Positions 1 through 64,000 of a stretch of 64,000 nucleotides of DNA are shown piece after piece. How positions within the stretch are numbered: the stretch's first letter is position 1; each line of letters opens with the position of its first letter. Location: the sequence record PZ534511.1. One strand, written 5' to 3'. The notes beneath the pieces were generated by a model. It was not told where the DNA came from and did no database searches. It worked only from the letters and a program-made list of their open reading frames with translations. Source of the stretch: a phage. A program made the translations under genes and the position numbers.

Positions 1-298
1 TTTCTGTCACCTTAAAAGTTTTGCCGTGGTTTGTCCACGAAAACTGGTTAGGTTGGTAGACAATCTTTCTTATAGTGTCTGGGTATTTAGGGTGGGATTT
101 CCTGTTTAGTGTGGCAAACCCAGATGCCAGCATACCCATCGTGCCATCTCCTCTAGCTTCCCTGTAGATATTGCATGCCAGAATGTTTTCCTTAGTATCT
201 GATGGCTTGCAAGTATGATATACTTTTTGTTTTGGTGCTGCAACAACAGGCAGCGATAAAAGTGCGCTCAAAATAATAGCAAAGATCTTAATTTTCAC
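1..298 (-). CDS. Secreted cell-wall hydrolase, SleB/Hydrolase_2-like (partial; 3' end beyond window start)
   Basis: Own minus-strand translation: GTG start at 298-296 after GGAG; frame open to position 1; signal peptide MKIKIFAIILSALLSLPVVAAP; motifs IYREARGDG, ATLNR, YPDTI, QPNQFSW. Absent from track because no stop in window. Confidence 0.6.
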   Translation of the reverse strand, partial: MKIKIFAIILSALLSLPVVAAPKQKVYHTCKPSDTKENILACNIYREARGDGTMGMLASGFATLNRKSHPKYPDTIRKIVYQPNQFSWTNHGKTFKVTE

Positions 299-307
299 AA
301 TGACTCC

Positions 308-334
308 AAATAGAAAATCCCCGCCGAAGCGGGG
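308..334 (-). terminator. Rho-independent terminator
   Basis: Hairpin CCCCGC-cgaa-GCGGGG (319-334) followed on minus strand by ATTTTCTATTT. Confidence 0.5.
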
Positions 335-347
335 GAGGTCTTAGAAA

Positions 348-728
348 TTAATCGTAGTGTGCCAAAATCTCTCCATCGTTGCAAGTTCCCTCTACAAAGT
401 TATGAAGATTCATGCACTCATCTTGATAGAAGAATTTACCGCTTTTCAGCCGTAGGCCAAACAACTCCGCATCTCCACGATGGCAAGCCTCTACAAGTTC
501 ATAGATTTCATACGGCAACTCTCCGTCGTCATGGAAGAATCCAGCCTTATCGTTGACATAAATGAAGAAATAATCACTGCTATCGCAAGCGTCCAATATT
601 TTAAACCAGACTTCATCTACATCTTTTTCTCGGATATCGATCACGCAAGTGGAGCTGCATTCGTACTCCTTCTCCGGCTCCTCGGTCAATACCACCAGGT
701 AGTTTCCCCGCTTACCTACTTTAGCCAT
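348..728 (-). CDS. Hypothetical protein
   Basis: Track ORF 348..776; start moved to internal ATG (MAKVGKRGNY) preceded by G-rich RBS, removing overlap with ATPase gene. Confidence 0.5.
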   Translation of the reverse strand: MAKVGKRGNYLVVLTEEPEKEYECSSTCVIDIREKDVDEVWFKILDACDSSDYFFIYVNDKAGFFHDDGELPYEIYELVEACHRGDAELFGLRLKSGKFFYQDECMNLHNFVEGTCNDGEILAHYD

Positions 729-738
729 ACAACCCCCC

Positions 739-1923
739 TTAAGCTTTAGCCAAAATGGCGCTAAACTCTTCACCAAACTCTTTTACAATCTTCATCAGGT
801 TTGGGTATGCTTTGATCAGCTGAGCAACAATCTTGTCACGCCCTTTACCGATAAGCAAGGCATTTCCTAAGGCATTAGGTTTCATCATCGCCATAAAGAC
901 TGAGAATACAAAATCTCGGTTCTCGTCCTTGAAGTTTTCCCAAAGGAAATCGAGGAAGTTTGCCACGCAGCTGACAAGATCTTCGTCTGAGATACTTGCA
1001 TTTTCCATCATATTGCGAATAGCGATACAACCTTCAGATCCAAGAATCCACAAAATGTCTGGCTGCTTAGGACCTACGTATTCTTTGCAGCCACCTGCCA
1101 TAATCCGACCGATTTCCGGTAAATTACGTTTCTTGGTGTGGTAAGTCCAGATCTCTACCGCTGCAGTGTGACCAATAGCACCTTGTAGAAGAACACGGGC
1201 CATAGCGTCAGAAATAATACCGCTGTCAAAATCGTGCAAGATGTCAGATGCAGCAACCCAAGATCGTGGTGTGGCAAAAGATGGACAATTAATCTCAGCC
1301 ATAGCCTCATAATTATCAATAGCTGATGGAACTCTTTTCAGATACCCAATTACAGAGGAGTGAACCCCGTTGAGGAATGCGTAGTCCTCAATAAACACCT
1401 CTGCATTGCTTGTAACCTCTACAATGATAAAACGGTTAGCCAGAGGGGCTTCGAGCGCCGAAAGAACCGCACCATCTGTAGAACGGTTACCCGCAGCCAC
1501 AAAAACAGAACCTTTAGGGAATGCATAGGTGCCGCACTTGTGGTCAAGCATAATTTGCATTGCAACCTTTTGCAGGTAGTTATCTGCATGAGTGAGCTCA
1601 TCCAGAAAGATAATTCCGCTCCAGTCAGGATCCGCAGGCCAAAATTCTGGAATTGCAAACACTGTACGTGTAGTTCCATCCGCTTCTACAGGGATAGGTA
1701 GCCCAGATAAGTCGGCAGGATCTTTATCTGACAGTCGCACGTCAACAAGGTTGTCATCTCGCTCACCGAACATATTATCAGCGATCTGCTTCATCACCTG
1801 GCTTTTACCCACACCCATTGGTCCCAAAATTAGGACAGATCGGCTATGACGTTGGGCAAACTGAATAATAGCTGGCAACTCACGGACAGTGATTTGACCA
1901 CTTTCGAATACGTTTCTTGACAT
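739..1923 (-). CDS. AAA+ ATPase, MoxR/CbbQ-like (AAA_5 type)
   Basis: Walker A GPMGVGKS, Walker B IIFLDEL, VFVAAGNRS sensor region; 394 aa. Confidence 0.8.
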   Translation of the reverse strand: MSRNVFESGQITVRELPAIIQFAQRHSRSVLILGPMGVGKSQVMKQIADNMFGERDDNLVDVRLSDKDPADLSGLPIPVEADGTTRTVFAIPEFWPADPDWSGIIFLDELTHADNYLQKVAMQIMLDHKCGTYAFPKGSVFVAAGNRSTDGAVLSALEAPLANRFIIVEVTSNAEVFIEDYAFLNGVHSSVIGYLKRVPSAIDNYEAMAEINCPSFATPRSWVAASDILHDFDSGIISDAMARVLLQGAIGHTAAVEIWTYHTKKRNLPEIGRIMAGGCKEYVGPKQPDILWILGSEGCIAIRNMMENASISDEDLVSCVANFLDFLWENFKDENRDFVFSVFMAMMKPNALGNALLIGKGRDKIVAQLIKAYPNLMKIVKEFGEEFSAILAKA

Positions 1924-2192
1924 TAGTAAAAGTCCTCTACTTGTGTGTAAGTGTTTTCAAAGTTTTCCAAAACAGATATCACATCGAATCTGTCAATATC
2001 ATACGTGACTCTCCAGTTGTACGCAACCCTTTCTGCTGTTGCCTCTTCTGGCGCTAGTCGTCTGCTGGCATAAAAGAGTGTTGGAGTACACTTTCTTGCT
2101 TGCCCTCTAACTTTCCCATAATAATATCTGTGAATATCTTTGTCAAAATTTAACTCTTTTTCTGCACGAAGTTCATATTGCTGGTATAACAT
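1923..2192 (-). CDS. Hypothetical protein
   Basis: Track ORF in tightly packed minus-strand operon; no recognisable motif. Confidence 0.5.
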   Translation of the reverse strand: MLYQQYELRAEKELNFDKDIHRYYYGKVRGQARKCTPTLFYASRRLAPEEATAERVAYNWRVTYDIDRFDVISVLENFENTYTQVEDFY

Positions 2193-2236
2193 CTCTACTA
2201 CTCCTTAAGCAGCATCCTTGCCGCCATTCCTGCCCA

Positions 2237-2617
2237 CTAAAATGCAGTCCGAATCCAGACAAGGTTCTTATCTGCCCAATCATAGAGGCAAGTCATTGCA
2301 CTATTGAATTGCTCACACGGAGGATAATCTTCTTCCATCTGGCGCATAGCAGAGCCTTGTGGGTAAAGCTCCCGTGCTGCAAACCACGCGTCGTAGTCAT
2401 CAACGGTGTCGAAGTAGTATACAACATCCTCTAACTCAGGATCGAACTTTGAACTATCAGGATCCAGTTGTTCAGGGAACTTGGAGCGTAACTTGCCAGC
2501 CACAATACTTGCCAACTCGCTAACATGCTTATTGTCCCACTCCACTAGCTTCCCGTCTTCAGTGATGCGTCCTAACCACTGATCATGAAGGTCAACTGTT
2601 GTCTTCCACTGAGCCAT
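2237..2617 (-). CDS. Hypothetical protein
   Basis: Track ORF, same operon; acidic; no motif recognised. Confidence 0.5.
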   Translation of the reverse strand: MAQWKTTVDLHDQWLGRITEDGKLVEWDNKHVSELASIVAGKLRSKFPEQLDPDSSKFDPELEDVVYYFDTVDDYDAWFAARELYPQGSAMRQMEEDYPPCEQFNSAMTCLYDWADKNLVWIRTAF

Positions 2618-2619
2618 TA

Positions 2620-2877
2620 TCAGTCCACCTCTTCTTCTCGTTGTAGTTCAAGATACCCGTAGGTCTGGACATCTTGAAGGGTGTGGAACTCCCCCTCTGC
2701 CGCTAAGGCACGAACAACTTGGCACAAAACCTTATGAGGAACTTCATCCAAACCTAGATTCAGTGCAGGAAACACCTTATCTAAGTCAACAAAATAAACG
2801 AACTGTAGCTCACCAGCTTCAAAAGGTGTATCTTCAATAAACATCTTCTCGGCATTAGTCAAGATCTGCACTTTCAT
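2620..2877 (-). CDS. Hypothetical protein
   Basis: Track ORF; start/stop abuts neighbours. Confidence 0.5.
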   Translation of the reverse strand: MKVQILTNAEKMFIEDTPFEAGELQFVYFVDLDKVFPALNLGLDEVPHKVLCQVVRALAAEGEFHTLQDVQTYGYLELQREEEVD

Positions 2878-3233
2878 TATTCTACCTCCTCTTCTTTTTC
2901 TTCGGCATTAGTTTCATGGCTACCCCACTCGGGAGTTTCCACCTCGATAGTAAACTCACGCACTACACGGTAATTGCCCATGAAGCGCTCTACTTCGTCA
3001 AGGCTTATGGAGAGGCCATTGGCAACCAGGTCTGCAGCACCCTCTTCTACCAGGTAGTCCAGATTGGCTTCCAGAGCCTTAGGTTCAAACCCTGTCAATG
3101 CAATCAGATAACCTTCCCCTTCATCAGGGAGGACAATACAGCCCAATTGATTTTCTTTAAAAAGGCAGTGACCATCATTATTGATTGGGTGTTCATTGCA
3201 GTAAATAGCTGCACGATAAGTAACTTTAGACAT
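2877..3233 (-). CDS. Hypothetical protein
   Basis: Track ORF 2877..3254 (TTG); likelier start is ATG at 3233 (MSKVTYRA...) 9 nt after AAGGAG; this start region is one copy of a 29-bp inverted repeat. Confidence 0.5.
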   Translation of the reverse strand: MSKVTYRAAIYCNEHPINNDGHCLFKENQLGCIVLPDEGEGYLIALTGFEPKALEANLDYLVEEGAADLVANGLSISLDEVERFMGNYRVVREFTIEVETPEWGSHETNAEEKEEEVE

Positions 3234-3238
3234 CGGTA
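3210..3238 (-). repeat. 29-bp perfect inverted repeat, copy A (TACCGATGTCTAAAGTTACTTATCGTGCA on minus strand)
   Basis: Covers ATG and first 7 codons (MSKVTYRA) of gene 2877..3233; identical to 5072..5100 on plus strand. Confidence 0.85.
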
Positions 3239-3246
3239 AGGTCTCC

Positions 3247-3525
3247 TTAGGCAATTGTCATTTTACATTCTTGAAATTTTAACACAAGACGGTGATTGTG
3301 TCTAGTGTCTAAAAAGATTTTTTCAACCATCAGGCACACGGTATAACCGTCCATCTTGTTGACAACAAAATCTCCAGGATGAGGGAGGATGTCTCCCGGA
3401 TTGGGGAAACATAGTCCACTCAGAAAGGCATCGTCAGTGGTGGACTTAATAGATTTCCACACACTGTCTGCCTGAACATGTTCACCGACGTAATATACAT
3501 TACCACATGCCTTCATCATAGTCAA
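3247..3525 (-). CDS. Hypothetical protein
   Basis: Track ORF; 4-nt overlap with upstream gene. Confidence 0.45.
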   Translation of the reverse strand: MTMMKACGNVYYVGEHVQADSVWKSIKSTTDDAFLSGLCFPNPGDILPHPGDFVVNKMDGYTVCLMVEKIFLDTRHNHRLVLKFQECKMTIA

Positions 3526-4421
3526 ACCCTCGCATAAATTAAACTTGTATCAGTATACTTCTTTAATGGGTAAATATCCTGTCCATAGATGCAATCATTA
3601 AACACCTCATCTACCCAAAGGCTACACTTATATCCCATCATTTCTAAAACACCCATCTCTTCTTCGGTAAACTTATCACCGCTCTTGCAAGATGTCAATA
3701 CCTCATTCTGAACTCTTGCTACCTCGAAGCGGTTATTGGCAATATCGCTATTGGCGATCAAATACTCACCTAGAGGGTGTGCGGCATTAAAGATGCACAG
3801 CGGACGGCTGACGTAATAGTCTCCAGGTGTATAAAAATTGTTGAGGTCTTTCACTAGAACATTCTTATCAGTCACTTCATTTATAACATCATGCATATCG
3901 CACATCTTTATATGTTTGAGGATTCCATCCCCCATCACAAAATAAAAACTTGCTGAGACACTTTCGGCATAGATCTTACTAGATCCGTTGTAGTTGTATT
4001 TTACTCGGATGCTAACGGGGGTTTTTCCTGTCGCGTTAGCCATCATCCAAAGAAATGGCAGCTCATACTTCTCCTCTGAGGAAACAAAAGGTGAGGTAGC
4101 CAGAGATCGAAAACCTCCAGAGAAGTTGAAAGTTACAGAACCGCTCCGGCGGTATGATACCGCGTATTCTACTTTTATATCGACATACCCATTGGAATAG
4201 GTGTGTCCTTCATTATCTAAATATGTCCACTTATCAGACCCAGATACCAATCTACGCTCAATAACCTTCATCACTATAGGAATTAATGGGTTGGTACAAA
4301 CCGCTTTTGAAGTAGCTTTATCATCTAAAGCCTCGTAAATTGCAGAAAGGATGTCCCCAGCTGAAAGATTGGTTGTTATGTCCTGTTTCCACCGCGTACT
4401 AAAACTGTTAAGATTTGCCAT
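3522..4421 (-). CDS. Hypothetical protein
   Basis: Track ORF, 299 aa, first gene of minus-strand operon. Confidence 0.5.
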   Translation of the reverse strand: MANLNSFSTRWKQDITTNLSAGDILSAIYEALDDKATSKAVCTNPLIPIVMKVIERRLVSGSDKWTYLDNEGHTYSNGYVDIKVEYAVSYRRSGSVTFNFSGGFRSLATSPFVSSEEKYELPFLWMMANATGKTPVSIRVKYNYNGSSKIYAESVSASFYFVMGDGILKHIKMCDMHDVINEVTDKNVLVKDLNNFYTPGDYYVSRPLCIFNAAHPLGEYLIANSDIANNRFEVARVQNEVLTSCKSGDKFTEEEMGVLEMMGYKCSLWVDEVFNDCIYGQDIYPLKKYTDTSLIYARV

Positions 4422-4503
4422 AAGTAAGTGCTCCTATGTTAGTTTTCTTTCGAATGGGTGCACTATATTGTGGAGTTAGAGTAAAGTCAACACGTTTTTG
4501 ATG

Positions 4504-4532
4504 TTGACATCTGTTGAGACAATTGATACGAT
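4504..4532 (+). promoter_or_regulatory. Sigma70-like promoter (TTGACA-17-TACGAT)
   Basis: In divergent intergenic region; would place TSS about 25 nt upstream of ATG 4564. Confidence 0.4.
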
Positions 4533-4563
4533 TTCTTCACTTACAGAGCACGAGAGACGACTC

Positions 4564-5541
4564 ATGAATCTTGAAAAATATTATACACCAGAAGAGTTAG
4601 AGCGCTTGCTCAAAAAATATAGACGCAAACAGAATAACGCACGGAAACGAGATATAGAGTTCGACCTGTCATGGGAAGAATACCTCCTATTTGGTAAAAA
4701 ACTTTTAGGAGATGGAGTATGCGACTATACCCTTATACCTTTTGACATGCACACAGATGAAAACGGGCTGGGGAATCCTTTCTACCCATCTCTGGAGCGG
4801 ATAGATGATGAAGGTCCTTATGCGGCTGATAACTGTTGTGTGGTGGGATTGAGATGCAACTCTCTAAAGGACTGTCTGGTAGATAAAAAGACTGCAGTCT
4901 TGATTAAAGACGAAACTGATCGAAAAATTGTCCAGCAGATGATGCTCCACCTGAGCGAAGAGCGTATGGAGAAATTGAAAGGTGATTATACTTTTGAAGA
5001 TTTCATCTTGCAATATGGAACGGAAGAGGATAAACTAGCACTCTTTGACGAAGAAGAGGAGGAAGATATGCTACCGATGTCTAAAGTTACTTATCGTGCA
5101 CCCAAGAAGCACATTTCCGACATTGTAAACGAGCCTATCACAGAAGAGATTGAAGAAATGACGCAACAGGTGCATGAAGAGGAAAAAGAGACTCAGGAGG
5201 TCGAAGAGGAGCTTACAGAAGAGGTTCCTGCACTACCTGATGATGTTGAGATTGCCAAAGCTTACACTTTCTATTGTCAAACGTTCTACGATGTAGGTAT
5301 GAAAGTTGATCTGTCATTCAGCCAATTTAAGAGTTCGTATATTCGCAAATGCTGTGCTTTAACTGGTGAACGTCTTGGAGCTGGACTTAAACCCCTGTTG
5401 GTGACCGACTGGAATAAAGGTTTCACTAAAGGAAACTTTATGGTAGTATCTCCAATTATGGAGAAAGCTATGACAGATCTTATGAAGACCACCCGCATGA
5501 CAATGACCGAGTTGGCAGGTATTTTCAAACACGTTAAATAA
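4564..5541 (+). CDS. Hypothetical acidic protein
   Basis: Track ORF 4498..5541; start placed at ATG 4564 downstream of promoter-like element; Glu-rich centre; internal in-frame ATG at 5077 lies in second copy of the 29-bp repeat. Confidence 0.5.
   Translation: MNLEKYYTPEELERLLKKYRRKQNNARKRDIEFDLSWEEYLLFGKKLLGDGVCDYTLIPFDMHTDENGLGNPFYPSLERIDDEGPYAADNCCVVGLRCNSLKDCLVDKKTAVLIKDETDRKIVQQMMLHLSEERMEKLKGDYTFEDFILQYGTEEDKLALFDEEEEEDMLPMSKVTYRAPKKHISDIVNEPITEEIEEMTQQVHEEEKETQEVEEELTEEVPALPDDVEIAKAYTFYCQTFYDVGMKVDLSFSQFKSSYIRKCCALTGERLGAGLKPLLVTDWNKGFTKGNFMVVSPIMEKAMTDLMKTTRMTMTELAGIFKHVK
5072..5100 (+). repeat. 29-bp perfect inverted repeat, copy B
   Basis: Inside ORF 4564..5541 in frame (LPMSKVTYRA), preceded by GAGGAGG; flanking bases differ. 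Confidence 0.85.
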
Positions 5542-5546
5542 TGACA

Positions 5547-5572
5547 GGGGCCAATGGCCCCTTCTGGAGTTT
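5547..5572 (+). terminator. Terminator-like hairpin (weak)
   Basis: GGGGCC-aat-GGCCCC after stop of 4564..5541; short T-run. Confidence 0.3.
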
Positions 5573-5574
5573 TA

Positions 5575-7035
5575 ATGGATAGCAGAAGTTCAGAAATCAT
5601 TGCCTCGCAGAAAGATGATGCCCTGAGAATGTTGCAGGCTGCACGTATGTATCTCCTTGAAAAGCTGCCGTTTTATGGCACACTACTGTCAGGGTTGCAG
5701 TTCGTAGAAAACCACACATGGTGCTCCACCATGGCAACCGACCATAAACGCATCTACTACAGCCCTGAGTTCATTATGGGGTTGGCGGATGAGCGTAAAA
5801 CCATTCTTAAAGCATCTCTGACTGACAAGCAGTTTGAGATGGCTGAGGTTTTCTATTCCCCAAAATCTGTGAAAGAGGTGGCCTTTCTTCTGTCACATGA
5901 GGTGGGGCATATTATCTGTGATCATCTGGTCCGTGGTAAAAGCTTTGAGCCGGAACTGTTCAATATTGCTTGTGATCACGTTATCAACACAGGTCTTGTG
6001 GTTGACTTTAGCAAGCCTCCTTGTGTTTTCTTCCCGAAGGGGAAAAGCACTGAGTTCGTAAAAGGTAAGCCTTTTGGCTTCTTAGCTAATTGCTACTGCG
6101 ACATGAGGTTTCATGGATGGATTGCTGAGAACGTCTATGCAGTTCTTGATAAACAAAGAGATCAGAATGGCGGTAAAAGTAAGAACGGTAAAGGTGAGAA
6201 CTCCCAAGGAGATAAACGACAAACCGATGATCACATGAGCGGGAACGGTGGCACTAGTGATGATCTTGGAAAGGCTATGGGGTATGATCAGCCGCAACCA
6301 GTAATCAGTCAATCTGACAAAGATCAGGCCATGCAGGACTCTGGTGACATGTTGGAAGCAGCAATGCAAGCTTCAGGAGGTCGTTGCCCCGAGGCGGTGC
6401 GCGAGTTTGTCAAAAACAGAGGCAAGCCTGTAATCAATTATATAGATATTATTAAGCAACGTATGTTATCTAAAAGAAAGGCTGAGTTAACCTACAGAAA
6501 ACCTGGTCGCCGATCTGGGTCTTTGACCACCACAATGCGAAAAGTTGGAGCTATAAACAAGAATCAACACGTTATTGTTCCTGGTCGTAATCCGGAAAAC
6601 ACTATAGATATTGTAGTGGCTTTAGACGTTTCTGGGTCGATCTCACAAAGAACTTTAAAGAAAATGTTCAATGAGATCACCGGGTTGTGCAATTTGTATA
6701 AAGAGTTTAAGGTTACTATGTTCTGTTGGTCAACGGAGGTTGGAGAGGTTAAAGTATACACTCGCGGTAACATCGATGAGATGATTAACTATGAGGTCCA
6801 CTCAACATGGGGCACAACAGCCGCCTGCGTGTTCGAGTATCTGGATGCTAACATACCGAATGCAAAAGATGTCATCGTCCTTACCGACCTCTACTTTGAG
6901 CATAACTTTGAACAAAAGGCTGTTGACAACAAGTGGAAAAAGTACGATACTTTATGGGTTCTCACCGAAGGGTATAATAAAAATTATATCCCGAGCTTTG
7001 GGAAAACTGTGGAATTAATCGAGTACGCTAAGTAA
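5575..7035 (+). CDS. VWA-domain protein with N-terminal HExxH metallopeptidase-like motif
   Basis: HEVGHIICDH near residue 115; MIDAS-like VVALDVSGSIS near residue 350; start moved to ATG 5575 after GGAG (track start 5554 sits in a hairpin). Confidence 0.7.
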   Translation: MDSRSSEIIASQKDDALRMLQAARMYLLEKLPFYGTLLSGLQFVENHTWCSTMATDHKRIYYSPEFIMGLADERKTILKASLTDKQFEMAEVFYSPKSVKEVAFLLSHEVGHIICDHLVRGKSFEPELFNIACDHVINTGLVVDFSKPPCVFFPKGKSTEFVKGKPFGFLANCYCDMRFHGWIAENVYAVLDKQRDQNGGKSKNGKGENSQGDKRQTDDHMSGNGGTSDDLGKAMGYDQPQPVISQSDKDQAMQDSGDMLEAAMQASGGRCPEAVREFVKNRGKPVINYIDIIKQRMLSKRKAELTYRKPGRRSGSLTTTMRKVGAINKNQHVIVPGRNPENTIDIVVALDVSGSISQRTLKKMFNEITGLCNLYKEFKVTMFCWSTEVGEVKVYTRGNIDEMINYEVHSTWGTTAACVFEYLDANIPNAKDVIVLTDLYFEHNFEQKAVDNKWKKYDTLWVLTEGYNKNYIPSFGKTVELIEYAK

Positions 7036-7050
7036 GAGAGGATGGTATTT

Positions 7051-7308
7051 ATGGCAACAGAGGTAGTAATTAAAGCTGAACGCCCAGTTAAAAAAGCTAT
7101 CAACACGTTCCCTGTAGGAACCATTGTGAGCATGATTACAGAGTCAGGCCGTGTATCTACACTGCTAATCGTGAAATCTGCATGCTCATCTTGTGTGTGG
7201 GCATACGATCTTGACGAGAAAGAACTGAAAGATTTTGTTGGGGAGCTGAAAGCAACAGAGCTTGACGCTCGTATCGAAGTATTTGGTGAAACTATGAAGG
7301 AAGAGTAA
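7051..7308 (+). CDS. Hypothetical protein
   Basis: Track ORF 7042..7308; second ATG has better RBS spacing. Confidence 0.45.
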   Translation: MATEVVIKAERPVKKAINTFPVGTIVSMITESGRVSTLLIVKSACSSCVWAYDLDEKELKDFVGELKATELDARIEVFGETMKEE

Positions 7309-7571
7309 TGACTACAAAAATCACTATTGCAGAACCAAAAGCTAACACGCAACCTATCGAAAAGTTTAAATGCGGTGAGGTGGTAACATTCACACCGGAT
7401 AATGAAGATGCTAAGATTTTTGCCATGGTCACAGCCGAGTGGATGTGTGACAATACCACACAGGTGCTGCGTTTTGACACCTATCTTACAGATGAAATCA
7501 GGAACGACAAGATTGTGACTGGTGTGGATACTGAGATTATTTTCTACAAGAGCTTTTTAGAGGGTTTCTGA
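7308..7571 (+). CDS. Hypothetical protein
   Basis: Track ORF; start overlaps upstream stop. Confidence 0.45.
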   Translation: MTTKITIAEPKANTQPIEKFKCGEVVTFTPDNEDAKIFAMVTAEWMCDNTTQVLRFDTYLTDEIRNDKIVTGVDTEIIFYKSFLEGF

Positions 7572-7572
7572 T

Positions 7573-7806
7573 ATGGCAAAAATTCGTAAATTATCCAGCA
7601 ATCAGGTTGTGAAAGACTTTGAATCTGGAGAGATTTTGTATGTTCGTGATGCAGATGATGAAGGTGAAGATCTTGTTATGCTGGTAGGGCACGCTGAAGA
7701 CGGATGCATACAGGCTGTTTTTCTTGAAACAGCTATGGTGCACTGGATAGAGCTGGACCTGAAAGCACGAAAACCTAAAGCAGAAATCCTGATTTACGAA
7801 GATTAA
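7573..7806 (+). CDS. Hypothetical protein
   Basis: Track ORF, 77 aa. Confidence 0.45.
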   Translation: MAKIRKLSSNQVVKDFESGEILYVRDADDEGEDLVMLVGHAEDGCIQAVFLETAMVHWIELDLKARKPKAEILIYED

Positions 7807-7822
7807 CAAAAAGGAGATAACC

Positions 7823-8272
7823 GTGTTGAGCAAACGTGAATGCGACAGCATTAGCCTGAATTCTTATAAGAAACAATGGTTTGGGGTGGAAGTTTGCCGA
7901 CTGCGGCTAGGATCCTACCTGAACTTCGTCTATTATGAGAGTGACAGTCGTATCGTTTCTTATGAAGTGTTCTACACTAAGAACACATTCGAACTGCGCC
8001 GTAAAGTAGATGGCGGGAGAACTACCGCTCAGAATAATTGGGAAACTATCCTACCTACAGATGTTATAGGAAGTCCCCTGAATGTATCTGAAGATGAAAA
8101 TCTTATGGTTCATGCTATGATGGGACTTGACAGCTTAGAGCTGGCAATCTATGATATGTCCATCGAAGCAGTTAAGCTGGACTACATCGAAAACACTTTA
8201 GAGGAAGGTATCAAGAAGTTTCTCAGTGAGAAATTAAAAGACCACTTTCATAAGGAGCTATACCTGTTATGA
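7823..8272 (+). CDS. Hypothetical protein
   Basis: Track ORF; GTG start 7 nt after AAGGAGA. Confidence 0.5.
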   Translation: MLSKRECDSISLNSYKKQWFGVEVCRLRLGSYLNFVYYESDSRIVSYEVFYTKNTFELRRKVDGGRTTAQNNWETILPTDVIGSPLNVSEDENLMVHAMMGLDSLELAIYDMSIEAVKLDYIENTLEEGIKKFLSEKLKDHFHKELYLL

Positions 8273-8514
8273 AGACCCGTAAAGAACGTAACAAAATTTT
8301 ACCTGGAGCTCTAGAACACCTGATGAAGTGCAGATCTATTTGGCACTCTGCCAAGGAAGGGCAGAAGGTGGTTGTGGTTAGTGACAATACCAACCCGTTT
8401 GGAGATTATACCACTATGATGGCCCCGTATGTCCGTGATGGTGTTGTGGAAGTGGTCCCTTACAACGGTCTGCATGAACGGCACTTTGAAAGCACTTTGC
8501 TAGTGGAGCTATAG
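8269..8514 (+). CDS. Hypothetical protein
   Basis: Track ORF; 4-nt overlap with upstream gene. Confidence 0.45.
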   Translation: MKTRKERNKILPGALEHLMKCRSIWHSAKEGQKVVVVSDNTNPFGDYTTMMAPYVRDGVVEVVPYNGLHERHFESTLLVEL

Positions 8515-8516
8515 TC

Positions 8517-9083
8517 ATGGCGGTCAATGTGGCTTACAACACAGGAAAGCTTGACAGAGACATTGGGTGTCTTGTCCTTTCAGATACAGAAGAGTATTGG
8601 GGTTATGGGTTGCTGTCAGACCCACACCCGAGCAACCTTGTATCAACAGTGCTATACCGCTACGACCCTGTGCCAACGGTACACGACAAAGACATTCACG
8701 ACCTTCGGATCAAGTGTCTGGAAGATCTGCTGAACAATGGTTGCAACGATCTGCGGGTAGCCAAAGAGAAGCTTACAAACATTCACAAAGAGGAAGTGAT
8801 GAGCACCCTCAGTAAGAGATCAGTGCACAAAAAGATGATGCTGAACTTTGCAATGGGTATCTACATGGACGGGTATAAGGGAGGTGATCCGGTCCTCAAG
8901 CTTCGCTGCCCGACACTGTGGGAAAGAGTGGTTGACAGTAAGGACGGCACTGCCCTGCTCGAACTCCACACCGCAGGTTGGATTTGGCGGTATGTAGACG
9001 GATACCCTCTGTGGGCATGTGGACCTGGGGAATTTGTTGACAGACCTAGCGCGGTAGTGGACTTGCTATTACAGTTTGAATAA
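8517..9083 (+). CDS. Hypothetical protein
   Basis: Track ORF, 188 aa. Confidence 0.5.
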   Translation: MAVNVAYNTGKLDRDIGCLVLSDTEEYWGYGLLSDPHPSNLVSTVLYRYDPVPTVHDKDIHDLRIKCLEDLLNNGCNDLRVAKEKLTNIHKEEVMSTLSKRSVHKKMMLNFAMGIYMDGYKGGDPVLKLRCPTLWERVVDSKDGTALLELHTAGWIWRYVDGYPLWACGPGEFVDRPSAVVDLLLQFE

Positions 9084-9142
9084 AAGGTGAGTTATAAGGT
9101 ATTCATGCACCTACCAACAACAATACAACAGGAGAGACTGAG

Positions 9143-9418
9143 ATGACGAAAGAAGAGGCCGACGTATTAGATTTTGCACTAGAGGCTACGCAGGAGGCTT
9201 TGGTGTTAGCTTGGAAAATGAACCAGCGTGCTGCAGAATGCAACCGTCGCATCAATGAGATTCTGGGCATGTCTATGTATGATTTCACTATGCATGCCGG
9301 AGAGATTCCTGAACTAACTGCAGAGATGAATGATCTTGACAATAAAATTAATATCATTCTGAAGACAGCAGAAACAACCCACCAAACCGCCCGTAAATTT
9401 ATCAACGAGAAGGTGTGA
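9143..9418 (+). CDS. Hypothetical protein
   Basis: Track ORF; GGAGAG RBS upstream. Confidence 0.5.
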   Translation: MTKEEADVLDFALEATQEALVLAWKMNQRAAECNRRINEILGMSMYDFTMHAGEIPELTAEMNDLDNKINIILKTAETTHQTARKFINEKV

Positions 9419-9894
9419 ATATGGACTACAGCTACTGCGGGGAAGAAGTTCCTTTTAACTACAGTAATCTTACCACAAGCAATCCATACGAGACTCGCCA
9501 CGGCACACACATCATTGCCATCGACTTTGATGGAACGTTTAATGCGAGCCCTTTCATCTTCTCCCGCCTGATCAGGGATCTGAAGAAGGAGGGGTGGACA
9601 GTCTACCTTGTGACTTTCCGATTCATTACTCAAGACAATGTAGACATTGAGTATTGGCGCAAGGAGCTCGATGTTGGTGTGTTCTACACAGGCGGTGTGC
9701 AGAAGGCAGCCTACTTGGCGCAGTTTGATATCTACCCAGATATCTGGATTGATGATTCTCCGGCATGTATTCCGGCTAAGAATCAGTTAGAGTTTGCAAT
9801 GAAGGAGATTGAGTACAAGTCTGAGGCTAAGCGGAACGGATGGCCCTTTATTATTGAAGATTACCCAGATCCTGAACCGGAGAAAGAGCCATGA
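9415..9894 (+). CDS. HAD-like hydrolase candidate
   Basis: IAIDFDGTF resembles HAD motif I (DxDGT); function otherwise inferred. Confidence 0.4.
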   Translation: MNMDYSYCGEEVPFNYSNLTTSNPYETRHGTHIIAIDFDGTFNASPFIFSRLIRDLKKEGWTVYLVTFRFITQDNVDIEYWRKELDVGVFYTGGVQKAAYLAQFDIYPDIWIDDSPACIPAKNQLEFAMKEIEYKSEAKRNGWPFIIEDYPDPEPEKEP

Positions 9895-10061
9895 GGCGAA
9901 GATATCATTACCTGATGTGGAAGTTATATCATGGTGCTGCTAAAGCTTACCGCACCGTGTTTGGTAATGACAATCACTGCATTATGTTACACCTTACCGC
10001 CATTGAACATCACAATGAGTGGATTCGTGCAATCGTAATAGGTGACAAAGATTTTAAGTAA
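9891..10061 (+). CDS. Hypothetical small protein (56 aa)
   Basis: Own translation; ATG overlaps upstream TGA (ATGA coupling); below track length cutoff. Confidence 0.35.
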   Translation: MRRRYHYLMWKLYHGAAKAYRTVFGNDNHCIMLHLTAIEHHNEWIRAIVIGDKDFK

Positions 10062-10091
10062 AGTATTGCTTTCTAGATGGAGACTGATTAA

Positions 10092-10472
10092 ATGTGCAAG
10101 TGTAAATCCTATAATTGGAAAGTGAAAGGTGCCAAGCATCAAAATGTTATCGTTGATGTGCCTAAAAAGCTCCGTGACGGCAAAAAACGTGTGTGCCTTG
10201 ATAAGTGCATGGCTAAGCCTATCATGAGTCTATGGGCGGCAGGATTGAAAACTCTAAACTGCTGCTGTGGTCATAACAAAGATGTTCCAAGTATCATTAT
10301 CCCAGAGGATGCAGACCCTAAAGCTTATGCCAAAATACTGACCCGCTACCCCAGCACCTTCCTGATCGGAAAATGGTGTCACGATGAACTTCAATGGTGG
10401 GTAGCATACGGTAGTATAGGTACTGCTTTTGGCTTCCCAGCTTTGTCAGAGCGCTACGTCAAAGCGTCATAA
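10092..10472 (+). CDS. Cys-rich hypothetical protein
   Basis: Track ORF; CKCKS, CLDKC, NCCCGHN clusters; GGAG RBS. Confidence 0.5.
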   Translation: MCKCKSYNWKVKGAKHQNVIVDVPKKLRDGKKRVCLDKCMAKPIMSLWAAGLKTLNCCCGHNKDVPSIIIPEDADPKAYAKILTRYPSTFLIGKWCHDELQWWVAYGSIGTAFGFPALSERYVKAS

Positions 10473-10577
10473 CCTATTTTAAGGCCTCAAACGAGGCCTG
10501 TGCCTTCATAAATTGCCCTACCCTGTGTGATTACCCTCCTGAACAAAATACCCCCCCAGAATCGCTTAAAATTAAAC

Positions 10578-10606
10578 TTGACACCAACACCAGATCTATG
10601 TATGAT
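10578..10606 (+). promoter_or_regulatory. Sigma70-like promoter (TTGACA-17-TATGAT)
   Basis: Consensus -35 and near-consensus -10 with 17-nt spacer upstream of gene 10637..11044. Confidence 0.5.
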
Positions 10607-10636
10607 TATCTCACCAACCGAACAGAGGAGATCGTC

Positions 10637-11044
10637 ATGGATAATCTTGCGGATGTAAATGTCGAAATTGTTAAACTAAAGTTCTTAGGCTTTCGAGACC
10701 CTTATTCTTTAACAGCTATACTAATGGACACTCACTTCACACCAGGTAAAGAGTACACTGCCTTCCGTTATATTTGCGGAGATCACGAATCAGCTTATAG
10801 TGTGAATACAAACCTCGGTGAGGGATATTTCATCAGAGATATCGCAGATCACTTGTGGGGTATGTGGGAGTTGGTGGAGGAAGAGAATAAATCCCTTCCT
10901 AAAGAGATTTGGGTGCACACCTTCCACACAGGTAAGTTTGGAGGTACGGAACATAAATCTATCCACTATGATGAAGAAAGTGCCATTAAACAACAAGCTG
11001 TGCTTGGTGGATCTGTAGAAAAATTTGTTAAATGCGAGGACTGA
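10637..11044 (+). CDS. Hypothetical protein
   Basis: Track ORF 10598..11044; track ATG lies inside -10 hexamer of promoter; start placed at ATG 10637 after GAGGAG. Confidence 0.5.
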   Translation: MDNLADVNVEIVKLKFLGFRDPYSLTAILMDTHFTPGKEYTAFRYICGDHESAYSVNTNLGEGYFIRDIADHLWGMWELVEEENKSLPKEIWVHTFHTGKFGGTEHKSIHYDEESAIKQQAVLGGSVEKFVKCED

Positions 11045-11047
11045 GAA

Positions 11048-11248
11048 ATGGCTGATTTTTGCAAAGATTGTTCTGAAGAGTTGTTTGGTCGTGACTGCGG
11101 AGATCTGAAAGGACTGATCACAGAGGACCAGTGGAAGGAAGGTTATGCGGCCCCTGTTATCTGTGAAGGCTGTGGTTACACCTATGTCGATCATGAAGGT
11201 AAGCGTGTCCAGCCGTCTGAAGATGGGTCGTGTTGGGAATATTACTAA
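11048..11248 (+). CDS. Small zinc-ribbon-like protein
   Basis: Two CxxC pairs (CKDC, CEGC); 66 aa. Confidence 0.45.
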   Translation: MADFCKDCSEELFGRDCGDLKGLITEDQWKEGYAAPVICEGCGYTYVDHEGKRVQPSEDGSCWEYY

Positions 11249-11252
11249 TTAT

Positions 11253-11286
11253 AAAAAGAAAGGGGCCGTCTGGCCCCTTTTTATTT
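11253..11286. terminator. Bidirectional rho-independent terminator at convergent junction
   Basis: Hairpin GGGGCC-gtct-GGCCCC flanked by A-run upstream and T-run downstream. Confidence 0.6.
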
Positions 11287-11294
11287 GCCTCCTG

Positions 11295-14200
11295 TTAACT
11301 AGGGAAGTTTGTATAAGCTTCGAGATGGTATTGCTGGTTACCAGGTAGCATAACACCTATGCTTGCAACACCTAATGTTCTACCACCAGGGTTCCACTGA
11401 AACTTAAATCCAATCCAACCCGAGCTTCTGGCTGCATCAATGTTGTCACTGTACCCAAAAGTGGCTAGACCATCAACACCTGCTCCGAAAAGCAGTTGTA
11501 TCTGGTTCCTTGGTAGGCCAATAATTTCAGGTATGTAAGCACCAAAAAATGTAGGGTTGGTGGTTGTGGTCGGATTGTTCATGACCGGACCGGTAAAGAC
11601 CCTCATATTGGACGTTCCTGCAGGTCTAGGGTAAGCCCCGTCAAGAGGATTTCCTTCCCAAATAAACCACTGAGGTGCCATCTGTCTGACAGTAAACGAT
11701 GTTGAAGACGTTTTGCGGCCTGCATCATCTCTAACTACAAACTTTATGGTGACATTCCCAGTAGCTTTAAATGTTACCAGCCCTGTGGTGGCATCCACTG
11801 TTGCAATGTTGGTATTACTACTTTCCCAAGTCTTTCTAATCCCGGATACGTTGGAAGGGGTGATAGAAGGTTCCTGCATCTGCAGTTTACCGCCCACAAT
11901 CCCTATGCCGTTGCCCGGATTATACAGCACACCGACCTCGTCTATAATGTTCCCTGCTTTGAGACTATACTTCCTTGAGAAGTTGTAAGTTCCGTTATAA
12001 GTGTGTGTCCCTGAGAATGTGACATCTGCCTTCCCGTAAGAGATGCAAACCAACGCATACTTCCTGTCAGGCAACGTTTCTCCAGTCTCTGGGTGAGTTT
12101 TACCTACCTGGAACACACTCGGGTCAGTAGAGTCGTGACTATCACTAACGGAGCTTGGACCGCCCATCAACTGTGACAAACAATTCCTTACCCATGTCCA
12201 GTTATTATCGCTGGAGAAGTCCACAGTCAAATCAAACACAACCCACTCATTTGGCTTCCACACAGGTGTTGCAATGGACTTGCCTACACCGCCTCCTTGG
12301 AGTGTTGCCGACTGTTCGGTGATCAGTGCCGCATAGGCCAGAGTTCCTAAACTCAGAGTCTGGCTTGCTGTCCTCACTACCTTAGAATCAGCATCTGTGA
12401 AGTTGTTGATGATTTGGAATGTGCCATAAGTGTTTTTACAGGTAATTCTGGCGTTCAGCGTGTCAATCTTCCTCACATCTGCCATAGCAGTGTTAGACAC
12501 AGAGAAGTCAGAAGCTTTAGCTGAGTTTGCCGCAACAGCAGGATCAACGTTAAGAGTTGCGTTGAACTGACAGGCAGGGGTAACCAGCAGCTTGTTATCA
12601 CCTATTTGCTTCCATGAAATACTTTGGACAGGTAGATTCCATTTAATACCTGAGAAAACTTTAGCAACCCTTGGCCCCAAAGCTCCAGTCCTGTTGTCTT
12701 TACAGCACATAGACATGGTGATCGTTGACGGAGTTGCCTGACCGAACAATTCCTGTGCTTTTGCAGAGGACATGGTGTAGAAATTGTCCTTAACAAACTC
12801 ATCAGCGGCTAAAGATCCATCAGCCCTCCACCACTGGACCTGATACCCTGTTTTATCCCAGCCTCCAACCTGCTTCAAGTCCTCCCAAGAGATTTCCAGA
12901 TCCCCCGTGGTAGGGTTGATTGCAGCAGTTCCTGGTGTACCGGATGACCACAATGGGATATCAAACCACGCAGGTTTAACAGATTGCACTGCATTAGGAC
13001 CTATTGCAGCAGCAAGTTGTTGACCCATCAGCACGCGAGCATCTTTCACCAGGCCCCATTCTATCATAGACCCAGAGTAACCTTCTTTCTTGTAGGCAGA
13101 GGATCCGTTCAAATGGATGAGCCTGCTGCAGTCGAAGCCATACGCTCCACCACCGTTAGGATCTGCAAAGTTGGTTATGATTCTATCCCTAATATTTTTC
13201 CATGCCCTACCTCCAATCTCGTAGTCATGGTCATAACATCTTTGCAACGTTGTCCAGCAAATGATTGCCATTCTTCTGCCGCCTGTGAACCCGAAAGCGC
13301 CGTCATTCAGCTCTTTCCACAGGTAACAGTTGGTTGTCCACATAGCCCTGTGGATATTGAACCAGTTTATAGATTTGGCTGAGTTGTTCCACTGAGTCCC
13401 AGGTAATTCAGGCCACACTGCATTGACTAGCATGTCCTCTGTACCGGCATCTATTAAGAAGCCTCTTACCTTCTTGCCCATACCTACCCTGTCTTTAGCA
13501 ATCCAATTGCCAAACAGTCTCAGTTTTGGACCATAAACAACATCCTCTGGGTGCTCAAAAGAGACATACTTTAAGTAGATTGTTGGGTCACCGTAGGTGC
13601 CATCACAAACACTTTTGTGCATGTTTTCGCCAAGGTCTAGACGAAGCCCCGTCACTACTTTAGACGTGTCGGTGAATTTGTCTGTTAAGTCAAATTCATA
13701 CCACCACCACCCACCACCTAGCATAAATTTCTTGCATCGCACAGCGTCTGTGTCAGATATTCTCTTATCCCCTGCAAAAGGTGAATCAGCAAACTGATAG
13801 TGCAGAGCAGTCTCAAATAGGTGGGTGGAAGTTCCGTTCTCTGCAAGAACTTGCTTACCTATCAGATCGCACTTAATGATCATCACAACACGCTTGTATC
13901 CGTTTGTTACCGGAACTTGCATAGATATGGATGTTCCATCCATGTTCGATCTTAGATCACTCATGATGATATAGGGGTCGACAGCGTTGCCTAAAGTTTC
14001 AGGCCCTGGAATTATCTTGTATTTCTTGACCTGGCCCATAAATCTGTCACTGGCGTAAGTTGCAGCCTCAAAACAAGAGCCACCACCAGGTAATTCTCCA
14101 GGTCCCCAGAAAAATGCCCCATAGCAGTTATAGAACCACTTATTAGGGTCGTATTTGTTCTTGAAGGTCTGGACCTCGTTGGCCTGTTTTGTCAAGAAAA

Positions 14201-16922
14201 CCTGCGTGTCTGTGAAGATTGCAGGGTTTACTCTCGCCTGTCTTGGAGGGTAACCTGTAGTTTGGTTAAACCACAAATTACAAGAGTAATCCCTCATATA
14301 GTCATAATCAGAGTATTTGTTTACATCTTCGTTCCAACACATGTTTAGGTTGGTACCGCCCATGCATACAATATATTCTGCGACATACTTATCACTTCTG
14401 GTAGGAATACCTATGAACCATCTGTTAACAGGCTCATCCCAAGCTGTGCGCTCATCTTTAACGCAGATAGCAATCCAGTCATGTGTTCCTGTTTTCTTGC
14501 ACACATCTCGCTTCATACCATAGTAGAACTCTTTAGTATTCGGCTCAGGTGCATTTATCAGGTAACTCCATGCCTGATTTGCATAAGTTCCATTGGTGCG
14601 TGGATCATGATCAAAGGCATACATGATGATCCTTTCCCCACCAAGATGTTCGCCAAGAGTAACTTTGACATTCACATCGCCGTAACCATTGCGAACAACA
14701 TCCATATTATCAATAGAGATACCTCTGGGCGTGTAGGCAATTTTCAGCGAGTTATCTTCACTAGTGCCGCCAAGTGTAATCCCTATGTTGTTTGTTGTCC
14801 CGTCGACATATCTTACTGTAGCTTCCCAGCGTATTCCGAAATACCCTGCATCATGGCTGACAATTTTCAGTGTACGAGCTCCTGGGTGAGGTTTTCCAGG
14901 ATCAGGCCAAGGGTCTGGGTGTTCGTGAACAGTCAACGACGTTCCGTTCTGCTCATTAACCTGCAACATTTTACCACCCTTGCCATTAGGATTGAACTCC
15001 CACAAGGCTTGTGTTTTCACAATATTGTCATACGTGGCGCGTCTTTGATCGTAGATCTCTTGGGTCACATCATAAGTGACTGATCCAGCATCCATTCTGT
15101 GGAGTCTGACCATATACGATGTATCCCCTTCTACTGCAGGCTGGGTCCCATTCAGCCCAAAGTATACAGTATCATTAACATGGAACTGTTTGTTTCTACC
15201 GACAGTATGCCATTTACCATCAGACGGGTACGCAGGAACTATGGTGTTCCAGTTCAAAGTCCTTGTCGTATGGGTTCTGCCTGTGCCATGCTTGTCATGA
15301 TAGGTTATTTTTACAGAGTACAGGCCACGTCTGTTAACATTTCTGTTATACTGGGTGACAACAACTTCATTGGCCCCTCCGTGGTTCCAGTTGGTGGAGA
15401 ATTGGTAATTTGCATCTGTAACAACCGTGCCTGCAGCATTTACCAGTTCAATCTTGTCAATAATGAACGTAGCCCCCTCTGGCTGAGGCTTCAATTTCAT
15501 CTTGACCGTGTCACCAATGTAAATATTGCTAACGCTGCTAACACCGTTAACGTCGAAAATATCCTCAACACCCCAACTGTCTACCGGGACATTTTTATAC
15601 CAATTCTCCGGAATCTCTGTGAACCCTTGGCTGTTAAGTCTGCCGCCAAAGAGGTTATTAGATCCTGTAAAACTTCCCCTTGGGATACCTGACCACCAAA
15701 GTTTACCATTAACAACAGTAAAGGTACCTAAGAAACCTTCTCTGTGGATGCCTTGGAAATAAACACTCTCTGTCCAGCTGACTGGCAGGCGTTGCTCAAC
15801 ATATTTAGCTGTAGCAAGAGCTTGATAGTGGATAAAATCGGCCCTAGGACTATTGTTTGCAGATTGTGCACCAATATCATTACATAAGTTGCGAGAGAAC
15901 CCACGATACTGCTTAGTGCCATTATTGAAGAAAATGCCACTTGTGCCGTACCCACGAGCCATCATTACCTCATGGGTGTAGGTGATATTCAGTTCCCGCC
16001 ATGTATCATCTCCCCAAATGTTTTGACCATAAAATACGTTAACAAGCTGCTGGTCATCGGGTCTATGCATCCTCTGTGTAGCAATTACTGCCCCGTTAGG
16101 ACCACACATAAACCCTTTCCACTCCTCATCTGCAGGAATGCCCCTCAAATCGTTACGAGTAATCTGCACAGGAGGCCAAACAAGGTCGTTTCTACTGTTA
16201 TTTCTCAGAAAGTCGTAACCTGCAATCCAGAATCCGTTAGGACCACCAAAAATAACCGAGTTGTCATGAACTTCACAATTAATTCTTGGATTTTTCCAAG
16301 GACCTGTCTCTGGACTTTCAGATGTTTCACCGATCTTAACTGGAGTAGCGTGTTGACTTTTGTCAACATGAAGAGAGCCGTAAGTATTATTGCCAGAGCC
16401 GTACAGGTGAAGCATACCATCAGCCTCTGGTGCAGCAATTACCCACACGGTATTGTTTACGCCACCCATTACTTCAACAAGTCTCTCAGGATGGGTGTCC
16501 AAATGCAACCCTGTTACGATCTGTTCCGGCAAAGGTGTCCACTCTCTGACACAAACATCGTTTCCACCTGCTGCCTCCGATCCGATAAGACCAGCTGTGC
16601 AACCAATATAGAAAAATTTATTATCGAATGTGCGGATTACAAATGCACGGTCAGCTCTCCAAACATGGTCTACGTTCCAAGCTGCCTCATTAGGATAGTT
16701 TATTGTATCAAGATCTCCAGTCCGACACTCTCCGAACCTATTATAGCCAGTAATATTAAGCTGACCATCATCAAAAAGTATAGCTAAGCTATTTACATAG
16801 GATACTGTGTTGCTTGTACCATCACTGTTGTCTATTGGGTATGACAGAACAGCAAGTTCCTTAATTCCACCCCTCTTATCGAGGAAATGACGACCAAGTT
16901 TTAGCAAAGGGATTGGAAGCAT
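11295..16922 (-). CDS. Giant virion-associated fibre/adhesin-like protein (1875 aa) with N-terminal RCC1-like repeats
   Basis: Single uninterrupted ORF; N-terminal repeats GYNRFGECRTG / YGSGNNTYGSLHVD; last gene of structural block. Confidence 0.6.
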   Translation of the reverse strand: MLPIPLLKLGRHFLDKRGGIKELAVLSYPIDNSDGTSNTVSYVNSLAILFDDGQLNITGYNRFGECRTGDLDTINYPNEAAWNVDHVWRADRAFVIRTFDNKFFYIGCTAGLIGSEAAGGNDVCVREWTPLPEQIVTGLHLDTHPERLVEVMGGVNNTVWVIAAPEADGMLHLYGSGNNTYGSLHVDKSQHATPVKIGETSESPETGPWKNPRINCEVHDNSVIFGGPNGFWIAGYDFLRNNSRNDLVWPPVQITRNDLRGIPADEEWKGFMCGPNGAVIATQRMHRPDDQQLVNVFYGQNIWGDDTWRELNITYTHEVMMARGYGTSGIFFNNGTKQYRGFSRNLCNDIGAQSANNSPRADFIHYQALATAKYVEQRLPVSWTESVYFQGIHREGFLGTFTVVNGKLWWSGIPRGSFTGSNNLFGGRLNSQGFTEIPENWYKNVPVDSWGVEDIFDVNGVSSVSNIYIGDTVKMKLKPQPEGATFIIDKIELVNAAGTVVTDANYQFSTNWNHGGANEVVVTQYNRNVNRRGLYSVKITYHDKHGTGRTHTTRTLNWNTIVPAYPSDGKWHTVGRNKQFHVNDTVYFGLNGTQPAVEGDTSYMVRLHRMDAGSVTYDVTQEIYDQRRATYDNIVKTQALWEFNPNGKGGKMLQVNEQNGTSLTVHEHPDPWPDPGKPHPGARTLKIVSHDAGYFGIRWEATVRYVDGTTNNIGITLGGTSEDNSLKIAYTPRGISIDNMDVVRNGYGDVNVKVTLGEHLGGERIIMYAFDHDPRTNGTYANQAWSYLINAPEPNTKEFYYGMKRDVCKKTGTHDWIAICVKDERTAWDEPVNRWFIGIPTRSDKYVAEYIVCMGGTNLNMCWNEDVNKYSDYDYMRDYSCNLWFNQTTGYPPRQARVNPAIFTDTQVFLTKQANEVQTFKNKYDPNKWFYNCYGAFFWGPGELPGGGSCFEAATYASDRFMGQVKKYKIIPGPETLGNAVDPYIIMSDLRSNMDGTSISMQVPVTNGYKRVVMIIKCDLIGKQVLAENGTSTHLFETALHYQFADSPFAGDKRISDTDAVRCKKFMLGGGWWWYEFDLTDKFTDTSKVVTGLRLDLGENMHKSVCDGTYGDPTIYLKYVSFEHPEDVVYGPKLRLFGNWIAKDRVGMGKKVRGFLIDAGTEDMLVNAVWPELPGTQWNNSAKSINWFNIHRAMWTTNCYLWKELNDGAFGFTGGRRMAIICWTTLQRCYDHDYEIGGRAWKNIRDRIITNFADPNGGGAYGFDCSRLIHLNGSSAYKKEGYSGSMIEWGLVKDARVLMGQQLAAAIGPNAVQSVKPAWFDIPLWSSGTPGTAAINPTTGDLEISWEDLKQVGGWDKTGYQVQWWRADGSLAADEFVKDNFYTMSSAKAQELFGQATPSTITMSMCCKDNRTGALGPRVAKVFSGIKWNLPVQSISWKQIGDNKLLVTPACQFNATLNVDPAVAANSAKASDFSVSNTAMADVRKIDTLNARITCKNTYGTFQIINNFTDADSKVVRTASQTLSLGTLAYAALITEQSATLQGGGVGKSIATPVWKPNEWVVFDLTVDFSSDNNWTWVRNCLSQLMGGPSSVSDSHDSTDPSVFQVGKTHPETGETLPDRKYALVCISYGKADVTFSGTHTYNGTYNFSRKYSLKAGNIIDEVGVLYNPGNGIGIVGGKLQMQEPSITPSNVSGIRKTWESSNTNIATVDATTGLVTFKATGNVTIKFVVRDDAGRKTSSTSFTVRQMAPQWFIWEGNPLDGAYPRPAGTSNMRVFTGPVMNNPTTTTNPTFFGAYIPEIIGLPRNQIQLLFGAGVDGLATFGYSDNIDAARSSGWIGFKFQWNPGGRTLGVASIGVMLPGNQQYHLEAYTNFPS

Positions 16923-16930
16923 TGTGTTCT

Positions 16931-16962
16931 CCAGATAAGAAAACCGCCCCGTCAGGAGCGGT
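16931..16962 (-). terminator. Terminator-like hairpin
   Basis: ACCGC..GCGGT stem followed on minus strand by TTTTCTTATCT. Confidence 0.35.
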
Positions 16963-16972
16963 TAGATATATA

Positions 16973-18718
16973 TTAACGTTGTGCAATTACTACGTCTACG
17001 ATATCACCAACACCACAATATGTTAATTGCAGCAAGGTAACACTATTAGCCTTGTTATTAATAACAGGCGTTGCCGACAGGATAGCATACTTATCGTGCA
17101 AAGTCACGTTGTGACCTACAGCATCCTGAATGACATAGATAACCGCAGTGAATGGATAAGGTTTATCTTCCGCTGATGTACCAGGCCATTGTCCTATTGT
17201 AAAATCCCCTTTCGCGTGGACAACATACATACTGGCCTGCCCGTTAGGTGTCCATGTCCCACTGGACGCGTCAACCTCCTCTAAATCAAAATCTACCTTT
17301 CCTGCGTGGAAAGTAGGGGCAGTAATGGTTTTACCCGCCTCAATTTCTTGAGAGGTGGTTATCTTGCCACTGGAGTTAATGCCATTACAAACAAAGTTGA
17401 CATTAGAGAAGTCTGGCAGCCACCCAGTCACTGTGCCGGATATTTCAAGGTTGTGAAGGTAGGTGGTGCCCGTCCCTGCTGCGTTTAAACTAACATCTCC
17501 ATTTACCTGCAAGTTTCTGGTAACGTTGCAGTTTTCAGAGTTTGCAGTTGTTGCAGTTAAAGTAGTGGTTGTCAGCTCGGTAATTACACCTTTGTTGGCT
17601 GTAAGCCCTTCCCCTTCAAAAGTTGCACGCTCATTGACTCTTAGGGTATTCAGAGCTATGTTTTGGATAGAGGCTGTACCTCGAATAACTACAGATCCGC
17701 CAACTTCTAAATCACCATTTATTAATGCGTCCCCCGTGCTTTCAATATAGCTAGGGTAAATCATGGTGCCATCGACAGAGTAGGTTATCCCTGTAACAGT
17801 GCCTGTCACCTCAAGGTTCTTAACCCTGGTGGTTCCATCTACCTGCAATGTCGGTTCGGTTGCTGCCTTCATGGCATTACCACGAATGTACACGTAGTCA
17901 AAAAAGTTATTACCTAGACCATCAAAATGCACATCGTTATTATTAGCCACTGGTTTCCCAGAAGTTATAGTGTCAGCTATAACCCTGTGGGTGGACACTT
18001 CATGAGGTTGCAGCTCTGTGCTTCTCCAGTCTGCATGCTTAGGATCACTCCACGCAAAAGTAAGTGTAGAAGTATTTGCCGTGAGGATTAGGTTCCTGAA
18101 GCGTGCAGTAGAATCTGCTCCATTAACAGGCCCATGTAAGGTGAGTGTGCCACCAACTATAGTGTTAGCAAGTTCTGTAAGACCTTTTACCACCAAAGAT
18201 CCTACAGTAACTTTCATTCCCTCCATGGCTTCAAATATGCTATCCACATAGTCAACAACAAACTCTGTGTTTGCTATAGACTCGGATTTGTCGTCCATTG
18301 GAGGCGTAGGTACTCGCGGGTCACCTTCGAACCTCGGACTGTTAAGTTTTGCGTAGTATTTTGCCATTACTGCAGAATCGGTATATAATCTCCAGTTTGG
18401 AGATTGTGAAGGATCTGCTGGCATTCTAACCGGGTTAGATTTTGATGCTGCGGGAGCGTACCACCACTGAGGGCCTGTGTCCCCTTTAAACTCGTACAGC
18501 TGGTTAAAAACTGTTGTGGATGCACCATACGCCCAAGGGATCGGTGGCGTTTTAAAATAAAGGGTGTCAAGCATGGCTTTTCGTACCGTAGGGATGGTGG
18601 TCCCATCCTCTACGACAACTTCATCCACAGCGTTACCGTTGACAATCAGGTGCAAACGTTCAGAATCAACAATTACTTGATCTACCGCCTGCTCAAAGCT
18701 TGTCATGTCTTGCGCCAT
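16973..18718 (-). CDS. Tail fibre/tailspike-like protein (581 aa)
   Basis: Position in fibre cluster; Thr/Gly/Asn-rich repeat-like composition. Confidence 0.45.
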   Translation of the reverse strand: MAQDMTSFEQAVDQVIVDSERLHLIVNGNAVDEVVVEDGTTIPTVRKAMLDTLYFKTPPIPWAYGASTTVFNQLYEFKGDTGPQWWYAPAASKSNPVRMPADPSQSPNWRLYTDSAVMAKYYAKLNSPRFEGDPRVPTPPMDDKSESIANTEFVVDYVDSIFEAMEGMKVTVGSLVVKGLTELANTIVGGTLTLHGPVNGADSTARFRNLILTANTSTLTFAWSDPKHADWRSTELQPHEVSTHRVIADTITSGKPVANNNDVHFDGLGNNFFDYVYIRGNAMKAATEPTLQVDGTTRVKNLEVTGTVTGITYSVDGTMIYPSYIESTGDALINGDLEVGGSVVIRGTASIQNIALNTLRVNERATFEGEGLTANKGVITELTTTTLTATTANSENCNVTRNLQVNGDVSLNAAGTGTTYLHNLEISGTVTGWLPDFSNVNFVCNGINSSGKITTSQEIEAGKTITAPTFHAGKVDFDLEEVDASSGTWTPNGQASMYVVHAKGDFTIGQWPGTSAEDKPYPFTAVIYVIQDAVGHNVTLHDKYAILSATPVINNKANSVTLLQLTYCGVGDIVDVVIAQR

Positions 18719-18727
18719 GATTTCTCC

Positions 18728-18994
18728 TTAAGCTTTTTGCTCTTCGTTTTTAACGTGGTCAGGGTGCTGGCAACCCCACCGGAGCGAGATGAATTTGCTA
18801 ATAAGCTGGGGGCAAGCTACTGAAGGCGCGTATATCCACGCATACCATTCAGGAAGCGTATCATTATACCCCATATGAATAAACACCCCAGTCATCACCG
18901 CCATGCCTATGTTCGACCATAGCTTAGATTGGGACACTTTCGTAGGGTCATCAGATGCCGCAACCAGTCCCCATAAAAACTGAGTTAGTTTCAT
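18728..18994 (-). CDS. Small membrane protein (88 aa)
   Basis: Hydrophobic segment LWSNIGMAVMTGVFIHMGY; immediately downstream of fibre paralog B. Confidence 0.4.
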   Translation of the reverse strand: MKLTQFLWGLVAASDDPTKVSQSKLWSNIGMAVMTGVFIHMGYNDTLPEWYAWIYAPSVACPQLISKFISLRWGCQHPDHVKNEEQKA

Positions 18995-19005
18995 TTACCC
19001 TCTTT

Positions 19006-20052
19006 TTAAGCATAAGATATAGTGATCCATTGACCATTTACAAGTTTTTGGATAGCACCTGTCCAGTAATCACCTTGATAAGGGTGTTTATAAGCGTAGT
19101 TACCAGAGCACATCACATGTCCAGGGTAGACTCTTGACTCTCTGTAGGTGGTTTTAAAACGGTTTGCTATCCTTACATCATCAACCCCTCTGCTAGGCAT
19201 AGGGATAGTAAGGTTACCGCTACTGTCTGCGCCGTTACCATTTACCCTGCGGACCACGTTTCTTCCACCAACTGTTGCATATTGGCCCCTGACGGTTTCA
19301 TCGTTACAATCAACTCTTCCACCTATTTGAGCGCTTCCGCAGGATTGTTGTCCATTAACAGTGGCTCTTGGTATCGTGACCGCATTGGCATTTGCAGAGG
19401 AACTTTTTGCATCGTTGCATTCAAGATTTCCTTGGATAGCCAGTCTTGCACGGTTGGCAGTTATAGCATTGAGCTTCATAGCTGAAAACACAGGCTGCCC
19501 ACCAGAAGGTTGAAATCTCCAACGGAACCCATCTATTTGGTGAGAAGGATCATCAAGGTCTGTGCCGTCAGCACCACCGATGTTGTCCATAATCCAGAAA
19601 TCCATCGTCGTCTTGTCTGGAGTTATGGTGGTATATATTGCCGCACTGTCTGTTGACGCAGATGCAAACTCGATTCTTTGAAGACCTAAAGTTTGAGTCT
19701 GAGTCATTATGTCTCCAGACTTGTCAACATATAGATCGTCCATTTCTTCAGGTGAGTATACATTGAGAACTTGACGTGCAGCAGCTTTGTCTGGAACGTC
19801 TGCTAGATTATTAGTGACCCTTAAGAATCTATTATCCCATCCTGGGACAACATCTTCTGTTAAATGCTTCAACCACGCAGAAAGCATGTGAAGTTCAAAG
19901 TTAACAACTTCACATGCCATTCTTTGTGTCATATCCCAACCTTTCAATCTCTCTTCTTTTTTTGGTTGAGATTTATTCAACTCTCCCGTATTTTCAAGCA
20001 CAACATCCTGATTGGCCCAAATATCAAGAGGGATAACTGGTTTAGTCATCAC
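19006..20052 (-). CDS. Tail fibre protein, paralog B
   Basis: Homologous along its length to 21064..22104; GDIMTQTQTLGLQRIEF collar-like motif; shared C-terminus QKLVNGQWIT. Confidence 0.6.
   Translation of the reverse strand: MMTKPVIPLDIWANQDVVLENTGELNKSQPKKEERLKGWDMTQRMACEVVNFELHMLSAWLKHLTEDVVPGWDNRFLRVTNNLADVPDKAAARQVLNVYSPEEMDDLYVDKSGDIMTQTQTLGLQRIEFASASTDSAAIYTTITPDKTTMDFWIMDNIGGADGTDLDDPSHQIDGFRWRFQPSGGQPVFSAMKLNAITANRARLAIQGNLECNDAKSSSANANAVTIPRATVNGQQSCGSAQIGGRVDCNDETVRGQYATVGGRNVVRRVNGNGADSSGNLTIPMPSRGVDDVRIANRFKTTYRESRVYPGHVMCSGNYAYKHPYQGDYWTGAIQKLVNGQWITISYA
19021..19050 (-). repeat. 30-bp identical box at 3' end of fibre paralog B
   Basis: AGTGATCCATTGACCATTTACAAGTTTTTG also at 21079..21108; encodes QKLVNGQWIT. 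Confidence 0.8.
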
Positions 20053-20138
20053 GTTCTCCTGAGAAAATTCCTTAGGACTATTTTAACACTTTAGAGAACA
20101 AAATGCAAGAACGGAGTCCTTTCCGTTCTGACCTTTGT

Positions 20139-20453
20139 TTACCTTTTACTATGCTCTACGAGCATGTGCAAAATCTTTTGTACATCAGCTCGGATGCCGG
20201 AGACATCTGTCCTGACATCCTGCTTAAGGTCGTTAATATCGGCCTCTAGCTTGCTTAACCGAGTCTCGATAACGGAATCAAGTCTATCTTTTGTAACCAT
20301 ACTGTTTTTCACTAAGATGAGGTCTTTCTCCAGCTCATCCAACCTCTTGGAAATGCCTTTCCATTTGGTGTGCCACTGGTTGAAAGCCCATACACAGATC
20401 GGGACAACGGTACCCATGCAGATACCGTACAATGCCGCCAAATCCAACTCCAC
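20139..20453 (-). CDS. Membrane-anchored coiled-coil protein (104 aa)
   Basis: N-terminal hydrophobic helix LAALYGICMGTVVPICVWAF followed by heptad-like region. Confidence 0.4.
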   Translation of the reverse strand: MELDLAALYGICMGTVVPICVWAFNQWHTKWKGISKRLDELEKDLILVKNSMVTKDRLDSVIETRLSKLEADINDLKQDVRTDVSGIRADVQKILHMLVEHSKR

Positions 20454-20464
20454 AACACCTCCTC

Positions 20465-21049
20465 TTAGAGGGTAGGTCGCTCCGGGAAGAAAATGTCAGG
20501 GGCTTTAGATGTATCTATTTCAAGAAGTTTTACCCTGTACATTTTCAAATCTCTGATGTTACGTTTCTGGTCATCAGTAAGATCATATTCAAGGTCAATC
20601 ATGTCTTGATAGGCACCAATTCTAGCAGTAGCCCAAGCAAGTTCTGTCTCTATGACACCCTCTGCCTGTTGAACAAAGAATTCATTGTCTGTGACAAATT
20701 CATCACCAACTAAACGCAAAGCGTCGTGGTGAAGCATAATGTTTTCTGGTACCTCTTCTTTTTTGGCGATAACCACACGAAGACCTGGAGCAGGCCATAA
20801 GGCATCAGGTTCTTCTGTAGATGTCTTAAGAATTCCCTTCTCGTCAACAAGTAGGAAGATACACCCTGGATTTTCTTGTCGTAATGTTCGTGACTGCACA
20901 TACCAATCACCATCATCATTACGTAAAAAATACCCAGTGTATGCGGTGTAATCCTCGACCTCTTGAGGGGTCAGCTCCTTGGTTTCCTTGTTGGAGTAGT
21001 ATTCGCCAGATCCCGGTTGGTAAAGTTTAAACTCTTGAAGTATTTTCAT
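20465..21049 (-). CDS. Tail fibre assembly chaperone (Tfa-like)
   Basis: C-terminal MYRVKLLEIDTSKAPDIFFPERP matches Tfa-family signature; directly downstream of fibre paralog A. Confidence 0.6.
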   Translation of the reverse strand: MKILQEFKLYQPGSGEYYSNKETKELTPQEVEDYTAYTGYFLRNDDGDWYVQSRTLRQENPGCIFLLVDEKGILKTSTEEPDALWPAPGLRVVIAKKEEVPENIMLHHDALRLVGDEFVTDNEFFVQQAEGVIETELAWATARIGAYQDMIDLEYDLTDDQKRNIRDLKMYRVKLLEIDTSKAPDIFFPERPTL

Positions 21050-21063
21050 GCTAGTCCTCCGAT

Positions 21064-22104
21064 CTATGCATAATTAACAGTGATCCATTGACCATTTACA
21101 AGTTTTTGTAAAGGTCCTGCCCAGTAGGTTGAACCACGCATCTCTTTTTTGTCACCGAAATGCCAGCCTGTGACAACGTAGCCGTTGCGGATTGGAGATT
21201 CAGAAACGCCGTCCACAAGTCTTGCACCGATTCTGATGTCTTGCACACCTGTCTGCGGGATAGTGATCGTTACATCACCGTTACCGTTAGCCGTCACTCC
21301 ATTCACGGAGCGCACCACATTTCTGTTACCGACAACACAGTGCTGGCTTCTTACAACCATACTGTCACAACTTGCACCACCATTAACATATACTGACCCA
21401 GCCGTCAACTGACTAGCCACATTACAGTTGGTGAATGTTGCTGTATTGCTGATAGTAAGGTTATTGCACCTCATGTTATCGACAACTTCAACATTGCCTA
21501 CCACTTTCAACAGCGCACGATTAGCCGTGATCGCGTTAAGGTACATCAAAGTGAACTCTGGATTAATATCCGGCTGAGTTGGCTGGAATCTCCAACGAAA
21601 CGCATCTACTGTAGATGTACCACCATCATCAAACGACCCGGTATTATCACTTAACCCAAAGTCGAGAGTTGTCTTATCTGGGCCAATAGTTGTCTCTATC
21701 CAAGCCTTATCTGTCTCGGCAGCTTTAAAGTTGATACGTTGCAACCCCAAGGGGCCTGTCATTGTATCACCTGTAACTTTTACATACCTGGCGTCTGCCT
21801 CTTCCTTAGTGATAATCCCAAGGTTTCTACGGGCAACAGGGATGTTCAAAAGATCGCTCAAGTTATTATCACGTACCAGATAACGGCCTTCTTGAGCGGG
21901 GATCTGCTCGTCAGCAATGTATTTTGCCCAAGTTCCGAGCATATTGAAAATATAGTTAAGTTCTTCACAGGATGGCTTTTGACCAAGATCCCAACCTTTT
22001 CTCCACAAATCATCAATCGGGCGTAGCCTGTTCTGTCTGTGGGTGTTAGGCAGAACCTGATCCTCCTCTGCCCAAATCTCTAATGGAAAACTAGGTTTTG
22101 ACAT
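21064..22104 (-). CDS. Tail fibre protein, paralog A
   Basis: GDTMTGPLGLQRINF motif; C-terminus QKLVNGQWIT identical to paralog B. Confidence 0.6.
   Translation of the reverse strand: MSKPSFPLEIWAEEDQVLPNTHRQNRLRPIDDLWRKGWDLGQKPSCEELNYIFNMLGTWAKYIADEQIPAQEGRYLVRDNNLSDLLNIPVARRNLGIITKEEADARYVKVTGDTMTGPLGLQRINFKAAETDKAWIETTIGPDKTTLDFGLSDNTGSFDDGGTSTVDAFRWRFQPTQPDINPEFTLMYLNAITANRALLKVVGNVEVVDNMRCNNLTISNTATFTNCNVASQLTAGSVYVNGGASCDSMVVRSQHCVVGNRNVVRSVNGVTANGNGDVTITIPQTGVQDIRIGARLVDGVSESPIRNGYVVTGWHFGDKKEMRGSTYWAGPLQKLVNGQWITVNYA
21079..21108 (-). repeat. 30-bp identical box at 3' end of fibre paralog A
   Basis: Exact copy of 19021..19050; flanking bases differ. Confidence 0.8.
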
Positions 22105-22116
22105 TTTATCTCCTGA

Positions 22117-24189
22117 TTATGAGAAGTCTGGAGGGACAACATCTTCTACATACCCTTTCAGAGCAACCTGCCCCATATGAAGCACGGTAGAATCTCTGGC
22201 TGTAACAGTGATGCTGTCAGACATTACTTGCGGGTATGCCCACACATACTGTTTTACCTCAGGGTATCTATACTCTATGGTTGCCATGTTTCCGCAGATA
22301 CATCTCCATAAAAATTCTTGGTAATTCCTGGTTGGGTCGTAGCCATATACCGGAGCAAGCTCTTTACTAGGAACGAACCCTGCAAGGTATTGTATTTCAG
22401 ACGGTTGCCAACCTAACTTAACGATAGGTATGTTTACAGACTCTTTTGCCTTTTCAATACCTCCCTGCATCACCCAATCGTAGCACTCGGTGCAGAAGAA
22501 ATCAAGAGCACCTGCTTCTTTTTTATATTGGTCAGCAAGGTTCAGCTTTTGCGTAAGCTCTGTTTCCATAATGGTTGGGAAAAACAGCAGAGCTGTCATC
22601 TGAGCTGATGCAGCGTGTGCCTTTATTGCCTTTGAAATGGCCGCAATACGAGCGCCAAGCTTACCACGACAAAATGCTACATACTTGTCGTAAACACCGC
22701 CAGTTTTAGGATCGTCAATAGTCCCAATATCTAATGCATACTCACCTGTCTCATCATAAAACGCCTGCTTTGTAGGGTAATCATAAATACAAGGTCTACG
22801 AGTATCGGTATTGTACCACCACCACGGTTCACCAACCTGCATAATCACTGGCAGGTTGTTTCTCATAGCGGCTGATGCAAAATTCTTAAATACTGCAGTA
22901 AGGAAATTCATACCCTCTTCAATGGTTGGAGACAGGAGGTAGCTACAGGGTGTATACCCTGTTTTAGCGTAGTTATCGTTCCAGTCTCTTTGGGTCCATT
23001 CCAACGGGCAGGCATCGCTGAAAAGCTCAAAACTTACAGATTGCATAACGTCGAAGTTATGTCGTTTGGCATTGTACATAAAATCATCATGCCATTTATA
23101 AGCTGCAGCGTTTAGCGCCCCTGTTCTGTTTATAGACCATTGGGTTCCTGACCATGTGTAGTCATAATAATGACTCATACCAACATAATGGTTTATGGTT
23201 CCGGTATAGCCCAGACGCTTGATATTGTTCAACACCCTTAAAGGAGATACGTTCCACATATCGTCATATGCGGTGCAGATCCCAACGTCGTGCTCTTTAA
23301 CCTGAATATTGTTAAGTTGCATCATTTTCCAGCCTGTGTCTGGCTGGAGCAGATCTAGGCGCAACTCACACTCTACATTTTCCGTTCTCGGGTCTGTGCT
23401 ATTACTTACCCAGTCTTTAGGCATAAGCGGTATTAAAATCCTTCTCACCTGTCGAGGATCAACACCCATCATGTTGTTGTTCTGATCCATCCCGACGCAG
23501 TCCTCGAAATCAATATGAATCTCTGCAACATTCTTATCCTCTGAGATGCTGACAGCATATTGAGCTAAAGGAACATAGATGATTGTGCCATCAACAAGGT
23601 CTACAGTCATAATCATCTTTTCAGGGGTGGAGAAGTTGCTGGCATTGGTTATTGACATTCTGAACCAAAGCTTGGTGTTTCTCATCTCATAGTGATCATC
23701 AAACCCAATACCGAAATGGTCATACTTGTCAACTGTTTCCCAAATGCACCCAGCCATACCTCCATATGTTCTTGACACTAAACGGTTAATACAACAGTTG
23801 TTATCTGCAACAATACAGGTACTTTCAGTCTGCTGAGTAGTTGTAACCCAATACCTTGGGTGAAACATTCTCTCCTCAACAGTATCCCAAGATATCCTGT
23901 CAAGATTCTCATCTGAAACTATTGTACATTTCGCCCTTTGTGTTCCAATCATCACCCCTTGAGATTTTGATGAAAACTCCATAAAGAAGCTTCTTGGCAA
24001 CCTGTTGGGTAATTTGTCAACAATTTCCACTGGGATCTCAATACTGGTTGCCCCAATTGGGATAGTTACATCACCCTCAACATGATTATAATCCCTACCA
24101 GGAACGGCAGTATCCTGAACTGTGCGGTAATGAAACCGTGCAGCCATTGTAGAGTAATCACGGTAAGGTTTAAAAATAGCTGTTGCCAT
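22117..24189 (-). CDS. Baseplate-associated fibre/spike protein (690 aa)
   Basis: Position between gpI-like gene and fibre paralogs; no firm motif. Confidence 0.4.
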   Translation of the reverse strand: MATAIFKPYRDYSTMAARFHYRTVQDTAVPGRDYNHVEGDVTIPIGATSIEIPVEIVDKLPNRLPRSFFMEFSSKSQGVMIGTQRAKCTIVSDENLDRISWDTVEERMFHPRYWVTTTQQTESTCIVADNNCCINRLVSRTYGGMAGCIWETVDKYDHFGIGFDDHYEMRNTKLWFRMSITNASNFSTPEKMIMTVDLVDGTIIYVPLAQYAVSISEDKNVAEIHIDFEDCVGMDQNNNMMGVDPRQVRRILIPLMPKDWVSNSTDPRTENVECELRLDLLQPDTGWKMMQLNNIQVKEHDVGICTAYDDMWNVSPLRVLNNIKRLGYTGTINHYVGMSHYYDYTWSGTQWSINRTGALNAAAYKWHDDFMYNAKRHNFDVMQSVSFELFSDACPLEWTQRDWNDNYAKTGYTPCSYLLSPTIEEGMNFLTAVFKNFASAAMRNNLPVIMQVGEPWWWYNTDTRRPCIYDYPTKQAFYDETGEYALDIGTIDDPKTGGVYDKYVAFCRGKLGARIAAISKAIKAHAASAQMTALLFFPTIMETELTQKLNLADQYKKEAGALDFFCTECYDWVMQGGIEKAKESVNIPIVKLGWQPSEIQYLAGFVPSKELAPVYGYDPTRNYQEFLWRCICGNMATIEYRYPEVKQYVWAYPQVMSDSITVTARDSTVLHMGQVALKGYVEDVVPPDFS

Positions 24190-24875
24190 TAACCCTCCTG
24201 TCTAGTTGCGTTTACTGTAATACTTTCACAATAAATGGTTGTGGTGTCCCAATCAGGTCTTACGTCAGGAACATACAGCAAAGTAGCCAGCCCACCAACT
24301 CCGAATTGGTTTTCTTCCCACACTGATCCGAAGCCAAGAGCTGTAGAGTCCCCTTCAAAACCAAAAGCTTGCCCTTGCGATTCTGTAAGACGCAAATGAC
24401 AAGGTAATGGTAGCATATCTAAGATCTGATCGATAGACTGCAATATGTCAAAGCAAGTTTTTCTAATATTTATGTCAAACCTGAAGTTGTCTCCTTTCCA
24501 CGTATCGAAATTGTCTCTTCCGAACAATTGTCGCAAGGTGGAGATGACATCTTCGCGAGTCCCGCCCCTTGATGCTGCGGCCTGCTGAATAATTAGTGTG
24601 GCACGAAAATCAGCATCTGAAAGTCCATTCCTAAGAATACCAAGTTGATTACCAACTTCGTCAAGGTATCTTCCGCTGGCATTGTTAAGCAATCTTCCTT
24701 CAGCCAAACCTACCAGCATCTTATCAACATCCTCCAACCTTTTAAGGTATACGGTTAAGAATGTGACTAAATTAACCTTCTCAGCCAGAAAATCTCCAGG
24801 CAGGTAGTCAAGACCTCCCTGAACAAAATCTGGCAGAGTGTGGATGTGGTTAACATCCGACTTAATCTCTGCCAT
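24189..24875 (-). CDS. Baseplate protein, gpI-like
   Basis: Follows baseplate J-like gene with start/stop overlap; assignment by position and size. Confidence 0.4.
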   Translation of the reverse strand: MAEIKSDVNHIHTLPDFVQGGLDYLPGDFLAEKVNLVTFLTVYLKRLEDVDKMLVGLAEGRLLNNASGRYLDEVGNQLGILRNGLSDADFRATLIIQQAAASRGGTREDVISTLRQLFGRDNFDTWKGDNFRFDINIRKTCFDILQSIDQILDMLPLPCHLRLTESQGQAFGFEGDSTALGFGSVWEENQFGVGGLATLLYVPDVRPDWDTTTIYCESITVNATRQEG

Positions 24876-24886
24876 ATCTCGCCGCC

Positions 24887-26377
24887 TTAAATAGTTTGTT
24901 GGAAAGTTATATTACTTTCGTCGAGGTCAAACACCTCGGTCATGTTCGCAACAATATCGTTTGTAGTGTAAGCTTCATCAGAAGCTCCTACGGATTTAAC
25001 TTGAATTACCAGCCTATTAAATCTGCCTATTGACACAGCAGCAGATGCAGCACCTACCAATTGGATATTATACAACGTATCTGCAACATCCAGTCCGTTA
25101 ACAACCTGCAAAAGAGCCTCTATAATGGCATCTTTTTCGGTTGTAGAAAGCGCAGCACCGGAGTAGGTAATTCTTACATCTAGGCGGTAGGTGTTTGCCT
25201 TGGAGTAATAAATTCTTTCAGTTTGACCGTCAGATGTAGTGACATCGTAGAAAATATTACCATAAGTCCTGTTCGTACAGGCTATAGTTTGGTAAAGTGC
25301 TTGGCAAATGTCTTCCGTTGCACCACCAAACACAACCACTTGGAACTTGTAAGGGGGTATACCTTTAGCATCAGTTTTATCGGTGTTATTGGAGAACACT
25401 CTCACTTTCTCAACACCTTTCACCTCGCTTACAGCGCTAAGGATTGCAGGACGGGTAGCCTTAGATGTTAACTGTTTTGTGCTGGAAGCTCTTAAGCGAT
25501 ACTCTGAGTCTTTCTCAACATCCCTGCCCTCATTGAATCTTTCTCGGTTGGTAAGCTTGATAAATCCACTGGGAGTAGGTGACATTGTTGTCACGGTTTC
25601 TGCCTCTCTTGACAACTCACCCGCCTCGTTAGCGATAACATCCAGTGTGATAGTTCTTTCCCCTACAATCGGGGATACTCTGAAATCTACTCTACTATTA
25701 AGTCCAACTTGATCAAGATTCGAATTGTACCCTATCCACAACGTTCCTGTCAACATATCTATCTGAATCAAATCGTCGTTCAACAGGGTTGTATTATCGA
25801 CAATGAACTGCTTAATCTCTCCGTAAAAGCTTGGCAGATCAGAAGAGTCCAGAGACTTATCTGTTAAAACCAGACTTTTTGTTTTGATACTTCCATCTGT
25901 CTGGTTGGTAATTTGAAAGTTGTATTTACCAATCCTTAGGTCTGGGGCATTTATTCTGTGAGCAATAAGATTCCCTGCTACTTGCACATCGTTGCTAAGA
26001 ACAAAGTTGCCACTGTCCAGCGTATAAGTTTTGGAATCATAAATCATATTGTACGGCACAGTTGTGTTGATTGTCAACTGGCAGGTACCTGATGATTTAG
26101 AACGGCCTCTTCGGTAAATACCTTGTCTTCCAAGAAGCTCATCTAGGTAAATACCTTCTGCCCCATACAGCGTCTGTGATGCGTATACAGATGCTGCCAT
26201 AAGAATAAGTTGATACTCTCGCTCGTTGAAGATAGTGGTCAGCTTATCTGCAACGGAGTTACTCTGTACGTTGAAGTTTTCGCCAAAAGCACGGATCAGG
26301 CTTTGCTTAGTTTCAACGATTAGGTCATTTAGGGTTGGTATAACGAAACCAGCCTCTGTCAATCCATACTTAGCCAC
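24887..26377 (-). CDS. Baseplate J-like protein
   Basis: N-terminal pattern resembles Baseplate_J family (YGAEGIYLDELLGRQGIYRRG); GTG start after GGAGGAG. Confidence 0.5.
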   Translation of the reverse strand: MAKYGLTEAGFVIPTLNDLIVETKQSLIRAFGENFNVQSNSVADKLTTIFNEREYQLILMAASVYASQTLYGAEGIYLDELLGRQGIYRRGRSKSSGTCQLTINTTVPYNMIYDSKTYTLDSGNFVLSNDVQVAGNLIAHRINAPDLRIGKYNFQITNQTDGSIKTKSLVLTDKSLDSSDLPSFYGEIKQFIVDNTTLLNDDLIQIDMLTGTLWIGYNSNLDQVGLNSRVDFRVSPIVGERTITLDVIANEAGELSREAETVTTMSPTPSGFIKLTNRERFNEGRDVEKDSEYRLRASSTKQLTSKATRPAILSAVSEVKGVEKVRVFSNNTDKTDAKGIPPYKFQVVVFGGATEDICQALYQTIACTNRTYGNIFYDVTTSDGQTERIYYSKANTYRLDVRITYSGAALSTTEKDAIIEALLQVVNGLDVADTLYNIQLVGAASAAVSIGRFNRLVIQVKSVGASDEAYTTNDIVANMTEVFDLDESNITFQQTI

Positions 26378-26410
26378 GTCACTCCTCCGGTATGAAAATC
26401 TCTACAAGGT

Positions 26411-26439
26411 ATTTTACCAAATTTTGTAACAATAGTCAA
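26411..26439 (-). promoter_or_regulatory. Sigma70-like promoter (TTGACT-17-TAAAAT)
   Basis: Just downstream of fibre-gene terminator and upstream of baseplate J-like gene. Confidence 0.45.
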
Positions 26440-26445
26440 TCTGAG

Positions 26446-26473
26446 CATAAAAATAAACCCCGCCGAAGCGGGG
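26446..26473 (-). terminator. Rho-independent terminator
   Basis: CCCCGC-cgaa-GCGGGG then TTTATTTTTATG on minus strand; same stem-loop as at 319-334. Confidence 0.6.
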
Positions 26474-26482
26474 CTTTAAAGG

Positions 26483-29400
26483 TTAGTCGTGAGACTCGTT
26501 CCAAGGTCCCTGGAAGCTAGAGTTTGAACGACTTACTATCACAGTAGGACAGGATATTGTAACACCTGTTATAGCTGAGGTGGACCAGCGTGTGTAAATT
26601 TCAACAATAATGTCTATGGTCTGTTCACCCAGCCCTGTTATCCCGACTGCACACATACCATCGTTGTCGTTACCATACTTCTTGCCAGCGAGCAACTGGT
26701 GCCCCGCTATCCACACATTCAACTGGGAGCCTCCTAGAGTTCCGTTAAGCTTAAAGAAGAATGTTACGTTCTTACCTTGTCCTTGAACGTTATCCACGTA
26801 TCTCCATCTCCAACGGCAAACCTGCTGCTGAGAGTTGTATACTGGAGGACAGTCACCGTAGGTCTTGTGTGCAACTATTGCACCTTCGAACTGGTTAGCA
26901 CGAATAACAGAAGCCTCTACACGCCCACGGAAGGTACCTCCGGTTGCATCTATGGTGCCCCTAAAGCTACCGTTATTGGCATAAACATCCCCACGGAAGG
27001 TACCACTGGTGGCGTTAACTGCCCCTGTGAAGTTACCAGAACTGGCGTTGATGTTGCCTTTCACCCATACATCCATAAATTGGGCGTGCCCGTTCTTGTT
27101 AATATACCAACCGTATTTATGGTACCCGTTGCCATCGTAGTTGTTTGACGAAATTTCTTGTGCGATCTTGGCAGAAGAGATCGTGCCATTCTCTATAAAA
27201 GCGTCTTTCAAGAACGCTTGGTTGTTCTTGATTGCGAAAGCAAGGGTTGCTGTTCCATTTCCGGGGTTGTATACCGCAAAGTTGTTTGCACTAACCATGA
27301 AGTAGGATTGAACTTGGCCCCCAGACCCTTCCATCCCCAACTGGATACCTGCAACATATTTATTCCCTGCGGAGTCTACCTGTATTTTTGTGCCCCATTG
27401 AGCATTTACTTTACCCTCTAAGTCGGTTACAGCCTTAGATGTTGTAGCTACTGCAGCCCTAAGCTCAGATACATCCCCAACATCATTGATGATCTCCTGC
27501 TTAGCGACAGCAAGTTCTTGACGAATAGCTGACGCTGTGCCGTTGATAAGGTCCACAGTGGCTTTGTTGGTATCGGAAATTGTAGCATCCAGCGCTGTTT
27601 TTGTGGAGGTCAGTTTTCCATCCAAAGCATCAATCGCTTGCTTGTTGGTAGAGATCTCCCCACGTGCAGAAGTTATTTGCTCTGACAGTGCAGATGTTTT
27701 CTGATTCAACAAGTCAGTGGTGGCCTTGTTGGTATTGGCAATCAAGGTGTTGAGGTCAGTTTTTGCGGTAGTTATCTTGCCGTCAAGGGTGGTATAGTTT
27801 TTAGATACCGTCGCGTTTGTCTGACTAATCTTTTGATCCAGAGTTTCAGATGTCCTGTTCAAAAGATCTACAGTGGCTTGGTTAGTGCTCAAGATGCTTG
27901 CGTCAAGTTCTGTTCTCTGAGTATTGATCTTACCATCCAGAGTTTTATCTCCGGCTAAATACCCGCTCTCAACTCCCCCTATCTGCTCTACCAGCTCACC
28001 TTTGGCGGCAACCAATTTCTCATCTAAAGCCTCTGTCTTTTTGTTCAGAAGATCAGTAGTTGCTTTATTGGTTGTCTCGATTAGAGATGCCAGTCTGCCA
28101 CTTTCAGTGTTCAGATCGTTGGTGAATTTGTTCTGTGCAGCAACAAGTTTCCTATCCAGCGCTGTAATGTTACCATTGACATCTTCAAACTTCTGAGTTG
28201 TTTCTGTAACTACCGCACCTATTCTGTCCCCAAGTTGCTGGAACGCTTCATCTACCCTACCATCCATGTACCTGTTAAGTTCTGTGACACGATTTTCAAC
28301 CTCTTCAATAGAGGAATCCAAAGTGCTCATCAACTCTTTATAAGTTTCTGTCTTTTTGAATTCAGCATCTATCTGAGGCATCAAATCCTCAATAGAGGTG
28401 TAGCAGCGTGCAGCGCATTCTACAAACTGAGAACTACCAAAAGCGTTTGTGGTTCGAATATACCAATAATAAACCTTATCGTTCTGCAGACCTTCAGATG
28501 TCCAAGTTGAACCAACACCCATACGGGTGGCGTTTGAAGTAACGGTTGCATCACTGGTGTCTGGCAACCTTGTCATACCGGATGTCCAAAAGTCATACTG
28601 GGTGCTAACACTTGCTAAATCCCTACTATGCGGAATCAAGGTGATAGCAAAGTATCCTTGCTTAACCTCTACAGAAACCGGAGCTTCAGGTGCCTGAATG
28701 TTAAACTCACAATACGCTTCTGGAGATACACCACCTTTATAAGATGTTGCAACCACGGTTGCTGTGTATGACCCTTTGGTCAAACCTTCTACTCTGACAA
28801 ACTGCTCAACTGTCTGTGCTGTCCAAACAATCTCTCCGTTCTTTCTTACCTGCACAATATTTTGAGCGTAAGTCCCAACGTTGTCCCAAGCCAAAACACC
28901 GTGAGTTACTTCCCCAGCTTGGAGAACGGAGTATCTGAAGTTTTGCGGTTGAGCTACACCAGATGGAGATATCGGAATATCTACATTGCCAGAATCCGGA
29001 AGTTGCCCTGTGGCATCATTCCACTCTTTAGCATCTTGACGAAGTTTTACCTTGACACCACCCTTTTTGGTAAACTCCCATTCAAGAACCCTCATTTCTT
29101 GGCCCACTATACCTATACTTGGAAGGTTCATTGTAACGTAACGACCAGGTTTAAATTTAAAACCTCGCATATTGCAGGTGACTTCAATAATCCTGCCAGC
29201 TCTCGCGCGTCTTAAGAAGATTGCAGAAACACGCTGAGCTTGATAAGGGCTGGTAACAAAGCGATAGTCTATATCGATTATCTTTCTTTCTCCATCCTTC
29301 TCTATCCACTCTGGGACAAACACTGATGGAAAATCTGTTTCAGAATACCCTTTGGTCGGACTAGTGAATCTGCCGGTTATTGTGTTGGATCTTTTGTCAA

Positions 29401-30322
29401 ATGAGGCTTCCGGGTAGATCTTGACCTCACCACAGACACAATCCTCACTCAGTGTCATTGTTGCCGGGCCATAGTATGCACCAACCAGCAAACCATACTT
29501 ACCAGCTACATAGCTGAGATCTGCGCCACAAGCTTTCAGCATTTCTGCCATAATACTTGCTGGGGCCTCATCCATATCGAACTCGCCATTAATTGTGTAA
29601 CGACGCTCGCTGGTTCCGTCTGCGTTTCTTACAGCCTCGTCGCATATGTTGGCAGCCTCCTTGAAGGACTCCCAGTTGATGGTTTCGTCAGGACATTTAA
29701 GGTACGTTCTTAAATAGTCCAGAATCACCAAGGCAGCGTTATTGGTATACACCTCTTTACTAGTGCGAGGATCATAGCATTTTTTACCAACCTTGACGAG
29801 TGTGACGTTTGGCAACCCAAAAGGAAACTTGTTAGGGTCAAACCTAAAGCTGACCCGTAGCCAACTGATCCCTCTACCTATCATGTCCGGTGACCACGAT
29901 GGGCAGTGTGTGCCCATGAAAGGATCAGAGGTTTTTCTATCGTTATGTAGCTCCCACGATACCAAATCCCCATACGAAGAAATAGGATTACCGTCGATAA
30001 GTATATCTTCTATACCTTCCAGAGGGTGATTGGCAAGAACAATAGCACAATGAAGGGTTCTGTCCCTGTCCTGCTCCAAAAACGCAAGCAATCCAGATGT
30101 ACGTGTCTTCCCATACACTACAGAGCAAGGTGCAGCAGAAGATCTGAGAAGCTTTTGTCTATCTTGCTGACTTCTGTAAGATTTGTTTCCCTCGAAAATC
30201 TTATCCAGAGTTCTGGTGGTAACAGTGTTCAGGCTGTCAGCCAGAGCTGCCTTGGATGCGTTCCAGTCATAACTTGAAGATCTTGCAGAAGCAACGATGT
30301 TATCAATCATTGCAATTGGCAT
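26483..30322 (-). CDS. Long tail fibre protein with FN3-like region and repeated coiled-coil shaft (1279 aa)
   Basis: Tandem ~50-aa repeats (NKATTDLLNQKT variants); C-terminal G-x-F-x-G repeats. Confidence 0.55.
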   Translation of the reverse strand: MPIAMIDNIVASARSSSYDWNASKAALADSLNTVTTRTLDKIFEGNKSYRSQQDRQKLLRSSAAPCSVVYGKTRTSGLLAFLEQDRDRTLHCAIVLANHPLEGIEDILIDGNPISSYGDLVSWELHNDRKTSDPFMGTHCPSWSPDMIGRGISWLRVSFRFDPNKFPFGLPNVTLVKVGKKCYDPRTSKEVYTNNAALVILDYLRTYLKCPDETINWESFKEAANICDEAVRNADGTSERRYTINGEFDMDEAPASIMAEMLKACGADLSYVAGKYGLLVGAYYGPATMTLSEDCVCGEVKIYPEASFDKRSNTITGRFTSPTKGYSETDFPSVFVPEWIEKDGERKIIDIDYRFVTSPYQAQRVSAIFLRRARAGRIIEVTCNMRGFKFKPGRYVTMNLPSIGIVGQEMRVLEWEFTKKGGVKVKLRQDAKEWNDATGQLPDSGNVDIPISPSGVAQPQNFRYSVLQAGEVTHGVLAWDNVGTYAQNIVQVRKNGEIVWTAQTVEQFVRVEGLTKGSYTATVVATSYKGGVSPEAYCEFNIQAPEAPVSVEVKQGYFAITLIPHSRDLASVSTQYDFWTSGMTRLPDTSDATVTSNATRMGVGSTWTSEGLQNDKVYYWYIRTTNAFGSSQFVECAARCYTSIEDLMPQIDAEFKKTETYKELMSTLDSSIEEVENRVTELNRYMDGRVDEAFQQLGDRIGAVVTETTQKFEDVNGNITALDRKLVAAQNKFTNDLNTESGRLASLIETTNKATTDLLNKKTEALDEKLVAAKGELVEQIGGVESGYLAGDKTLDGKINTQRTELDASILSTNQATVDLLNRTSETLDQKISQTNATVSKNYTTLDGKITTAKTDLNTLIANTNKATTDLLNQKTSALSEQITSARGEISTNKQAIDALDGKLTSTKTALDATISDTNKATVDLINGTASAIRQELAVAKQEIINDVGDVSELRAAVATTSKAVTDLEGKVNAQWGTKIQVDSAGNKYVAGIQLGMEGSGGQVQSYFMVSANNFAVYNPGNGTATLAFAIKNNQAFLKDAFIENGTISSAKIAQEISSNNYDGNGYHKYGWYINKNGHAQFMDVWVKGNINASSGNFTGAVNATSGTFRGDVYANNGSFRGTIDATGGTFRGRVEASVIRANQFEGAIVAHKTYGDCPPVYNSQQQVCRWRWRYVDNVQGQGKNVTFFFKLNGTLGGSQLNVWIAGHQLLAGKKYGNDNDGMCAVGITGLGEQTIDIIVEIYTRWSTSAITGVTISCPTVIVSRSNSSFQGPWNESHD

Positions 30323-30759
30323 TAATACCTCCAGACATCAACAACGATAGAATCTTTCATGTCGAACATAAAGACCCCTTTATCACCTTTAGCCCAAATC
30401 TGGTTGTTCCAGAACACACCAGCGGTGAGCCCGTTCAGACCTTCGAAAATGACAATATCTCCACGCTGAGCCTGTTTAGGAGTATCCAGCCGAGTCATAA
30501 AGAGATCAAAAATAGTAGGCAGGTGTGTGGTTTTGAAACGAAGCATGCACCATCTTTTGCTTTCCAACTCTGTTTTATACGTTCCTTCAAAGTTAGAAAG
30601 AAAATCTGTTCCGTATTGGGCATCAACACACTTAGCCGCAAAGGTGCAACAATCGTGGAATCCCCATTCAAAAGGTATGGTGGCCTCTTCGTCAAACACT
30701 TTCCACAATCTTTCTTGCCAATCCACTAAACGAGGATGTGTGCTCATTAAACCTCCCAA
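30322..30759 (-). CDS. Tail-associated protein, possible NlpC/P60-like fold
   Basis: EWGFHDCCTF Cys/His cluster; position before long fibre gene; weak. Confidence 0.3.
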   Translation of the reverse strand: MGGLMSTHPRLVDWQERLWKVFDEEATIPFEWGFHDCCTFAAKCVDAQYGTDFLSNFEGTYKTELESKRWCMLRFKTTHLPTIFDLFMTRLDTPKQAQRGDIVIFEGLNGLTAGVFWNNQIWAKGDKGVFMFDMKDSIVVDVWRY

Positions 30760-31313
30760 ATGATCGGGCGGCTCGCCACCTGATCCACATATTTAAAAAA
30801 TCTGTCGTTATCGTTTCTTGAGCTGTGGCTTTCCTCCGTGTACCGATAAGGAAAACCTCTTAACCAGCTGTTGAAGATGGAGGAGATGGATATGGACAAA
30901 GCACTATTCTCGCCTGTCTGAATAGCCATATCTGTTATAAGGCCGTCAAACAAGCCATTAGTTGTAACAGGCAGACCATTCTCCATAGCGGTAATGTACA
31001 ACGTGGCACGACAACCAGAATACTCCGTCTTCAGCAGATCACCCACATACTTAGGATCAAACCCGTTCAATGTCGCTACCACAGATCCGAAGTTGGTGGC
31101 ATCTTTCTCAGACACAGCAGTTAACGTTGCTGATCCACCTATCCCTATAAAATGTTGCCCCTCAATTACTACAACACCAGTGCCTGAGCACACCCTGACA
31201 GTTCCTGTCGGTAGCTCCAGCTTTGCAGCAATTAAGATCTCAACACCATCAAGCTCCAGCTTTTCAAGAAATAAATTATCTAATGGCGCTCTGATCATCT
31301 TAGAAATCCTCAA
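30747..31313 (-). CDS. Tail/baseplate structural protein
   Basis: Track ORF overlapping neighbours by 13-14 nt. Confidence 0.4.
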   Translation of the reverse strand: MRISKMIRAPLDNLFLEKLELDGVEILIAAKLELPTGTVRVCSGTGVVVIEGQHFIGIGGSATLTAVSEKDATNFGSVVATLNGFDPKYVGDLLKTEYSGCRATLYITAMENGLPVTTNGLFDGLITDMAIQTGENSALSISISSIFNSWLRGFPYRYTEESHSSRNDNDRFFKYVDQVASRPIIWEV

Positions 31314-31890
31314 AGAAGTTGATAACTATATTATCACCTTTTTGCATAGCATCGACTTTTTGCTTAATTTTATAAATATCTCTGATATGAAACCTACCCT
31401 TCGGAGATTGAGTTATTATCTTCATGGTGTCCCCTGCGGCAATAGGCTTTCTAAGTCTTGGAGATATGCCTATAACAGCAGACCCAACACCATCACTACG
31501 CACTGGAGCTGTTACCACTTTCAATTCATCATTGACAGATATTTTATCCCCAGCTCTAGCTATGTCTCTGTTTGGCTCCCATCCGACCGTCTTCAAAAAA
31601 TCGTCGTTACCAGTAGGCCCAAGGGCGATTGGCTCATTAGTTGTTACTGAGTGACCGTAAGTTTTAATAAGAAAGATGTTTCCATCTTTATACACCTGAT
31701 CAACAAAGCTCTTAAGCTCTAGCAACTGTGACTCGCTGATATTGGAGACCGTCAAAGTGCCTTTCCAGTTAGGTGTGGCATAGGTTACTTTTTGCGTTTT
31801 ACCTGTAAATGGACTTTTAAACGTAACAATATCTGCCAGCAGCTCCAATCTAATATCTGGAAGATATCTAGGCCTTTCCCATAAAAACAT
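31300..31890 (-). CDS. Tail/baseplate structural protein
   Basis: Track ORF; first gene after terminator. Confidence 0.4.
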   Translation of the reverse strand: MFLWERPRYLPDIRLELLADIVTFKSPFTGKTQKVTYATPNWKGTLTVSNISESQLLELKSFVDQVYKDGNIFLIKTYGHSVTTNEPIALGPTGNDDFLKTVGWEPNRDIARAGDKISVNDELKVVTAPVRSDGVGSAVIGISPRLRKPIAAGDTMKIITQSPKGRFHIRDIYKIKQKVDAMQKGDNIVINFFEDF

Positions 31891-31950
31891 TGTGCCTCCG
31901 GGTTAAACAATCATGATAGCTATTTTACCAGATTTTAAGTTAATACGCAA

Positions 31951-31982
31951 TACAAACAAAAAGCCCCCGCCGAAGCGAGGGC
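31951..31982 (-). terminator. Rho-independent terminator
   Basis: Hairpin GCCCCCGCcgaaGCGAGGGC (one mismatch) then TTTTTGTTTG. Confidence 0.5.
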
Positions 31983-31989
31983 AAAACAG

Positions 31990-34900
31990 TTACTTCAGTT
32001 TCTCTTGCAACCCAGTAACAACCTCTGTCAATTTTTTAACCTGCTCCTCAAGGGCGGTTATTTTATCATCTTGTTCTCTGCAAACCTGAACAAGCAATCC
32101 TGTTACAGCCGCATAGTCAACATTATAGAATCTTTCCTCGGTCATCAGAGGAATACCATCTTGAGTAGGACCAGGAACCTCTTTCCTTTTCACGAAAGAA
32201 CCAACCGCTTCAGGCAATGCTTCCATAACCTCTTGAGCAATTACCCCCGCGTGAGGCATACCATTCTCTTTTAGAGTGTAGGTATAGCCTTTCATCTTAC
32301 GGATAGCTTCCAACGCGTTAGGAATAACCTCTATGTTATCCTTCAGGTCACGGTCAGAGCTCTGGCTGACAGCGGTGCACTCTACTACGCCGTTGACAGC
32401 AAAGTACCTTGACTTGGCCTCATCTGTCTTAGCACCACAATGCCATACCCAACTGGCAGATGTAGCGTTGTCGTTTATCTGAAACTCAAGCACGTTCTTC
32501 CTGTCTGCGCCATTACCCCAGTAGTACATTCTGCCTGTATTAGAAGGCATGTTGGAAGTGTTGGTAACATCGGTCCCACCACCTGTATGTATCATGAACT
32601 CTGGGTCAAGATTGGAACCTGCGGTTTTAAGAGTAATTCCCTTACCACCAAGCTGCTGCCAAGGTCCCCATGTGAAAACACTACCTATTGTTGTTCCATA
32701 ACGCAGGAATTTTTCCCCAAGATATGATATATACTCCTGTACGCAACTCTCTGGAACATTGGCGTAGTTCCTGTACACGATAAGCGTACCTGCCCGGGAG
32801 CATGGGTAGTTTCTATCAGGTGTGGCTTGAGCATTGGCCTCCTGATGATAAAAACCTTCCCTATCCCCTTTGTAGTCGTTAAGGTCATTAATCCCCAGAC
32901 CTTGCCCTCTGTGTTGTATGACCTTGTTCCACGCTCTATGGTTACCACCCTCGATAGATCTGGTGTATAACTGATCAAGGCGTCCAGCCATTTGGAAAGC
33001 ATAGTTTCCAGAGAACGCCACAGACAGTCCACCAACAACCATCGAGCCTTCTGGTCCGTTAACATTACCCGCCATTATTTTTGACGGGTTATTAGACCCA
33101 AACTGGTTGTTCCAGTCTCCACCAGTATGACATACAAAACCACCAGGGGCCGAGAAAGTACCGTCTTTGTTGAAATTGTAGAATCTGTGAGCTGTGCCCA
33201 CAACATCGCGAACAATAACTTGACCAGCTTCTGGGGTAGATCTGAACTCTGCCTGACCTTTGAGGCCAGCACCATTACCGCATTTAGAGGTAAACGTACC
33301 GTTAGTTAGATCCTCTGTTCCATCTGATGCACACTGGAATCCTGCATTAGAGAATAACGCCTTTCTAGGGCTGCCATAGCACAAATAGTCAATACCGTCA
33401 GCCCATAGTTCGACTTTAGGCATGTTCATTTTGCTCATCACCGCATAGCGTTCAGCAGTGCCTATATAGTGCCACTGTGTGCCGCCGCCAGTGTAGAACC
33501 CAGAGGTACCTTTGAAGTCAACAATAGGTCTGGTGTTGGTATTGTTATCTCCAAGAACAGCAAGATTCAAATCTGCTGACTGGAGAGGCGCAACAAACTT
33601 AACACCGTCCTGATTGTCTGTTACAGCTCCGACCTGGTAATCTTGCTCTCTGGTAAACACTTCTACAACATTTCTACTTGCGTATACGCTGACAGGGAAA
33701 GCACGAGCCTCTACATAGAAAGCAACATACTCTTGTTTACCCCTTGTTGGAGCAACCATCCCAAGAAGTGCTTTTTCATTCTGGTAGAAATTTACTACCC
33801 CGTAGAAAGAGTCTCCTCTGTCTGTCCAGCCCCCAGTTCTGTAATGGCACTGCAGAGTAGCGCAGTTCATAGGGTCACTGCCGGATGACGATCTGGTAAC
33901 TATGGTAATATCAGTACCAGTTGCTGGAGCATAGTACGGATCTGTTCTAACGATGATTGGGTAGTATTTCCCATCTTCCATCCCTGCAGTTCTTGGCAGT
34001 GTTAAGAAATCTTTGACACCCGCAGCTATAGGAACTTTGAACAGATTCTGAGCATCTGCCAGGGTTGTAGCCCCAGTGCCACCTGCGGCGTGAGATAAAG
34101 GTTCCCACTTGGCCTTCCGGTTGTTATAAACACCCCATTCCAGAGTGCCGTTACCGGACTCATCCATCCCACCATCCCAGACGACCATCTTGGCGGCTTT
34201 CTTGGACCCCCAGAAGCCTCTTTCTGCTCCTGAACTACGAATCCACTCTCCAAGTCCCCAGTTTGTCAGCTGACCAGTAAGATCCCCAACCTGCATGTAT
34301 TTAGGGCAGTCTAACACGCCGTCTTCGCGTAAACCTAAATATCTATGAGTTTCAGATCCTTTTGCACCTTTGTGCAGGTGGATTGTCAACCAAGCCTTAT
34401 TGTCGTTTCTTACCTCAGAATAGATCCTATATCCATGCTCAAGGACACCGTCAGTATTATATTTATCTCCATGGAGAATACCTGAGGCCGATTTAACATC
34501 TCCCGAGTATTGAGCTAAGTAAAGGTGCCCGAAGGCTGGCGAGTTGTTTTTACCAAGGCCAATATGAGATCTGAAGGTATCATCGTTACGAGGTCTGACC
34601 ATCGGCTGCCATGCAGTCCACTGATTTGTGTTGGCCTGATAGGTTCTCAAATACCAAACATCTACGTTAGAGAATGGATAGTATTCCTGACGACAACCTG
34701 TACCGCCGTTAGCATTGTTCTGCCAAACAATCAAGTGACCAGCACCAGAACCTGCAGGGTAACCATTTGCCTCAGTTGCATTAGCAGTCATCGGCTGGTA
34801 GTATATACCATCCTGATTACCAGTCAAATTATTGATATTGAAATTTGCATCAAGCGCAGCACGCTGCTTATAGAAAGCACCGATATTGATACGGACTCCA

Positions 34901-35790
34901 GCGGCATCTCTAGCCCCTGTGCCGCCTTGCTCTATAGCAAGAGGTTGCCACGAAGCTGTTTGTTGGTTCCACATACCCCAACGGCCTGTTGCATCAAGCT
35001 GCAAGTACCCTGCCGTATTTAAATCATCTCCAGCACGGATAACTGTTCTTGTTGGGTTATTTGTCTCTAGGCGTTTAAATTCATCACGAAGTGCTATTCT
35101 TTTTGTTGTTGCTACACCGTTGGTTACTGCAATGGTGTACATAGCTCCGGTGGTAGCGCCACGGAAAATACCATCAACAGTTGTAGTATCACGACGAGAT
35201 ACCACACCGTTCAGAAATTTTTCACCAGCTGCTACAGAAGGGTAGTTGGTAGTTCTTCCCTCTTCAATAACTGCAGGGCCAACAAAGTTATCAAGGTGAA
35301 TAACATCGCCTACAGTGTGCACTGTACCAAAATCTACACGCTGTGCAAGTGCTTTAGCATCGTTAGCTGTCTGAACAGTAACATCCATTACATCCTGGAC
35401 AGACTGCCCTTCGGCTGTCATGATCATAGATGCGCCAATGGTAGATTCCAGCTCCTCCCTTAGGGACGGGTCAGTATATACCATCCATGCAGCGTCAGTA
35501 ATCCCACCATCAGCGTACGGTGAAGACAGTGCAGGAACAGTGTGTGGAAATTCGCCTTTCCAACGCAGGTAGAGGTCTTCCTCTTCGAAGTAGGCAAAAT
35601 CCATTGGGCCGTTTAACTTACCACCTTCCTTAAAGGAGATTACATGAGAAACAGTCCCATCCACATGGACAACATCGCCAATTTTTACACGACGAGTCAG
35701 GTCTGGTTGTTGAACAACCAGGTAATCATCCTCTGTCACTGCGGTAGTGGCAGGAAGAGATTCAATTCTGACAACTTTAATATCAGCCAT
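31990..35790 (-). CDS. Tail fibre/tailspike with C-terminal intramolecular chaperone (peptidase S74-like) domain
   Basis: C-terminal SSDRDLKDNIEV motif and trailing coiled coil; N-terminal anchor domain shared with 38425..39093. Confidence 0.6.
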   Translation of the reverse strand: MADIKVVRIESLPATTAVTEDDYLVVQQPDLTRRVKIGDVVHVDGTVSHVISFKEGGKLNGPMDFAYFEEEDLYLRWKGEFPHTVPALSSPYADGGITDAAWMVYTDPSLREELESTIGASMIMTAEGQSVQDVMDVTVQTANDAKALAQRVDFGTVHTVGDVIHLDNFVGPAVIEEGRTTNYPSVAAGEKFLNGVVSRRDTTTVDGIFRGATTGAMYTIAVTNGVATTKRIALRDEFKRLETNNPTRTVIRAGDDLNTAGYLQLDATGRWGMWNQQTASWQPLAIEQGGTGARDAAGVRINIGAFYKQRAALDANFNINNLTGNQDGIYYQPMTANATEANGYPAGSGAGHLIVWQNNANGGTGCRQEYYPFSNVDVWYLRTYQANTNQWTAWQPMVRPRNDDTFRSHIGLGKNNSPAFGHLYLAQYSGDVKSASGILHGDKYNTDGVLEHGYRIYSEVRNDNKAWLTIHLHKGAKGSETHRYLGLREDGVLDCPKYMQVGDLTGQLTNWGLGEWIRSSGAERGFWGSKKAAKMVVWDGGMDESGNGTLEWGVYNNRKAKWEPLSHAAGGTGATTLADAQNLFKVPIAAGVKDFLTLPRTAGMEDGKYYPIIVRTDPYYAPATGTDITIVTRSSSGSDPMNCATLQCHYRTGGWTDRGDSFYGVVNFYQNEKALLGMVAPTRGKQEYVAFYVEARAFPVSVYASRNVVEVFTREQDYQVGAVTDNQDGVKFVAPLQSADLNLAVLGDNNTNTRPIVDFKGTSGFYTGGGTQWHYIGTAERYAVMSKMNMPKVELWADGIDYLCYGSPRKALFSNAGFQCASDGTEDLTNGTFTSKCGNGAGLKGQAEFRSTPEAGQVIVRDVVGTAHRFYNFNKDGTFSAPGGFVCHTGGDWNNQFGSNNPSKIMAGNVNGPEGSMVVGGLSVAFSGNYAFQMAGRLDQLYTRSIEGGNHRAWNKVIQHRGQGLGINDLNDYKGDREGFYHQEANAQATPDRNYPCSRAGTLIVYRNYANVPESCVQEYISYLGEKFLRYGTTIGSVFTWGPWQQLGGKGITLKTAGSNLDPEFMIHTGGGTDVTNTSNMPSNTGRMYYWGNGADRKNVLEFQINDNATSASWVWHCGAKTDEAKSRYFAVNGVVECTAVSQSSDRDLKDNIEVIPNALEAIRKMKGYTYTLKENGMPHAGVIAQEVMEALPEAVGSFVKRKEVPGPTQDGIPLMTEERFYNVDYAAVTGLLVQVCREQDDKITALEEQVKKLTEVVTGLQEKLK

Positions 35791-35794
35791 TCTT

Positions 35795-35821
35795 TCTCCT
35801 GAAAGGGGGCAAACAGCCCCC
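35795..35821 (-). terminator. Terminator/attenuator-like hairpin
   Basis: GGGGGC-aaaca-GCCCCC with short T-run overlapping next gene RBS. Confidence 0.35.
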
Positions 35822-35825
35822 TATG

Positions 35826-38423
35826 TTAAAGGTACAATCCACGGTATTGAGCATAAAGACCCAGACCGCGAAGGATTTCGCCAGAGTGATAGCCAACCGG
35901 ATCAGAAACTGCCCAGCAGCCGTTTAAAATATTATCCCCATTAATGAAGTGGTGCTTTTGCAGTAGCTTCACACAGGCTTCTACAACAATATCTATTTGA
36001 GGTATTGTCTCTGAATACCCGCACAGACCTAGCCAGCAGCAACCTGCAAGCCATTCACCTACCACCCACATCCTGTCCCCTCTGTCTTGATAAGAGTATC
36101 CCCCAGAGGTGTTAAAGTCTGTAGGCAGATTTCCTGAATGAGATGACTGGAATCTGTTGAGGAACCATGCCCATTTCTGGCAGAACAGGAACAGTCTTTC
36201 ATCAACAGGTTCTTTATGTTTCTTGAGCTCATATATTGTGCGGCACGCAGCAACAAAAGATCTTGACTGGAGCTTAGAGTTATCTACCATCTCCCACCAA
36301 CCAGTCAACCCTTCATTGCCTCTCTGCCATACATAACGTGAGGCAACTGGACCCTCTGTCCTAAATGTATTATTATACCAGACTTGAGCGTCATACAGAA
36401 AGCCTATTGTATTTGACAATCTATGGCGATCTATGTTTTCTGCACCCATGCAGTAGACTGCTGGGTATTGCATGCCAGGGTAGGGCCAATTTGGCTTTTC
36501 CTCTAAGAGATAGTTTTCCTTATCTATCACCTTTCCGGCAGGGAACACACCCGGTGTGTGCCTGTATGCACCTTGCTTGTAGTTTCTGACATAGCAATCG
36601 CCAACCTTAGCGGTTGATTCTGTCTTGCTTGCCATCCACACGCTAAACCAGATTAGATAAGCATCCCTATCTGCAATATAGAATTGCGGCAGCGTGTTGA
36701 CGCAATACAGATCAAACAAGCCATTACCTATCTGCCTGTCGCTTAGACTGAAATCTACAGAGGTTAGTCCCTTAGGATTAGCAAAGAAAGGTTTAATCTC
36801 TTCTTCGGTGTGATGAGGTTGTGTCGGATCTAGTTTGAAATCTCCTAGAGTAAGAGTTTCTGTTATCCATTGTCCATTGGTGGCATATAGATCAGCATAC
36901 CATAACCACCTGTCTTTGTCAAGAAATTTGACCCTTACCATCTCATCATCTGATCGATAAGTTACTGAGTTTAAAGAAATCTCTCTTCCAAAATTGAAAG
37001 TTACTTTACCTCTTGCTATATTACAACGGGTGAAGTTGTCAGAGTGGTTGTAAATGTCGGTATCATACTGCATACTAACACTAGCACCACCGCTTACGGC
37101 AATGTTTTCCTCTTTAGGTAAGAGATACGGATTACCGTCTTTACCAACCACCTCTACGAAATCGGTAACCTTGGCAACTATTTCTGTTACCTCTGCCCTT
37201 CCAAAAGGAACCCCTATCCTGTACTGTTTTTTGTTATTGTTGCCATCATTAAGGATGAAATGTGGCTGGAACAGAACCCCCTCTCCTCCGAAATTCATAA
37301 CAATTTCAGCATCTCTGCCTATTTTGTATGTAGTCCCTTTTTGGATTATTTCGCAAGGCTGGCGTGCGTTCATTCTAAAATTGATATACCCGTCACTGTC
37401 CCTGCTCATGACAGGAACTGTTCCTGCAACAAGACAAGTACCATCTGTAAACGGTGCCTTAATCAACGTGGTCTTTCTAAACAATTTGTCGTAGGCGTTT
37501 ATATCACTGAAATTAAGCAGTTTGTTGTAAGACTGTTCAAACGCGGTGTAATACTTTTCCTCACCTGTCAAGGTGTAGAGTTGATAACAAGCGTCACACC
37601 ACATTTCTTCCCCGTCCAACTCTGGGGCCTGATTATCTGCAACCACGTTTATAGGATTTACAATTACAGGGGATCCTGCAGGTATCACCGATCCACCCTG
37701 CTCCTGAGGTAATCTTACACAATAGGTCACCTTGTGGCTGCCTGTAACACCCTTATCTTGTAATTGGATTGTGCCGAACTCTACAGACGTATGACCACTG
37801 TCGGCTATGCTACCGTTAGCCCAATAGCGGTTACCATCCCATGCTATGTACCACTCAACCCACCAACTTAATCCGGATGTTGTCCAATCTGGGTTAGCAT
37901 CTGTGCCACCGTAAACATCAGAGTCTACAGTGTTTCTTCCTAACACACCGTTATACGCTTGGAATGCCTTGTCCAGGTATTCCCCCCATGTCGGAGATCC
38001 AGCTGGGATTTTTCCTCTACCGTTGGTAAAAGACACCACCACATCTTTAAACCCACCGTGTGATGGAACCCCATCTGTGGATAGAGGGTAGTGGGACAAT
38101 CTTTGCATTTTACTTTCTACGGCATATGCACCCAGAAGATGACTATTGTAAGCTTCCCAAGCATCTTTTGCCCTATCCAGATAGAAATCGCTTTTCGATG
38201 CCCTGTATGCTTCAATGTATCCCAGAATCAACACAGCTTGGGACTCATGCATTGCCCAATCGTTATTTATCTTATTACCTGCCCACCCTGCAGCTATAAG
38301 ACCATCAGGGTTTACTAGCTTATTTTGTGTAGGTGTGTTGGTAATACCTGTGTTGTTATCGAGGCACTTCCTGTGCCCCTCAATCATCTGAAATACGTTA
38401 TCAATGTTGTGTTGAATACGCAT
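35826..38423 (-). CDS. Tail-associated protein (865 aa), possible glycan-degrading domain
   Basis: Large ORF in baseplate/fibre region; aromatic-rich; enzymatic function is speculation. Confidence 0.4.
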   Translation of the reverse strand: MRIQHNIDNVFQMIEGHRKCLDNNTGITNTPTQNKLVNPDGLIAAGWAGNKINNDWAMHESQAVLILGYIEAYRASKSDFYLDRAKDAWEAYNSHLLGAYAVESKMQRLSHYPLSTDGVPSHGGFKDVVVSFTNGRGKIPAGSPTWGEYLDKAFQAYNGVLGRNTVDSDVYGGTDANPDWTTSGLSWWVEWYIAWDGNRYWANGSIADSGHTSVEFGTIQLQDKGVTGSHKVTYCVRLPQEQGGSVIPAGSPVIVNPINVVADNQAPELDGEEMWCDACYQLYTLTGEEKYYTAFEQSYNKLLNFSDINAYDKLFRKTTLIKAPFTDGTCLVAGTVPVMSRDSDGYINFRMNARQPCEIIQKGTTYKIGRDAEIVMNFGGEGVLFQPHFILNDGNNNKKQYRIGVPFGRAEVTEIVAKVTDFVEVVGKDGNPYLLPKEENIAVSGGASVSMQYDTDIYNHSDNFTRCNIARGKVTFNFGREISLNSVTYRSDDEMVRVKFLDKDRWLWYADLYATNGQWITETLTLGDFKLDPTQPHHTEEEIKPFFANPKGLTSVDFSLSDRQIGNGLFDLYCVNTLPQFYIADRDAYLIWFSVWMASKTESTAKVGDCYVRNYKQGAYRHTPGVFPAGKVIDKENYLLEEKPNWPYPGMQYPAVYCMGAENIDRHRLSNTIGFLYDAQVWYNNTFRTEGPVASRYVWQRGNEGLTGWWEMVDNSKLQSRSFVAACRTIYELKKHKEPVDERLFLFCQKWAWFLNRFQSSHSGNLPTDFNTSGGYSYQDRGDRMWVVGEWLAGCCWLGLCGYSETIPQIDIVVEACVKLLQKHHFINGDNILNGCWAVSDPVGYHSGEILRGLGLYAQYRGLYL

Positions 38424-38424
38424 C

Positions 38425-39093
38425 TTAGATAGCTCCTGCGATAATCAGTGCCCCGTACCAAGTTAACCCGTTGTCGTAGGTTTCCAACTTGAAAATATCT
38501 GTTGCACCAGCTGTAAATGTTAGGATAGGATCTCTTCCGTAGGACCATTTAACATTACCAGGCCAATAGACTTTGTTGCCGCCAGAGGTCTGAGTAATGC
38601 ATACGGTTATAGTCCTCGCCACCCCTTCAAGACCTTCTGTTTGATTTTCAAAAGAGATTGTGGTATTTGAAGTTAGTCGAACCTTAAAGGTATCCGCAAC
38701 TTCAAGATCCATATCAAGCTGACCACCGATAGATCCGTAATCAACTATTCTGCCAGAAGAAGTTGCAGCAAGCTCACCAAAAACAGACCAGGCATTTGCA
38801 GACACACCCCCAGCACCCTCTACAGTGGAGTCTGGGAGGATTATTTTAGGATAATCCCCGTTCCACGTGTAGTAGCGCTTAGTTTCTGGATCATAAGCAA
38901 AGTCCTTCTTGCTCTTAAGATAACCACCCTCTGTGAAATAGACTATCTTAGTGATGCTAAGATCGTTGACAACATCGTCAATCTTAGCCTTTCTTGTCCC
39001 ATCAGTCTGGTTGACAACCAAGAAGTCATCACTCAGGACTGTTTCTGCATCTTCAAGATCTGGAATTGGTATTGTAGGATAAGCTACAGCCAT
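38425..39093 (-). CDS. Short fibre/adaptor protein with tailspike-type N-terminal anchor domain
   Basis: N-terminus (DFLVVNQTDGTRKAKIDDVV..FTEGGYLKSKKDFAY) parallels N-terminus of 1266-aa fibre. Confidence 0.45.
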   Translation of the reverse strand: MAVAYPTIPIPDLEDAETVLSDDFLVVNQTDGTRKAKIDDVVNDLSITKIVYFTEGGYLKSKKDFAYDPETKRYYTWNGDYPKIILPDSTVEGAGGVSANAWSVFGELAATSSGRIVDYGSIGGQLDMDLEVADTFKVRLTSNTTISFENQTEGLEGVARTITVCITQTSGGNKVYWPGNVKWSYGRDPILTFTAGATDIFKLETYDNGLTWYGALIIAGAI

Positions 39094-39102
39094 GATTTCT
39101 CC

Positions 39103-39819
39103 TTAGTTAACATCAATAGCACGACCAGACTGGTTGGCAATAGCCTCATCATTGGAGGTAGCAATAACACCAGAGTATTCGCGCTCATCTGGAGCAAGCG
39201 TCCAGGTATTGCGGTTAATGGTTTGTTCTGCCTCAGTCATCAGCAGATCTTTATCCTGAGTCAACAGAGAGCCTACAGGGATCGGGTTTTCCATCTCAGG
39301 ACCAGCATACTGGTTCCACCATGTGGCATCTCCGGTTCTAGGCAATCTGAAGTTGATCAGATAGTACAGTTTATTAGCCCACTTAATCCAACCCTCATCA
39401 TCACAGAGGGAGGTTGTCCCAGAATCAGGCTGTGGGTAGGTGAACTGATCAAGACCTACAAAAGCCAGCCTTACAATCTCGTTCTCTTTGGTAACAACCT
39501 CAAAGAACGCTTGGTATGTTCTCGATCTTCTATCCATGGTGGATTGGAAGTTTATGATGTTTAGCACATCCGGCTCTTGTCTTGCCACTTCCATAATCTT
39601 GTTATCAAGAACAGTCTTCATGACCTTCTTGCTGAGAAAGTCCATATAAGGGAAGCCAAACAGCTCGTCAAAGTACCAGCTCCCCTTCCACGTATTAAAT
39701 CTCATCCACAAGCGCTGGCGCAGACTTACCTGGTTTGAATCTATCAACTCAAGACCTTTGTCTATCGCCAAATCGCCTGTCTGTGGGTCCATCAATATAT
39801 CACTATAAAGCGTAGCCAT
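39103..39819 (-). CDS. Baseplate wedge protein with gp25/GPW-like N-terminal domain
   Basis: DPQTGDLAIDKG...WMRFNTWKGSWYFDELFGFP pattern. Confidence 0.5.
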   Translation of the reverse strand: MATLYSDILMDPQTGDLAIDKGLELIDSNQVSLRQRLWMRFNTWKGSWYFDELFGFPYMDFLSKKVMKTVLDNKIMEVARQEPDVLNIINFQSTMDRRSRTYQAFFEVVTKENEIVRLAFVGLDQFTYPQPDSGTTSLCDDEGWIKWANKLYYLINFRLPRTGDATWWNQYAGPEMENPIPVGSLLTQDKDLLMTEAEQTINRNTWTLAPDEREYSGVIATSNDEAIANQSGRAIDVN

Positions 39820-39831
39820 GAAAGCCCTCTA

Positions 39832-40509
39832 TTAGTGCGGTCCACTTGTCTCGCCATCAGGGCAAGAGTGGGTATGACCTTTATATTCTGCATAGAATGA
39901 ATCCAAATCCACGCCAGCAGCAGTTATAATTCTACCAGATGGGTCTATTGTGGCACCATTCATTCTGATATTTCCATCCACAGCAGCTCGCAAATTGGCA
40001 GCACCGTTAGTGAAAGAAAACTCCCCGCTGCTGTCGCACCGTAATGTTCCACCCGGTGTCTGAAGCTCAAAATCGCCAGAAGGTGTCAGTTTAAAATAAA
40101 CCCTATCATTCCATAACTCTACGTTATCAGGATCGATCTGTAAAGCGTTTGAGTCTGAATGAACGGAGGTGATTGCCCACCCTGGAAACAGGCCGTGAGT
40201 TTGTTGATCGTCGTTATTGTTTTCATTCCTCTCTGAAAACTGCAATCCTACAACATCTCCGGCCTTAATAGGAAGTGTTAACCTTGCCTTTCCGCTGTTT
40301 GCAGACATCACCTGAATTGGAACGTCATAGATAAGGGGGTATCTCTCCACATCTCCGTCATCAAACGTGGTTTCAGCTATTGGCTGCACAGATGCAGAAG
40401 GGATACTGTAGTCTACACTGACAACTCTGGCCCTGATACTGGTGTGGTAGTCCCTCATTATTTTTTCTATGAAGGATCTTACAGCAGCATCTTTCCTATT
40501 TATTGCCAT
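39832..40509 (-). CDS. Baseplate central spike protein, gpV-like
   Basis: Size 225 aa; C-terminal HTHSCPDGETSGPH resembles metal-binding spike tip. Confidence 0.5.
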   Translation of the reverse strand: MAINRKDAAVRSFIEKIMRDYHTSIRARVVSVDYSIPSASVQPIAETTFDDGDVERYPLIYDVPIQVMSANSGKARLTLPIKAGDVVGLQFSERNENNNDDQQTHGLFPGWAITSVHSDSNALQIDPDNVELWNDRVYFKLTPSGDFELQTPGGTLRCDSSGEFSFTNGAANLRAAVDGNIRMNGATIDPSGRIITAAGVDLDSFYAEYKGHTHSCPDGETSGPH

Positions 40510-41513
40510 TATACCTCCTCAGTTTTGTCAACAACTCCACCCACTGTTTCCCCAAGGCCAAGCTCTGTAGTGTAATCACCTCCTTCTATGGTGCCCTTAT
40601 GATGCACCGTGATCACCTTATAGAATCCTGTATATTGCTTGCTTTTAAGATAAATAGTGGACTCTGGGAGGATAGCTCCGTTAAGGCATGTGGTTACAGT
40701 AAGGCCAACATCCTCTCTCGGGTTTTTCTTTTTCTTTTTAGATGTCGAACCGCCTTTGGCAGCAGCTTTAGCTTTTCGTTTTTTAGCAGGTTCTGGGTTT
40801 TTAGGGGTAGGCGATCCGTGCATCCCAGACTCTGCACTTATTTCAAACACAGAGTCTTTGAACCTTTTTCCAACCTTGGTCCAATACAAAGCTCCATCCT
40901 GAACGCTAAATGTGGAGTTGGTCAGCCTTGCAAACCTGCGGAGGTTCTCTGCAGTGTTTCCAGAGAAAGCCATAGAGTATTGCAAAGTCTGGTTTCCAAA
41001 ACCCACAACCCTACCTTTTGGCAAGTTCATATCCTTCAGCAGGTCATTAAGCACAGAGTTCAGAGGTGTACCTTTCTGATAAGATCTTGTGCTTTGGCAC
41101 TTAATAATGTTCTCAGTACCATCTCCAAAGATGAACTTAGTTTTTCTGGTCGGACCTTCCCATCTGTCTTCAACAAACTCTACAGTTCCGGAGAATATTA
41201 ACTGGTTCTCATCATCATATCCAGCTTCAAACATAACTGCAAGGGCATCAGCCTGATGCATATCCAGATAGTTAACTGTATCGTCAGACAGGTTGTAAAC
41301 TGTCACATAACCTTTGTTTGGCTCTTTGGTATTATCCTTTTGTATGTCAAACTCTATATTGGCAGCACCAGTGTCAGAGCTAACTTCATAAACTCCGGAA
41401 TCACTCTCCCCTTTCTTTTCAACAGATTTTGGGATATTGGTTTTTGATTTACCGCCATGTTCTACAGGACGACCAAACAATAATCGCCATGTTCTACGTC
41501 TGTACTCCGCCAT
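40509..41513 (-). CDS. Baseplate hub-like protein
   Basis: Position upstream of spike; internal Lys/Ala-rich linker; weak. Confidence 0.35.
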   Translation of the reverse strand: MAEYRRRTWRLLFGRPVEHGGKSKTNIPKSVEKKGESDSGVYEVSSDTGAANIEFDIQKDNTKEPNKGYVTVYNLSDDTVNYLDMHQADALAVMFEAGYDDENQLIFSGTVEFVEDRWEGPTRKTKFIFGDGTENIIKCQSTRSYQKGTPLNSVLNDLLKDMNLPKGRVVGFGNQTLQYSMAFSGNTAENLRRFARLTNSTFSVQDGALYWTKVGKRFKDSVFEISAESGMHGSPTPKNPEPAKKRKAKAAAKGGSTSKKKKKNPREDVGLTVTTCLNGAILPESTIYLKSKQYTGFYKVITVHHKGTIEGGDYTTELGLGETVGGVVDKTEEV

Positions 41514-41893
41514 TATTCTAACCCTTGCTGTTCCTTGTAAAGATCAACCGGGGTGCCGTATACAAGTTGTAGCTCAGATCTCGCCCCAAGGTTATATCTT
41601 CCAACCCTGCCCCAATATTGATCGTCTTTAAACGACAGCGCCATCAGTCTACCTTTCGGTAAATCATCTCGGTAATGCAGTCCGTCTAAAATATCTTGAC
41701 AAGCTGTTACTTTTCTGGTTACTAAAGGGCTGTCACCTACCGGACCAAGAGATAACCACCAGGACTCATCCCTCTCATTCCATTGCATACGCATTTCATA
41801 CGTTTCGTTGTCTAAAACAACACGCATGGTTTGATCAGGAAAGCCGTCAATGTCCCACACAAAGGTGATTATGCACCAATCTTTAAGCTCCAT
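41513..41893 (-). CDS. Tail/baseplate protein
   Basis: Track ORF; start/stop coupled to downstream gene. Confidence 0.4.
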   Translation of the reverse strand: MELKDWCIITFVWDIDGFPDQTMRVVLDNETYEMRMQWNERDESWWLSLGPVGDSPLVTRKVTACQDILDGLHYRDDLPKGRLMALSFKDDQYWGRVGRYNLGARSELQLVYGTPVDLYKEQQGLE

Positions 41894-41905
41894 TATACGC
41901 TCCCC

Positions 41906-42817
41906 TTATTTCCCGTTAACTTTGTTGTAGTTCCCCTGCTCAGATGGGACTATGGTAGAAGGTCTTCCATATTCCTGATAATACCAATCCGCAGCCGATT
42001 GGGTAACACCGTTTTCATCTGTCCACATCATGGATTTGTATGGCTGCCACTCCTCTGCAGCATTTGTGGATGCAGTGTCTGCGAATGCTCCTGTGTCCCT
42101 CTTGTTACCTACGTTACTACCATTCTTACAGTCGTTGACAGCACCTTTTTGTTGGGTCTTGCCTACTTTCTTAGGATTGCTGTATACAGTTGCATTAACA
42201 ACCTTGTTCAAGTAGAATGTGCGGAACTCTGTAAGTTCTACATCAAAAACCATTGCAGCACCTTCACCAACAGACTTGCTGGCAGAAAGGCTGGTTATAA
42301 TGTAGTTCTCAAGGAGTCTTTCCTCGGTAACCAAAGAAACCAATTGGCGCTTATTAATGATCTCAGTCAAAGCCTCCAGTGCAGCGCCCGGTCGCATAGA
42401 TGCTGCAGGGTTTTTAGAGTCAGTATTCCTGTCAATGTAGTTTTGCTCATAGATTATATGTGGTGATGTATTTACCCTACCAGTAAAAGAAAATACACCA
42501 TCTTTAATTACAGCGTGGTCTGACAGGGTAGACTTATCTTCCACTGCAAAACTAGTTTTATCAACAGAATGTTTGAAAGAATAGTTCTCAACCTGGTCGA
42601 AGATAATGGCAAGATCGTTAGTAAAGTTTTTACCCTTCATCTCCGTATTGCGACCACCATAGTTAAGACCGCTGACAAACATAGTGTACTTTACATCGCT
42701 TTCAGTTTGCTGCTCTGCCTTTTCAGCCTTTGGAGATTTAACCTCTTGAGGCTTGTACAGGTCTTTTTCATCAACTATATTGCTTGGCATAACCTCTCCA
42801 GGACACTCCGATACCAT
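41906..42817 (-). CDS. Tail/baseplate protein (303 aa)
   Basis: First gene after tape-measure terminator; true start may be internal ATG (MPSNIVDE) after GGAGAGG. Confidence 0.4.
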   Translation of the reverse strand: MVSECPGEVMPSNIVDEKDLYKPQEVKSPKAEKAEQQTESDVKYTMFVSGLNYGGRNTEMKGKNFTNDLAIIFDQVENYSFKHSVDKTSFAVEDKSTLSDHAVIKDGVFSFTGRVNTSPHIIYEQNYIDRNTDSKNPAASMRPGAALEALTEIINKRQLVSLVTEERLLENYIITSLSASKSVGEGAAMVFDVELTEFRTFYLNKVVNATVYSNPKKVGKTQQKGAVNDCKNGSNVGNKRDTGAFADTASTNAAEEWQPYKSMMWTDENGVTQSAADWYYQEYGRPSTIVPSEQGNYNKVNGK

Positions 42818-42823
42818 CTAGAT

Positions 42824-42852
42824 ATTGTATCATAAAATAGCCGTTTTTACAA
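42824..42852 (-). promoter_or_regulatory. Sigma70-like promoter (TTGTAA-17-TACAAT)
   Basis: Immediately after tape-measure terminator, upstream of baseplate genes. Confidence 0.35.
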
Positions 42853-42855
42853 CAC

Positions 42856-42883
42856 CGATAAAATAAAGGGGGCCGGAGCCCCC
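42856..42883 (-). terminator. Rho-independent terminator
   Basis: GGGGGC-cgga-GCCCCC then TTTATTTTAT on minus strand. Confidence 0.6.
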
Positions 42884-42896
42884 CCTGCACAGTTTA

Positions 42897-45233
42897 TTAC
42901 CAAAGGTCGGTAGACATGAAGTTGATATCTTTATTGTTCTCCCACTCAAGTTTTGCATCAAATATTTTGTTAAACTCACCCTCATCTATTGAAATCGTGA
43001 TTTTCCCATCACTGATCTCTAAAGGTAGCATTTCCATAGTTCTTAATTGAGAAGCAAAACCAGGGCCACCCGGCAACGGAAGAGTCCCGCCCGGTAAGGT
43101 GTCCAAAGGATTAACAAACCCGTTACCTCCCGATATGATATCTTTGCGAATCATATCGCTGATAGTATCCAGCTGCTGATTTCTTTCACTTAGTGGGTTG
43201 TAACGGTCATTAAATAATTCCCCGGCGCTTAGTATTGTACCGATAATGCCCAGCTTACCGAGCAGACCAACTTTGCCACCAGGTGTCTTGAGGCCACCTC
43301 CACCTTTTCCTGCCGGAGCTCCACCACCAGATCCTTCTGTAGTAGCGGCACCCGCTGCTCCAGCTGCACCCCTTAGAGAGTTAAGGAATTTAAAGGTTTT
43401 TACAAGCATAGATGCCATGACAAAACCTTTTGTTAGGGCGTTGACGACCAGCATGATGGCAGCAGCAAACCCTGCCCATTTAGCATAGCTAAAGGTGTCA
43501 TGAAGCTCTTCAGAATATTCCTTCGTCTTGGCTGTTATGAACCCCCATTTAATCCCCCATTCAAGGAAAAACATGCGGATCTTGACTATAGTGTTGTTTA
43601 GTTCACCAACTACCCAGTTAAGGCCTCTCACAAACCCGCTAACAAAATCACCAGAGGCATCCCACACAAATTGCAGAGTCTCACCCGTGCGGATCAGTGT
43701 ATAATAGAACTCTGTTAGTTCGTCAGACCAACGGGTGAACAGTTTCTGACGAGTCAGTTCGATGAAGGTTTTCAGTCTGTTTTCTGCCAGCACGTTAGAC
43801 TTCTGCATTCTTTCATAACCAGCTGCAGATGCCTCGTTCATGTACTTAGCCACATACTTCATGATCTTGGCTGTTTTAACCTCACCTTTCTTCATCATGT
43901 CCATGAACTGATCCATGGAGAGTTCAGAAAGACCAAAAGCCTCTTTGGTGGCCTTGATAAAAGGTTCGTATGCACCAGGCAATGCTTCAGCAAGTTGTTG
44001 CTTCAGTTCTTCGGACATTACTTGCCCTTTACCGAGCATTTGCTGGATTGCCATAATACCGCGCTGGTATTTTACCTCATCGGCACCATAAGCAGCAGCA
44101 TACTGGGAGTATGCAGAAAACAGCTCATGCACTTCCTGATTTGTCATCTGGTTTTTGGCGTTTACCGACATCTGGGCGTAACCTTGAAGACCAGATTTGA
44201 GATCAAAACCAAGACGCATAGCCTCTTGCTGGACAAACGCAACCTCACTGTTAGCTTTGTTTGGATCTCCAGTAACAGCAGTAAGAGCAGCACTTGCCCC
44301 CTCCATCATGTGACCGGATCTATTAACTGCAGCAAATCCAGAAAAAGCTGTATACGCAGCTGTTGCATTAATAACAGATCTACGTAAGTCTCTCATGGCA
44401 TCGCCTAGTGTAAGCGTTTGGCTGGTGGCGCTTTTAAACCCAGACTGCAGCGCTGACAGGTGGGCGTTAAAGGTTGACTTCTTCATCTCCCCGCGAGCAA
44501 ACCTGGACTCTAACTCTGAGTATCCTGGCAAGCTTCCACGGAATCCGGCCCCATACTTGGCAGAAAGTCTTATCGCGGAGTTGTAGAGGTGGGTTCTCCT
44601 TGCCTCACGATCCGACATAAGCCTATTATCCATACCAGCTTTACTGTCTCTTCTTAGCTGTCTATGATAACGATTCATGGCAGCGGTCTGGGCTTTCACA
44701 AGATTAGGATCTGAAGCCACTCCACCCATGTTCGGGTTGCCTGGAATATATCTGAAAGACTTGGCGTTAGCAAGAACTCTTGCCTTAGGTGCCTTATAAC
44801 CCCCATAGGATACTGGTGCAGATTTGGCAGCTTTTTTAGCCTCTTTAGCTTGCTGCTGGTAGAACTTACGCATCCTAGCCATCTCTGGGTTTTTGGCGGT
44901 AAGATTGCCTACAGCTTGCCTACGTCTTGCATTCTCCCTACGCTCTATTGCAGCCTTTACTGCAGCCTCTTTCTTAGCCTGAGCAACGCTCTCCCTGTGC
45001 AGTTTAGCATTTGCTTGAGATTGTTGTCTGGCAACACGTTGCATTGTCTGCTGAGTTTTAACCGCCACTGCCTGCCATCTACTCATGGGGTTGGCTGAGT
45101 TAAAATCCTCGCCCAGTTTCCTGAACTCCCTCCCAATACTGCGAATTTTCTCTACAGCTTTTTTGTAGGAGGAGTTCTCTATCTCAAAGCCAATCTTGTT
45201 GACTGTTGTGGCAACTATTTTGTTTGTAGCCAT
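42897..45233 (-). CDS. Tail tape measure protein
   Basis: 778 aa, follows chaperone pair; helical Ala/Lys/Gln-rich N-terminus; Gly-rich GAAGAAGAATTEGSGGG and hydrophobic segments. Confidence 0.65.
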   Translation of the reverse strand: MATNKIVATTVNKIGFEIENSSYKKAVEKIRSIGREFRKLGEDFNSANPMSRWQAVAVKTQQTMQRVARQQSQANAKLHRESVAQAKKEAAVKAAIERRENARRRQAVGNLTAKNPEMARMRKFYQQQAKEAKKAAKSAPVSYGGYKAPKARVLANAKSFRYIPGNPNMGGVASDPNLVKAQTAAMNRYHRQLRRDSKAGMDNRLMSDREARRTHLYNSAIRLSAKYGAGFRGSLPGYSELESRFARGEMKKSTFNAHLSALQSGFKSATSQTLTLGDAMRDLRRSVINATAAYTAFSGFAAVNRSGHMMEGASAALTAVTGDPNKANSEVAFVQQEAMRLGFDLKSGLQGYAQMSVNAKNQMTNQEVHELFSAYSQYAAAYGADEVKYQRGIMAIQQMLGKGQVMSEELKQQLAEALPGAYEPFIKATKEAFGLSELSMDQFMDMMKKGEVKTAKIMKYVAKYMNEASAAGYERMQKSNVLAENRLKTFIELTRQKLFTRWSDELTEFYYTLIRTGETLQFVWDASGDFVSGFVRGLNWVVGELNNTIVKIRMFFLEWGIKWGFITAKTKEYSEELHDTFSYAKWAGFAAAIMLVVNALTKGFVMASMLVKTFKFLNSLRGAAGAAGAATTEGSGGGAPAGKGGGGLKTPGGKVGLLGKLGIIGTILSAGELFNDRYNPLSERNQQLDTISDMIRKDIISGGNGFVNPLDTLPGGTLPLPGGPGFASQLRTMEMLPLEISDGKITISIDEGEFNKIFDAKLEWENNKDINFMSTDLW

Positions 45234-45240
45234 GGTTTCC

Positions 45241-45282
45241 TCATAATAAAAAGGGCCAGATCCCAGAAAAGGAATCCGGCCC
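45241..45282 (-). terminator. Terminator/attenuator between chaperone and tape-measure genes
   Basis: Imperfect 9-bp hairpin GGGCCAGAT..ATCCGGCCC then TTTTTATTATG. Confidence 0.4.
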
Positions 45283-45287
45283 TTAGA

Positions 45288-45536
45288 TTATCCTCTCCTG
45301 CGCTTAGCTTTCGCAGCAGCTGCGGCAGCCTTCTGCTCCCGCTCCATTTCCCTGTTTTGGACGGTATCTAGGAATTCTTCGATATCAAGATACTCACATA
45401 GCTTCAGGAAATACGCCATATCTGCAAGATTTAGCGATTCAAAATTTTCCCCTTTGAAATTCTTGAGCACCCTGCACCAAAGAAAGTCGAACCAGTTTAG
45501 TGAACTGTTCTTGGCTGCCCACTCACTGGCCCTCAC
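45288..45536 (-). CDS. Tail assembly chaperone, downstream frame (gpT-like)
   Basis: Frame stays open about 42 codons upstream of GTG, overlapping 45548..46021 in -1 frame. Confidence 0.4.
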   Translation of the reverse strand: MRASEWAAKNSSLNWFDFLWCRVLKNFKGENFESLNLADMAYFLKLCEYLDIEEFLDTVQNREMEREQKAAAAAAKAKRRRG

Positions 45537-45547
45537 AACAACCTTGC

Positions 45548-46021
45548 TTATTCCTGCTCTTCCGGAGTCTGATCCAGATTGTTCACCTGCTGAATCATAC
45601 CCATCTGCTGTAACATCTCCAGAAGGCTTCCTAAACCGTCTTGTGTGAAAAAACAGCCGTAGTTAACCTCCAGAACCTTACCTGCCAGCTTAATCATCTC
45701 CAGCAGATGCCCTGCAAACACAACATCCGGGTTAAGCCTATCCACACCATCTACGGTAATATCTTCGAACAAGATTTTAAATAGCTCTTCAATGGAGTTA
45801 TCATCAAGTTCTTGGAACAGGTAAGCCAGGGCTGTAGGAAGGACCTCTGCCATATTCTGACCACCTGAGAGAATAGATCCACCGATAGCACCTAGCGGGA
45901 CAGCCACAATCTTACCGATTTTAGGCATGTTTTTCATTGCTTTCATCGGCCCCCAGTGGGTGATCACAAAGTTGTGCCCTGCTAAATCAATCTCTGTTGT
46001 AGGTCTAAAGTTTATAGCCAT
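45548..46021 (-). CDS. Tail assembly chaperone (gpG-like)
   Basis: Position between tube and tape measure genes; 157 aa acidic. Confidence 0.45.
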   Translation of the reverse strand: MAINFRPTTEIDLAGHNFVITHWGPMKAMKNMPKIGKIVAVPLGAIGGSILSGGQNMAEVLPTALAYLFQELDDNSIEELFKILFEDITVDGVDRLNPDVVFAGHLLEMIKLAGKVLEVNYGCFFTQDGLGSLLEMLQQMGMIQQVNNLDQTPEEQE

Positions 46022-46064
46022 TTTATAGCATCCTTATTAGTCATGTTGTGCACCATATTTGTGT

Positions 46065-46093
46065 ATTTTACCATGATTATGGTGCATTGTCAA
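46065..46093 (-). promoter_or_regulatory. Sigma70-like promoter (TTGACA-17-TAAAAT)
   Basis: Consensus hexamers after tube-gene terminator, upstream of chaperone/tape-measure genes. Confidence 0.5.
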
Positions 46094-46130
46094 TTTAACC
46101 TTTCAAGCAATTCAAGAACGTGTGTCAAAA

Positions 46131-46164
46131 CCATAAAAGCAAAAAGCCCCACCCGAAGGTGAGG
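46131..46164 (-). terminator. Rho-independent terminator
   Basis: Hairpin GCCTCACC-ttcg-GGTGGGGC (one mismatch) then TTTTTGCTTTT. Confidence 0.5.
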
Positions 46165-46183
46165 CTTATGCTAAAGTGTGCCC

Positions 46184-46657
46184 TTAAATAATACCTGCAA
46201 GACCTGCGAGGCCAGTAAGAGCACCAGTGATGTTATCACGGTTGAGCCATGCATCCAGAATACCGATATCCCAGTCCAGTTGACCTACTTCGGTTCCGTA
46301 AGTCAGGTCAGGCTGTTTCTGGATCCAACCGATTGTGGAAATACCAGGGCCCTGGCTACCTTCCAGCAGAACCGGGAAGAATACCAGGCCAGTAATAGAT
46401 GCCTGTTTCTGCCAGTCAGAAAGGTAAGCGTTCCATACAGAAGTGTTCTGCAAAGATACAGTCATAACACCGGATTGGTTACGGGACAGAGCCGCAGACA
46501 TTTCACCATCCACACCGACGTGAGGATAAATGTTGTCTTCGTTTCTTGAAACAACAATCTTGGTGTCAGCAGCGAAGCCAGTGACACGCTGCTGCATCAG
46601 ATACAGTTTGACCTTTTTAGGGTCATACGCATAAGGAGTTAAAATTTGAGTTTCCAT
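46184..46657 (-). CDS. Tail tube protein
   Basis: 157 aa directly downstream of sheath candidate; terminator follows. Confidence 0.45.
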   Translation of the reverse strand: METQILTPYAYDPKKVKLYLMQQRVTGFAADTKIVVSRNEDNIYPHVGVDGEMSAALSRNQSGVMTVSLQNTSVWNAYLSDWQKQASITGLVFFPVLLEGSQGPGISTIGWIQKQPDLTYGTEVGQLDWDIGILDAWLNRDNITGALTGLAGLAGII

Positions 46658-46667
46658 CTAGGCTTCC

Positions 46668-48044
46668 TTATTCAGTCATTGCAACAGCATTGGTGGATTT
46701 AGAACCAACTTTGTCCAGAAGGACGTTGATCCGGATACGGACGAAGTGCAGGGCGTTGTTATACACCAGTTCTACTTTCACACCTTCCAGAACACGAGCA
46801 GCCAACTGATTGGTTGGGATTTCTGCACGTTTAGGAACTGTGATGATCGGGTCGTAGAATACATTATTGTCTTCGTCGAAACCTGTCAGGATCGCACCAT
46901 TCTTAATGCCAGTGTTGATTGGGTTGTTCATCAGGACAGACTTGATAACCGGAAGATCATCATCAGACATCTTCATGCTTAAACCCATGTTGGAGCGACG
47001 ATGCATGTACCCAAACATAGATTCTTCAGATCTGAACTTGATCCAGTGTGCAAAACGAATAGCGTCTGCATACTGACCTGAAGCACACTTACCTTCCCAG
47101 AAAGCGCCAACACCGTTAATCATTCTGTAGAAGTTAACGTGGTTTTCCCAAATAGCCATACGCTGAGTTAAAGTCAGAGACGGTGCAATCACACCTGGCA
47201 TCTGTTTTAAGTGCAAGCTGTCGCCGTAAGACGGATCGTTGGATGCCATAGCACCTATGATACCACCCTCCGGGAAGTCCTTATCTGCACGAGGATCGTA
47301 CATGCCAACACTGTCATATTGTGCAGCCATCAGTTTGGTGGCGATGTTATTATCTTTGCCAGTCACATCTTCTGCAGTAGAGTAGACATGCAGCTTGTAG
47401 TTAGCCTGAGCCCACTTCGCACATGCTTCAATGTCGGTGTGGTCTTCATGGCACAGGAAGTACCAATTGTCACGCTCAGCATTGATCTTATCAACTACTG
47501 TAGAAGGTTTTTCAGCATTGGCGATATTTTTGATTGTATAGTTACCAGTATGATAACCAACAGTACAGTCACCCGTGATGGTGAGAACACCGTCTTCAGC
47601 CGCTACAGTGATATCGTCCAAGTTATCATCTGCTTCGATTTTAGTCTTCATGGACTCTGCAATCTGAGTTGCACCTGTTCCACCAGAGATAGGCACTATC
47701 AGAGAAGTATTGTAGCCACCTTTTGCAATAGTCATTACGACATCGGTATCAGCTGCGGCAGCAATACCTTTAAAATCTACAGTGGTTTTTTCTTTTGCCT
47801 GTCTGCCGATCATAACATACTGCGGAGGGAATACACCGCCGAAAGCTTTTGCTGCAAACTCATAAGCTGCAGAGCCTTGTGCGAAACCGTCTTCCACCAT
47901 CTGATCCAGCTCAGCATATACACGAGCTCGCTCAGTAAAGTTGTTGTGGATAGCGATGAACAGCGGAGTTTCGAAACCTACAGTGTCAATAGGCTGGGTT
48001 CCGAGGTTAACTGTAACATCTACCACTTTATCTAAATATGGCAT
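46668..48044 (-). CDS. Tail sheath protein
   Basis: 458 aa; C-terminal VNFYRMINGVGAFWEG pattern resembles sheath core; position. Confidence 0.5.
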   Translation of the reverse strand: MPYLDKVVDVTVNLGTQPIDTVGFETPLFIAIHNNFTERARVYAELDQMVEDGFAQGSAAYEFAAKAFGGVFPPQYVMIGRQAKEKTTVDFKGIAAAADTDVVMTIAKGGYNTSLIVPISGGTGATQIAESMKTKIEADDNLDDITVAAEDGVLTITGDCTVGYHTGNYTIKNIANAEKPSTVVDKINAERDNWYFLCHEDHTDIEACAKWAQANYKLHVYSTAEDVTGKDNNIATKLMAAQYDSVGMYDPRADKDFPEGGIIGAMASNDPSYGDSLHLKQMPGVIAPSLTLTQRMAIWENHVNFYRMINGVGAFWEGKCASGQYADAIRFAHWIKFRSEESMFGYMHRRSNMGLSMKMSDDDLPVIKSVLMNNPINTGIKNGAILTGFDEDNNVFYDPIITVPKRAEIPTNQLAARVLEGVKVELVYNNALHFVRIRINVLLDKVGSKSTNAVAMTE

Positions 48045-48116
48045 TTGTTTCCTCTTAATATCTGTGCACGGATATCAAACACGCAGTGTAATCATTACAC
48101 TACACAATTATAACGA

Positions 48117-48668
48117 TTACTGACCACTGTCTGTAACCGCTTTACCAGAATTGGGTGAAGGGAAGTGTGTGGTTATTTCAGCCTTAATTCCCTGAAGATC
48201 CTCAAAAGCCCCAATGTCTGTTTCAACAAACCTTACGTTAAATGTCAGCATCACAGTGGCTCTATTTTCATACGTCTGCTTATTCAACGGCACTCTTTGA
48301 GGTGAGATTGTTGAATTGTTAGAGTAGGCAAAGCACGATCCCAGAGGGAAATACTTGTCATAAAACATTGGAAGGTTTATTGCTTGCAATACTCTGCTAA
48401 GTGCAGCATATGCTCTGCCACGATAAGCTGTTAACAGATAAGTAACAGTGTAACTGTGGGTGACGTAAGCATTACCCTCTGCATCTTGAAACTCATTATC
48501 TTCCCAAGTTGTGGGATTGATCGCCAAGGTTTGTAAAAGTACAAACTCACCTTCCGGCTTCGGTATGGTAGAGCTTTCTGCCAGAACTACAGTTCTTCCT
48601 GTGGCAACCTTGACGAGCTTAGCAATGGTTGTTTCAAGATCAGAAAAAACTTTTTCGAAAGCTTCCAT
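48117..48668 (-). CDS. Tail completion/neck protein
   Basis: Position between head and sheath genes. Confidence 0.4.
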   Translation of the reverse strand: MEAFEKVFSDLETTIAKLVKVATGRTVVLAESSTIPKPEGEFVLLQTLAINPTTWEDNEFQDAEGNAYVTHSYTVTYLLTAYRGRAYAALSRVLQAINLPMFYDKYFPLGSCFAYSNNSTISPQRVPLNKQTYENRATVMLTFNVRFVETDIGAFEDLQGIKAEITTHFPSPNSGKAVTDSGQ

Positions 48669-49093
48669 CAGTTTTCTCCTTCAGGCTCTTCTACTACAAA
48701 AAATCTATATCTCCCACCACCAGAGGTAACATATGCATCGCATTTTAAAACGGTAAACCATTTCAAGTCACCACGAATGTCAGGAAGTTGAATTTGATCA
48801 GCCATTGCATATGTCCCTTCATCCGGACTATACAACTTGGTTGAAGAGTAAACTGTAAAAGCCTCGTACTGTCTGTCACCTTCAGGGTTTATTTGAGAGG
48901 AGTAATCTTTAGCTGCCCTTCCTGTCAACGGCTGCACAACACACTCTAAGACATCAAACTCTTCATACTCAAGTTCTAACCCCTCGTTGGCAAAAGGGCC
49001 ACCAACTGTTTTGTTATACACTCTGTGGCGACCTTTGAATGTTTTACGAGGTATTAGTCTGTTCTTTCCTATCAGCTTATAACCTGCTGCCAC
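48668..49093 (-). CDS. Tail completion/neck protein
   Basis: Position; coupled start/stop. Confidence 0.4.
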   Translation of the reverse strand: MAAGYKLIGKNRLIPRKTFKGRHRVYNKTVGGPFANEGLELEYEEFDVLECVVQPLTGRAAKDYSSQINPEGDRQYEAFTVYSSTKLYSPDEGTYAMADQIQLPDIRGDLKWFTVLKCDAYVTSGGGRYRFFVVEEPEGEN

Positions 49094-49108
49094 TCAACCC
49101 CCTTATTT

Positions 49109-49579
49109 TTACTGTCCGATTTTAAAGGTTGCAGATTCAAGCAGCACATCGTAATGCCGCATAGCCTCGTTGAAGCCCTTTTCTTGTGCCCACTGCTCAC
49201 TAACAGTAGGATTACTAAACTGCCCAGCCTCAATAACAAACTGGATAGCTTTGGCCCCTGTGTCCCCCATCTGCTTAAGAATAGCCTCTGCACTTGATCC
49301 TCTAGCCATAGCTCTCAACAATTTTTCTGTCAAGGTCTGTAGTTGAGTACTATGAAATGCAAAGGCTGTCTCCATGAAATTGCGAACAGGCAGCCCGTTC
49401 CAACCGAAGTTGTGAATGGCTGCCAATGTTGCCATATTTAAGCCTGACGGGTGAGGTTCGTCATAAAAGCCGTAGGTTATTGTTTTACTTTCAAGTCTCA
49501 CAAGTTCTTTGTAGAAGCGATCTAAACGCTTTAGGTTGAACCTTGTTTGACATTTAACCTTTAGCATTATATCCCTCAC
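49109..49579 (-). CDS. Head-tail connector/neck protein
   Basis: Position; 156 aa. Confidence 0.4.
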   Translation of the reverse strand: MRDIMLKVKCQTRFNLKRLDRFYKELVRLESKTITYGFYDEPHPSGLNMATLAAIHNFGWNGLPVRNFMETAFAFHSTQLQTLTEKLLRAMARGSSAEAILKQMGDTGAKAIQFVIEAGQFSNPTVSEQWAQEKGFNEAMRHYDVLLESATFKIGQ

Positions 49580-49620
49580 TAATGTATTTTACCACAAAGA
49601 TACATCAAAAGCAACAATTT

Positions 49621-50298
49621 TTAAAAACTGCGTTTGCGTCTTGGGTGGCGAGGAGGTTGGTTATTTAGACCACTGATAGGTGTAATCCCCTGGACATCGA
49701 ACGGTCCGTTGCTGTTTTCATTAAATTTAACCCGAATTCCTTCGTCTACACGAACACCACCAATGATAATCATTCTGCTGTAAGCATCTAGCTCAGAATC
49801 TACATAGTCTGGGTGTGCCAGCAGCCAATCAAGGAAATCCTTCCATTGGGCGTAGGAAGATCCACCACGAATCTCTATGGTCTCATCACCTATTTTTTCC
49901 AGACGGGAAGTTATACTTGCATTACCACTGGACACTTCCTGCATCATCAGCCACCGCACAAGCTGCACAAGCACATTGTACTTAAGCAGGGGCAGCTTAT
50001 CAGGATCTGCCGGATAATTTAGTTTCAACTTCTCCATGTCAAGGAATGTTTTAATTACCTCATCAGGGAGGGTTTCCTCATCAACATTGCCAAGTAACAA
50101 CCTCATAATATTAATAAGAGGTTGGTCTGGATCAGGTTCCGGAGGTACAGGATCTTCTTTTGGTGGTTCTTCTGGGGTATCGACTACACCATCATGGTTA
50201 GGCGGTGACGGGATAATCTCTTCATCTTCATACCATGCCATTTGAAAATACCTCGTAAAAATAAAGCCCCATTCCTGATTTGGAAGGGGCCTTAACAA
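49621..50298 (-). CDS. Virion structural protein with Pro/acidic-rich N-terminal region
   Basis: Track ORF; PPKEDPVPPEPDPDQP; true start may be internal. Confidence 0.4.
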   Translation of the reverse strand: MLRPLPNQEWGFIFTRYFQMAWYEDEEIIPSPPNHDGVVDTPEEPPKEDPVPPEPDPDQPLINIMRLLLGNVDEETLPDEVIKTFLDMEKLKLNYPADPDKLPLLKYNVLVQLVRWLMMQEVSSGNASITSRLEKIGDETIEIRGGSSYAQWKDFLDWLLAHPDYVDSELDAYSRMIIIGGVRVDEGIRVKFNENSNGPFDVQGITPISGLNNQPPRHPRRKRSF

Positions 50299-50300
50299 AA

Positions 50301-51128
50301 TTATGCCAGTGCAGCCTCAAAATCTTTCATCATATTTTGGAAAGTTTTTGCCTTACTTAAGGTAACACCGTACTCTTTAGCGAAGGCTTGAAGTGCATCT
50401 TTTGAACCACTTTTGTCATCTTCGTTGTTAAGAGCTGCGGCCTGTTTAAGGATTTCATCCTTATTCTCAATGGCTACAAATGAGGAAGAGGATACAGTCA
50501 CATCTTGCGGATCTGCTACAGTAACTTCACCGTCACCACCAGGTTCAGTAGGACCTACAGGCGGCTCCGGCTCTGGTTCAGGCGGTGGAGCTATCGTAGA
50601 GACCAGTCCAAGATTTACAACCTGAGAACGTTTCTTAGGCCACTCAATGGTGAAAGTTTGGGTATCTTCTTCATAAACAATGTTGCATTGCTCATCGTTT
50701 ATGGTCACTTTTTTAGGCATCCCTACAGGGTCCCATAGATGGCCCTCTGCCACGGAAACTTGGAAAGCAGCATCTACCTCTTTAAACACTGAAGGAGTTA
50801 GTGTGATATTGACATCCCCGCTTTGCAGTGTTAAAGTGCTTTCATCAAGGTTCTCTGTGAAGAACAGAAGAATAACACCCATACGGATAGTTGAAATACC
50901 AGTATCAATTGGCAGGCCTGTGTGTTTTGCAATCTTCTGGAAGAAGTCTACAATCGTTCTGCATGGATAGTGAACACTGCCAATAACGAATTCTGTTGGT
51001 GGCAGAAGAGCTGATAAACCAACATTGATTTCTGGATTGTATTGTGCTAAAAATTGATAAAAACTTAACTGATTGTTGAAAACTCTTAATAGAGGATCAT
51101 ACTCAACTGGATATACGGCTCTCTTCAC
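50301..51128 (-). CDS. Virion structural protein with (PE)n linker
   Basis: PPPEPEPEPPVGPTEPGG linker; follows major capsid terminator. Confidence 0.4.
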   Translation of the reverse strand: MKRAVYPVEYDPLLRVFNNQLSFYQFLAQYNPEINVGLSALLPPTEFVIGSVHYPCRTIVDFFQKIAKHTGLPIDTGISTIRMGVILLFFTENLDESTLTLQSGDVNITLTPSVFKEVDAAFQVSVAEGHLWDPVGMPKKVTINDEQCNIVYEEDTQTFTIEWPKKRSQVVNLGLVSTIAPPPEPEPEPPVGPTEPGGDGEVTVADPQDVTVSSSSFVAIENKDEILKQAAALNNEDDKSGSKDALQAFAKEYGVTLSKAKTFQNMMKDFEAALA

Positions 51129-51149
51129 GGGACACTCCTGTTAAACCCT

Positions 51150-51184
51150 AATAAATAAAAAGGGGAGGGGAGAACCCCCTCCCC
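51150..51184 (-). terminator. Strong rho-independent terminator after major capsid gene
   Basis: 9-bp GC stem GGGGAGGGG/CCCCTCCCC then TTTTTATTTATT on minus strand. Confidence 0.7.
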
Positions 51185-51208
51185 GTATGGGATGAATCAC
51201 CTTAGTGA

Positions 51209-52219
51209 TTAGCCACCGTTTTTCAGAGTTACTTTAACAACCAGCTCCGGACGGGTGTTAACTGCCAGCATAGAAGTTTCAGATTCAATCTTCTCTTCAC
51301 GCAGGTATGCAGAGTGTTTATACCACATATACAGTTCCTGTGCTGGAGTATTTGCTTCGTTAACATCGTCTGCCGGAGCAAAGTGCAGCTGGAACATCTG
51401 ATCAATACCCATCGGCAGAATGCGAGCTTCTTTCTTAGGAATATTGCCAGAGATATCTTCGATAAAGGTGATACCTTTATGTTCGAACACACGATAAACG
51501 CTGTCCTGACCGCCAGCACCCAGACGACGACGCAGAGGTTCCTGAGCAGAGCCGTAGTAGGTGTATGCCAGCTCTACCAGAGGGTGGTGAGTGATTGCAC
51601 TGAAGAACTCAGGAGAGCACAGAGCCACGATACGGTAGCCAGCAGCGTTGTCACCAGCTTGCAGGGCGATATGCAGACGAGCGTCTTCCAGAACTTCCAT
51701 CGGGTCCTGATCTGCTTTTGCTGGATCGATTTCTACAGATTTCTGATCTACGCCCCACAGAGTGTAGTAGTCATACTGACAGGTTGTGTCACCAGGTGCA
51801 TAGGATTTACCCAGAATAGCCTGGAACAGCGCTTTCTCACGCAGTGCTTCATGAGAAACACGGATACGGCGAACAACGCGGGTTACTACGTCCTGAACAG
51901 TTTTCGGAGCATCAGGGGTGAAGTAACGACGGAAGTTCTGAACATCTGCTGCGGTGATGCCTTTGTCCAGAGGGAAGAACGGGATGTTCAGGTTTTTAAC
52001 CTGAGCACGTTCACTACCAACGTAGTTACGCTCACCACCACGACGGCGTGCCGGAATGTCGGTTACAACTTCATCAACACGCTCAATCTGAGCAATTGTT
52101 GAGGTGCCGAGACGGGTTTCGAACAGATCCATACCAGTAATCAGGCGGAATTGACGTGGAACAAGGTCCAGAGTAGCACCTAAATCAACAATGCCAAATT
52201 CATCTTTACGAGTAATCAT
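51209..52219 (-). CDS. Major capsid protein
   Basis: 336 aa after decoration and scaffold genes, followed by strong terminator; lambda gpE-like size. Confidence 0.65.
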   Translation of the reverse strand: MITRKDEFGIVDLGATLDLVPRQFRLITGMDLFETRLGTSTIAQIERVDEVVTDIPARRRGGERNYVGSERAQVKNLNIPFFPLDKGITAADVQNFRRYFTPDAPKTVQDVVTRVVRRIRVSHEALREKALFQAILGKSYAPGDTTCQYDYYTLWGVDQKSVEIDPAKADQDPMEVLEDARLHIALQAGDNAAGYRIVALCSPEFFSAITHHPLVELAYTYYGSAQEPLRRRLGAGGQDSVYRVFEHKGITFIEDISGNIPKKEARILPMGIDQMFQLHFAPADDVNEANTPAQELYMWYKHSAYLREEKIESETSMLAVNTRPELVVKVTLKNGG

Positions 52220-52267
52220 TTATTTCTCCAAAGTAAAACTTAAATATTTTCCCGAACAATTTAGGAC

Positions 52268-52657
52268 TTACTCTTCACCAAGAGTCTGGACGTGAACTTT
52301 GTTACCCAGAGCTTCCAGCTTTTCAAGAACAGCCTGCTTAGCTGCTTCACCGTTAGACCCCAGCAGCTTATCTTTTGCAAAGGTAACACCGTGAACTGCA
52401 ACAACCAGTTTATATTTCTGACCTGTTTGCAGAGGCTCAGCAAGATGAACTTTTCCTGCATCTTTTACCAAAGCTCGGTCTACAAGAACACCATAAACGT
52501 CTGAGCCATCATCGTTAGCGATAGTGCCAGTTTTTGTTACAACAGTACCCGCATGGTGGTGCTCTGTCAGTGTAATTTCCATCTCTTTAAAATTGTAGCC
52601 AGCATCGCTAGAATCAACTTTGCCGAGCACGATATCAGAATATTGAGCGGTAATCAT
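52268..52657 (-). CDS. Head decoration protein
   Basis: 129 aa immediately upstream of major capsid gene. Confidence 0.55.
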   Translation of the reverse strand: MITAQYSDIVLGKVDSSDAGYNFKEMEITLTEHHHAGTVVTKTGTIANDDGSDVYGVLVDRALVKDAGKVHLAEPLQTGQKYKLVVAVHGVTFAKDKLLGSNGEAAKQAVLEKLEALGNKVHVQTLGEE

Positions 52658-52677
52658 TTATTTCCCCCGTTAATGTC

Positions 52678-53655
52678 TTATTTGTTAGATTCTGCACGTG
52701 CACGAGCAAGTGCTTTTGCAACGTTTTCAGCAAGAATTTCTTCTGCGGATTTCGCAATATCATCCACAACAGGTTCGCCATCATTACCATGTTCAGTGGT
52801 GGCAAACTCTTCTTTAGTTTTATGCACCTCTGCTTCCAGCTCTTCAATTTTTGCTTGAGCTTTCTCCAGCATAGCTACGATAGGTTCGTTAGCTTTTTCC
52901 AGCATGAAGTTAACCAGGGTTGCGTGATCTTCTTCACCAACAAAGCTTAAAGCTTGAGCCTTAGTCAGCATTTTAGCTTTTTCAACTTCAACCTGGGCCT
53001 TGATGATTTCTTCAGCTTTACTCTGGGTTGCTTTCAGCTCTTCTACTTGCTTCAGCAGATCCAGATACTCTTTAGTTTTGGTTACGTCCACCGGATTCTC
53101 CTCGGTATTTGCGGATTTTGCAACATCATCCACCTCGGTAGTTTTATCCACCTCAGCAGGTTCCTGTACCGCCTTGATCAGGTTCCCTTCTTTATCGAAG
53201 AGATCAGCGGTTACTTGTTCAAAAATCTGTTGTGTTTTTAACAGGCTGTATTGATCTACCACACTAAGCTGCTTGCCTTCTTTTGCAGCTTTATGAATGG
53301 TCACGTTATCACAACGCTCTTCCAGCCATGCAATACAAGACTCTGCGTCAGCTTGCGCCCATTCCCAATCAGGATGCTCTTTAGCCCAAGCCTCCTCTTC
53401 AATCTCAAAACCAAGCATGTGTGCAAGTGCTTTAGCATCATCATACCACATATCGAAGAAACGACGCAGGTATTCTTCAAAACTAAGCTCCACAGTAACT
53501 TGGCGAAGTGCCTTAACAATGTCGTCTGTTAACTGCTCAGGCTTAAGATCACTCTTCATTAAAAGAGATACAGGTCTGTTGTTAGCGCTATAGCCTTGCG
53601 CCTTATGGCACAGGGCAATCCCCTTCTCTTTAATAGTAATCGTTTTTTCAGACAT
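52678..53655 (-). CDS. Scaffolding protein
   Basis: 325 aa, acidic, helical/coiled-coil character; between portal region and decoration gene. Confidence 0.5.
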   Translation of the reverse strand: MSEKTITIKEKGIALCHKAQGYSANNRPVSLLMKSDLKPEQLTDDIVKALRQVTVELSFEEYLRRFFDMWYDDAKALAHMLGFEIEEEAWAKEHPDWEWAQADAESCIAWLEERCDNVTIHKAAKEGKQLSVVDQYSLLKTQQIFEQVTADLFDKEGNLIKAVQEPAEVDKTTEVDDVAKSANTEENPVDVTKTKEYLDLLKQVEELKATQSKAEEIIKAQVEVEKAKMLTKAQALSFVGEEDHATLVNFMLEKANEPIVAMLEKAQAKIEELEAEVHKTKEEFATTEHGNDGEPVVDDIAKSAEEILAENVAKALARARAESNK

Positions 53656-54230
53656 TATTCATTGCCCTCTTCTACAACACTGATTCCGAAGTTTACGTTG
53701 GTAATTTCACCAGTTTCTTCATCAACATTACCTGTTGCCTGAATGCTTAGGCCACCAACAATGCCAGCCTTCTTAGCTTCCCATAGTTCAGGATTATTGT
53801 ATTTAACTTTAGCAACCCAAGAGCCAGCCTTGATGACCTGCTCAGTGCCAATTACTACAACATCAAACTCTTCTTGAATCCACGTCTTTTCAATAGTGAA
53901 AGCATCTGTAGAGGTCAAGTGAAAAAGGTTTTCAGAAACTAGGCCTGCGGCGTATGCTGCGTCCCAGTTATCTTTAGCCTTTTTGATGGTGTCTTTACTC
54001 ATCCACTCACCGTGAGCATCTTTAGTGTCAGGCTCGTAGATGATTTCGTAGGAAATCATTTCTTCCTGTGGCATCTTATTCCCCATGTGGATTATTTTAT
54101 CACGCCAAAGGAGGTTTTGCAACCCCCTGTGTTGATAATTTTTAATTTTCCATGTTGGATATGGAATTATCTCTGGTTGATGACATCTTAGAAGTGCCGT
54201 TACCAGTGGATCCTGCAGCCATTCCATCAC
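53655..54230 (-). CDS. Head morphogenesis/prohead protease candidate
   Basis: Position between portal and scaffold; N-terminus overlaps portal 3' end so start is probably internal. Confidence 0.3.
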   Translation of the reverse strand: MMEWLQDPLVTALLRCHQPEIIPYPTWKIKNYQHRGLQNLLWRDKIIHMGNKMPQEEMISYEIIYEPDTKDAHGEWMSKDTIKKAKDNWDAAYAAGLVSENLFHLTSTDAFTIEKTWIQEEFDVVVIGTEQVIKAGSWVAKVKYNNPELWEAKKAGIVGGLSIQATGNVDEETGEITNVNFGISVVEEGNE

Positions 54231-55698
54231 CAGCCCTACTGATGTCCTGGCCCAAGAGCTTCATCAGCTCTTCCTGATCCATGTCCTCGTCAAATCTTTC
54301 ATCAAACCCGCCTACTTCAAGAATCTTATTAATTACTGCAGGAGTTTTTGGCAAGTAACCTACAGCACCGATCCTCTGGACAAATTTGGAGAAGCTCTCC
54401 ATGTCCACCTCTTCAATCAGACCAGGTTTCAGTTTAGGCATATCATCATCTTCAAGGATGATACCATTCAATGCCAGAAGCTGTGGAATAAGATCCTTAT
54501 TGAAGGCTTCAGTGATAATATCTATATCACGCTGAACAAAATGACCATGGATAGACTGTTTTGACTCAGACAGAGAGAAGGATCCAACGTTATCGTTACC
54601 GAGGTTAATAAAGCCAGCACCGAAACGGTCAAGAATCGCCTTCTTACGGGCATCAATCAAATCTTTAGTCGAATACTGCTTACCCATACCATCAACCCCC
54701 TTCAGGGTCATGGAGTAAAGCTCTTTACCAGACTTATCTCTATCAGACGGAAGTATAAAGAAACTTTGCTCACCACTATGGGCGTTTGCTGCGTCAAGCA
54801 TAAGGTCTGCAACCATTCTCCCTTCCATTGAATTCGGGTCAATGCTGGCCTTGTTCAAAATATTGGAAGGAATTTTCAGCTCAAGCACGCCACCAAGGTC
54901 TTTGGAACAGCCAACAACCTCAAGGTTTTCAATCAGAACTTTCTCACGGAAAGATCTGTAGCAACCTATCATCGGTGACACACCTGCAGGGTTAGATTCT
55001 GTTCCTGACAGGGTCATGAGCATAAGCTTTTTAGCAGGGATGAAAATTTCAGGCTCATTAAAGCCTTTTGAAGGCATTGCAGCAAGAGGTCCAGCCCAGC
55101 GTGCATTCTGAGTGTTTAGAAATGCATTAGGTGACTGATAAATACCTGTCAGTGTTCTACTATTCTTGTCAAAAACAAACGGCTCTGATCTGGACAGGCT
55201 GGCCTGAGGTCGGAATGCAATTTTATCAATAAGAAGCATCCCGGCATATTTACCTTCTTTCTCTCTGCGGTATACTTTCTCAAACAGTGAAAAACCATAC
55301 TCGTTAAAGGTAGCTGCGCTTCTTGCAATATCTCGAAGAGTTTGTTGGTTTGCCAAATTACGCAAAGAATACTCTATAAGCTCGGCAGCTTTCTTAGAGT
55401 CTTCACTTTTAACATTATAAAGGATCTTAAAATCATTGAATGCTTTCGTGATGAAAACATATTTTGTATCTAAGGCAGTAGCAACTGTGGAATCACATTT
55501 CATAGTCTCCACTGTGGCAATCAGCTGAGGCCAACGCAATTCCTCAACCATCATAGATTGCGATTCTGCCATAATTTGGGAAAGTGCGCCAGAACCGATC
55601 TCACTCATACGAACATTATGAGTTGGTGCGCCTGCGTTCCCAGATTTATTCACAGTTTTGGCTGTGGCGTTGTGTTTCCTGCGGTTCTTTTTGGACAC
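54142..55698 (-). CDS. Portal protein
   Basis: 518 aa directly downstream of terminase. Confidence 0.65.
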   Translation of the reverse strand: MSKKNRRKHNATAKTVNKSGNAGAPTHNVRMSEIGSGALSQIMAESQSMMVEELRWPQLIATVETMKCDSTVATALDTKYVFITKAFNDFKILYNVKSEDSKKAAELIEYSLRNLANQQTLRDIARSAATFNEYGFSLFEKVYRREKEGKYAGMLLIDKIAFRPQASLSRSEPFVFDKNSRTLTGIYQSPNAFLNTQNARWAGPLAAMPSKGFNEPEIFIPAKKLMLMTLSGTESNPAGVSPMIGCYRSFREKVLIENLEVVGCSKDLGGVLELKIPSNILNKASIDPNSMEGRMVADLMLDAANAHSGEQSFFILPSDRDKSGKELYSMTLKGVDGMGKQYSTKDLIDARKKAILDRFGAGFINLGNDNVGSFSLSESKQSIHGHFVQRDIDIITEAFNKDLIPQLLALNGIILEDDDMPKLKPGLIEEVDMESFSKFVQRIGAVGYLPKTPAVINKILEVGGFDERFDEDMDQEELMKLLGQDISRAGDGMAAGSTGNGTSKMSSTRDNSISNMEN

Positions 55699-55798
55699 AA
55701 GCTTTACCCCTCAAAACAGTATAACAAAATAGCCCTCGTCAGAGGGCTAGTATCTCCAATTACTTTATTGTACCACATCTAATTAAGATTGGCAACAC

Positions 55799-56605
55799 TT
55801 AGATAAAACGCTTGAACATAGAAGGTGATGAGATTGATGGAATCACACAAGGAAGTGCTACCTCCTCTTTCTCCAGGAAATTAATCGCAGAAGCTACGCA
55901 GTCGGCCCAGTCGTCTTTTCTGTTAAATGTTGATCTTTCCCCGTTGAATTTTTCAAGTTCAGTCAGAAATGCTTCCAGAGTATCAGGATGGAAACTGGAT
56001 TTTACAATCCTCACCATTCCTTGTTGGGCAAGATTGGCAAAAGGTGAGAACCTTGTCAGTTTAGACTTGTTGGAAGGCATTGGGTCTTCTTCAACCCTGA
56101 ACCCTTCGGCAAGCAAGGATCTGGAGGAGGTTAAGAACTCACTCTTACCTGCCTGCCCTGGGTCCACAGAGAAGACGATTATGCAATCATCACCATCGAA
56201 CTGCGCCTGTTTCCTGATGATCACATCTCGTTCACCAGCCTTTTTACAGAACTTGCCTTCCAGACCTGTGGAATACCTCCCGTCATCCACGTTCTCAGGA
56301 CAATAATCACCGGACAGGTAATAAAAGCCGTCGCTATCTTTACTTACCTTAATACTGGCAGTAAAGTCAGGAAATTTATTACCGGAAGTTCTCTCGGTTC
56401 CTGCCTTATCCCATGCCCTGCAAGATACTGACCCAAGAGGTACTCTATCGGCATCACGAAGGAAAGATCTTTGAAAATAGTTTGCACCCTCAGGCTTTGC
56501 AAACCAGTTACCATGGAGAAGCTGAGCTTTTTCCAGCTCTGGTAGACCTTCAAGGAAAGCAAGGTATTCTGGGTTATCTCTCAGGCAGACAGGATTATCG
56601 AATCC
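55799..56605 (-). CDS. terL: Terminase large subunit, exon 3 (nuclease domain)
   Basis: Frame open from in-frame stop at 56606-56608; GFDNPVCLRD..LLHGNWFAKPEG..SVSCRAWDKAG..DDWADCVASAINFL; track ORF 55799..56290 is its 3' part. Confidence 0.7.
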   Translation of the reverse strand, partial: GFDNPVCLRDNPEYLAFLEGLPELEKAQLLHGNWFAKPEGANYFQRSFLRDADRVPLGSVSCRAWDKAGTERTSGNKFPDFTASIKVSKDSDGFYYLSGDYCPENVDDGRYSTGLEGKFCKKAGERDVIIRKQAQFDGDDCIIVFSVDPGQAGKSEFLTSSRSLLAEGFRVEEDPMPSNKSKLTRFSPFANLAQQGMVRIVKSSFHPDTLEAFLTELEKFNGERSTFNRKDDWADCVASAINFLEKEEVALPCVIPSISSPSMFKRFI

Positions 56606-57578
56606 TTATATTCAAAGGTGGTCGCAACACCACCTTCCGCACCTTTACGTGCTGCTGCATGTTACCATGCAGAGTAGACTATATCACCACCCATTTCAGG
56701 GTGCTTCGCTTTTCGAGCGCCATAAGCTTGCGCCCTACTCCCTCTCGGGATAGTCGTTGAACTACATTACCAATCGTAATTGTTTGAAATATAGGTGTAA
56801 GTCTTACGGTCTTTTATTCCTTTAACAACACTAAAACTTACTCCCCACTTCTTAGCTATTTTATTGACACACAAGACCTTATCACTAAGATCCTCGCAGA
56901 TACCTATTATCTTGTGCTCACTTATCCGATTAGAGGTTGGCACTTTTCTAAAGTTAAACTCTTTAGAAATATCTGGGTATACTGAGCCATTCTTTATACC
57001 ACTTACAAGTGGTTGATTGACACCGAACATTTCACAAATGTCTTTTACCCTTGCGCCTTGTTCTAACAGCCTACATATTTCAAGAGCAGTGGCATCATCC
57101 AGGGACCTGTATTTATTGACATAGTCCTTTTTAAGTCCCATTTCATGAGCGTGATGTGTGTTTTCCTCAGGCGTTGTCCACTCAAGGTTCCATGCGGCGT
57201 TATTCAACTTATTACCATCTAGGTGGTTTACTTGAGTTTTCACGCTGGGATTGTCATTATCAACAAAAGTCATAGCAATCACTCTGTGAACGAGCACTTG
57301 GAACTTTTTACCGTCCTCGCACAAAGTTACCATAGCATAGCCAGTCTTTTTCTGCACATTAGGATGGAGGAATTTATTAGAATACAGACTGTAAATTCTG
57401 CCATCGTATGTAGCACAATAATGATTGTAGCCTAAAAAGCCTAAATTTTTCATTTCAAACATCTCCCTACTACAGGTTCGGAAGGGTAATTATAGCTGCT
57501 GATTGTCCGTTTAGCAATCGGATTTCCCAGCAATTAACGAAGTTATTCGACGTGCATTTCTGCACGAAGCCACTATCA
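56606..57578 (-). mobile_element. Group I intron 2 in terL, with HNH endonuclease ORF
   Basis: P AATTGCTGGGAAA (~57523-57535), Q AATCAGCAGC (~57495-57504, compensatory to P), R GTTCAACGACTATCC (~56748-56762), S GATATAGTC (~56677-56685); boundaries approximate. Confidence 0.65.
56767..57462 (-). CDS. HNH homing endonuclease (HNH_3-like), intron-encoded
   Basis: NHLDGNKLNNAAWNLEWTTPEEN motif; C-terminal HTH-like region; between Q and R elements of intron 2. Confidence 0.75.
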   Translation of the reverse strand: MFEMKNLGFLGYNHYCATYDGRIYSLYSNKFLHPNVQKKTGYAMVTLCEDGKKFQVLVHRVIAMTFVDNDNPSVKTQVNHLDGNKLNNAAWNLEWTTPEENTHHAHEMGLKKDYVNKYRSLDDATALEICRLLEQGARVKDICEMFGVNQPLVSGIKNGSVYPDISKEFNFRKVPTSNRISEHKIIGICEDLSDKVLCVNKIAKKWGVSFSVVKGIKDRKTYTYISNNYDW

Positions 57579-57902
57579 TTTAATGGTTGCGCCTATAAAC
57601 GAGAATGACAACGGTCTTGGCTTGATCTCAACACCCAGTCCGTTAACCGTGGTGTATTTCTCTATCAACTCTTCTTTAGAGTCTCCCCAGATAAATTCAC
57701 CGTCGCGTCGGATAAAATATCTTTTCTTACCGCATTTCTCCGGATCTGGATACCCTTCATCGTCCAACCACCATCTAACCAGTTTGGCAAGCATGTGTTC
57801 TGAATCGGGGTTACAGCTGATAACCATTCTTGATGGATACTTTGACTGAGATCGCAGACGAGACATCAGATAGTCTATCTGCTCCCATTCGAATTGTGTC
57901 GT
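57576..57902 (-). CDS. terL: Terminase large subunit, exon 2 (ATPase C-terminal part)
   Basis: Frame open from stop near 57903-57905: TTQFEWEQIDYLMSRLRSQSKYPSRMVISCNPD; exact 3' end (5' splice site) probably just upstream of 57579. Confidence 0.55.
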   Translation of the reverse strand, partial: TTQFEWEQIDYLMSRLRSQSKYPSRMVISCNPDSEHMLAKLVRWWLDDEGYPDPEKCGKKRYFIRRDGEFIWGDSKEELIEKYTTVNGLGVEIKPRPLSFSFIGATIK

Positions 57903-58782
57903 TTATGTTCGGGCAAGGTCGCTAGTCTTGCCCCGCCATTTTCAGGCAGCTGCATGTCTCCATGCAGACCAGACTATATCTTATGAATGTGTAAATACTC
58001 TGCCGCTCTAAGAATAGTTTCCTCATCCTCTTGGAAGAAACCTAAAGCTCTGTTGCATTTATCACAAAGCAACCCTCTTACAGCACCAGTTTTATGGTCA
58101 TGATCAACACAAAAGAAATCTCTATACCCTTGCGTCCTATACTCATCAAGGGATATTCTACAAATGGCACACTTATGATCTTGATCTGAGAGTAGACGAT
58201 AGTATTCATCTTTTGTTATGTGAAATTTCTTCTCAATCTGATAAAACTTTTCACACATCTTACACCTGTTCGTAACCAGATATACTTTACCATAGTCACG
58301 TTTTGTGTAAAAACTATCAGCGAGCATACTTTCATGACAAGATTTGCATTCAAAAAGTTCACCTTTCTTCAGCAAGTCTTGAATAAACAATGCTGCGTCA
58401 TCTCTCTTAACCATATTTTTGTTTTTACGAGATCCACCCTTCCTGTAGTACATATAGCATTCCTTGCATGTACCTGAGTATCCATCCTTGCTCTTAGATG
58501 ATAAAAAGAAATCATCAATAGGTAGAACTCTTTGGCAATCCATACATTTTTTAGTATTACACATTCACCCTCCCGTTTCGAATCGCTTGATTCTACGTCT
58601 TTCGACTAGTCGTTGAACGTTCATCCTCTCGGATGCTTCGCTGCGGATTATCTAAATTAACACACTGTTACCATACCTTCGATCTCTCTTCGAAGCCTCT
58701 ATCATGTTACCATGACAGGTTGGTGGTGTCAATAATAAAGATTTCCCCGCAATTAGGGAGGTTTTACGAGAGCTACAAATTA
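57903..58782 (-). mobile_element. Group I intron 1 in terL, with HNH endonuclease ORF
   Basis: Minus-strand core elements: P AATTGCGGGGAAA (~58742-58754), Q AATCCGCAGC (~58640-58649), R GTTCAACGACTAGTC (~58604-58618), S AAGATATAGTC (~57972-57982); boundaries approximate. Confidence 0.7.
57974..58564 (-). CDS. HNH endonuclease (endonuclease VII-like) with CxxC zinc fingers, intron-encoded
   Basis: CVDHDHKTGAVRGLLCDKCNRALG motif; several CxxC pairs; between R and S elements of intron 1. Confidence 0.75.
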   Translation of the reverse strand: MCNTKKCMDCQRVLPIDDFFLSSKSKDGYSGTCKECYMYYRKGGSRKNKNMVKRDDAALFIQDLLKKGELFECKSCHESMLADSFYTKRDYGKVYLVTNRCKMCEKFYQIEKKFHITKDEYYRLLSDQDHKCAICRISLDEYRTQGYRDFFCVDHDHKTGAVRGLLCDKCNRALGFFQEDEETILRAAEYLHIHKI

Positions 58783-59208
58783 ACCCTCATCGAAGCAAAC
58801 CATGGTATACTCAAGCCCTTGATGGTTAAGCTTATCTTGTACATACTCCATGTGGCAGTATTTTACAACAGCTCCCTTTTTGCTTCTATCCCACTTGCCG
58901 GTGTTCGGATCAAACCGTGGAAAAATGAACTTATGATCCTTCTCTCTGAACTTTGGCTTAATGTTTTCAGGCAGATCACTATAAATAGCTACTGCTTTAG
59001 GCCATAGTCCACCCTCACCTTCCAACTGTGGGGTTGTTCTTCGGAACATAACCACAGAGCTGTGGGGGTCATCAATAATTTTAAGTGGCATCAATTGCAA
59101 GAGGAACGACTTGCCAGACCCTGCGGCACCGCCGATTACCAAAATATCTGCATCGTTTTCAAGGATCATCTTCTGCTTTTCAGAACACGGTCCGTAAATC
59201 TTAGACAT
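58780..59208 (-). CDS. terL: Terminase large subunit, exon 1 (ATPase N-terminal part)
   Basis: Walker A GGAAGSGKS; Walker B MVCFDE just before stop at 58780-58782, followed by intron P element. Confidence 0.75.
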   Translation of the reverse strand: MSKIYGPCSEKQKMILENDADILVIGGAAGSGKSFLLQLMPLKIIDDPHSSVVMFRRTTPQLEGEGGLWPKAVAIYSDLPENIKPKFREKDHKFIFPRFDPNTGKWDRSKKGAVVKYCHMEYVQDKLNHQGLEYTMVCFDEG

Positions 59209-59495
59209 TAACCTCTCTCCTTTGGAAACAGTGTTCTAATATAGTCTTGCAAAATGATCAATTTAGCTCTATCATTGCTACAAGACAGATTATTATCCCT
59301 CATAATGCCAGAATTCACTGCATCTGGCGCACCTTTCTTCAAAGGCATAGCTTTAGCAGGTGGTTTCATGGCACCTTCCGGGGGTTTAACAATCAACCTT
59401 CCTACATCAGGAGGGTCAATCTTGTATTCTCTCTCAACGCTGGTTGCACACCCACATAATAACAAGCACACAATAAACAGTGCAGCAACTCTCAT
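59208..59495 (-). CDS. Outer-membrane spanin (o-spanin, Rz1-like lipoprotein)
   Basis: Signal peptide with lipobox-like LLLCGC; Pro-rich mature region; overlaps i-spanin by 4 nt. Confidence 0.55.
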   Translation of the reverse strand: MRVAALFIVCLLLCGCATSVEREYKIDPPDVGRLIVKPPEGAMKPPAKAMPLKKGAPDAVNSGIMRDNNLSCSNDRAKLIILQDYIRTLFPKERG

Positions 59496-59890
59496 CGACC
59501 CTCCTGATTAATACTCTCATTATAAATATCTATAAGCTGATCAGGGAGTGTTGACTTCTTACCCTCAGGTGATTGGAGGTAAATAATCTGCTTTTCTTTA
59601 CCTGCCCTCTCAGCTATATTTAATTTATCCTGCAGATCAGAAAGAGATTTTTCAAGGTTTTTAACCTCCTCTGCGTGGCCCATTTTAATCTTGTCGGCCT
59701 GCTTTTGTTGCTGATCAAGGATCCGTTCCCACTTTAACTCTGTTGCTGACACACCCTCCTGGTAGGCATCATTAAGCTTGGAGTTAAACCAATACACGGC
59801 CCCAAGATAAGCTGTACCTATCGCAGCTGCAAAAACTAAACCTTTTATGATCCCTTTATACCTACTCAGCCATGTTAAAACTGAAATCAT
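59492..59890 (-). CDS. Inner-membrane spanin (i-spanin, Rz-like)
   Basis: N-terminal TM helix IIKGLVFAAAIGTAYLGAVYWF plus coiled-coil periplasmic domain. Confidence 0.55.
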   Translation of the reverse strand: MISVLTWLSRYKGIIKGLVFAAAIGTAYLGAVYWFNSKLNDAYQEGVSATELKWERILDQQQKQADKIKMGHAEEVKNLEKSLSDLQDKLNIAERAGKEKQIIYLQSPEGKKSTLPDQLIDIYNESINQEGR

Positions 59891-59900
59891 TTTAAGGCTC

Positions 59901-59939
59901 CAGAAACGAAAAAACCCCGCAGCTATGCAGCTAACGGGG
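59901..59939 (-). terminator. Rho-independent terminator
   Basis: CCCCG...CGGGG stem enclosing CAGCTATGCAGCTG, then TTTTTTCGTTTC. Confidence 0.45.
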
Positions 59940-59995
59940 CGGGTTAAAATTGAGTAACCTAAATAGATCGAAACTAACTAAAAGGAGACTAATAC

Positions 59996-60265
59996 TTATC
60001 GAGGCACTCGGTGGATGATTCTAACAGTAACTGCATTTTCATTCATCAAGTATGCATCTACATCTCTGTAAATATAAAACTTCTGCTCACTATCAACAAC
60101 ACAAGCTACTGCCCCTTCAGAGTTGTCTTCAAAAAAGACCACCACTGCATCGCAGCTGAGTTCATGATATGACTCTCGAAGATTTACAGCCAGAGGATTG
60201 AAATCGTCACGAAAATCTACAGTATGGGTTGGATTTACACGCTCTACAATTTTAAGTGTATACAT
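59996..60265 (-). CDS. Hypothetical protein (89 aa)
   Basis: Track ORF 59996..60355 would overlap tRNA-Pro; start set at internal ATG 60265 after AAGGAA. Confidence 0.45.
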   Translation of the reverse strand: MYTLKIVERVNPTHTVDFRDDFNPLAVNLRESYHELSCDAVVVFFEDNSEGAVACVVDSEQKFYIYRDVDAYLMNENAVTVRIIHRVPR

Positions 60266-60311
60266 TTTAAAGGTTCCTTTTGTTTGTATATGTTTAAAGT
60301 ATAACTGAAAG

Positions 60312-60388
60312 TGGTCTCCACGGAGTGATTCGAACACTCGACCTCCTGATCCCAAATCAGGCGCTCTACCAAGCTGAGCTACGCGGAG
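60312..60388 (-). tRNA. tRNA-Pro (anticodon UGG)
   Basis: Hand-folded cloverleaf: 7-bp acceptor CUCCGCG/CGUGGAG, T-loop GUUCGAAUC, anticodon loop UUUGGGA, encoded CCA. Confidence 0.7.
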
Positions 60389-60399
60389 TATTTATTATT

Positions 60400-60474
60400 T
60401 GGTGGCCCTGGGTGGAATTGAACCACCGTCTGGCGATTATGAGTCGCTTGCTTGAACCTTCCAGCTACAGGGCC
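60400..60474 (-). tRNA. tRNA-Met or Ile2 (anticodon CAU)
   Basis: Acceptor GGCCCUG/CAGGGCC, anticodon loop CUCAUAA, T-arm GGUGG-UUCAAUU-CCACC, encoded CCA. Confidence 0.65.
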
Positions 60475-60475
60475 A

Positions 60476-60551
60476 TGGTGCTGATAGCAGGACTCGAACC
60501 TGCAACCTATTGATTACAAATCAATTGCACTACCAATTGTGCTACATCAGC
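60476..60551 (-). tRNA. tRNA-Thr (anticodon UGU)
   Basis: Acceptor GCUGAUG, D-arm GCAC-AAUUGGUA-GUGC, anticodon loop UUUGUAA, T-loop UUCGAGU, CCA. Confidence 0.7.
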
Positions 60552-60556
60552 AAAAA

Positions 60557-60655
60557 GGTGCTAGGTGATGGAATCGAACCACCTATGTATTCAACGACTA
60601 CCTCGTCTATTTTCAGGATTAAAAATCCTCGCCCTTGCCAAAGGGCTTACCTAGC
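60557..60655 (-). tRNA. Atypical tRNA-like gene (about 99 nt; possible UUU anticodon; about 30-nt variable region)
   Basis: Perfect acceptor GCUAGGU/ACCUAGC, D-arm GCCC-UUUGGCAA-GGGC, T-arm GGUGG-UUCGAUU-CCAUC, but anticodon arm non-canonical and extra hairpin ACGAGGUAGUCGU; 3' CC only. Confidence 0.4.
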
Positions 60656-60753
60656 TCAGTATGTTGACCATGTTGCTAGTCGGCGATGACGACTGTAACA
60701 TTTGATAATCCGGTTCTGCTTCCGGCTTTCGCTTAATTACAAGGTCAACAATA

Positions 60754-60844
60754 TGGCTGAGGGTAATGGAATCGAACCATCATCGAGTCATCCTCAACGG
60801 GACGGTTTTCAAGACCGCTTGAGCACCATTGCTCCCTACCCTCA
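60754..60844 (-). tRNA. tRNA-Ser (anticodon UGA), long variable arm
   Basis: Acceptor UGAGGGU/ACCCUCA, anticodon loop CUUGAAA, long variable arm, T-loop UUCGAUU, CCA. Confidence 0.65.
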
Positions 60845-60958
60845 TTTATAAACAATACTGATAATGACACTGATTTTCGAGCAGTTAGTGACTAGTATAA
60901 ACGACGATAAATATCAATGCCATTATCTGTATGATTTATGCATTTAAAAATGTAAATT

Positions 60959-61045
60959 TGGTGGGGAGTGGTGGAGTCGAACCACCCGAGTCGCAATGAC
61001 AATAGATTTACAGTCTACACCGCTACCTCTACGGGATAACTCCCC
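60959..61045 (-). tRNA. tRNA-Tyr (anticodon GUA), long variable arm
   Basis: Acceptor GGGGAGU/ACUCCCC, anticodon loop CUGUAAA, T-arm GGUGG-UUCGACU-CCACC, CCA. Confidence 0.65.
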
Positions 61046-61049
61046 AATT

Positions 61050-61124
61050 TGGCACCCCGTACTGGACTCGAACCAGTGTCAACGGCTTAGAAGGCCGCTG
61101 CTTTATCCACTAAGCTAACAGGGC
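61050..61124 (-). tRNA. tRNA-Arg (anticodon UCU)
   Basis: Acceptor GCCCUGU/ACGGGGU (G-U pairs), D-arm GCUU-AGUGGAUAA-AGC, anticodon loop CUUCUAA, T-loop UUCGAGU, CCA. Confidence 0.65.
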
Positions 61125-61182
61125 ACTGGGTGGCTTTCTTTTACACCTTAGCCGCCAGAAAAGGTGGGAGACCATGTTTACA

Positions 61183-61211
61183 ATATTACACTGTTAAGCA
61201 AAGTTTGTCAA
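61183..61211 (-). promoter_or_regulatory. Sigma70-like promoter (TTGACA-17-TAATAT) for tRNA cluster
   Basis: About 60 nt upstream of tRNA-Arg. Confidence 0.45.
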
Positions 61212-61220
61212 GAAAATATT

Positions 61221-61559
61221 TTAACTATTGCCAACAGGCTGTATTTCTGTGGTAAATGGCATAAAAGGTGCTGGTTTTTCAGCCTCTTCTACTACCACCT
61301 CTTCCTCTTCACCGAACATCTCATCATATTCTTCCTGCATTCGGTCTGCCTTATCAAGAACATACTCTGCAATGCTTTGACGAATATTTTGTTTGGTTTT
61401 CGGGTCCAACATCAGCTCTCTTAAAACTTTGTGAGCTTCTGGAACCATCGCTATAAAAGATTCCTTCATATCAAGGATGTTCTTCTCTAGCTGAATGGCG
61501 TTGGACTCCTCTTTCAGAGGTCTGCCTCTACGGCGACGCTTTTTAGTTGTATCCGCCAT
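61221..61559 (-). CDS. Basic DNA-binding protein candidate (AT-hook-like N-terminus)
   Basis: Start at internal ATG 61559 after GGAGG and consensus promoter; N-terminus TTKKRRRRGRP; acidic C-terminus. Confidence 0.45.
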   Translation of the reverse strand: MADTTKKRRRRGRPLKEESNAIQLEKNILDMKESFIAMVPEAHKVLRELMLDPKTKQNIRQSIAEYVLDKADRMQEEYDEMFGEEEEVVVEEAEKPAPFMPFTTEIQPVGNS

Positions 61560-61587
61560 GTTTCCTCCATTATCACGTGATAGGTGG

Positions 61588-61616
61588 ATTTTATCATAGC
61601 AAATACTGATTGTCAA
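61588..61616 (-). promoter_or_regulatory. Sigma70-like promoter (TTGACA-17-TAAAAT)
   Basis: Consensus hexamers about 30 nt upstream of ATG 61559. Confidence 0.45.
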
Positions 61617-61903
61617 GTTCGCCGCAGGGTGGTATTCCCTGCGACTTGTCCAGCGTCCTAGACCAGCAAGACCCAACAAGTGGGTTACCAGAGCCCATTA
61701 CCGCACTTTGGCTCGACCTTATTACAGGTTGGCTGGGGTCACATCGTCATGTGCTGGCTGCCCCTACCATTTTAAGTGTGGTGCACTATCAAGCCCTCTA
61801 AGGGGAACTCAGTCTTCTCCGAACCCTGTTTCAAAGCATCCGGAGATAAAGCCATCAAATTCATCTTTAAATTGGATATTCATCATGATACACGAAAACA
61901 ACC

Positions 61904-62146
61904 TCATTGTAAAGCACAAATAAATAAAACATACTTAATTTGTTTGTTATCAGGCTCAGGGTAGAAGTAGAAGATCTTGCTATCACCGATCTGAACACCA
62001 CCATCCCAACAGCATAGCCCATAACCCGTATTCATACAAGCTAAGTCGTTGGCAAAATCTATTGCATCATCCAGTGCACGAAATTCACCTTCATCTTCTA
62101 AATAATCCTCATTCATGGAACGAAAAACGAGCTTAACCTTAAACAT
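61904..62146 (-). CDS. Hypothetical protein
   Basis: Track ORF, 80 aa. Confidence 0.4.
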   Translation of the reverse strand: MFKVKLVFRSMNEDYLEDEGEFRALDDAIDFANDLACMNTGYGLCCWDGGVQIGDSKIFYFYPEPDNKQIKYVLFICALQ

Positions 62147-62222
62147 AGCATTACCTGTAGACCTCGTAAGTTAAAATTGTATCACATCATATTGCAGATC
62201 TTATCAGGTAACATTATTTTTG

Positions 62223-62432
62223 TCAACAGATTCCGGCCTTATCTCGCCTGTCTGCGTATTCTTTAATCGCAACCTCCTCTGCATTGGTGACTAAATCTTC
62301 AAAGTAACTCTCAAGCTCCTCGTCAATGTCAGGAAACCAACTCTTTTTCCTGTCAGTGTGAATCGCAGACTTGTTGAATTTATTACAGTTCTTTGCTACC
62401 GGATTATTCATTAATAGCCCCTCAGCGTTCAT
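62223..62432 (-). CDS. Hypothetical protein
   Basis: Track ORF, 69 aa, overlaps upstream gene stop. Confidence 0.4.
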   Translation of the reverse strand: MNAEGLLMNNPVAKNCNKFNKSAIHTDRKKSWFPDIDEELESYFEDLVTNAEEVAIKEYADRRDKAGIC

Positions 62433-63000
62433 AGTAAATCTTATTTAACATTACCTCATCCTTTGCAGAAAGAATACCGAGATATGCATCACCGAACCTG
62501 CCTGCAACAACCTCTACATGATACATCACTTCGTTAATATCGTCAAGAGTGATAACTGGATGACCGTATCTCTCTGAGTATTGTCTCAGAGTGCGATGTA
62601 GGGAATCATCATCGTAGGCAGACTTTTTAATATCACAAACACGACGAATAGCCTTGATGTCGAAAAACCCTGTGCGATACCAACCAAGAAAAAGGTTTCG
62701 TGCAGTGTCAACACCTACATCAACACCGTCAAGAACCTTATCTACAAGATAGCTGTCATCCTTTGGACCTGCTTCCTTAGTTCGAATGTAGTTGCCATCT
62801 TTTCCAGGTGACAGCTCCTTCTCATCACCAACCTGAATGCCATCATTTGGCGGTGTTAACCACTTATCCGGATGCTTACGATCACGAGCGTTAGAATGAT
62901 TACGCTGGAAACCTGGCTTCCACTTGAAAGTTTTCTCCATCTGTTCTTCATTCTGATAACGTTTTGCAATCTTTTCACGGTCATCTTTGCGTGGACTCAT
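62422..63000 (-). CDS. Hypothetical protein
   Basis: Track ORF, 192 aa; GGAGG RBS; downstream of iteron/AT-rich region. Confidence 0.45.
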   Translation of the reverse strand: MSPRKDDREKIAKRYQNEEQMEKTFKWKPGFQRNHSNARDRKHPDKWLTPPNDGIQVGDEKELSPGKDGNYIRTKEAGPKDDSYLVDKVLDGVDVGVDTARNLFLGWYRTGFFDIKAIRRVCDIKKSAYDDDSLHRTLRQYSERYGHPVITLDDINEVMYHVEVVAGRFGDAYLGILSAKDEVMLNKIYYER

Positions 63001-63359
63001 AGCTGCCTCCTCTTCAAGTTATAGAAAAACTCACTGTATCGCTTTGTAACGAGCTTTTCTATCAAACTGGTGCGATTGCCTTACCTGATATAGTTTATAT
63101 AGCTGTGGAGCGATTTAGGGGCCTTCTTGTCCGTTTCCACACATAAACTTCATCCAAGCTCGCGCGGGAGACTCTCAACCGACTCCTTCCGGCGCTGGCA
63201 AGCTTTCGTCGGTGGTCCACATCAGTGCTCGGCCTTTGGCCTGCGCTATCGCTTCGCTCCCACACATGTTAACAGACCTGCATGTATGCACTTCTGTTAT
63301 TGTGTGCACCAGAGAGGCCCGGCATCTCGCCCCTCGTAGGCGAGTGCCAATGAAGGGCC

Positions 63360-63500
63360 GACACTACCAATAGTAAGTAATAAATTTAAAACATGGTACT
63401 TAGGATCTAATATATTCTACATAAGTTAAGTATATGTACTTAGTACCATAAGTACTAGATCTTTTGTTTTTTATTATTTAGTTATTTTAGTTATATTCTT
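63360..63500. promoter_or_regulatory. AT-rich tract with short GTACT-type repeats next to iterons; origin/operator candidate
   Basis: Sharp drop in GC; repeats GGTACTTAGGATCT / GTACTTAGTACC / AGTACTAGATCT. Confidence 0.35.
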
Positions 63501-63504
63501 TATG

Positions 63505-63585
63505 TGTCCGTATCACGGACAGTTAGTGTCCGTATTACGGACAGATTTGTCCGCGTGACGGACAGTAGTGTCCGTATCACGGACA
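63505..63585. repeat. Four 17-bp palindromic iterons TGTCCGTATCACGGACA at 21-22 bp spacing
   Basis: Copies ~63505-63521, 63527-63543 (1 mismatch), 63548-63564 (3 mismatches in central spacer), 63569-63585; half-sites TGTCCG/CGGACA invariant. Confidence 0.8.
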
Positions 63586-63660
63586 GTTACTAACCTCTGT
63601 TCCAGAGCGAACATAAAACATACGAATCCTTATAGTACAGATATTTAAGTTTTTACTGGT

Positions 63661-63957
63661 CTAACCAGTTGTTGACATTCGAATAACTTCTTCTGGTGGC
63701 AAAACTTTGGAAAATGTGCATCTTTTACCTCTCCCTTGTGTGGATATTTCAACCACTCCCGCACATTCTAAAGTTTTAACGCACGCTGCTGCTTTTGTTT
63801 TCTTTATTCCAACATCTGCTGCAATTTTCCTTGTGCTGGGTGTGAAGCGTGAACTTCCTCCAAGCTTATACCAGTTGTGCAGGTAGCAGTATACGATCTT
63901 GTCATACAAGTCAAGAACAACAACCTCCCCAGTTGTGTCATTCAAAACTTTTGACAT
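63661..63957 (-). CDS. Winged-helix DNA-binding regulator candidate
   Basis: STRKIAADVGIKKTKAAACVKTLECAGVV resembles an HTH recognition region; iterons lie just downstream. Confidence 0.4.
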   Translation of the reverse strand: MSKVLNDTTGEVVVLDLYDKIVYCYLHNWYKLGGSSRFTPSTRKIAADVGIKKTKAAACVKTLECAGVVEISTQGRGKRCTFSKVLPPEEVIRMSTTG

Positions 63958-64000
63958 AGACAGTATTTCAAGGGGGACTTTAAGATATAGCAGCTTATCC

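What the first reader, a model, noticed from the sequence alone, without database searches (positions are those of the whole stretch)
35500..39093. Shared N-terminal anchor domain on a 222-aa protein and the 1266-aa fibre
The N-termini of 38425-39093 (DFLVVNQTDGTRKAKIDDVV..FTEGGYLKSKKDFAY) and 31990-35790 (DYLVVQQPDLTRRVKIGDVV..FKEGGKLNGPMDFAY) are clearly homologous while the rest differs completely. The same docking module is used for two different distal domains, as in multi-tailspike phages, suggesting a branched adsorption apparatus.
Basis: partly seen in the sequence, partly recalled or inferred. Interest (0 to 1): 0.4.

Follow-up and report, generated by a model that had tools for sequence, protein, structure and literature searches.

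The report
Shared tail-fibre anchor in rV5-like phage
Two tail proteins of an rV5-like E. coli phage start with the same attachment module, and the small one is probably an adaptor that holds the sugar-cutting enzyme encoded by the next gene, which is a new example of a known way phages build branched host-recognition gear.

Summary
The 222-aa protein (38425-39093, -) and the 1266-aa fibre (31990-35790, -) share residues ~7-105 (38% identity, BLASTP E=3e-18; z=30 against shuffles). Nothing else in them is similar, and no other ORF in the window carries the module.

The window is a Vequintavirus (rV5-like myophage, 95-97% nt identity). The proteins are rV5 gp43 and gp41, both detected in virions by published mass spectrometry.

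The module has two separable parts:
- a ~45-50-aa N-terminal peptide with no solved relative;
- a PF18668 tailspike N-terminal domain, as in CBA120 TSP1/3/4 and G7C.

The same pairing of a small protein and a large fibre/spike recurs in Seunavirus and phi92-like phages; two metagenomic relatives carry the module on two or three large spikes. Felix-O1-like lineages show the pairing with different N-termini.

One refinement. The small protein's C-terminal domain sits immediately upstream of a homologue of the 865-aa protein (35826-38423), an (alpha/alpha)6 glycosidase-like fold. This holds in every phage record checked and in 3 of 5 randomly chosen metagenomic contigs. In a T7-like podophage this domain is fused to a T7 fibre N-terminal domain. 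So the 222-aa protein is most likely an adaptor.

This is a new member of a known kind (anchor/adaptor-branched receptor-binding complexes). Docking itself is inferred, not shown.

The parts
38425..39093 (-). 222-aa protein (rV5 gp43 / Bas58_0025 / phi92 gp140 counterpart): N-terminal anchor module plus C-terminal adaptor-like domain
   Evidence: ORF. phrog_7760 'tail fiber protein' E 8e-120. 100% identical in many Vequintavirus records. AF2 model pLDDT 84.
38950..39093 (-). anchor peptide of the 222-aa protein (aa 1-~48; consensus ...DLP...D.LVV.Q.D.TRK...)
   Evidence: Profile of 13-15 members. Low AF2 confidence as a monomer, pLDDT 52-69. No PDB sequence match. Present without the PF18668 domain in Bas60_0024.
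38779..38943 (-). PF18668 Tail_spike_N domain of the 222-aa protein (aa 51-105)
38428..38760 (-). C-terminal beta-rich domain ('C-dom', aa ~112-222, with an Asp-box-like YDNGLTW motif): proposed dock for the 865-aa protein
   Evidence: pLDDT ~95. 3413 HMMER hits, mostly at C-termini of small proteins or fibres. Always immediately upstream of an 865-aa homologue in the phage records checked.
35826..38423 (-). 865-aa virion protein (rV5 gp42 / phi92 gp141 counterpart), (alpha/alpha)6-barrel glycosidase-like, without an anchor module; start codon 1 nt after the 222-aa stop
31990..35790 (-). 1266-aa lateral tail fibre (rV5 gp41 / Bas58_0027)
   Evidence: ORF. phrog_6578, plus Peptidase_S74 at aa 1145-1196. 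Allelic variants keep aa 1-~330 and swap the rest.
35482..35790 (-). anchor peptide plus PF18668 domain of the 1266-aa fibre (aa 1-103)
   Evidence: Pfam PF18668 at aa 46-103, 39.2 bits. BLASTP to the 222-aa protein E=3e-18.
32203..32358 (-). Peptidase_S74 intramolecular chaperone domain at the fibre's C-terminus
   Evidence: Pfam PF13884 E 1.5e-16, 60.8 bits.
39103..39819 (-). sheath initiator (phi92 gp139 counterpart); in six lineages the gene just upstream of the first anchor-module gene
   Evidence: phrog_4233/phrog_120. Orthologues carry PF10934. 61-69% identical to Esp_43, L009, L010 and L011 proteins.
24887..26377 (-). Baseplate_J-like wedge protein (phi92 gp145 counterpart): candidate docking platform, by analogy only
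   Evidence: Pfam PF04865 E 4e-9. In phi92 fibres I and III attach to the C-terminal domain of gp145 (PMC13450770).
35805..35821 (-). 6-bp GC hairpin between the 865-aa and 1266-aa genes, ahead of the fibre's own AGGAG ribosome-binding site
   Evidence: Sequence read.

Best explanation
The window is the tail-fibre locus of an rV5-like myophage (Vequintavirus).

Residues 1-~105 of the 222-aa protein and of the 1266-aa fibre form a common virion-attachment module. It consists of a ~45-50-aa N-terminal anchor peptide followed by a PF18668 tailspike N-terminal domain. Each protein, presumably as a trimer, uses this module to plug into the periphery of the baseplate. The likely site is the gp145-like wedge protein, as for fibre I of phi92.

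The fibre carries its own long shaft, an exchangeable distal part and a self-cleaving S74 chaperone.

The 222-aa protein has no receptor-binding or enzymatic part. Its C-terminal ~110-aa beta domain serves as the dock for the product of the next, translationally coupled gene. That product is the 865-aa (alpha/alpha)6 glycosidase-like protein, which has no anchor of its own. One anchor type therefore mounts two branches: a fibre, and an adaptor-held enzyme.

Shown here:
- the homology, modularity and recurrence of the N-terminal module;
- the fold classes;
- the gene coupling.

Taken from the literature: virion presence, by mass spectrometry.

Inferred: trimer state, docking site, and adaptor-enzyme contact.
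For: 1. The homology is significant and restricted to the N-termini.

2. Both N-termini pass PF18668. Their closest solved relatives are the N-domains of CBA120 TSP1/3/4 and G7C 4qnl.

3. The module always starts at residue 1. It precedes unrelated distal parts: beta-helix, SASA, colanidase-like, and fibres of 617-1481 aa.

4. Within-genome sharing of the module recurs:
- EspYZU15 ORF42/ORF40, 48% identity;
- Bas60_0024/0027;
- L009 690/850 aa, 77% over the module;
- L010 518/938/1012 aa.
Lineages with a different baseplate show the same small-protein/large-protein pairing with different N-termini: L007 153/1493 aa at 52%, L008 244/502 aa at 32%.

5. The anchor peptide and the PF18668 domain are separable. 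Bas60_0024 has only the peptide; Bas60_0027 and L010_938 have an insert between them.

6. rV5 gp41, gp42 and gp43 are all in virions (PMC3606486). A fibre class with a C-terminal S74 domain, probably this fibre's Bas54 orthologue, was fitted into Bas54 baseplate maps (PMC12143355).

7. Adaptor role:
- C-dom hits and 865-aa homologues occur in 536 and 525 phage records with near-identical genus counts.
- The C-dom gene lies directly upstream of the 865-like gene in every phage record where both positions were compared, across several myophage groups and a T7-like podophage, and in one prophage.
- It is also directly upstream in 3 of 5 informative randomly chosen metagenomic contigs.
- The held stretches of L009 and L010 lack both genes.
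- Junctions are overlapping or 0-14 nt apart; here it is TAA-g-ATG.
- In the T7-like podophage Kaonashi the C-dom is fused to a T7 tail-fibre N-terminal domain (PF03906, 36.6 bits, cut-off 25.2) and is followed by a 930-aa homologue of the 865-aa protein.
- In prophage L018 the C-dom is fused to a copy of a resident 156-aa protein.

Against: - No binding or structural data exist for any step.
- The AF2 model of the anchor peptide is low confidence (pLDDT 52-69), and no solved structure contains it.
- No T4 gp10-like branching domain was detected by Pfam in the window, so the docking site is unknown.
- C-dom also occurs at the end of long fibres and as tandem copies. In L016 and L022 it is followed by RCC1-like or Laminin_G_3 genes rather than an 865-aa homologue. 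It could therefore be a generic tip or knob.
- No C-dom/865 fusion protein was found among 159 retrieved proteins.
- The 865-aa model is only moderate quality (pLDDT 64).
- Two or three different proteins with the same anchor need either several equivalent sites per wedge or competition for one site. Neither is resolved.
Confidence: 0.6

Rival explanations
1. The 222-aa protein is itself a very short receptor-binding spike. The shared N-module mounts it on the baseplate, and its C-terminal domain binds a host glycan. The 865-aa protein attaches by other means, and the adjacency is only conserved gene order.
For: - C-dom lies at the extreme C-terminus of many proteins annotated as tail fibres, including proteins over 1000 aa.
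- It carries an Asp-box-like motif, which is why BASEL calls the protein a 'sialidase domain protein'.
- The phi92 cryo-EM paper lists gp140 among putative tail fibres.
- L016 and L022 show C-dom without an 865-aa homologue downstream.
Against: - Adjacency and translational coupling with an 865-aa homologue persist across unrelated virion types: several myophage groups, a podophage and prophages.
- In the T7-like Kaonashi the only fibre-type gene is a 269-aa T7-N-domain+C-dom protein, and the 930-aa partner has no attachment domain of its own.
- C-dom and the 865-like gene are both absent from the held L009 and L010 stretches.
- There is no sialidase fold. Foldseek matches to sialidases cover 26 residues at E>4.
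Confidence: 0.25
2. The shared N-terminal region is not a docking element but a trimerisation or carbohydrate-binding 'head' domain that happens to be reused. Attachment would be mediated elsewhere.
For: Pfam names PF18668 a 'receptor binding N-terminal domain'. In CBA120 and G7C the equivalent domains lie after the true attachment region (my knowledge of those structures, not tested here).
Against: - The module includes ~45-50 residues upstream of PF18668 that are conserved on their own and can occur without PF18668 (Bas60_0024).
- It always begins at residue 1.
- In other lineages the small protein borrows a different resident N-terminus, including the T7 fibre N-terminal domain PF03906. From established knowledge, not tested here, that T7 domain attaches the fibre to the tail.
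- Neither protein has any other candidate attachment region.
Confidence: 0.1
3. The similarity is a relic of an old partial gene duplication with no present function, or a chance match.
For: Only 38% identity, and almost no DNA similarity.
Against: - z=30 against shuffles and E=3e-18.
- The pairing is conserved across genera at 35-55% identity, so both copies appear to be conserved by selection.
- Both copies pass a curated Pfam threshold.
Confidence: 0.02

Closest known systems
CBA120 (Kuttervirus) TSP1-4 and G7C gp63.1/gp66 anchor-branched tailspike complexes
   Same: - Several receptor-binding proteins per baseplate or tail.
- Conserved N-terminal attachment sequences reused on different distal enzymes (summarised in PMC6872550).
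   Different: - No T4 gp10-like branching domain was detected in this window by Pfam.
- The first ~50 residues are unrelated to CBA120/G7C N-termini and to anything in the PDB.
- One partner here is a 222-aa protein without a beta-helix.
- The host virion is an rV5/phi92-type myophage.
Adaptor or truncated-anchor two-gene systems (K1-5/K1E/SP6 gp37 adaptor; KP32virus group D and the JD001 group 'first RBP truncated' in Klebsiella phages)
   Same: A short, non-enzymatic protein carrying the virion anchor is encoded next to a large enzyme that lacks an anchor and is thought to bind it (PMC6872550). This is the arrangement 222 aa -> 865 aa, and exactly so in podophage Kaonashi.
   Different: - The cargo is an (alpha/alpha)6 barrel, not a trimeric beta-helix.
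- The same cassette is spread over myo- and podophages and prophages.
phi92 'Swiss army knife' adsorption apparatus (gp140-gp143, gp147, gp150, gp151)
   Same: - Orthologous locus and gene order.
- The phi92-like Bas60_0024 (gp140 position) shares the anchor peptide and C-dom.
- Bas60_0025 (gp141 position) is 35% identical to the 865-aa protein.
- Bas60_0027 (gp143 position) carries the anchor plus PF18668.
- Three fibre sets per wedge are seen by cryo-EM.
   Different: - phi92-like gp140 lacks the PF18668 domain.
- The distal parts of the large fibre differ (endosialidase in phi92, a long S74-terminated fibre here).
- The 2026 phi92 structure leaves fibre II unassigned and does not mention gp141 or gp142, and treats gp140 only as an uncharacterised putative fibre.

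Membership tests
Pfam PF18668 Tail_spike_N (TSP1/Gp66 N-terminal domain) | Profile match above the curated gathering score | tested here: met
   222-aa protein: 41 bits. 1266-aa protein: 39.2 bits. Cut-off 25. Also met in 7 of 7 other carriers of the module.
Anchor-branched RBP complex (CBA120/G7C type) | Conserved N-terminal attachment sequence shared by two or more RBPs of one phage | tested here: met
   E=3e-18 between the two N-termini. The same sharing is seen in EspYZU15, Bas60, L009 and L010.
Anchor-branched RBP complex (CBA120/G7C type) | T4 gp10-like domain in a scaffold RBP that provides the docking sites | tested here: inconclusive
   [not shown]
Anchor-branched RBP complex (CBA120/G7C type) | All partners physically present on the virion and in contact | not testable with these tools
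   Presence is supported by published rV5 virion MS for gp41, gp42 and gp43 (PMC3606486). Contacts are unknown.
Adaptor + anchorless enzyme two-gene RBP system (K1-5 gp37 / KP32 group D type) | Short protein with a virion-attachment N-domain and no enzymatic or long-fibre part | tested here: met
   222 aa = anchor + PF18668 + 110-aa beta domain, with no enzyme family hit in Pfam, NCBIfam or PDB. The Kaonashi homologue carries PF03906, the T7 fibre N-domain.
Adaptor + anchorless enzyme two-gene RBP system (K1-5 gp37 / KP32 group D type) | Adjacent large enzyme-like protein that lacks the anchor | tested here: met
   [not shown]
Adaptor + anchorless enzyme two-gene RBP system (K1-5 gp37 / KP32 group D type) | Direct binding of the enzyme to the adaptor | not testable with these tools
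   Indirect evidence only: co-occurrence and adjacency in every phage record where both positions were compared and in 3 of 5 informative random contigs.
Sialidase / BNR proteins (BASEL annotation 'sialidase domain protein' for the 222-aa protein) | Six-bladed beta-propeller catalytic domain with repeated Asp-boxes | tested here: not met
   No Pfam sialidase or BNR hit. Foldseek matches to sialidases cover 26 residues, a single Asp-box-like hairpin, at E>4. The domain is only ~110 aa.
Peptidase_S74 (intramolecular chaperone) tail fibres | C-terminal S74 domain | tested here: met
   PF13884 at aa 1145-1196 of the 1266-aa fibre, 60.8 bits vs cut-off 22. Self-cleavage was not tested.
(alpha/alpha)6-barrel glycoside hydrolases (GH8/48/76/88/105-like) for the 865-aa protein | (alpha/alpha)6 toroid fold; catalytic acid/base residues | tested here: inconclusive
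   [not shown]

The most novel reading that the evidence does not exclude
The 222-aa protein may represent a widespread, undescribed family of portable adaptors. In this reading its ~110-aa C-terminal domain is the cognate dock for a separately encoded cargo. The cargo is most often the 865-aa-type (alpha/alpha)6 glycosidase, and sometimes lectin-like proteins. The N-terminus is copied from whatever attachment domain the resident virion already uses: the tailspike anchor in rV5 and phi92 relatives, the T7 gp17 N-domain in Autographiviridae, a resident 156-aa protein in a prophage. If so, gp140+gp141 would be a candidate for unassigned fibre density in phi92/rV5 baseplates, and the cassette would be a plug-in unit for moving a depolymerase between unrelated phage morphotypes.
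Probability: 0.45. Interest if true: 0.55.

Novelty: new member of a known kind. Interest (0 to 1): 0.4.

Why it matters
rV5-like and phi92-like phages are among the broadest-host-range coliphages and are candidates for therapy. Which genes build which of their fibres is still open. The BASEL paper calls it 'far from clear', and the 2026 phi92 cryo-EM study could not assign fibre II.

Recognising that gp43 and gp41 share one anchor, and that gp43 probably tethers gp42, gives a concrete wiring diagram. It can be tested with existing maps (EMD-51869 and the phi92 maps) and existing transposon libraries.

It also marks the boundaries for engineering: roughly residue 105 for the anchor module, and residue ~330 for the constant proximal fibre. 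At these points distal specificity modules could be swapped.

Tried and rejected
- The word-indexed homologue search gave only 4 to 6 close relatives for the 222-aa and 865-aa proteins. An alignment query added nothing.
- NCBIfam had no family for any of the four proteins tried.
- A profile of the 50-aa anchor found nothing credible in the PDB (best E 0.93).
- I first considered the 865-aa protein as the platform on which both anchor-bearing proteins dock. I rejected this for three reasons. The held stretches of L009 and L010 carry anchor-module tailspikes directly after the sheath initiator without any 865-aa homologue. Distant 865-aa homologues occur without the anchor motif. And in Kaonashi the partner of the 865-aa homologue is the C-dom, not the anchor.
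- The 'sialidase domain' annotation was rejected.
- I looked for C-dom/865 fusion proteins as Rosetta-stone evidence and found none among 159 retrieved proteins.
- The RBPseg supplement is not held, so I could not confirm which Bas54 gene is its RBP_11.
- Schwarzer et al. 2012 (phi92) was requested but is not held. Plattner et al. 2019 (CBA120) was not looked up. I therefore cannot exclude that the shared gp140/gp143 N-terminus was already noted there.
- The HIDEN-SEQ preprint does not mention bas54_0025, so the essentiality of the adaptor is unknown.
Full report
**Identity of the window.** The 9-kb stretch around the finding is 95-97% identical at DNA level to more than 100 Escherichia phages of the genus Vequintavirus (rV5, FV3, BASEL Bas58 HeinrichReichert and others).

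On the minus strand the gene order is:
- tape measure (42897-45233);
- tube initiator, plug, hub, central spike;
- sheath initiator (39103-39819);
- the 222-aa protein (38425-39093);
- an 865-aa protein (35826-38423);
- the 1266-aa fibre (31990-35790);
- a lambda-like tail-tip module, wedge proteins and further fibres.

The three central genes are rV5 ORF43, ORF42 and ORF41, and Bas58/Bas54 genes 0025, 0026 and 0027.

**The observation.**
- BLASTP aligns residues 8-105 of the small protein with 7-105 of the fibre (38% identity, E=3e-18). Nothing else in the two proteins is similar.
- A shuffle test gives z=30 for the N-termini and no signal for the remainders.
- Among all six-frame ORFs of the window, only these two carry the module.
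- DNA similarity is almost gone, so the duplication is old.

**What the shared module is.** Both proteins pass the curated threshold of Pfam PF18668, the N-terminal domain of CBA120 TSP1 and G7C Gp66, at residues ~46-105.

Sequence searches of the PDB hit that domain in several proteins: CBA120 TSP1, TSP3 and TSP4, G7C 4qnl, Shigella phage B2 Gp48, and other tailspikes.

The first ~45-50 residues form a separate conserved element, with consensus MAD..PTV.ISDLP.A......D.LV.DQ.D.TRK:
- It is modelled with low confidence in the monomer.
- It has no relative in the PDB, even with a 15-sequence profile.
- It can occur without PF18668 (Bas60_0024) or separated from it by an insert (Bas60_0027, L010_938).

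**Is it an attachment module?** The evidence is comparative.

An exhaustive HMMER search shows the module at residue 1 of proteins of 518 to 1481 aa with unrelated distal parts. Allelic forms of the 1266-aa fibre keep residues 1-~330 and exchange the rest.

Sharing of the module within one genome recurs:
- Seunavirus EspYZU15: ORF42 (224 aa) and ORF40 (712 aa);
- phi92-like Bas60: 0024 (157 aa) and 0027 (624 aa);
- metagenomic relatives: L009 (690 and 850 aa) and L010 (518, 938 and 1012 aa).

In Felix-O1-like loci the small protein again shares its N-terminus with a neighbouring large protein, but the sequence is different. In L007 the 153-aa and 1493-aa proteins are 52% identical over 50 aa. 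In L008 and Erwinia Kolesnikvirus the 244-aa and 502-aa proteins are 32% identical over 150 aa.

N-termini that track the genome rather than the distal domain are what one expects of parts that must fit a lineage-specific socket.

Published data add two points. Virion mass spectrometry finds gp41, gp42 and gp43 in rV5 particles (PMC3606486). Low-resolution cryo-EM of Bas54 places a fibre class with a C-terminal S74 domain at the baseplate wedge; this is probably the 1266-aa orthologue, but I could not confirm the mapping (PMC12143355).

The socket itself is unknown:
- Pfam detects no T4 gp10-like domain in the window.
[quoted passage not shown] Its counterpart here is 24887-26377. This assignment is by analogy only.

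**The 222-aa protein is more likely an adaptor than a second receptor-binding tip.** Its C-terminal ~110 residues ('C-dom') form a confidently modelled beta domain (pLDDT ~95) with one Asp-box-like hairpin. That hairpin explains the 'sialidase domain' annotation, but there is no sialidase fold.

The case for an adaptor role has five parts.

1. Co-occurrence. tblastn finds C-dom in 536 phage records and the 865-aa protein in 525, with almost the same genus counts.

2. Adjacency. In every record where both positions were compared, the C-dom gene is immediately upstream of the 865-like gene on the same strand. This covers Vequintavirus, Phapecoctavirus, phi92-like phages, Seunavirus, Vibrio 157-kb phages, Loughboroughvirus ZCSE2, Kolesnikvirus, the podophage Kaonashi, two prophage loci (L005, L018) and metagenomic contigs.

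3. Random sample. Five randomly chosen C-dom proteins had informative contigs. Three are followed by an 865-type gene (L018, L020, L021). The other two are followed by RCC1-like or Laminin_G_3 genes. The held stretches of L009 and L010 lack both C-dom and the 865-type gene.

4. Coupling. The junctions overlap or are 0-14 nt apart. In the window the sequence is TAA-g-ATG, with the Shine-Dalgarno sequence inside the upstream gene. By contrast, a GC hairpin and a separate ribosome-binding site precede the fibre gene.

5. Borrowed N-termini. This is the most telling case. In the T7-like Serratia phage Kaonashi the annotated tail fibre is a 269-aa protein made of the T7 fibre N-terminal domain (PF03906, above threshold) plus C-dom. 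It is followed by a 930-aa homologue of the 865-aa protein. In prophage L018 the C-dom is fused to a copy of a neighbouring 156-aa protein.

So C-dom proteins take their N-terminus from a resident structural protein and appear to present a separately encoded cargo.

This agrees with three other observations:
- a sub-threshold GH76 hit in the Kaonashi homologue;
- the hydrolase prediction for the homologue in phage S144 (PMC7432712);
- BASEL's note of glycosidase domains.

Catalytic residues were not examined.

**Function in infection.** A 2025 transposon study reports that bas54_0026 (865 aa) and bas54_0027 (the fibre) tolerate disruption on E. coli K-12. It also reports that some lateral fibre genes become conditionally essential on clinical isolates (10.1101/2025.11.20.689424). 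Both branches are therefore accessory host-range devices rather than structural necessities. The study does not mention bas54_0025.

**Comparison with what is known.**
- Reuse of an N-terminal anchor on different receptor-binding proteins is established for T7/K1F, K1-5/SP6, G7C and CBA120, and has been modelled for many Klebsiella phages (PMC6872550).
- So is the use of short adaptor or 'truncated first RBP' proteins.
- The branched, multi-fibre nature of phi92 and rV5 relatives is also established (PMC8594841, PMC13450770).
- I did not find, in the papers I could read, the specific statement that rV5 gp43 and gp41 (phi92 gp140 and gp143) share an anchor. Nor did I find a proposal that gp43/gp140 tethers gp42/gp141.
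- The rV5 paper notes only that the gp43 N-terminus resembles the P22 tailspike N-terminus.
- BASEL says the gene-to-fibre assignment is unclear.
- The 2026 phi92 structure leaves fibre II unassigned and calls gp140 uncharacterised.
- I could not read Schwarzer 2012, and Plattner 2019 was not looked up, so prior mention there cannot be excluded.

**Verdict.**
It needs one correction, because the small protein is probably an adaptor for the enzyme encoded between the two genes.
- The docking partners remain inferred.
- This is a new member of a known kind, of moderate interest.
- Its main value is a testable wiring scheme for a phage group whose fibre architecture is still unresolved.

Noticed in passing
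window 26483-31890 (-): A lambda/siphovirus-like tail-tip module sits inside the baseplate cluster of this contractile-tailed phage. It comprises a Dit-like 196-aa protein, a 188-aa protein, a 145-aa protein annotated 'cell wall hydrolase' in Bas58, and a 1279-aa J-like protein with Phage_Tail_Tip and Ig_J domains. The Bas54 orthologues 0028 and 0031 are reported dispensable on K-12.
   Followed up: partly
[not shown]
   Followed up: partly
L022 284-3237; L016 1730-4745: Some proteins ending in the C-dom are followed not by an 865-type gene but by a Laminin_G_3 protein (L022) or an RCC1-like protein (L016). L022 has two such C-dom genes in a row, and L016 has two C-dom copies in one protein. 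The domain may serve several kinds of cargo.
   Followed up: no
L009 5718-9686; L003 21326-21631 (Bas60_0028): A different, CBA120-TSP-like N-terminus (MN.MFTQPTGP..KQ.NKQAIAR.FGVKQ.EVVYF) heads a third tailspike in L009. It survives as a 101-aa remnant gene in phi92-like Bas60 (75% identity). A second anchor class therefore coexists in this phage group.
   Followed up: no
GenBank MG065676, MG065655, MG065690, MG065652: Records named 'Campylobacter phage' A116, C2, A135 and C11 are 98-100% identical to this E. coli Vequintavirus in the fibre genes. They are probably mislabelled or contaminant assemblies.
   Followed up: no
window 35805-35821 (-) and 31963-31982 (-): A 6-bp GC hairpin lies between the 865-aa gene and the fibre gene. 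A strong terminator-like hairpin with a T-run follows the fibre gene. The 222-aa and 865-aa genes may therefore be expressed as a coupled pair, distinct from the fibre.
   Followed up: no
window 22117-24189 (-): This 690-aa protein has the N4 gp65-type non-contractile tail sheath domains (PF23845 E 4e-80, PF23844) plus a sub-threshold Calx-beta hit (26.5 bits, cut-off 27). It is the lateral fibre that BASEL linked to ECA recognition.
   Followed up: no
window 11295-16922 (-): A very large 1875-aa ORF with a Big_2 Ig-like domain near its C-terminus lies downstream of the short-tail-fibre genes. Its function was not examined.
   Followed up: no

What the first reader, a model, noticed from the sequence alone, without database searches (positions are those of the whole stretch)
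45288..46021. Possible -1 frameshift between the two tail-chaperone ORFs, without a canonical slippery site
The frame of 45288-45536 stays open for about 42 codons upstream of its GTG (to ~45662), overlapping the 3' end of 45548-46021 in the -1 frame - the usual G/GT arrangement ahead of a tape-measure gene. No X-XXY-YYZ heptamer was found in the overlap (nearest is GGTTTAG), and the downstream ORF also has its own plausible AAGG-GTG start, so both models remain open.
Basis: inference. Interest (0 to 1): 0.35.

Follow-up and report, generated by a model that had tools for sequence, protein, structure and literature searches.

The report
Tail chaperone frameshift with canonical slippery site

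Summary
The window is a Vequintavirus (rV5-like E. coli myophage). All genes discussed are on the minus strand.

- **What holds up:** the ORF geometry is as reported. ORF1 (46021..45548, 157 aa, Pfam Phage_TAC_15) is overlapped by the -1 frame of ORF2, which is open from 45662 to 45288.
- **What does not:** the claim of no canonical slippery site is wrong. An in-frame X_XXY_YYZ heptamer, T_TTT_TTC, lies at 45653..45647 (codons C123-F124-F125), three codons after the -1 frame opens.
- **Conservation:** T_TTT_TTC or T_TTT_TTT with an open -1 frame occurs in all 71 related IMG/VR loci and all but one of the GenBank relatives fetched (C_CCT_TTT in KLEP7). These span Vequintavirinae, Stephanstirmvirinae and Ounavirinae. 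It is the longest invariant nucleotide run across 13 divergent Vequintavirinae loci.
- **Own start:** the GTG/AAGG start of ORF2 is not conserved. In some genera the first start codon lies deep inside the conserved T domain.
- **Stimulators:** there is no downstream RNA structure. An SD-like GGAGG sits 13 nt upstream.
- **Predicted products:** G (157 aa) and GT (244 aa, junction ...NYGCFF|HTRRFRKP...).
- **Prior knowledge:** the same frameshift is annotated in Felix O1-like phages and described for related families. It was unannotated in every rV5-like record I examined.

Verdict: a real but ordinary new member of a known kind.

The parts
46065..46093 (-). Sigma-70-type promoter of the chaperone unit (TTGACA, 17 nt, TG-TAAAAT; 11 of 12 matches)
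   Evidence: The homologous site is annotated as promoter P51 in rV5 NC_011041.
45548..46021 (-). ORF1 = short tail assembly chaperone (G / TAC-N), 157 aa, product of standard decoding
   Evidence: Pfam PF21822 Phage_TAC_15, E = 1.6e-23, 84 bits against a cutoff of 22. phrog_3840 tail assembly chaperone, 1.5e-68.
45667..45671 (-). Shine-Dalgarno-like GGAGG 13 nt 5' of the heptamer; possible frameshift stimulator (inferred)
   Evidence: Read from the sequence. The Glu codon here is GAG in 43 and GAA in 5 of the distinct related contexts, against 38% GAG in the background. A 9-14 nt spacing is the reported range for -1 stimulation (PMC5009743).
45663..45665 (-). TAA stop that closes the -1 frame upstream; the -1 frame opens at 45662
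45647..45653 (-). Slippery heptamer T_TTT_TTC in the ORF1 frame (TG[T TTT TTC] = C123 F124 F125)
   Evidence: T_TTT_TT(C/T) is present in 71 of 71 IMG/VR loci and in all fetched GenBank relatives except KLEP7. It is the longest invariant nucleotide run across 13 Vequintavirinae loci.
45548..45646 (-). Dual-coding overlap: ORF1 C-terminus (TQDGLGSLLEML...EEQE*) and the -1 frame linker (HTRRFRKPSGDVTADG...)
   Evidence: The -1 frame R-F just after the junction is invariant in 15 lineages. Invariant GGTTT lies at 45637..45633.
45288..45647 (-). -1 frame segment (T part): 119 codons giving a Gly/Ser-rich linker plus a conserved ~80-aa T domain ending in a basic tail
   Evidence: phrog_10409, 9.5e-51. 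Alignment A3.
45288..46021 (-). Predicted frameshift product GT (TAC-NC), 244 aa = join(46021..45647, 45647..45288); junction ...VLEVNYGCFF|HTRRFRKPSG...
   Evidence: tblastn of this fusion finds 356 phage records that cover at least 80% of it as two pieces.
45534..45545 (-).
45251..45284 (-). Intrinsic-terminator-like hairpin (14 bp) plus T tract between the T-frame stop and the tape-measure start
   Evidence: Annotated as a rho-independent terminator in rV5.
46144..46167 (-). Terminator-like hairpin after the tail tube gene, upstream of the chaperone promoter
42897..45233 (-). Tape-measure protein gene (778 aa), the expected client of the chaperones
   Evidence: Pfam TMP_3, 2.4e-18. phrog_5255.
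46184..46657 (-). Tail tube gene (157 aa), expected partner of the T domain
   Evidence: Pfam KPP10_Orf10. Annotated as tail tube in 4MG.

Best explanation
A programmed -1 ribosomal frameshift of the lambda G/GT type.

Most ribosomes translating ORF1 terminate at TAA 45550..45548 and make the 157-aa tail assembly chaperone (G / TAC-N).

A minority slip back one nucleotide when tRNA-Phe occupies UUU (P site) and UUC (A site) of the heptamer U_UUU_UUC (45653..45647). They re-pair with UUU UUU, continue with CAC (His) in the -1 frame and terminate at 45290..45288. This gives a 244-aa GT (TAC-NC) protein with the junction ...NYGCFF|HTRRFRKP....

By analogy with lambda, the shared N-domain coats the tape-measure protein. 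The rare C-terminal T domain, tethered by a Gly/Ser-rich linker, recruits the tail tube protein. Neither protein ends up in the virion.

Shown here: the signal, the frames and their deep conservation.

Inferred: that slippage occurs, that its efficiency is probably low (there is no downstream structure, though an upstream SD-like GGAGG 13 nt away may stimulate it), and the binding partners.
For: 1. In-frame canonical heptamer inside the overlap, three codons after the -1 frame opens.

2. Same heptamer, same motif N-(Y/F)-G-x-F-F and an open -1 frame in four further Vequintavirinae genera at about 66% nucleotide identity. The same holds in phi92-like UPEC06, Certrevirus, Stephanstirmvirinae and Ounavirinae.

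3. All 71 IMG/VR loci (53 distinct contexts) carry T_TTT_TTC (67) or T_TTT_TTT (4).
   - The preceding codon always ends in T, whichever amino acid it encodes (TGT, TCT, CCT, AGT).
   - The -1 frame is open for 76-127 codons in all of them.
   - The zero frame stops after 9-43 codons.

4. The heptamer is the longest invariant nucleotide run, and the conservation peak, of the 734-nt locus across 13 Vequintavirinae. Distant blastn hits are confined to the segment around it (H99 and H100).

5. N120, G122, F124 and F125 are among only eight invariant residues of TAC-N.

6. -1 frame residues R-F immediately after the junction are invariant. In a second clade they are R-Y-W, while the zero-frame residues at the same place differ.

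7. There is no conserved independent start for the T domain.

8. In Felix O1-like Mordin the homologous pair is annotated as a joined CDS. In the CL1 record one extra T in the run (T7 instead of T6) yields the fused frame directly...NFGSFFRSKHFQKP....

9. In E. coli, UUN A-site codons with all-pyrimidine motifs are frameshift-prone, and U_UU.C is the second-best tetramer (PMC4066793).

10. Of 42 in-frame heptamers in the window's long ORFs, this is the only one whose -1 frame runs past the ORF's own stop.
Against: - There is no direct evidence of the fusion protein. The rV5 proteomics paper does not mention these genes, although chaperones are not expected in virions.
- No full-length fusion exists among 5.8 billion database proteins. 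This shows only that it is unannotated.
- There is no conserved downstream stimulatory RNA structure: 0 consensus pairs, and z = 0.07 for the window sequence. Efficiency may therefore be low.
- The IMG/VR survey was seeded with the peptide motif [EK][VIA]N[YF]G[CPS]FF. This biases it towards Phe-Phe, though not towards the specific codons or the open -1 frame.
- Many of the loci are close relatives of one another.
Confidence: 0.9

Rival explanations
1. Two separate polypeptides. ORF2 is translated on its own from GTG 45536 using the AAGG 5 nt upstream, giving a free 82-aa T-domain protein. The upstream open -1 frame is incidental.
For: GTG with a weak SD-like AAGG at a suitable spacing exists in the window. 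Many GenBank records annotate a separate small ORF here.
Against: - The start is not conserved. It is TTG with AAAGTC (no SD) in L021. The first ATG/GTG/TTG is at codon +79 or +83 of the -1 frame, inside the conserved T domain, in L025 and L028.
- Annotators place the start differently in every genus, including a CTG in rV5 and an Ile codon in PVP-SE1.
- The -1 frame is stop-free and conserved at the protein level (R-F-R..., ISKVV) upstream of the GTG.
- This model does not explain the invariant heptamer.
Confidence: 0.05
2. Transcriptional slippage. RNA polymerase inserts one extra U while copying the run of six T, producing a subpopulation of mRNAs in which G and T are in one frame. The ribosome does not slip.
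For: Inserting one T in the run gives exactly the fused frame, as in the CL1 record. The protein product would be indistinguishable from the frameshift product, apart from an extra Phe.
Against: - By my own knowledge, known bacterial slippage sites are runs of about 8-9 or more A or T. A run of six is short for this.
- The conserved feature is the phased heptamer with the preceding codon ending in T and C/T at position 7. That is the requirement for tandem tRNA re-pairing, not for polymerase slippage.
- The run is never lengthened in the 71 loci, beyond the T7 form that is itself a canonical T_TTT_TTT heptamer.
Confidence: 0.03
3. Chance arrangement. The long -1 ORF and the heptamer are coincidental, and ORF2 is not expressed or not functional.
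For: Canonical heptamers occur in frame about 2.2 times per 1000 codons in this window, so a single heptamer is not significant on its own.
Against: - The T-frame protein is conserved over 491 phage records and forms its own PHROG.
- The probability of 119 stop-free codons is about 6e-4.
- The arrangement is conserved in every relative examined.
Confidence: 0.01

Closest known systems
Phage lambda gpG / gpGT tail assembly chaperones (Levin, Hendrix and Casjens 1993; Xu, Hendrix and Duda 2004, 2013, 2014; summarised in PMC5009743)
   Same: - Two overlapping ORFs lie immediately upstream of the tape-measure gene.
[quoted passage not shown]
- There is no strong downstream RNA stimulator.
- The short and long forms share an N-domain, and the long form adds a T domain.
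   Different: - The heptamer is U_UUU_UUC rather than lambda's G_GGA_AAG (the lambda sequence is from my own knowledge).
- This is a myovirus, with sheath and tube genes upstream.
- No sequence similarity to lambda G or T was detected. TAC-N belongs to Pfam Phage_TAC_15.
- The chaperone pair has its own promoter and is separated from the tape-measure gene by a terminator-like hairpin.
Felix O1-like (Ounavirinae / Andersonviridae) 'tape measure chaperone' frameshift, e.g. Citrobacter phage Mordin_69/70 (KT363872.2) and Mijalis (PMC5543628)
   Same: - TAC-N is homologous (24-28% identity, alignment A1).
- The heptamer T_TTT_TTC is identical and sits at the same N-F-G-S-F-F motif.
- GGAGG lies upstream at the same distance.
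- The frameshift is already annotated as a joined CDS.
   Different: - The overlap is shorter: 11 codons against 32 after the heptamer.
- The T domain is only marginally similar (hhalign probability 50%, E = 1.6e-4).
- That group is annotated, whereas the rV5 group is not.
Pakpunavirus / Vandenendeviridae TAC-N / TAC-NC frameshift at a conserved GTTTTT motif (phage Adele, PMC12846349)
   Same: A poly-T slippery motif near the 3' end of TAC-N, a -1 frame uninterrupted across divergent genomes, and a downstream 'hypothetical protein' that is really the C-terminal domain. That paper uses the same comparative argument.
   Different: It concerns different virus families. The paper reports the motif for Vandenendeviridae and 231 Andersonviridae, and its TAC section names only those two groups, not Vequintavirinae.
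Phage P2 gpE / gpE+E' (Christie et al. 2002; from my own knowledge, not checked here)
   Same: A myovirus tail chaperone pair between the tube and tape-measure genes, with a -1 frameshift on a T-rich heptamer (TTTTTTG as I recall).
   Different: No detectable sequence relationship was tested here. The last base of the heptamer differs.
E. coli dnaX -1 frameshift signal
   Same: A homopolymeric heptamer, plus an upstream Shine-Dalgarno-like element within the 9-14 nt range that stimulates -1 shifting.
   Different: dnaX also relies on a strong downstream stem-loop and shifts at about 50%. Here no downstream structure is conserved, and the SD-like element is only partly conserved.

Membership tests
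G/GT-type tail assembly chaperone pair with programmed -1 frameshift (Xu, Hendrix and Duda 2004) | Two ORFs located between the major tail (tube) gene and the tape-measure gene | tested here: met
   Gene order is sheath 48044..46668, tube 46657..46184, ORF1, ORF2, tape measure 45233..42897.
G/GT-type tail assembly chaperone pair with programmed -1 frameshift (Xu, Hendrix and Duda 2004) | The second ORF is in the -1 frame and overlaps the 3' end of the first | tested here: met
   The -1 frame is open from 45662 to 45288. The overlap with ORF1 is 45662..45548.
G/GT-type tail assembly chaperone pair with programmed -1 frameshift (Xu, Hendrix and Duda 2004) | Slippery X_XXY_YYZ heptamer, phased in the zero frame, inside the overlap | tested here: met
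   T_TTT_TTC at 45653..45647.
G/GT-type tail assembly chaperone pair with programmed -1 frameshift (Xu, Hendrix and Duda 2004) | Arrangement conserved among diverged relatives | tested here: met
   (71 of 71 loci).
G/GT-type tail assembly chaperone pair with programmed -1 frameshift (Xu, Hendrix and Duda 2004) | The second ORF lacks its own conserved translation start | tested here: met
G/GT-type tail assembly chaperone pair with programmed -1 frameshift (Xu, Hendrix and Duda 2004) | The fusion protein is actually made, at a low ratio to the short form, and both are needed for tail assembly and absent from virions | not testable with these tools
   Needs mass spectrometry, a reporter assay or genetics. 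The rV5 proteomics paper is silent on these genes.
Pfam PF21822 Phage_TAC_15 | Score above the curated gathering threshold over most of the model | tested here: met
   84.1 bits against a cutoff of 22; residues 15-129 on model positions 2-125 of 127.
Ounavirinae-type TAC frameshift site (annotated in Mordin) | T_TTT_TTC at the homologous N-(Y/F)-G-x-F-F motif of a homologous TAC-N | tested here: met
dnaX-type stimulated -1 frameshift signal | Upstream SD-like element 9-14 nt from the shift site | tested here: inconclusive
   GGAGG lies 13 nt upstream in the window. GAG is used 43 times against GAA 5 times at that codon, with 38% GAG in the background. However, 10 of 53 contexts have no SD-like core, and the sequences are related to one another.
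dnaX-type stimulated -1 frameshift signal | Downstream stem-loop or pseudoknot 5-8 nt after the heptamer | tested here: not met
   RNAalifold gives 0 pairs on 13 sequences. The window fold has z = 0.07. There is no Rfam match.

The most novel reading that the evidence does not exclude
The frameshift is tuned by an upstream Shine-Dalgarno-like element rather than by any downstream RNA structure. This element, (G)GAGG, is formed by the Leu-Glu-Val codons 13 nt 5' of the heptamer. It is maintained by synonymous-codon selection (GAG 43, GAA 5) across several phage families. If so, this large TAC family would use a dnaX/IS-like rRNA-mRNA pairing stimulator to set the G:GT ratio. In the genus Vequintavirus, a weak GTG start might additionally make some free T domain.
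Probability: 0.3. Interest if true: 0.3.

Novelty: new member of a known kind. Interest (0 to 1): 0.15.

Why it matters
The main value is correct annotation.

- In all the rV5-like, Seunavirus, Mydovirus, Certrevirus and Phapecoctavirus records I inspected, the T part is called a separate 'hypothetical protein' with arbitrary starts, or is omitted.
- No full-length GT protein exists among the 73 homologues found in a 5.8-billion-protein database.
- These phages are widely used in E. coli O157, Salmonella and Klebsiella biocontrol and therapy work. Correct gene models matter for engineering, cell-free synthesis and tail-assembly studies.

The finding also extends to Vequintavirinae and Stephanstirmvirinae the observation that one slippery site (GTTTTTTC at N-Y/F-G-x-F-F) has been frozen across several myovirus families. 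It does not change any concept.

Tried and rejected
- **Downstream stimulatory structure:** RNAalifold on 13 diverged sequences gave no pairs. The single-sequence fold was no better than shuffles. Rfam found nothing.
- **An already annotated fusion:** no database protein covers more than 62% of the 244-aa fusion. None of the rV5-like records opened carries a joined CDS.
- **Literature on a Vequintavirus frameshift:** no relevant paper was found. The rV5 paper mentions neither the genes nor a frameshift.
- **Numerical efficiency of U_UUU_UUC in Sharma et al. 2014:** this is given only in figures, so only the general rules could be cited.
- **Solved structures:** there is only a marginal hit for TAC-N (5ir0_A 'ORF19', E = 0.013) and none for the T part. 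NCBIfam had nothing.
- **Homology of T domains between clades:** hhalign gave only 50% probability, so I do not claim it.
- **Structure prediction:** not run, because it would not bear on whether the frameshift occurs.
it is not a slippery heptamer. However, the GGTTT within it (45637..45633) is an invariant nucleotide run that encodes the conserved -1 frame Arg-Phe.

Full report
**Identity of the window.** The 901-nt region around the finding is 98-99.7% identical to more than 110 rV5-like Escherichia phages, for example MiataMamis at 99.7% and rV5 NC_011041 at 98.4%. These belong to the genus Vequintavirus, subfamily Vequintavirinae. All genes discussed lie on the minus strand. The order is:
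- sheath, 48044..46668 (DUF3383 / phrog_205);
- tube, 46657..46184 (KPP10_Orf10);
- ORF1, 46021..45548;
- ORF2, 45536..45288;
- tape-measure protein, 45233..42897 (TMP_3 / phrog_5255).

ORF1 is a bona fide tail assembly chaperone. It matches Pfam Phage_TAC_15 at 84 bits against a cutoff of 22, and phrog_3840 at 1.5e-68. In rV5 the two ORFs are gp051 and gp050.

**Checking the observation.** The geometry is exactly as reported.
- ORF2's frame is the -1 frame of ORF1.
- It is open for 42 codons upstream of the GTG, to 45662, and is closed by TAA at 45665..45663.
- It overlaps the last 38 codons of ORF1.

The statement that the overlap contains no X_XXY_YYZ heptamer is wrong. ORF1 codons 123-125 read TGT TTT TTC (Cys-Phe-Phe). 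This gives the canonical, correctly phased heptamer T_TTT_TTC at 45653..45647, three codons after the -1 frame opens. It is the only canonical in-frame heptamer in ORF1.

Tandem slippage would give a 244-aa product: 125 residues from ORF1 plus 119 from the -1 frame. The junction is ...VLEVNYGCFF|HTRRFRKPSG.... On the minus strand the CDS is join(46021..45647, 45647..45288).

**Is it more than chance?**
- ORFs of at least 150 aa in the window hold 42 in-frame canonical heptamers, about 2.2 per 1000 codons, so a heptamer alone means little.
- This is the only one whose -1 frame continues past the ORF's own stop: 119 codons, against a maximum of 31 elsewhere.
- Base composition gives a probability of about 6e-4 for 119 stop-free codons.
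- TTTTTTC is under-represented in the window, with 8 matches against 16.6 expected.

**Comparative evidence.** This is decisive.

- *Other Vequintavirinae genera.* Henunavirus pEp_SNUABM_01, Mydovirus Mydo and KNP2, and Seunavirus 4MG and PVP-SE1 are only about 66% identical in nucleotides. All have the same T_TTT_TTC at the same N-Y-G-C-F-F motif. In each, the -1 frame is open from before the heptamer to a stop just ahead of the tape-measure gene, giving predicted fusions of 250-251 aa.

- *Wider phage records.* tblastn with the predicted fusion finds 491 phage records, and 356 of them cover at least 80% of it as two pieces in two frames. The same arrangement holds in phi92-like UPEC06, Certrevirus phiTE, Phapecoctavirus phAPEC8, Klebsiella phage KP2025, Pseudaeromonas phage KLEP7 (which has C_CCT_TTT instead) and the Felix O1-like Ounavirinae.

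- *IMG/VR survey.* This returned 71 loci with 53 distinct sequence contexts.
  - All 71 carry T_TTT_TTC (67) or T_TTT_TTT (4).
  - The preceding codon always ends in T, whether it encodes Cys, Ser (TCT or AGT) or Pro.
  - The first Phe codon is always TTT.
  - The -1 frame is open for 76-127 codons in every locus.
  - The zero frame ends 9-43 codons after the heptamer, and the +1 frame is usually short.
  - The scan was seeded with the peptide motif, so Phe-Phe is ascertained. The specific codons and the open -1 frame are not.

- *Nucleotide conservation.* In an alignment of the whole 734-nt locus from 13 Vequintavirinae, TTTTTTC is the longest invariant run and the centre of the conservation peak. 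The most distant blastn hits (PVP-SE1, GE_vB_MG) consist only of the roughly 60-76 nt around the heptamer.

- *Protein conservation.* N120, G122, F124 and F125 are among only eight invariant residues of TAC-N across nine lineages.

**Which frame is read after the heptamer?** In the -1 frame, Arg-Phe at positions 4-5 after the junction is invariant in 15 Vequintavirinae and Stephanstirmvirinae lineages. It is replaced by Arg-Tyr-Trp in a second clade, where the zero-frame residues at the same place are unrelated: Gly-Phe against Val-Leu. This argues for protein-level selection on the -1 frame directly downstream of the slip site, well upstream of any candidate start.

The segment that follows is a Gly/Ser-rich stretch of variable length. 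That is what one expects of a linker. It is followed by a conserved T domain of about 80 aa (phrog_10409) with a basic C-terminus.

**The independent-start model.** The GTG at 45536 with AAGG 5 nt upstream is real but not conserved.
- In a 70%-identical relative (L021) the codon is TTG and the AAGG is AAAG.
- In L025 and in Mydovirus-type L028 the first ATG/GTG/TTG in the frame is at codon +79 or +83, inside the conserved NSSL-W-(F/Y)-D core.
- Database annotators have placed the 'start' of this ORF at a different position in almost every genus. In RefSeq rV5 it is a CTG that abuts the heptamer. In PVP-SE1 it is an Ile codon.

A minor contribution of GTG initiation in Vequintavirus itself cannot be excluded. 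It cannot be the conserved route.

**Stimulatory elements.**
- *Downstream.* RNAalifold predicts no conserved pair in the 97 nt from the heptamer onward. The window's own fold is no better than shuffles, with z = 0.07. Rfam finds nothing.
- *Upstream.* The Leu-Glu-Val codons CTG GAG GTT form GGAGG at 45671..45667, 13 nt before the heptamer. This is within the 9-14 nt range reported for Shine-Dalgarno stimulation of -1 shifts (PMC5009743).
- *Codon bias at that site.* Across the 53 distinct contexts the Glu codon is GAG 43 times and GAA 5 times, against 38% GAG in the neighbouring long ORFs. However, 10 contexts have no SD-like core, and the sequences are phylogenetically related. I treat this as a plausible but unproven stimulator.
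- *The heptamer itself.* The E. coli rules of Sharma et al. 2014 favour it. UUN A-site codons and all-pyrimidine motifs are shift-prone, U_UU.C is the second-best tetramer, and re-pairing of tRNA-Phe from UUC to UUU is cognate.
- *Efficiency.* Without a strong stimulator, efficiency is probably low. That would suit a chaperone pair needed at a high G:GT ratio, about 30:1 in lambda.

**What is already known.** The G/GT frameshift is a classic (Levin 1993; Xu 2004).
- For the homologous TAC of Felix O1-like phages it is annotated as a joined CDS (Mordin_69, flag j2). It is also mentioned in genome announcements (Mijalis, PMC5543628).
- A December 2025 paper on Pseudomonas phage Adele argues, from the same kind of comparative evidence, for a conserved -1 frameshift at a GTTTTT motif in Vandenendeviridae and in 231 Andersonviridae. 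Its TAC section names only those two groups, not Vequintavirinae.
- For rV5-like phages I found no annotation of the fusion in any record opened, no fusion-length protein among the 73 homologues in the large protein database, and no paper.

The finding is therefore a correct but unsurprising extension: a new member of a known kind, and an annotation fix for several hundred genomes.

**Rivals.**
- *Transcriptional slippage.* Adding one U on the T6 run would give nearly the same protein. The CL1 record, which has T7 where its relatives have T6, shows that one extra T fuses the frames. However, six T is short for known bacterial slippage sites (my own knowledge). What is conserved is the phased heptamer, not run length.
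- *Chance.* This is excluded by conservation.

**Verdict.** Confidence in a programmed -1 ribosomal frameshift is about 0.9. Interest is low, at 0.15.

Noticed in passing
window 46093..46065, 46167..46144 and 45284..45251 (minus strand): The chaperone pair looks like its own transcription unit. It has a near-consensus sigma-70 promoter (11 of 12 matches, with an extended -10 TG). A terminator-like hairpin follows the tube gene, and a 14-bp terminator-like hairpin sits between the T-frame stop and the tape-measure start. A terminator between the chaperone genes and their client gene is not the usual picture of one long tail operon. It may help set chaperone to tape-measure stoichiometry.
   Followed up: partly
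L015 (Escherichia phage CL1, OK040806.1) 1174-1815, compared with L017 and L016: The CL1 record has seven T where all other Felixounavirus records have six, exactly at the slippery run. Its 'tape measure chaperone' is therefore a single in-frame 213-aa ORF. This is probably a homopolymer sequencing or editing artefact. It happens to display the predicted transframe junction (NFGSFFRSKHFQKP).
   Followed up: yes
L004 (rV5 NC_011041.1) 1045-1413, equivalent to window 45656..45288: RefSeq rV5 gp050 is annotated as a 369-nt ORF that overlaps gp051 and starts at a CTG abutting the heptamer. It is effectively the whole open -1 frame with an implausible start. Other records start this ORF at many different places or omit it.
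   Followed up: yes
Hits H27-H32, H50, H56-H57, H75-H76 (MG0656xx records): About 18-23 GenBank records named 'Campylobacter phage' with host C. jejuni are 98-98.6% identical to E. coli rV5-like phages over this region and have similar genome sizes. This suggests mislabelled or contaminant assemblies.
   Followed up: no
window 45637..45633 (minus strand), 10 nt 3' of the heptamer: GGTTT is the second-longest invariant nucleotide run in the locus across 13 Vequintavirinae. It encodes the invariant -1 frame Arg-Phe (CGG TTT) and the zero-frame Gly-Phe/Leu. The dual coding probably explains it, but a direct role in frameshifting was not excluded.
   Followed up: partly
whole window, both strands: TTTTTTC occurs 8 times against 16.6 expected from dinucleotide shuffles. 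This is consistent with general avoidance of this slippery string outside the one place where it is used.
   Followed up: partly
ORF1 protein, window 46021..45548: The profile of TAC-N homologues gives a marginal but near full-length match (E = 0.013; residues 8-140 against 10-137) to PDB 5ir0_A, 'Uncharacterized protein ORF19' (161 aa). This may be the only solved structure related to this chaperone family.
   Followed up: no
window 45332..45288 (minus strand), the C-terminus of the T frame: The T domain ends in an Ala run followed by a strongly basic tail (KAAAAAAKAKRRRG). A basic (R/K)RR(G) C-terminus is conserved across Vequintavirinae (alignment A3), while the preceding residues vary. Its function is unknown.
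   Followed up: no

Follow-up and report, generated by a model that had tools for sequence, protein, structure and literature searches.

Two predicted T4 td-like group I introns, each carrying an endonuclease ORF, interrupt the large terminase gene of an rV5-like coliphage

Group I introns have been described within the large terminase gene (terL) of several phages, the first being that of Lactobacillus phage LL-H (Mikkonen and Alatossava 1995, cited in PMC3606486), which enters the present comparison by citation alone. The closest described system is that of phage rV5, whose terL (ORF64ABC, rv5_gp065; NC_011041 / DQ832317) is annotated as a three-part join and whose introns are treated in the section "Introns in terminase" of the rV5 paper (Kropinski et al. 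2013, Virol J 10:76; PMC3606486); a three-exon join is also annotated in BASEL phages. A two-intron terL is thus already published for rV5 and its relatives, and the opinion given in a sequence-only reading of the present locus, that an essential packaging gene needing two splicing events is unusual, was overstated. In Pectobacterium phage CB7 (Certrevirus, Vequintavirinae) terL carries a single group I intron (Rfam E-value 4.5e-6) with an HNH ORF and no Endonuclease VII ORF, and its splicing was demonstrated by RT-PCR and cDNA sequencing (PMC7344957). A group I intron scoring 45.8 bits is also found in terL of Salmonella phage UAB_1, a phi92-like Justusliebigvirus.

The td, nrdB and sunY introns of phage T4 belong to subgroup IA2. 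In these introns an endonuclease ORF is looped out of a peripheral helix, the intron adjoins codons for catalytic residues, and of the three T4 intron endonucleases two are GIY-YIG enzymes. The T4 introns occupy genes of nucleotide metabolism, whereas those described here lie in terL and encode proteins of the Endonuclease VII family and of the I-HmuI-like HNH type.

The window analysed, a 64,000-nucleotide stretch of sequence record PZ534511.1, derives from a Vequintavirus (an rV5-like coliphage), its terL region being 98.3% identical to that of phage HdK5 (vB_EcoM_HdK5, MK373780). We judge it very probable that terL of this phage harbours two mobile group I introns, both of the T4 td-like IA2 type. 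The ATPase and nuclease signatures quoted in the sequence-only reading were all found, spread as claimed over three minus-strand pieces; the boundaries it assigned to exon 1 stood, while those for exon 2 (about 57579-57902) and exon 3 (55802-56605) proved to be 2-4 nt off. The refined features are as follows, in the order of transcription.

58783-59208, minus strand: terL exon 1, amino acids 1-142, with Walker A GGAAGSGKS and Walker B MVCFDE; colinear with intron-less alleles.
57900-58782, minus strand: predicted group I intron 1, 883 nt, IA2-like with P7.1 and P7.2; starts with UAA and ends with omega-G at 57900.
P 58754-58742, Q 58649-58640, R 58618-58607 and S 57982-57971, minus strand: core elements of intron 1.
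57974-58564, minus strand: ORF of intron 1, 196 aa, Endonuclease VII family, a putative homing endonuclease looped out of P8.
57583-57899, minus strand: terL exon 2, amino acid 143 to the first two bases of codon 248, with SRMVISCNPD.
56604-57582, minus strand: predicted group I intron 2, 979 nt, IA2-like with P2, P7.1 and P7.2; starts with UAA and ends with omega-G at 56604.
P 57535-57523, Q 57504-57495, R 56762-56751 and S 56687-56676, minus strand: core elements of intron 2.
56767-57462, minus strand: ORF of intron 2 in the P6 loop, 231 aa from the first ATG, a predicted HNH homing endonuclease with a C-terminal helix-turn-helix.
55799-56603 (stop included), minus strand: terL exon 3, last base of codon 248 to amino acid 515, with the RNase H-like nuclease domain (Pfam Terminase_6C).
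55730-55749, minus strand: terminator-like hairpin followed by a T run, 3' of terL; annotated as a terminator in HdK5 and rV5.

Removal in silico of 58782-57900 and 57582-56604 yields a single 1548-nt ORF encoding a 515-aa TerL, which aligns with the uninterrupted terL of many Vequintaviruses as one BLAST piece over positions 1-1548, at 95-99% identity. Uninterrupted genes matching this ORF occur in the sister phages pangalan, FFH2, FV3 and Murica, and at both junctions the register is the same as theirs, base for base; because such near-identical intron-less alleles exist, the exon junctions can be regarded as settled. The conceptually spliced protein is colinear with uninterrupted terminases and shows 0-2 amino-acid differences over the 8 loci compared. 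Peptides that would span its junctions include CFDEGTQFEWEQ and FIGATIFDNPVCLR, and the exon 3 portion bears the motifs SVSCRAWDKAG and DDWADCVASAINFL. Joining the pieces restores a continuous Terminase_6N match (residues 25-294, 72 bits, versus 25.6 and 22.5 bits for separate pieces), followed by a Terminase_6C match at residues 394-489, and phrog_979 is matched over residues 1-513 (E-value 3.4e-208). The organization expected of a T4-type large terminase, a contiguous ATPase followed by an RNase H-like nuclease domain, is accordingly found in the spliced protein only. A sequence search of the PDB with spliced TerL returned nothing meaningful, the best match being a collagen adhesin (E-value 0.5).

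Gene callers break up terL of such phages, and several GenBank records show it as three or four proteins labelled "hypothetical" or "terminase-like". The record of HdK5, the closest match, lists the exons separately under such labels, without a join, and those of SophiaRose, nomo and others likewise present the pieces as separate proteins. Such annotations would fit a gene truly split by free-standing endonuclease insertions, with three separately translated TerL fragments that reassemble, as is reported for Aeromonas phage Aeh1, where mobE splits NrdA. In-frame ATGs within exon 2 are compatible with that arrangement, and the CB7 paper reports one HNH-associated interruption without splicing (PMC7344957). 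We nevertheless consider a split gene extremely improbable: exon 3 lacks a start codon close to its 5' end, and the earliest one in frame (GTG, 56290) lies more than 100 codons in; the boundaries of the inserts, at which U-G and omega-G are present, are exactly those needed to reproduce the uninterrupted allele; both inserts contain complete group I cores with significant covariance-model matches; and ORF-less versions of the inserts exist, so that an insert is not simply an endonuclease gene. A further reading, that the inserts are inteins excised from the protein or else group II introns, has nothing to recommend it beyond the homing-endonuclease-like ORFs inside an essential gene, and the sequence refutes it. 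Each insert opens with an in-frame UAA, and neither endonuclease ORF continues the reading frame of the exons; no Pfam match to an intein Hint or reverse-transcriptase family was obtained with the two insert ORFs at E-values up to 0.01, and no group II intron family was matched in Rfam.

The assignment of both inserts to group I was upheld by the Rfam Intron_gpI model (RF00028), which matched intron 1 over 58792-57950 (48.5 bits, E-value 1.7e-10) and intron 2 in two parts, its 3' half over 56893-56655 (35.7 bits, E-value 1.1e-6) and its 5' half over 57592-57341 (19.8 bits, E-value 0.065). These scores narrowly miss the gathering score of 50, by 1.5 and 14 bits, because the introns contain ORF inserts of 0.58 kb and 0.73 kb; a scan of the whole 64-kb stretch at the gathering threshold consequently reported tRNAs only, the introns surfacing with an E-value threshold. 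No further group I intron appeared in the E-value scan of the whole window. We observed that scores which pass (84-96 bits) are those of ORF-less alleles from other genomes, with cores 98-99% identical. An ORF-less intron 1 of 319 nt (rV5, RudolfGeigy) scores 84-85 bits and matches the intron 1 core at 213/215 and 83-85/85 positions, and ORF-less intron 2 alleles of 268 and 266 nt score 95.6 and 92.7 bits, with core identities of 87/88 and 156/159.

Both inserts show P, Q, R and S in the proposed order, and within the 64 kb these elements are confined to the places listed, apart from one R-like match with one mismatch on the opposite strand; about 0.1-0.3 such motif matches are expected by chance. 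The compensatory change noticed in P4 (GCGG/CCGC versus GCUG/CAGC) is real: the helix reads UUGCGG/CCGCAG in intron 1 and UUGCUG/CAGCAG in intron 2, a G-C pair in the first corresponding to U-A in the second, with full pairing in both. P3 (CCUCCC/GGGAGG in intron 1, CUUCG/CGAAG in intron 2), P4, P7, P8 and P9 are fully paired throughout. In P1 of intron 1, GAGGGU+UA pairs with UAGCUCUC, the final U of exon 1 (ending GGU) forming the U-G pair at the 5' splice site; in intron 2, CCAU+UA pairs with UAGUGG, and the last U of exon 2 (...ACC AU) takes the same role. Each insert combines a covariance-model core with a P1 U-G pair, a terminal omega-G and frame-restoring excision, features expected of group I introns. 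Subgroup IA is distinguished by two additional helices, P7.1 and P7.2, which lie between P7 and the 3' strand of P3. Both introns possess these T4 td-like helices, GUCGAAAGAC (58606-58597) and GAAUCAAGCGAUUC (58593-58580) in intron 1, UCCCGAGAGGGA (56750-56739) and GGCGC...GGCGC (56734-56717) in intron 2, and they form hairpins in minimum free energy (MFE) folds, which, with the ORF loops removed, recovered P2-P9. The first 215 nt of intron 1 differ from rV5 at only two positions, which constitute a compensatory change from C-G to U-A (58714/58703) in a GUAA-capped hairpin. As read from the sequence, P10 pairing is weak in both introns.

The intron 1 ORF, whose insertion was mapped against ORF-less alleles, is intact and contains PF02945 at residues 110-192 (76 bits versus a cutoff of 23.6, E-value 2e-21); it also matches PHROG endonuclease VII families at 1e-28 to 1e-33. 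It is enclosed by a 10-bp P8 stem, GAAUGUGUAA (58566-58557) paired with UUACACAUUC (57994-57985). The 3' strand of P3, GGGAGG (58574-58569), probably serves as the Shine-Dalgarno sequence of this ORF, whose UAG stop codon lies within the S element. A large ORF within P8 whose stop codon overlaps S could in principle slow folding.

The intron 2 ORF is likewise intact, with an HNH_3 match of 28 bits against a cutoff of 24.8 and a match to phrog_59 (E-value 1.9e-51); its product is 100% identical to rV5 gp066, and the ORF is annotated as I-HmuI-like in PDX. Residues 119-154 give weak helix-turn-helix matches, at or below Pfam cutoffs. A second ATG at 57453, which would yield 228 aa, has a better-placed GGGAG Shine-Dalgarno sequence. 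The P6 stem that closes the HNH loop was seen in the MFE fold. A promoter scan found 13 sites compared with 8.7 +/- 3.0 in shuffled sequences, overall not above chance; the HNH ORF is preceded by a TTGCTA-17-TATAAT site, a weak lead only.

Comparison with the described systems places both introns among known relatives. The P/Q/R/S core is common to the T4 td, nrdB and sunY introns and to both terL introns; the td intron, at its 3' end, shares 82% identity with the 3' part of intron 1, and intron 2 matches the core of the nrdB intron. Phage rV5 shares the gene, both insertion sites and the three exons, and its spliced TerL shows no amino-acid difference from that of PZ534511.1; its intron 1, however, is the ORF-less 319-nt form, whereas in PZ534511.1 the 0.58-kb Endonuclease VII-family ORF replaces the tip of P8. 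In other phage genera, too, related introns occupy these two insertion sites. The CB7 intron and intron 1 share their position, the Walker-B DE|G junction, between exons that are 51-61% identical at the protein level. At the ...TI|FDNP junction of intron 2, UAB_1, which belongs to another phage subfamily and has terL exons only 36-43% identical, bears an intron whose HNH protein is 62% identical to that of intron 2; neither the alignment of terL nor an Rfam scan of the UAB_1 locus revealed an intron at site 1. The bnrdE intron of SPbeta shares 72% identity with intron 2 across 86% of its length; SPbeta and LL-H are unrelated as host phages, as are the host genes.

Among Vequintaviruses, where each of the two sites may be empty or hold an ORF-less or an endonuclease-bearing intron, at least eight of the nine occupancy states were found, all in phages with terL exons of about 94-99% identity. 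Synonymous exon bases beside each site co-vary with intron presence; position -1 of site 1 is T in 6/6 intron-bearing alleles, that of PZ534511.1 included, and C or A in 4/4 empty ones. The double-endonuclease architecture is identical in seven deposited genomes, HdK5, phiWec193, phiWec196 and four 'Campylobacter phage' records (A13b, A140-A142), which are 97.9-98.3% identical to the present locus over 3.6 kb and differ from it by point changes only. Intron 1 with its Endonuclease VII ORF occurs in about 30 records, plaque-forming BASEL phages among them.

This distribution bears on whether one of the two group I introns, most likely intron 1, might be impaired in splicing, leaving a crippled or decaying terL allele as in a defective genome. 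Such decay would accord with the lower score of ORF-containing copies (48.5 versus 84 bits) and with the Endonuclease VII stop codon inside the S/P7 strand. We think it very unlikely, given the near-identity (about 98%) of the double-endonuclease architecture among those seven genomes, the recurrence of the Endonuclease VII-bearing intron 1 in plaque-forming phages, the 98-100% conservation of the core outside the ORF, and the P8 stem that closes the ORF loop.

If both introns are functional, as we infer from their sequences, the primary transcript would fold into two ribozymes. With an external guanosine, each would cut after the U of its P1 U-G pair (after 58783 and after 57583), and the exons would be ligated after the terminal omega-G (57900 and 56604), giving an mRNA for a 515-aa TerL with ATPase and nuclease intact. 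In a mixed infection the endonucleases would presumably cleave terL alleles that lack the introns, and recombinational repair would spread the introns. Splicing of both introns in this phage, and their homing, are thus predicted; the locus itself displays colinearity with uninterrupted alleles, ribozyme cores, nuclease domains and a presence/absence polymorphism. For self-splicing, the nearest evidence is the RT-PCR result on the CB7 intron at the homologous site; for homing, the support is indirect and consists of the polymorphism at both sites together with the synonymous target-site changes that go with occupancy.

It is possible, if doubtful, that the locus offers an unusually complete natural snapshot of the cycle of intron and endonuclease gain and loss, with two unrelated endonuclease families in P8 and P6, and that translation of the intron 1 endonuclease and folding of the ribozyme may be mutually exclusive, because the Shine-Dalgarno sequence is the 3' strand of P3 and the stop codon lies in the P7/S strand. 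A small literature search found no paper on either idea for this family; both extend known T4 biology.

A correct but ordinary finding, the two-intron terL opens no new question, the phenomenon having been reported for rV5 in 2013 and splicing at the homologous site of CB7 shown in 2020. For annotation, the exact splice coordinates allow the correct terL join to be made. For the biology of these phages, the locus would represent another case of mobile group I introns that adjoin, in an essential phage gene, the codons of critical residues, the site of intron 1 falling directly after the Walker B Asp-Glu and that of intron 2 at the conserved ...ATIFDNP motif.

A megablast search of GenBank phages with 55700-59300, the region of the large terminase gene terL, returned 159 records; all matches of at least 90% identity were to rV5-like Escherichia myophages of the genus Vequintavirus, led by vB_EcoM_HdK5 (98.3% identity across the full 3.6 kb). 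Neighbouring genes, identified from annotation in sister genomes (spanins) and in BASEL phages (portal), agree with an rV5-like Vequintavirus genome type. The terL start codon (ATG, 59208-59206, within ...GGTTAATGTCT...) overlaps the o-spanin stop codon (region 59205-59211), an arrangement that would suggest translational coupling or co-transcription of lysis and packaging genes. Seven tRNA genes are clustered just upstream of the spanins and terL; one of them, which ARAGORN left without assignment (4-base "anticodon" atcc) and which scored only 35.5 bits with Rfam, has a long extra arm and is possibly a type II tRNA, either degenerate or of unusual form.

Features of the terL region
60312-61124, minus strand: tRNA cluster, Pro(tgg), Met(cat), Thr(tgt), Ser(tga), Tyr(gta), Arg(tct) and one odd tRNA-like gene
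60557-60655, minus strand: the odd tRNA-like gene, 99 nt
59890-59492: i-spanin, upstream of terL
59495-59208: o-spanin, upstream of terL
58783, minus strand: exon 1 3' end (...GAU GAG GGU)
58782-57900, minus strand: intron 1
58564-57974, minus strand: Endonuclease VII-family ORF (EndoVII ORF), 196 aa (PF02945, E 2e-21)
57899-57583, minus strand: exon 2
57582-56604, minus strand: intron 2
57462-56767, minus strand: HNH_3 ORF (HNH ORF), 231 aa (Pfam and PHROG), with weak helix-turn-helix matches; like the EndoVII ORF, complete
56603, minus strand: exon 3 start
55698-54142: portal, downstream of terL

The terminase motifs that a sequence-only reading had assigned to three minus-strand ORF pieces were located there, and the three-exon structure it proposed stands, with boundaries that were off by 2-4 nt and are refined here. 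Joined in silico (GAGGGT/ACACAA at site 1, between exons 1 and 2; ACCAT/ATTCGA at site 2, between exons 2 and 3), the exons form a 1548-nt sequence encoding 515 aa with zero internal stops and the predicted junction peptides ...CFDEGTQFEWEQ... and ...FIGATIFDNPVCLR... This conceptually spliced gene aligned with uninterrupted terL as a single BLAST piece (1-1548, approximately 95-99% identity); among the 49 full-length records listed, uninterrupted genes aligned over 1-1548 include those of pangalan, ime, FFH2, FV3, Murica and about twenty others. By sequence comparison both junctions are in exact register with the intron-less alleles, and spliced TerL shows 0-2 residue differences across eight loci covering every kind of occupancy. 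Unspliced, the pieces gave weak Terminase_6N matches (25.6 and 22.5 bits) and, for the third, a match to Terminase_6C (Pfam); in spliced TerL a single unbroken Terminase_6N match spans residues 25-294 (72 bits), and PHROG 979, "terminase large subunit", is hit over residues 1-513 (E 3e-208). It is very probable that terL is interrupted by two group I introns, whose splicing we infer.

The conserved group I core elements P, Q, R and S, claimed for both inserts from sequence alone, are indeed present once in each and in the correct order, with essentially no matches elsewhere in the 64-kb window (0.1-0.3 expected by chance). An Rfam scan of the window at gathering thresholds reported tRNAs only and no intron; at an E-value threshold, Intron_gpI matched 58792-57950 (48.5 bits, E 1.7e-10), 56893-56655 (35.7 bits, E 1.1e-6) and 57592-57341 (19.8 bits). 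The window introns fall below the gathering score of 50 bits because of their ORF insertions: ORF-less alleles, of 319 nt at site 1 (rV5 and RudolfGeigy) and of 268 nt (RudolfGeigy) or 266 nt (VB-EcoM-WM) at site 2, score 84-95.6 bits. Compared with these alleles, intron 1 is identical at 213/215 and 83-85/85 positions on the two sides of a 0.58-kb segment that replaces the P8 tip, and intron 2 at 87/88 and 156/159 positions around a 0.73-kb segment that replaces the P6 tip.

Both 5' splice sites have the U-G pair of the P1 helix, each site lying directly after the U (GAGGGU+UA with UAGCUCUC in intron 1; CCAU+UA with UAGUGG in intron 2), and both introns end in G. Complementarity is full in P3, P4, P7, P8 and P9 of each, and folding of the window introns, trimmed by exchanging their ORF loops for GAAA, recovered P2 through P9.2. 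Two hairpins between P7 and P3' we read, from the folded model, as P7.1 and P7.2, which mark subgroup IA, as in the td intron of phage T4. The 3' end of the T4 td intron is 82% identical in DNA sequence to the 3' part of intron 1, and the SPbeta bnrdE intron is 72% identical to intron 2 over 86% of its length. The compensatory change noticed earlier in P4 (UUGCGG with CCGCAG in intron 1 versus UUGCUG with CAGCAG in intron 2) was borne out, and P3 differs likewise (CCUCCC with GGGAGG versus CUUCG with CGAAG). Over its first 215 nt, intron 1 differs from that of rV5 solely by a C-G to U-A swap at 58714/58703, within the GUAA-capped P5 extension hairpin CUGUCAUG-GUAA-CAUGAUAG; this compensatory exchange points directly to selection acting on RNA structure.

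The ribozyme cores within the inserts, the existence of inserts that have no ORF and the missing start codon of exon 3 all contradict a truly split terL accompanied by free-standing endonucleases. An in-frame stop at the opening of each insert, together with the absence of the corresponding protein domains or RNA families, excludes inteins and group II introns. That the window carries a splicing-defective allele of an intron-bearing terL is unlikely, since the identical architecture is found again in seven deposited phage genomes.

The two sites vary in occupancy, assigned by span length in the 49 full-length terL matches listed.

Occupancy of sites 1 and 2 in listed terL records
Both sites empty: 23 records
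Site 1 ORF-less intron, site 2 empty: 7 records
Site 1 intron with EndoVII ORF, site 2 empty: 9 records
Site 1 empty, site 2 ORF-less intron: 2 records
Site 1 empty, site 2 intron with HNH ORF: 2 records
ORF-less introns at both sites: 3 records
Site 1 ORF-less intron, site 2 intron with HNH ORF: 2 records
Site 1 intron with EndoVII ORF, site 2 intron with HNH ORF: 1 record

The window's double-endonuclease state is common to seven records in the megablast search with 55700-59300. In nine sequences compared, synonymous exon bases at both insertion sites match occupancy perfectly: site 1 (58786-58777 / 57899-57894) reads GGT/ACA with an intron and GGC or GGA/ACG without, and site 2 (57586-57583 / 56603) reads ACC AT/A with and ACA AT/A without. 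The pattern is compatible with the pairing requirements of P1, with co-conversion, or with empty sites that resist the endonuclease. The two codon positions are occupied in other genera or subfamilies as well: the terL group I intron of Pectobacterium phage CB7 (Certrevirus; KY514263, locus L010, 1-2457) lies at exactly the same DE/G junction as intron 1, and Salmonella phage UAB_1 (phi92-like; OL656106, locus L009, 1147-4200) has a group I intron at the TI/FDNP junction of intron 2, with an HNH protein 62% identical to that of the window. From these sequences, homing into both junctions seems to have recurred among Vequintavirinae and Stephanstirmvirinae.

A 10-bp stem (58566-58557 with 57994-57985) closes the P8 loop that houses the EndoVII ORF. 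As a Shine-Dalgarno sequence this ORF probably uses the 3' strand of P3, GGGAGG, 4 nt before the ATG (58574-58562), and its UAG stop falls within the S element (P7 3'; 57982-57971); translation and folding may therefore compete, and ribozyme folding and endonuclease translation may be mutually exclusive in intron 1. The HNH ORF occupies the P6 loop, with its end 4 nt short of the R element. Copies of at least 95% identity were found in 30 records for the EndoVII ORF and 15 for the HNH ORF, all those listed being rV5-like terL loci. A sigma-70-like match (TTGCTA-17 nt-TATAAT, 57517-57489, minus strand) stands within intron 2, immediately upstream of the HNH ORF, and overlaps the P6 5' strand with its -10 hexamer; promoter-like sites in the region are no commoner than in shuffled sequence, and this candidate is only a lead.

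The two-intron terL is already known. Kropinski et al. (2013; PMC3606486), under "Introns in terminase", described the gene in three segments, one with a homing endonuclease, and acknowledged D. Shub's help with the definition of the intron; in the rV5 RefSeq record terL is entered as "ORF64ABC", a join of three parts that encloses the HNH gene; BASEL phages carry two- and three-part joins; and the LL12 genome announcement mentions a terL intron (PMC6658697). Splicing of the CB7 terL intron was demonstrated by RT-PCR and cDNA sequencing (PMC7344957); for rV5-like coliphages themselves, the literature searched yielded no experimental data on splicing. Eighteen unannotated "Campylobacter phage" records (MG065639-MG065690; A13b, A140-A142, C9, C11, C15 and others), labelled as Campylobacter jejuni phages, are approximately 97-98% identical to E. 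coli Vequintaviruses over terL and its introns, and the host given for them looks questionable; contamination or mislabelling, for example, could account for it. In HdK5 (MK373780, locus L001, 593-4002) the three exons are separate CDSs, "hypothetical protein" or "terminase-like family protein", with no join; SophiaRose, nomo, navn and others are annotated similarly, several as "terminase large subunit (x2)". These unjoined entries are annotation errors, which the splice coordinates given here would correct.
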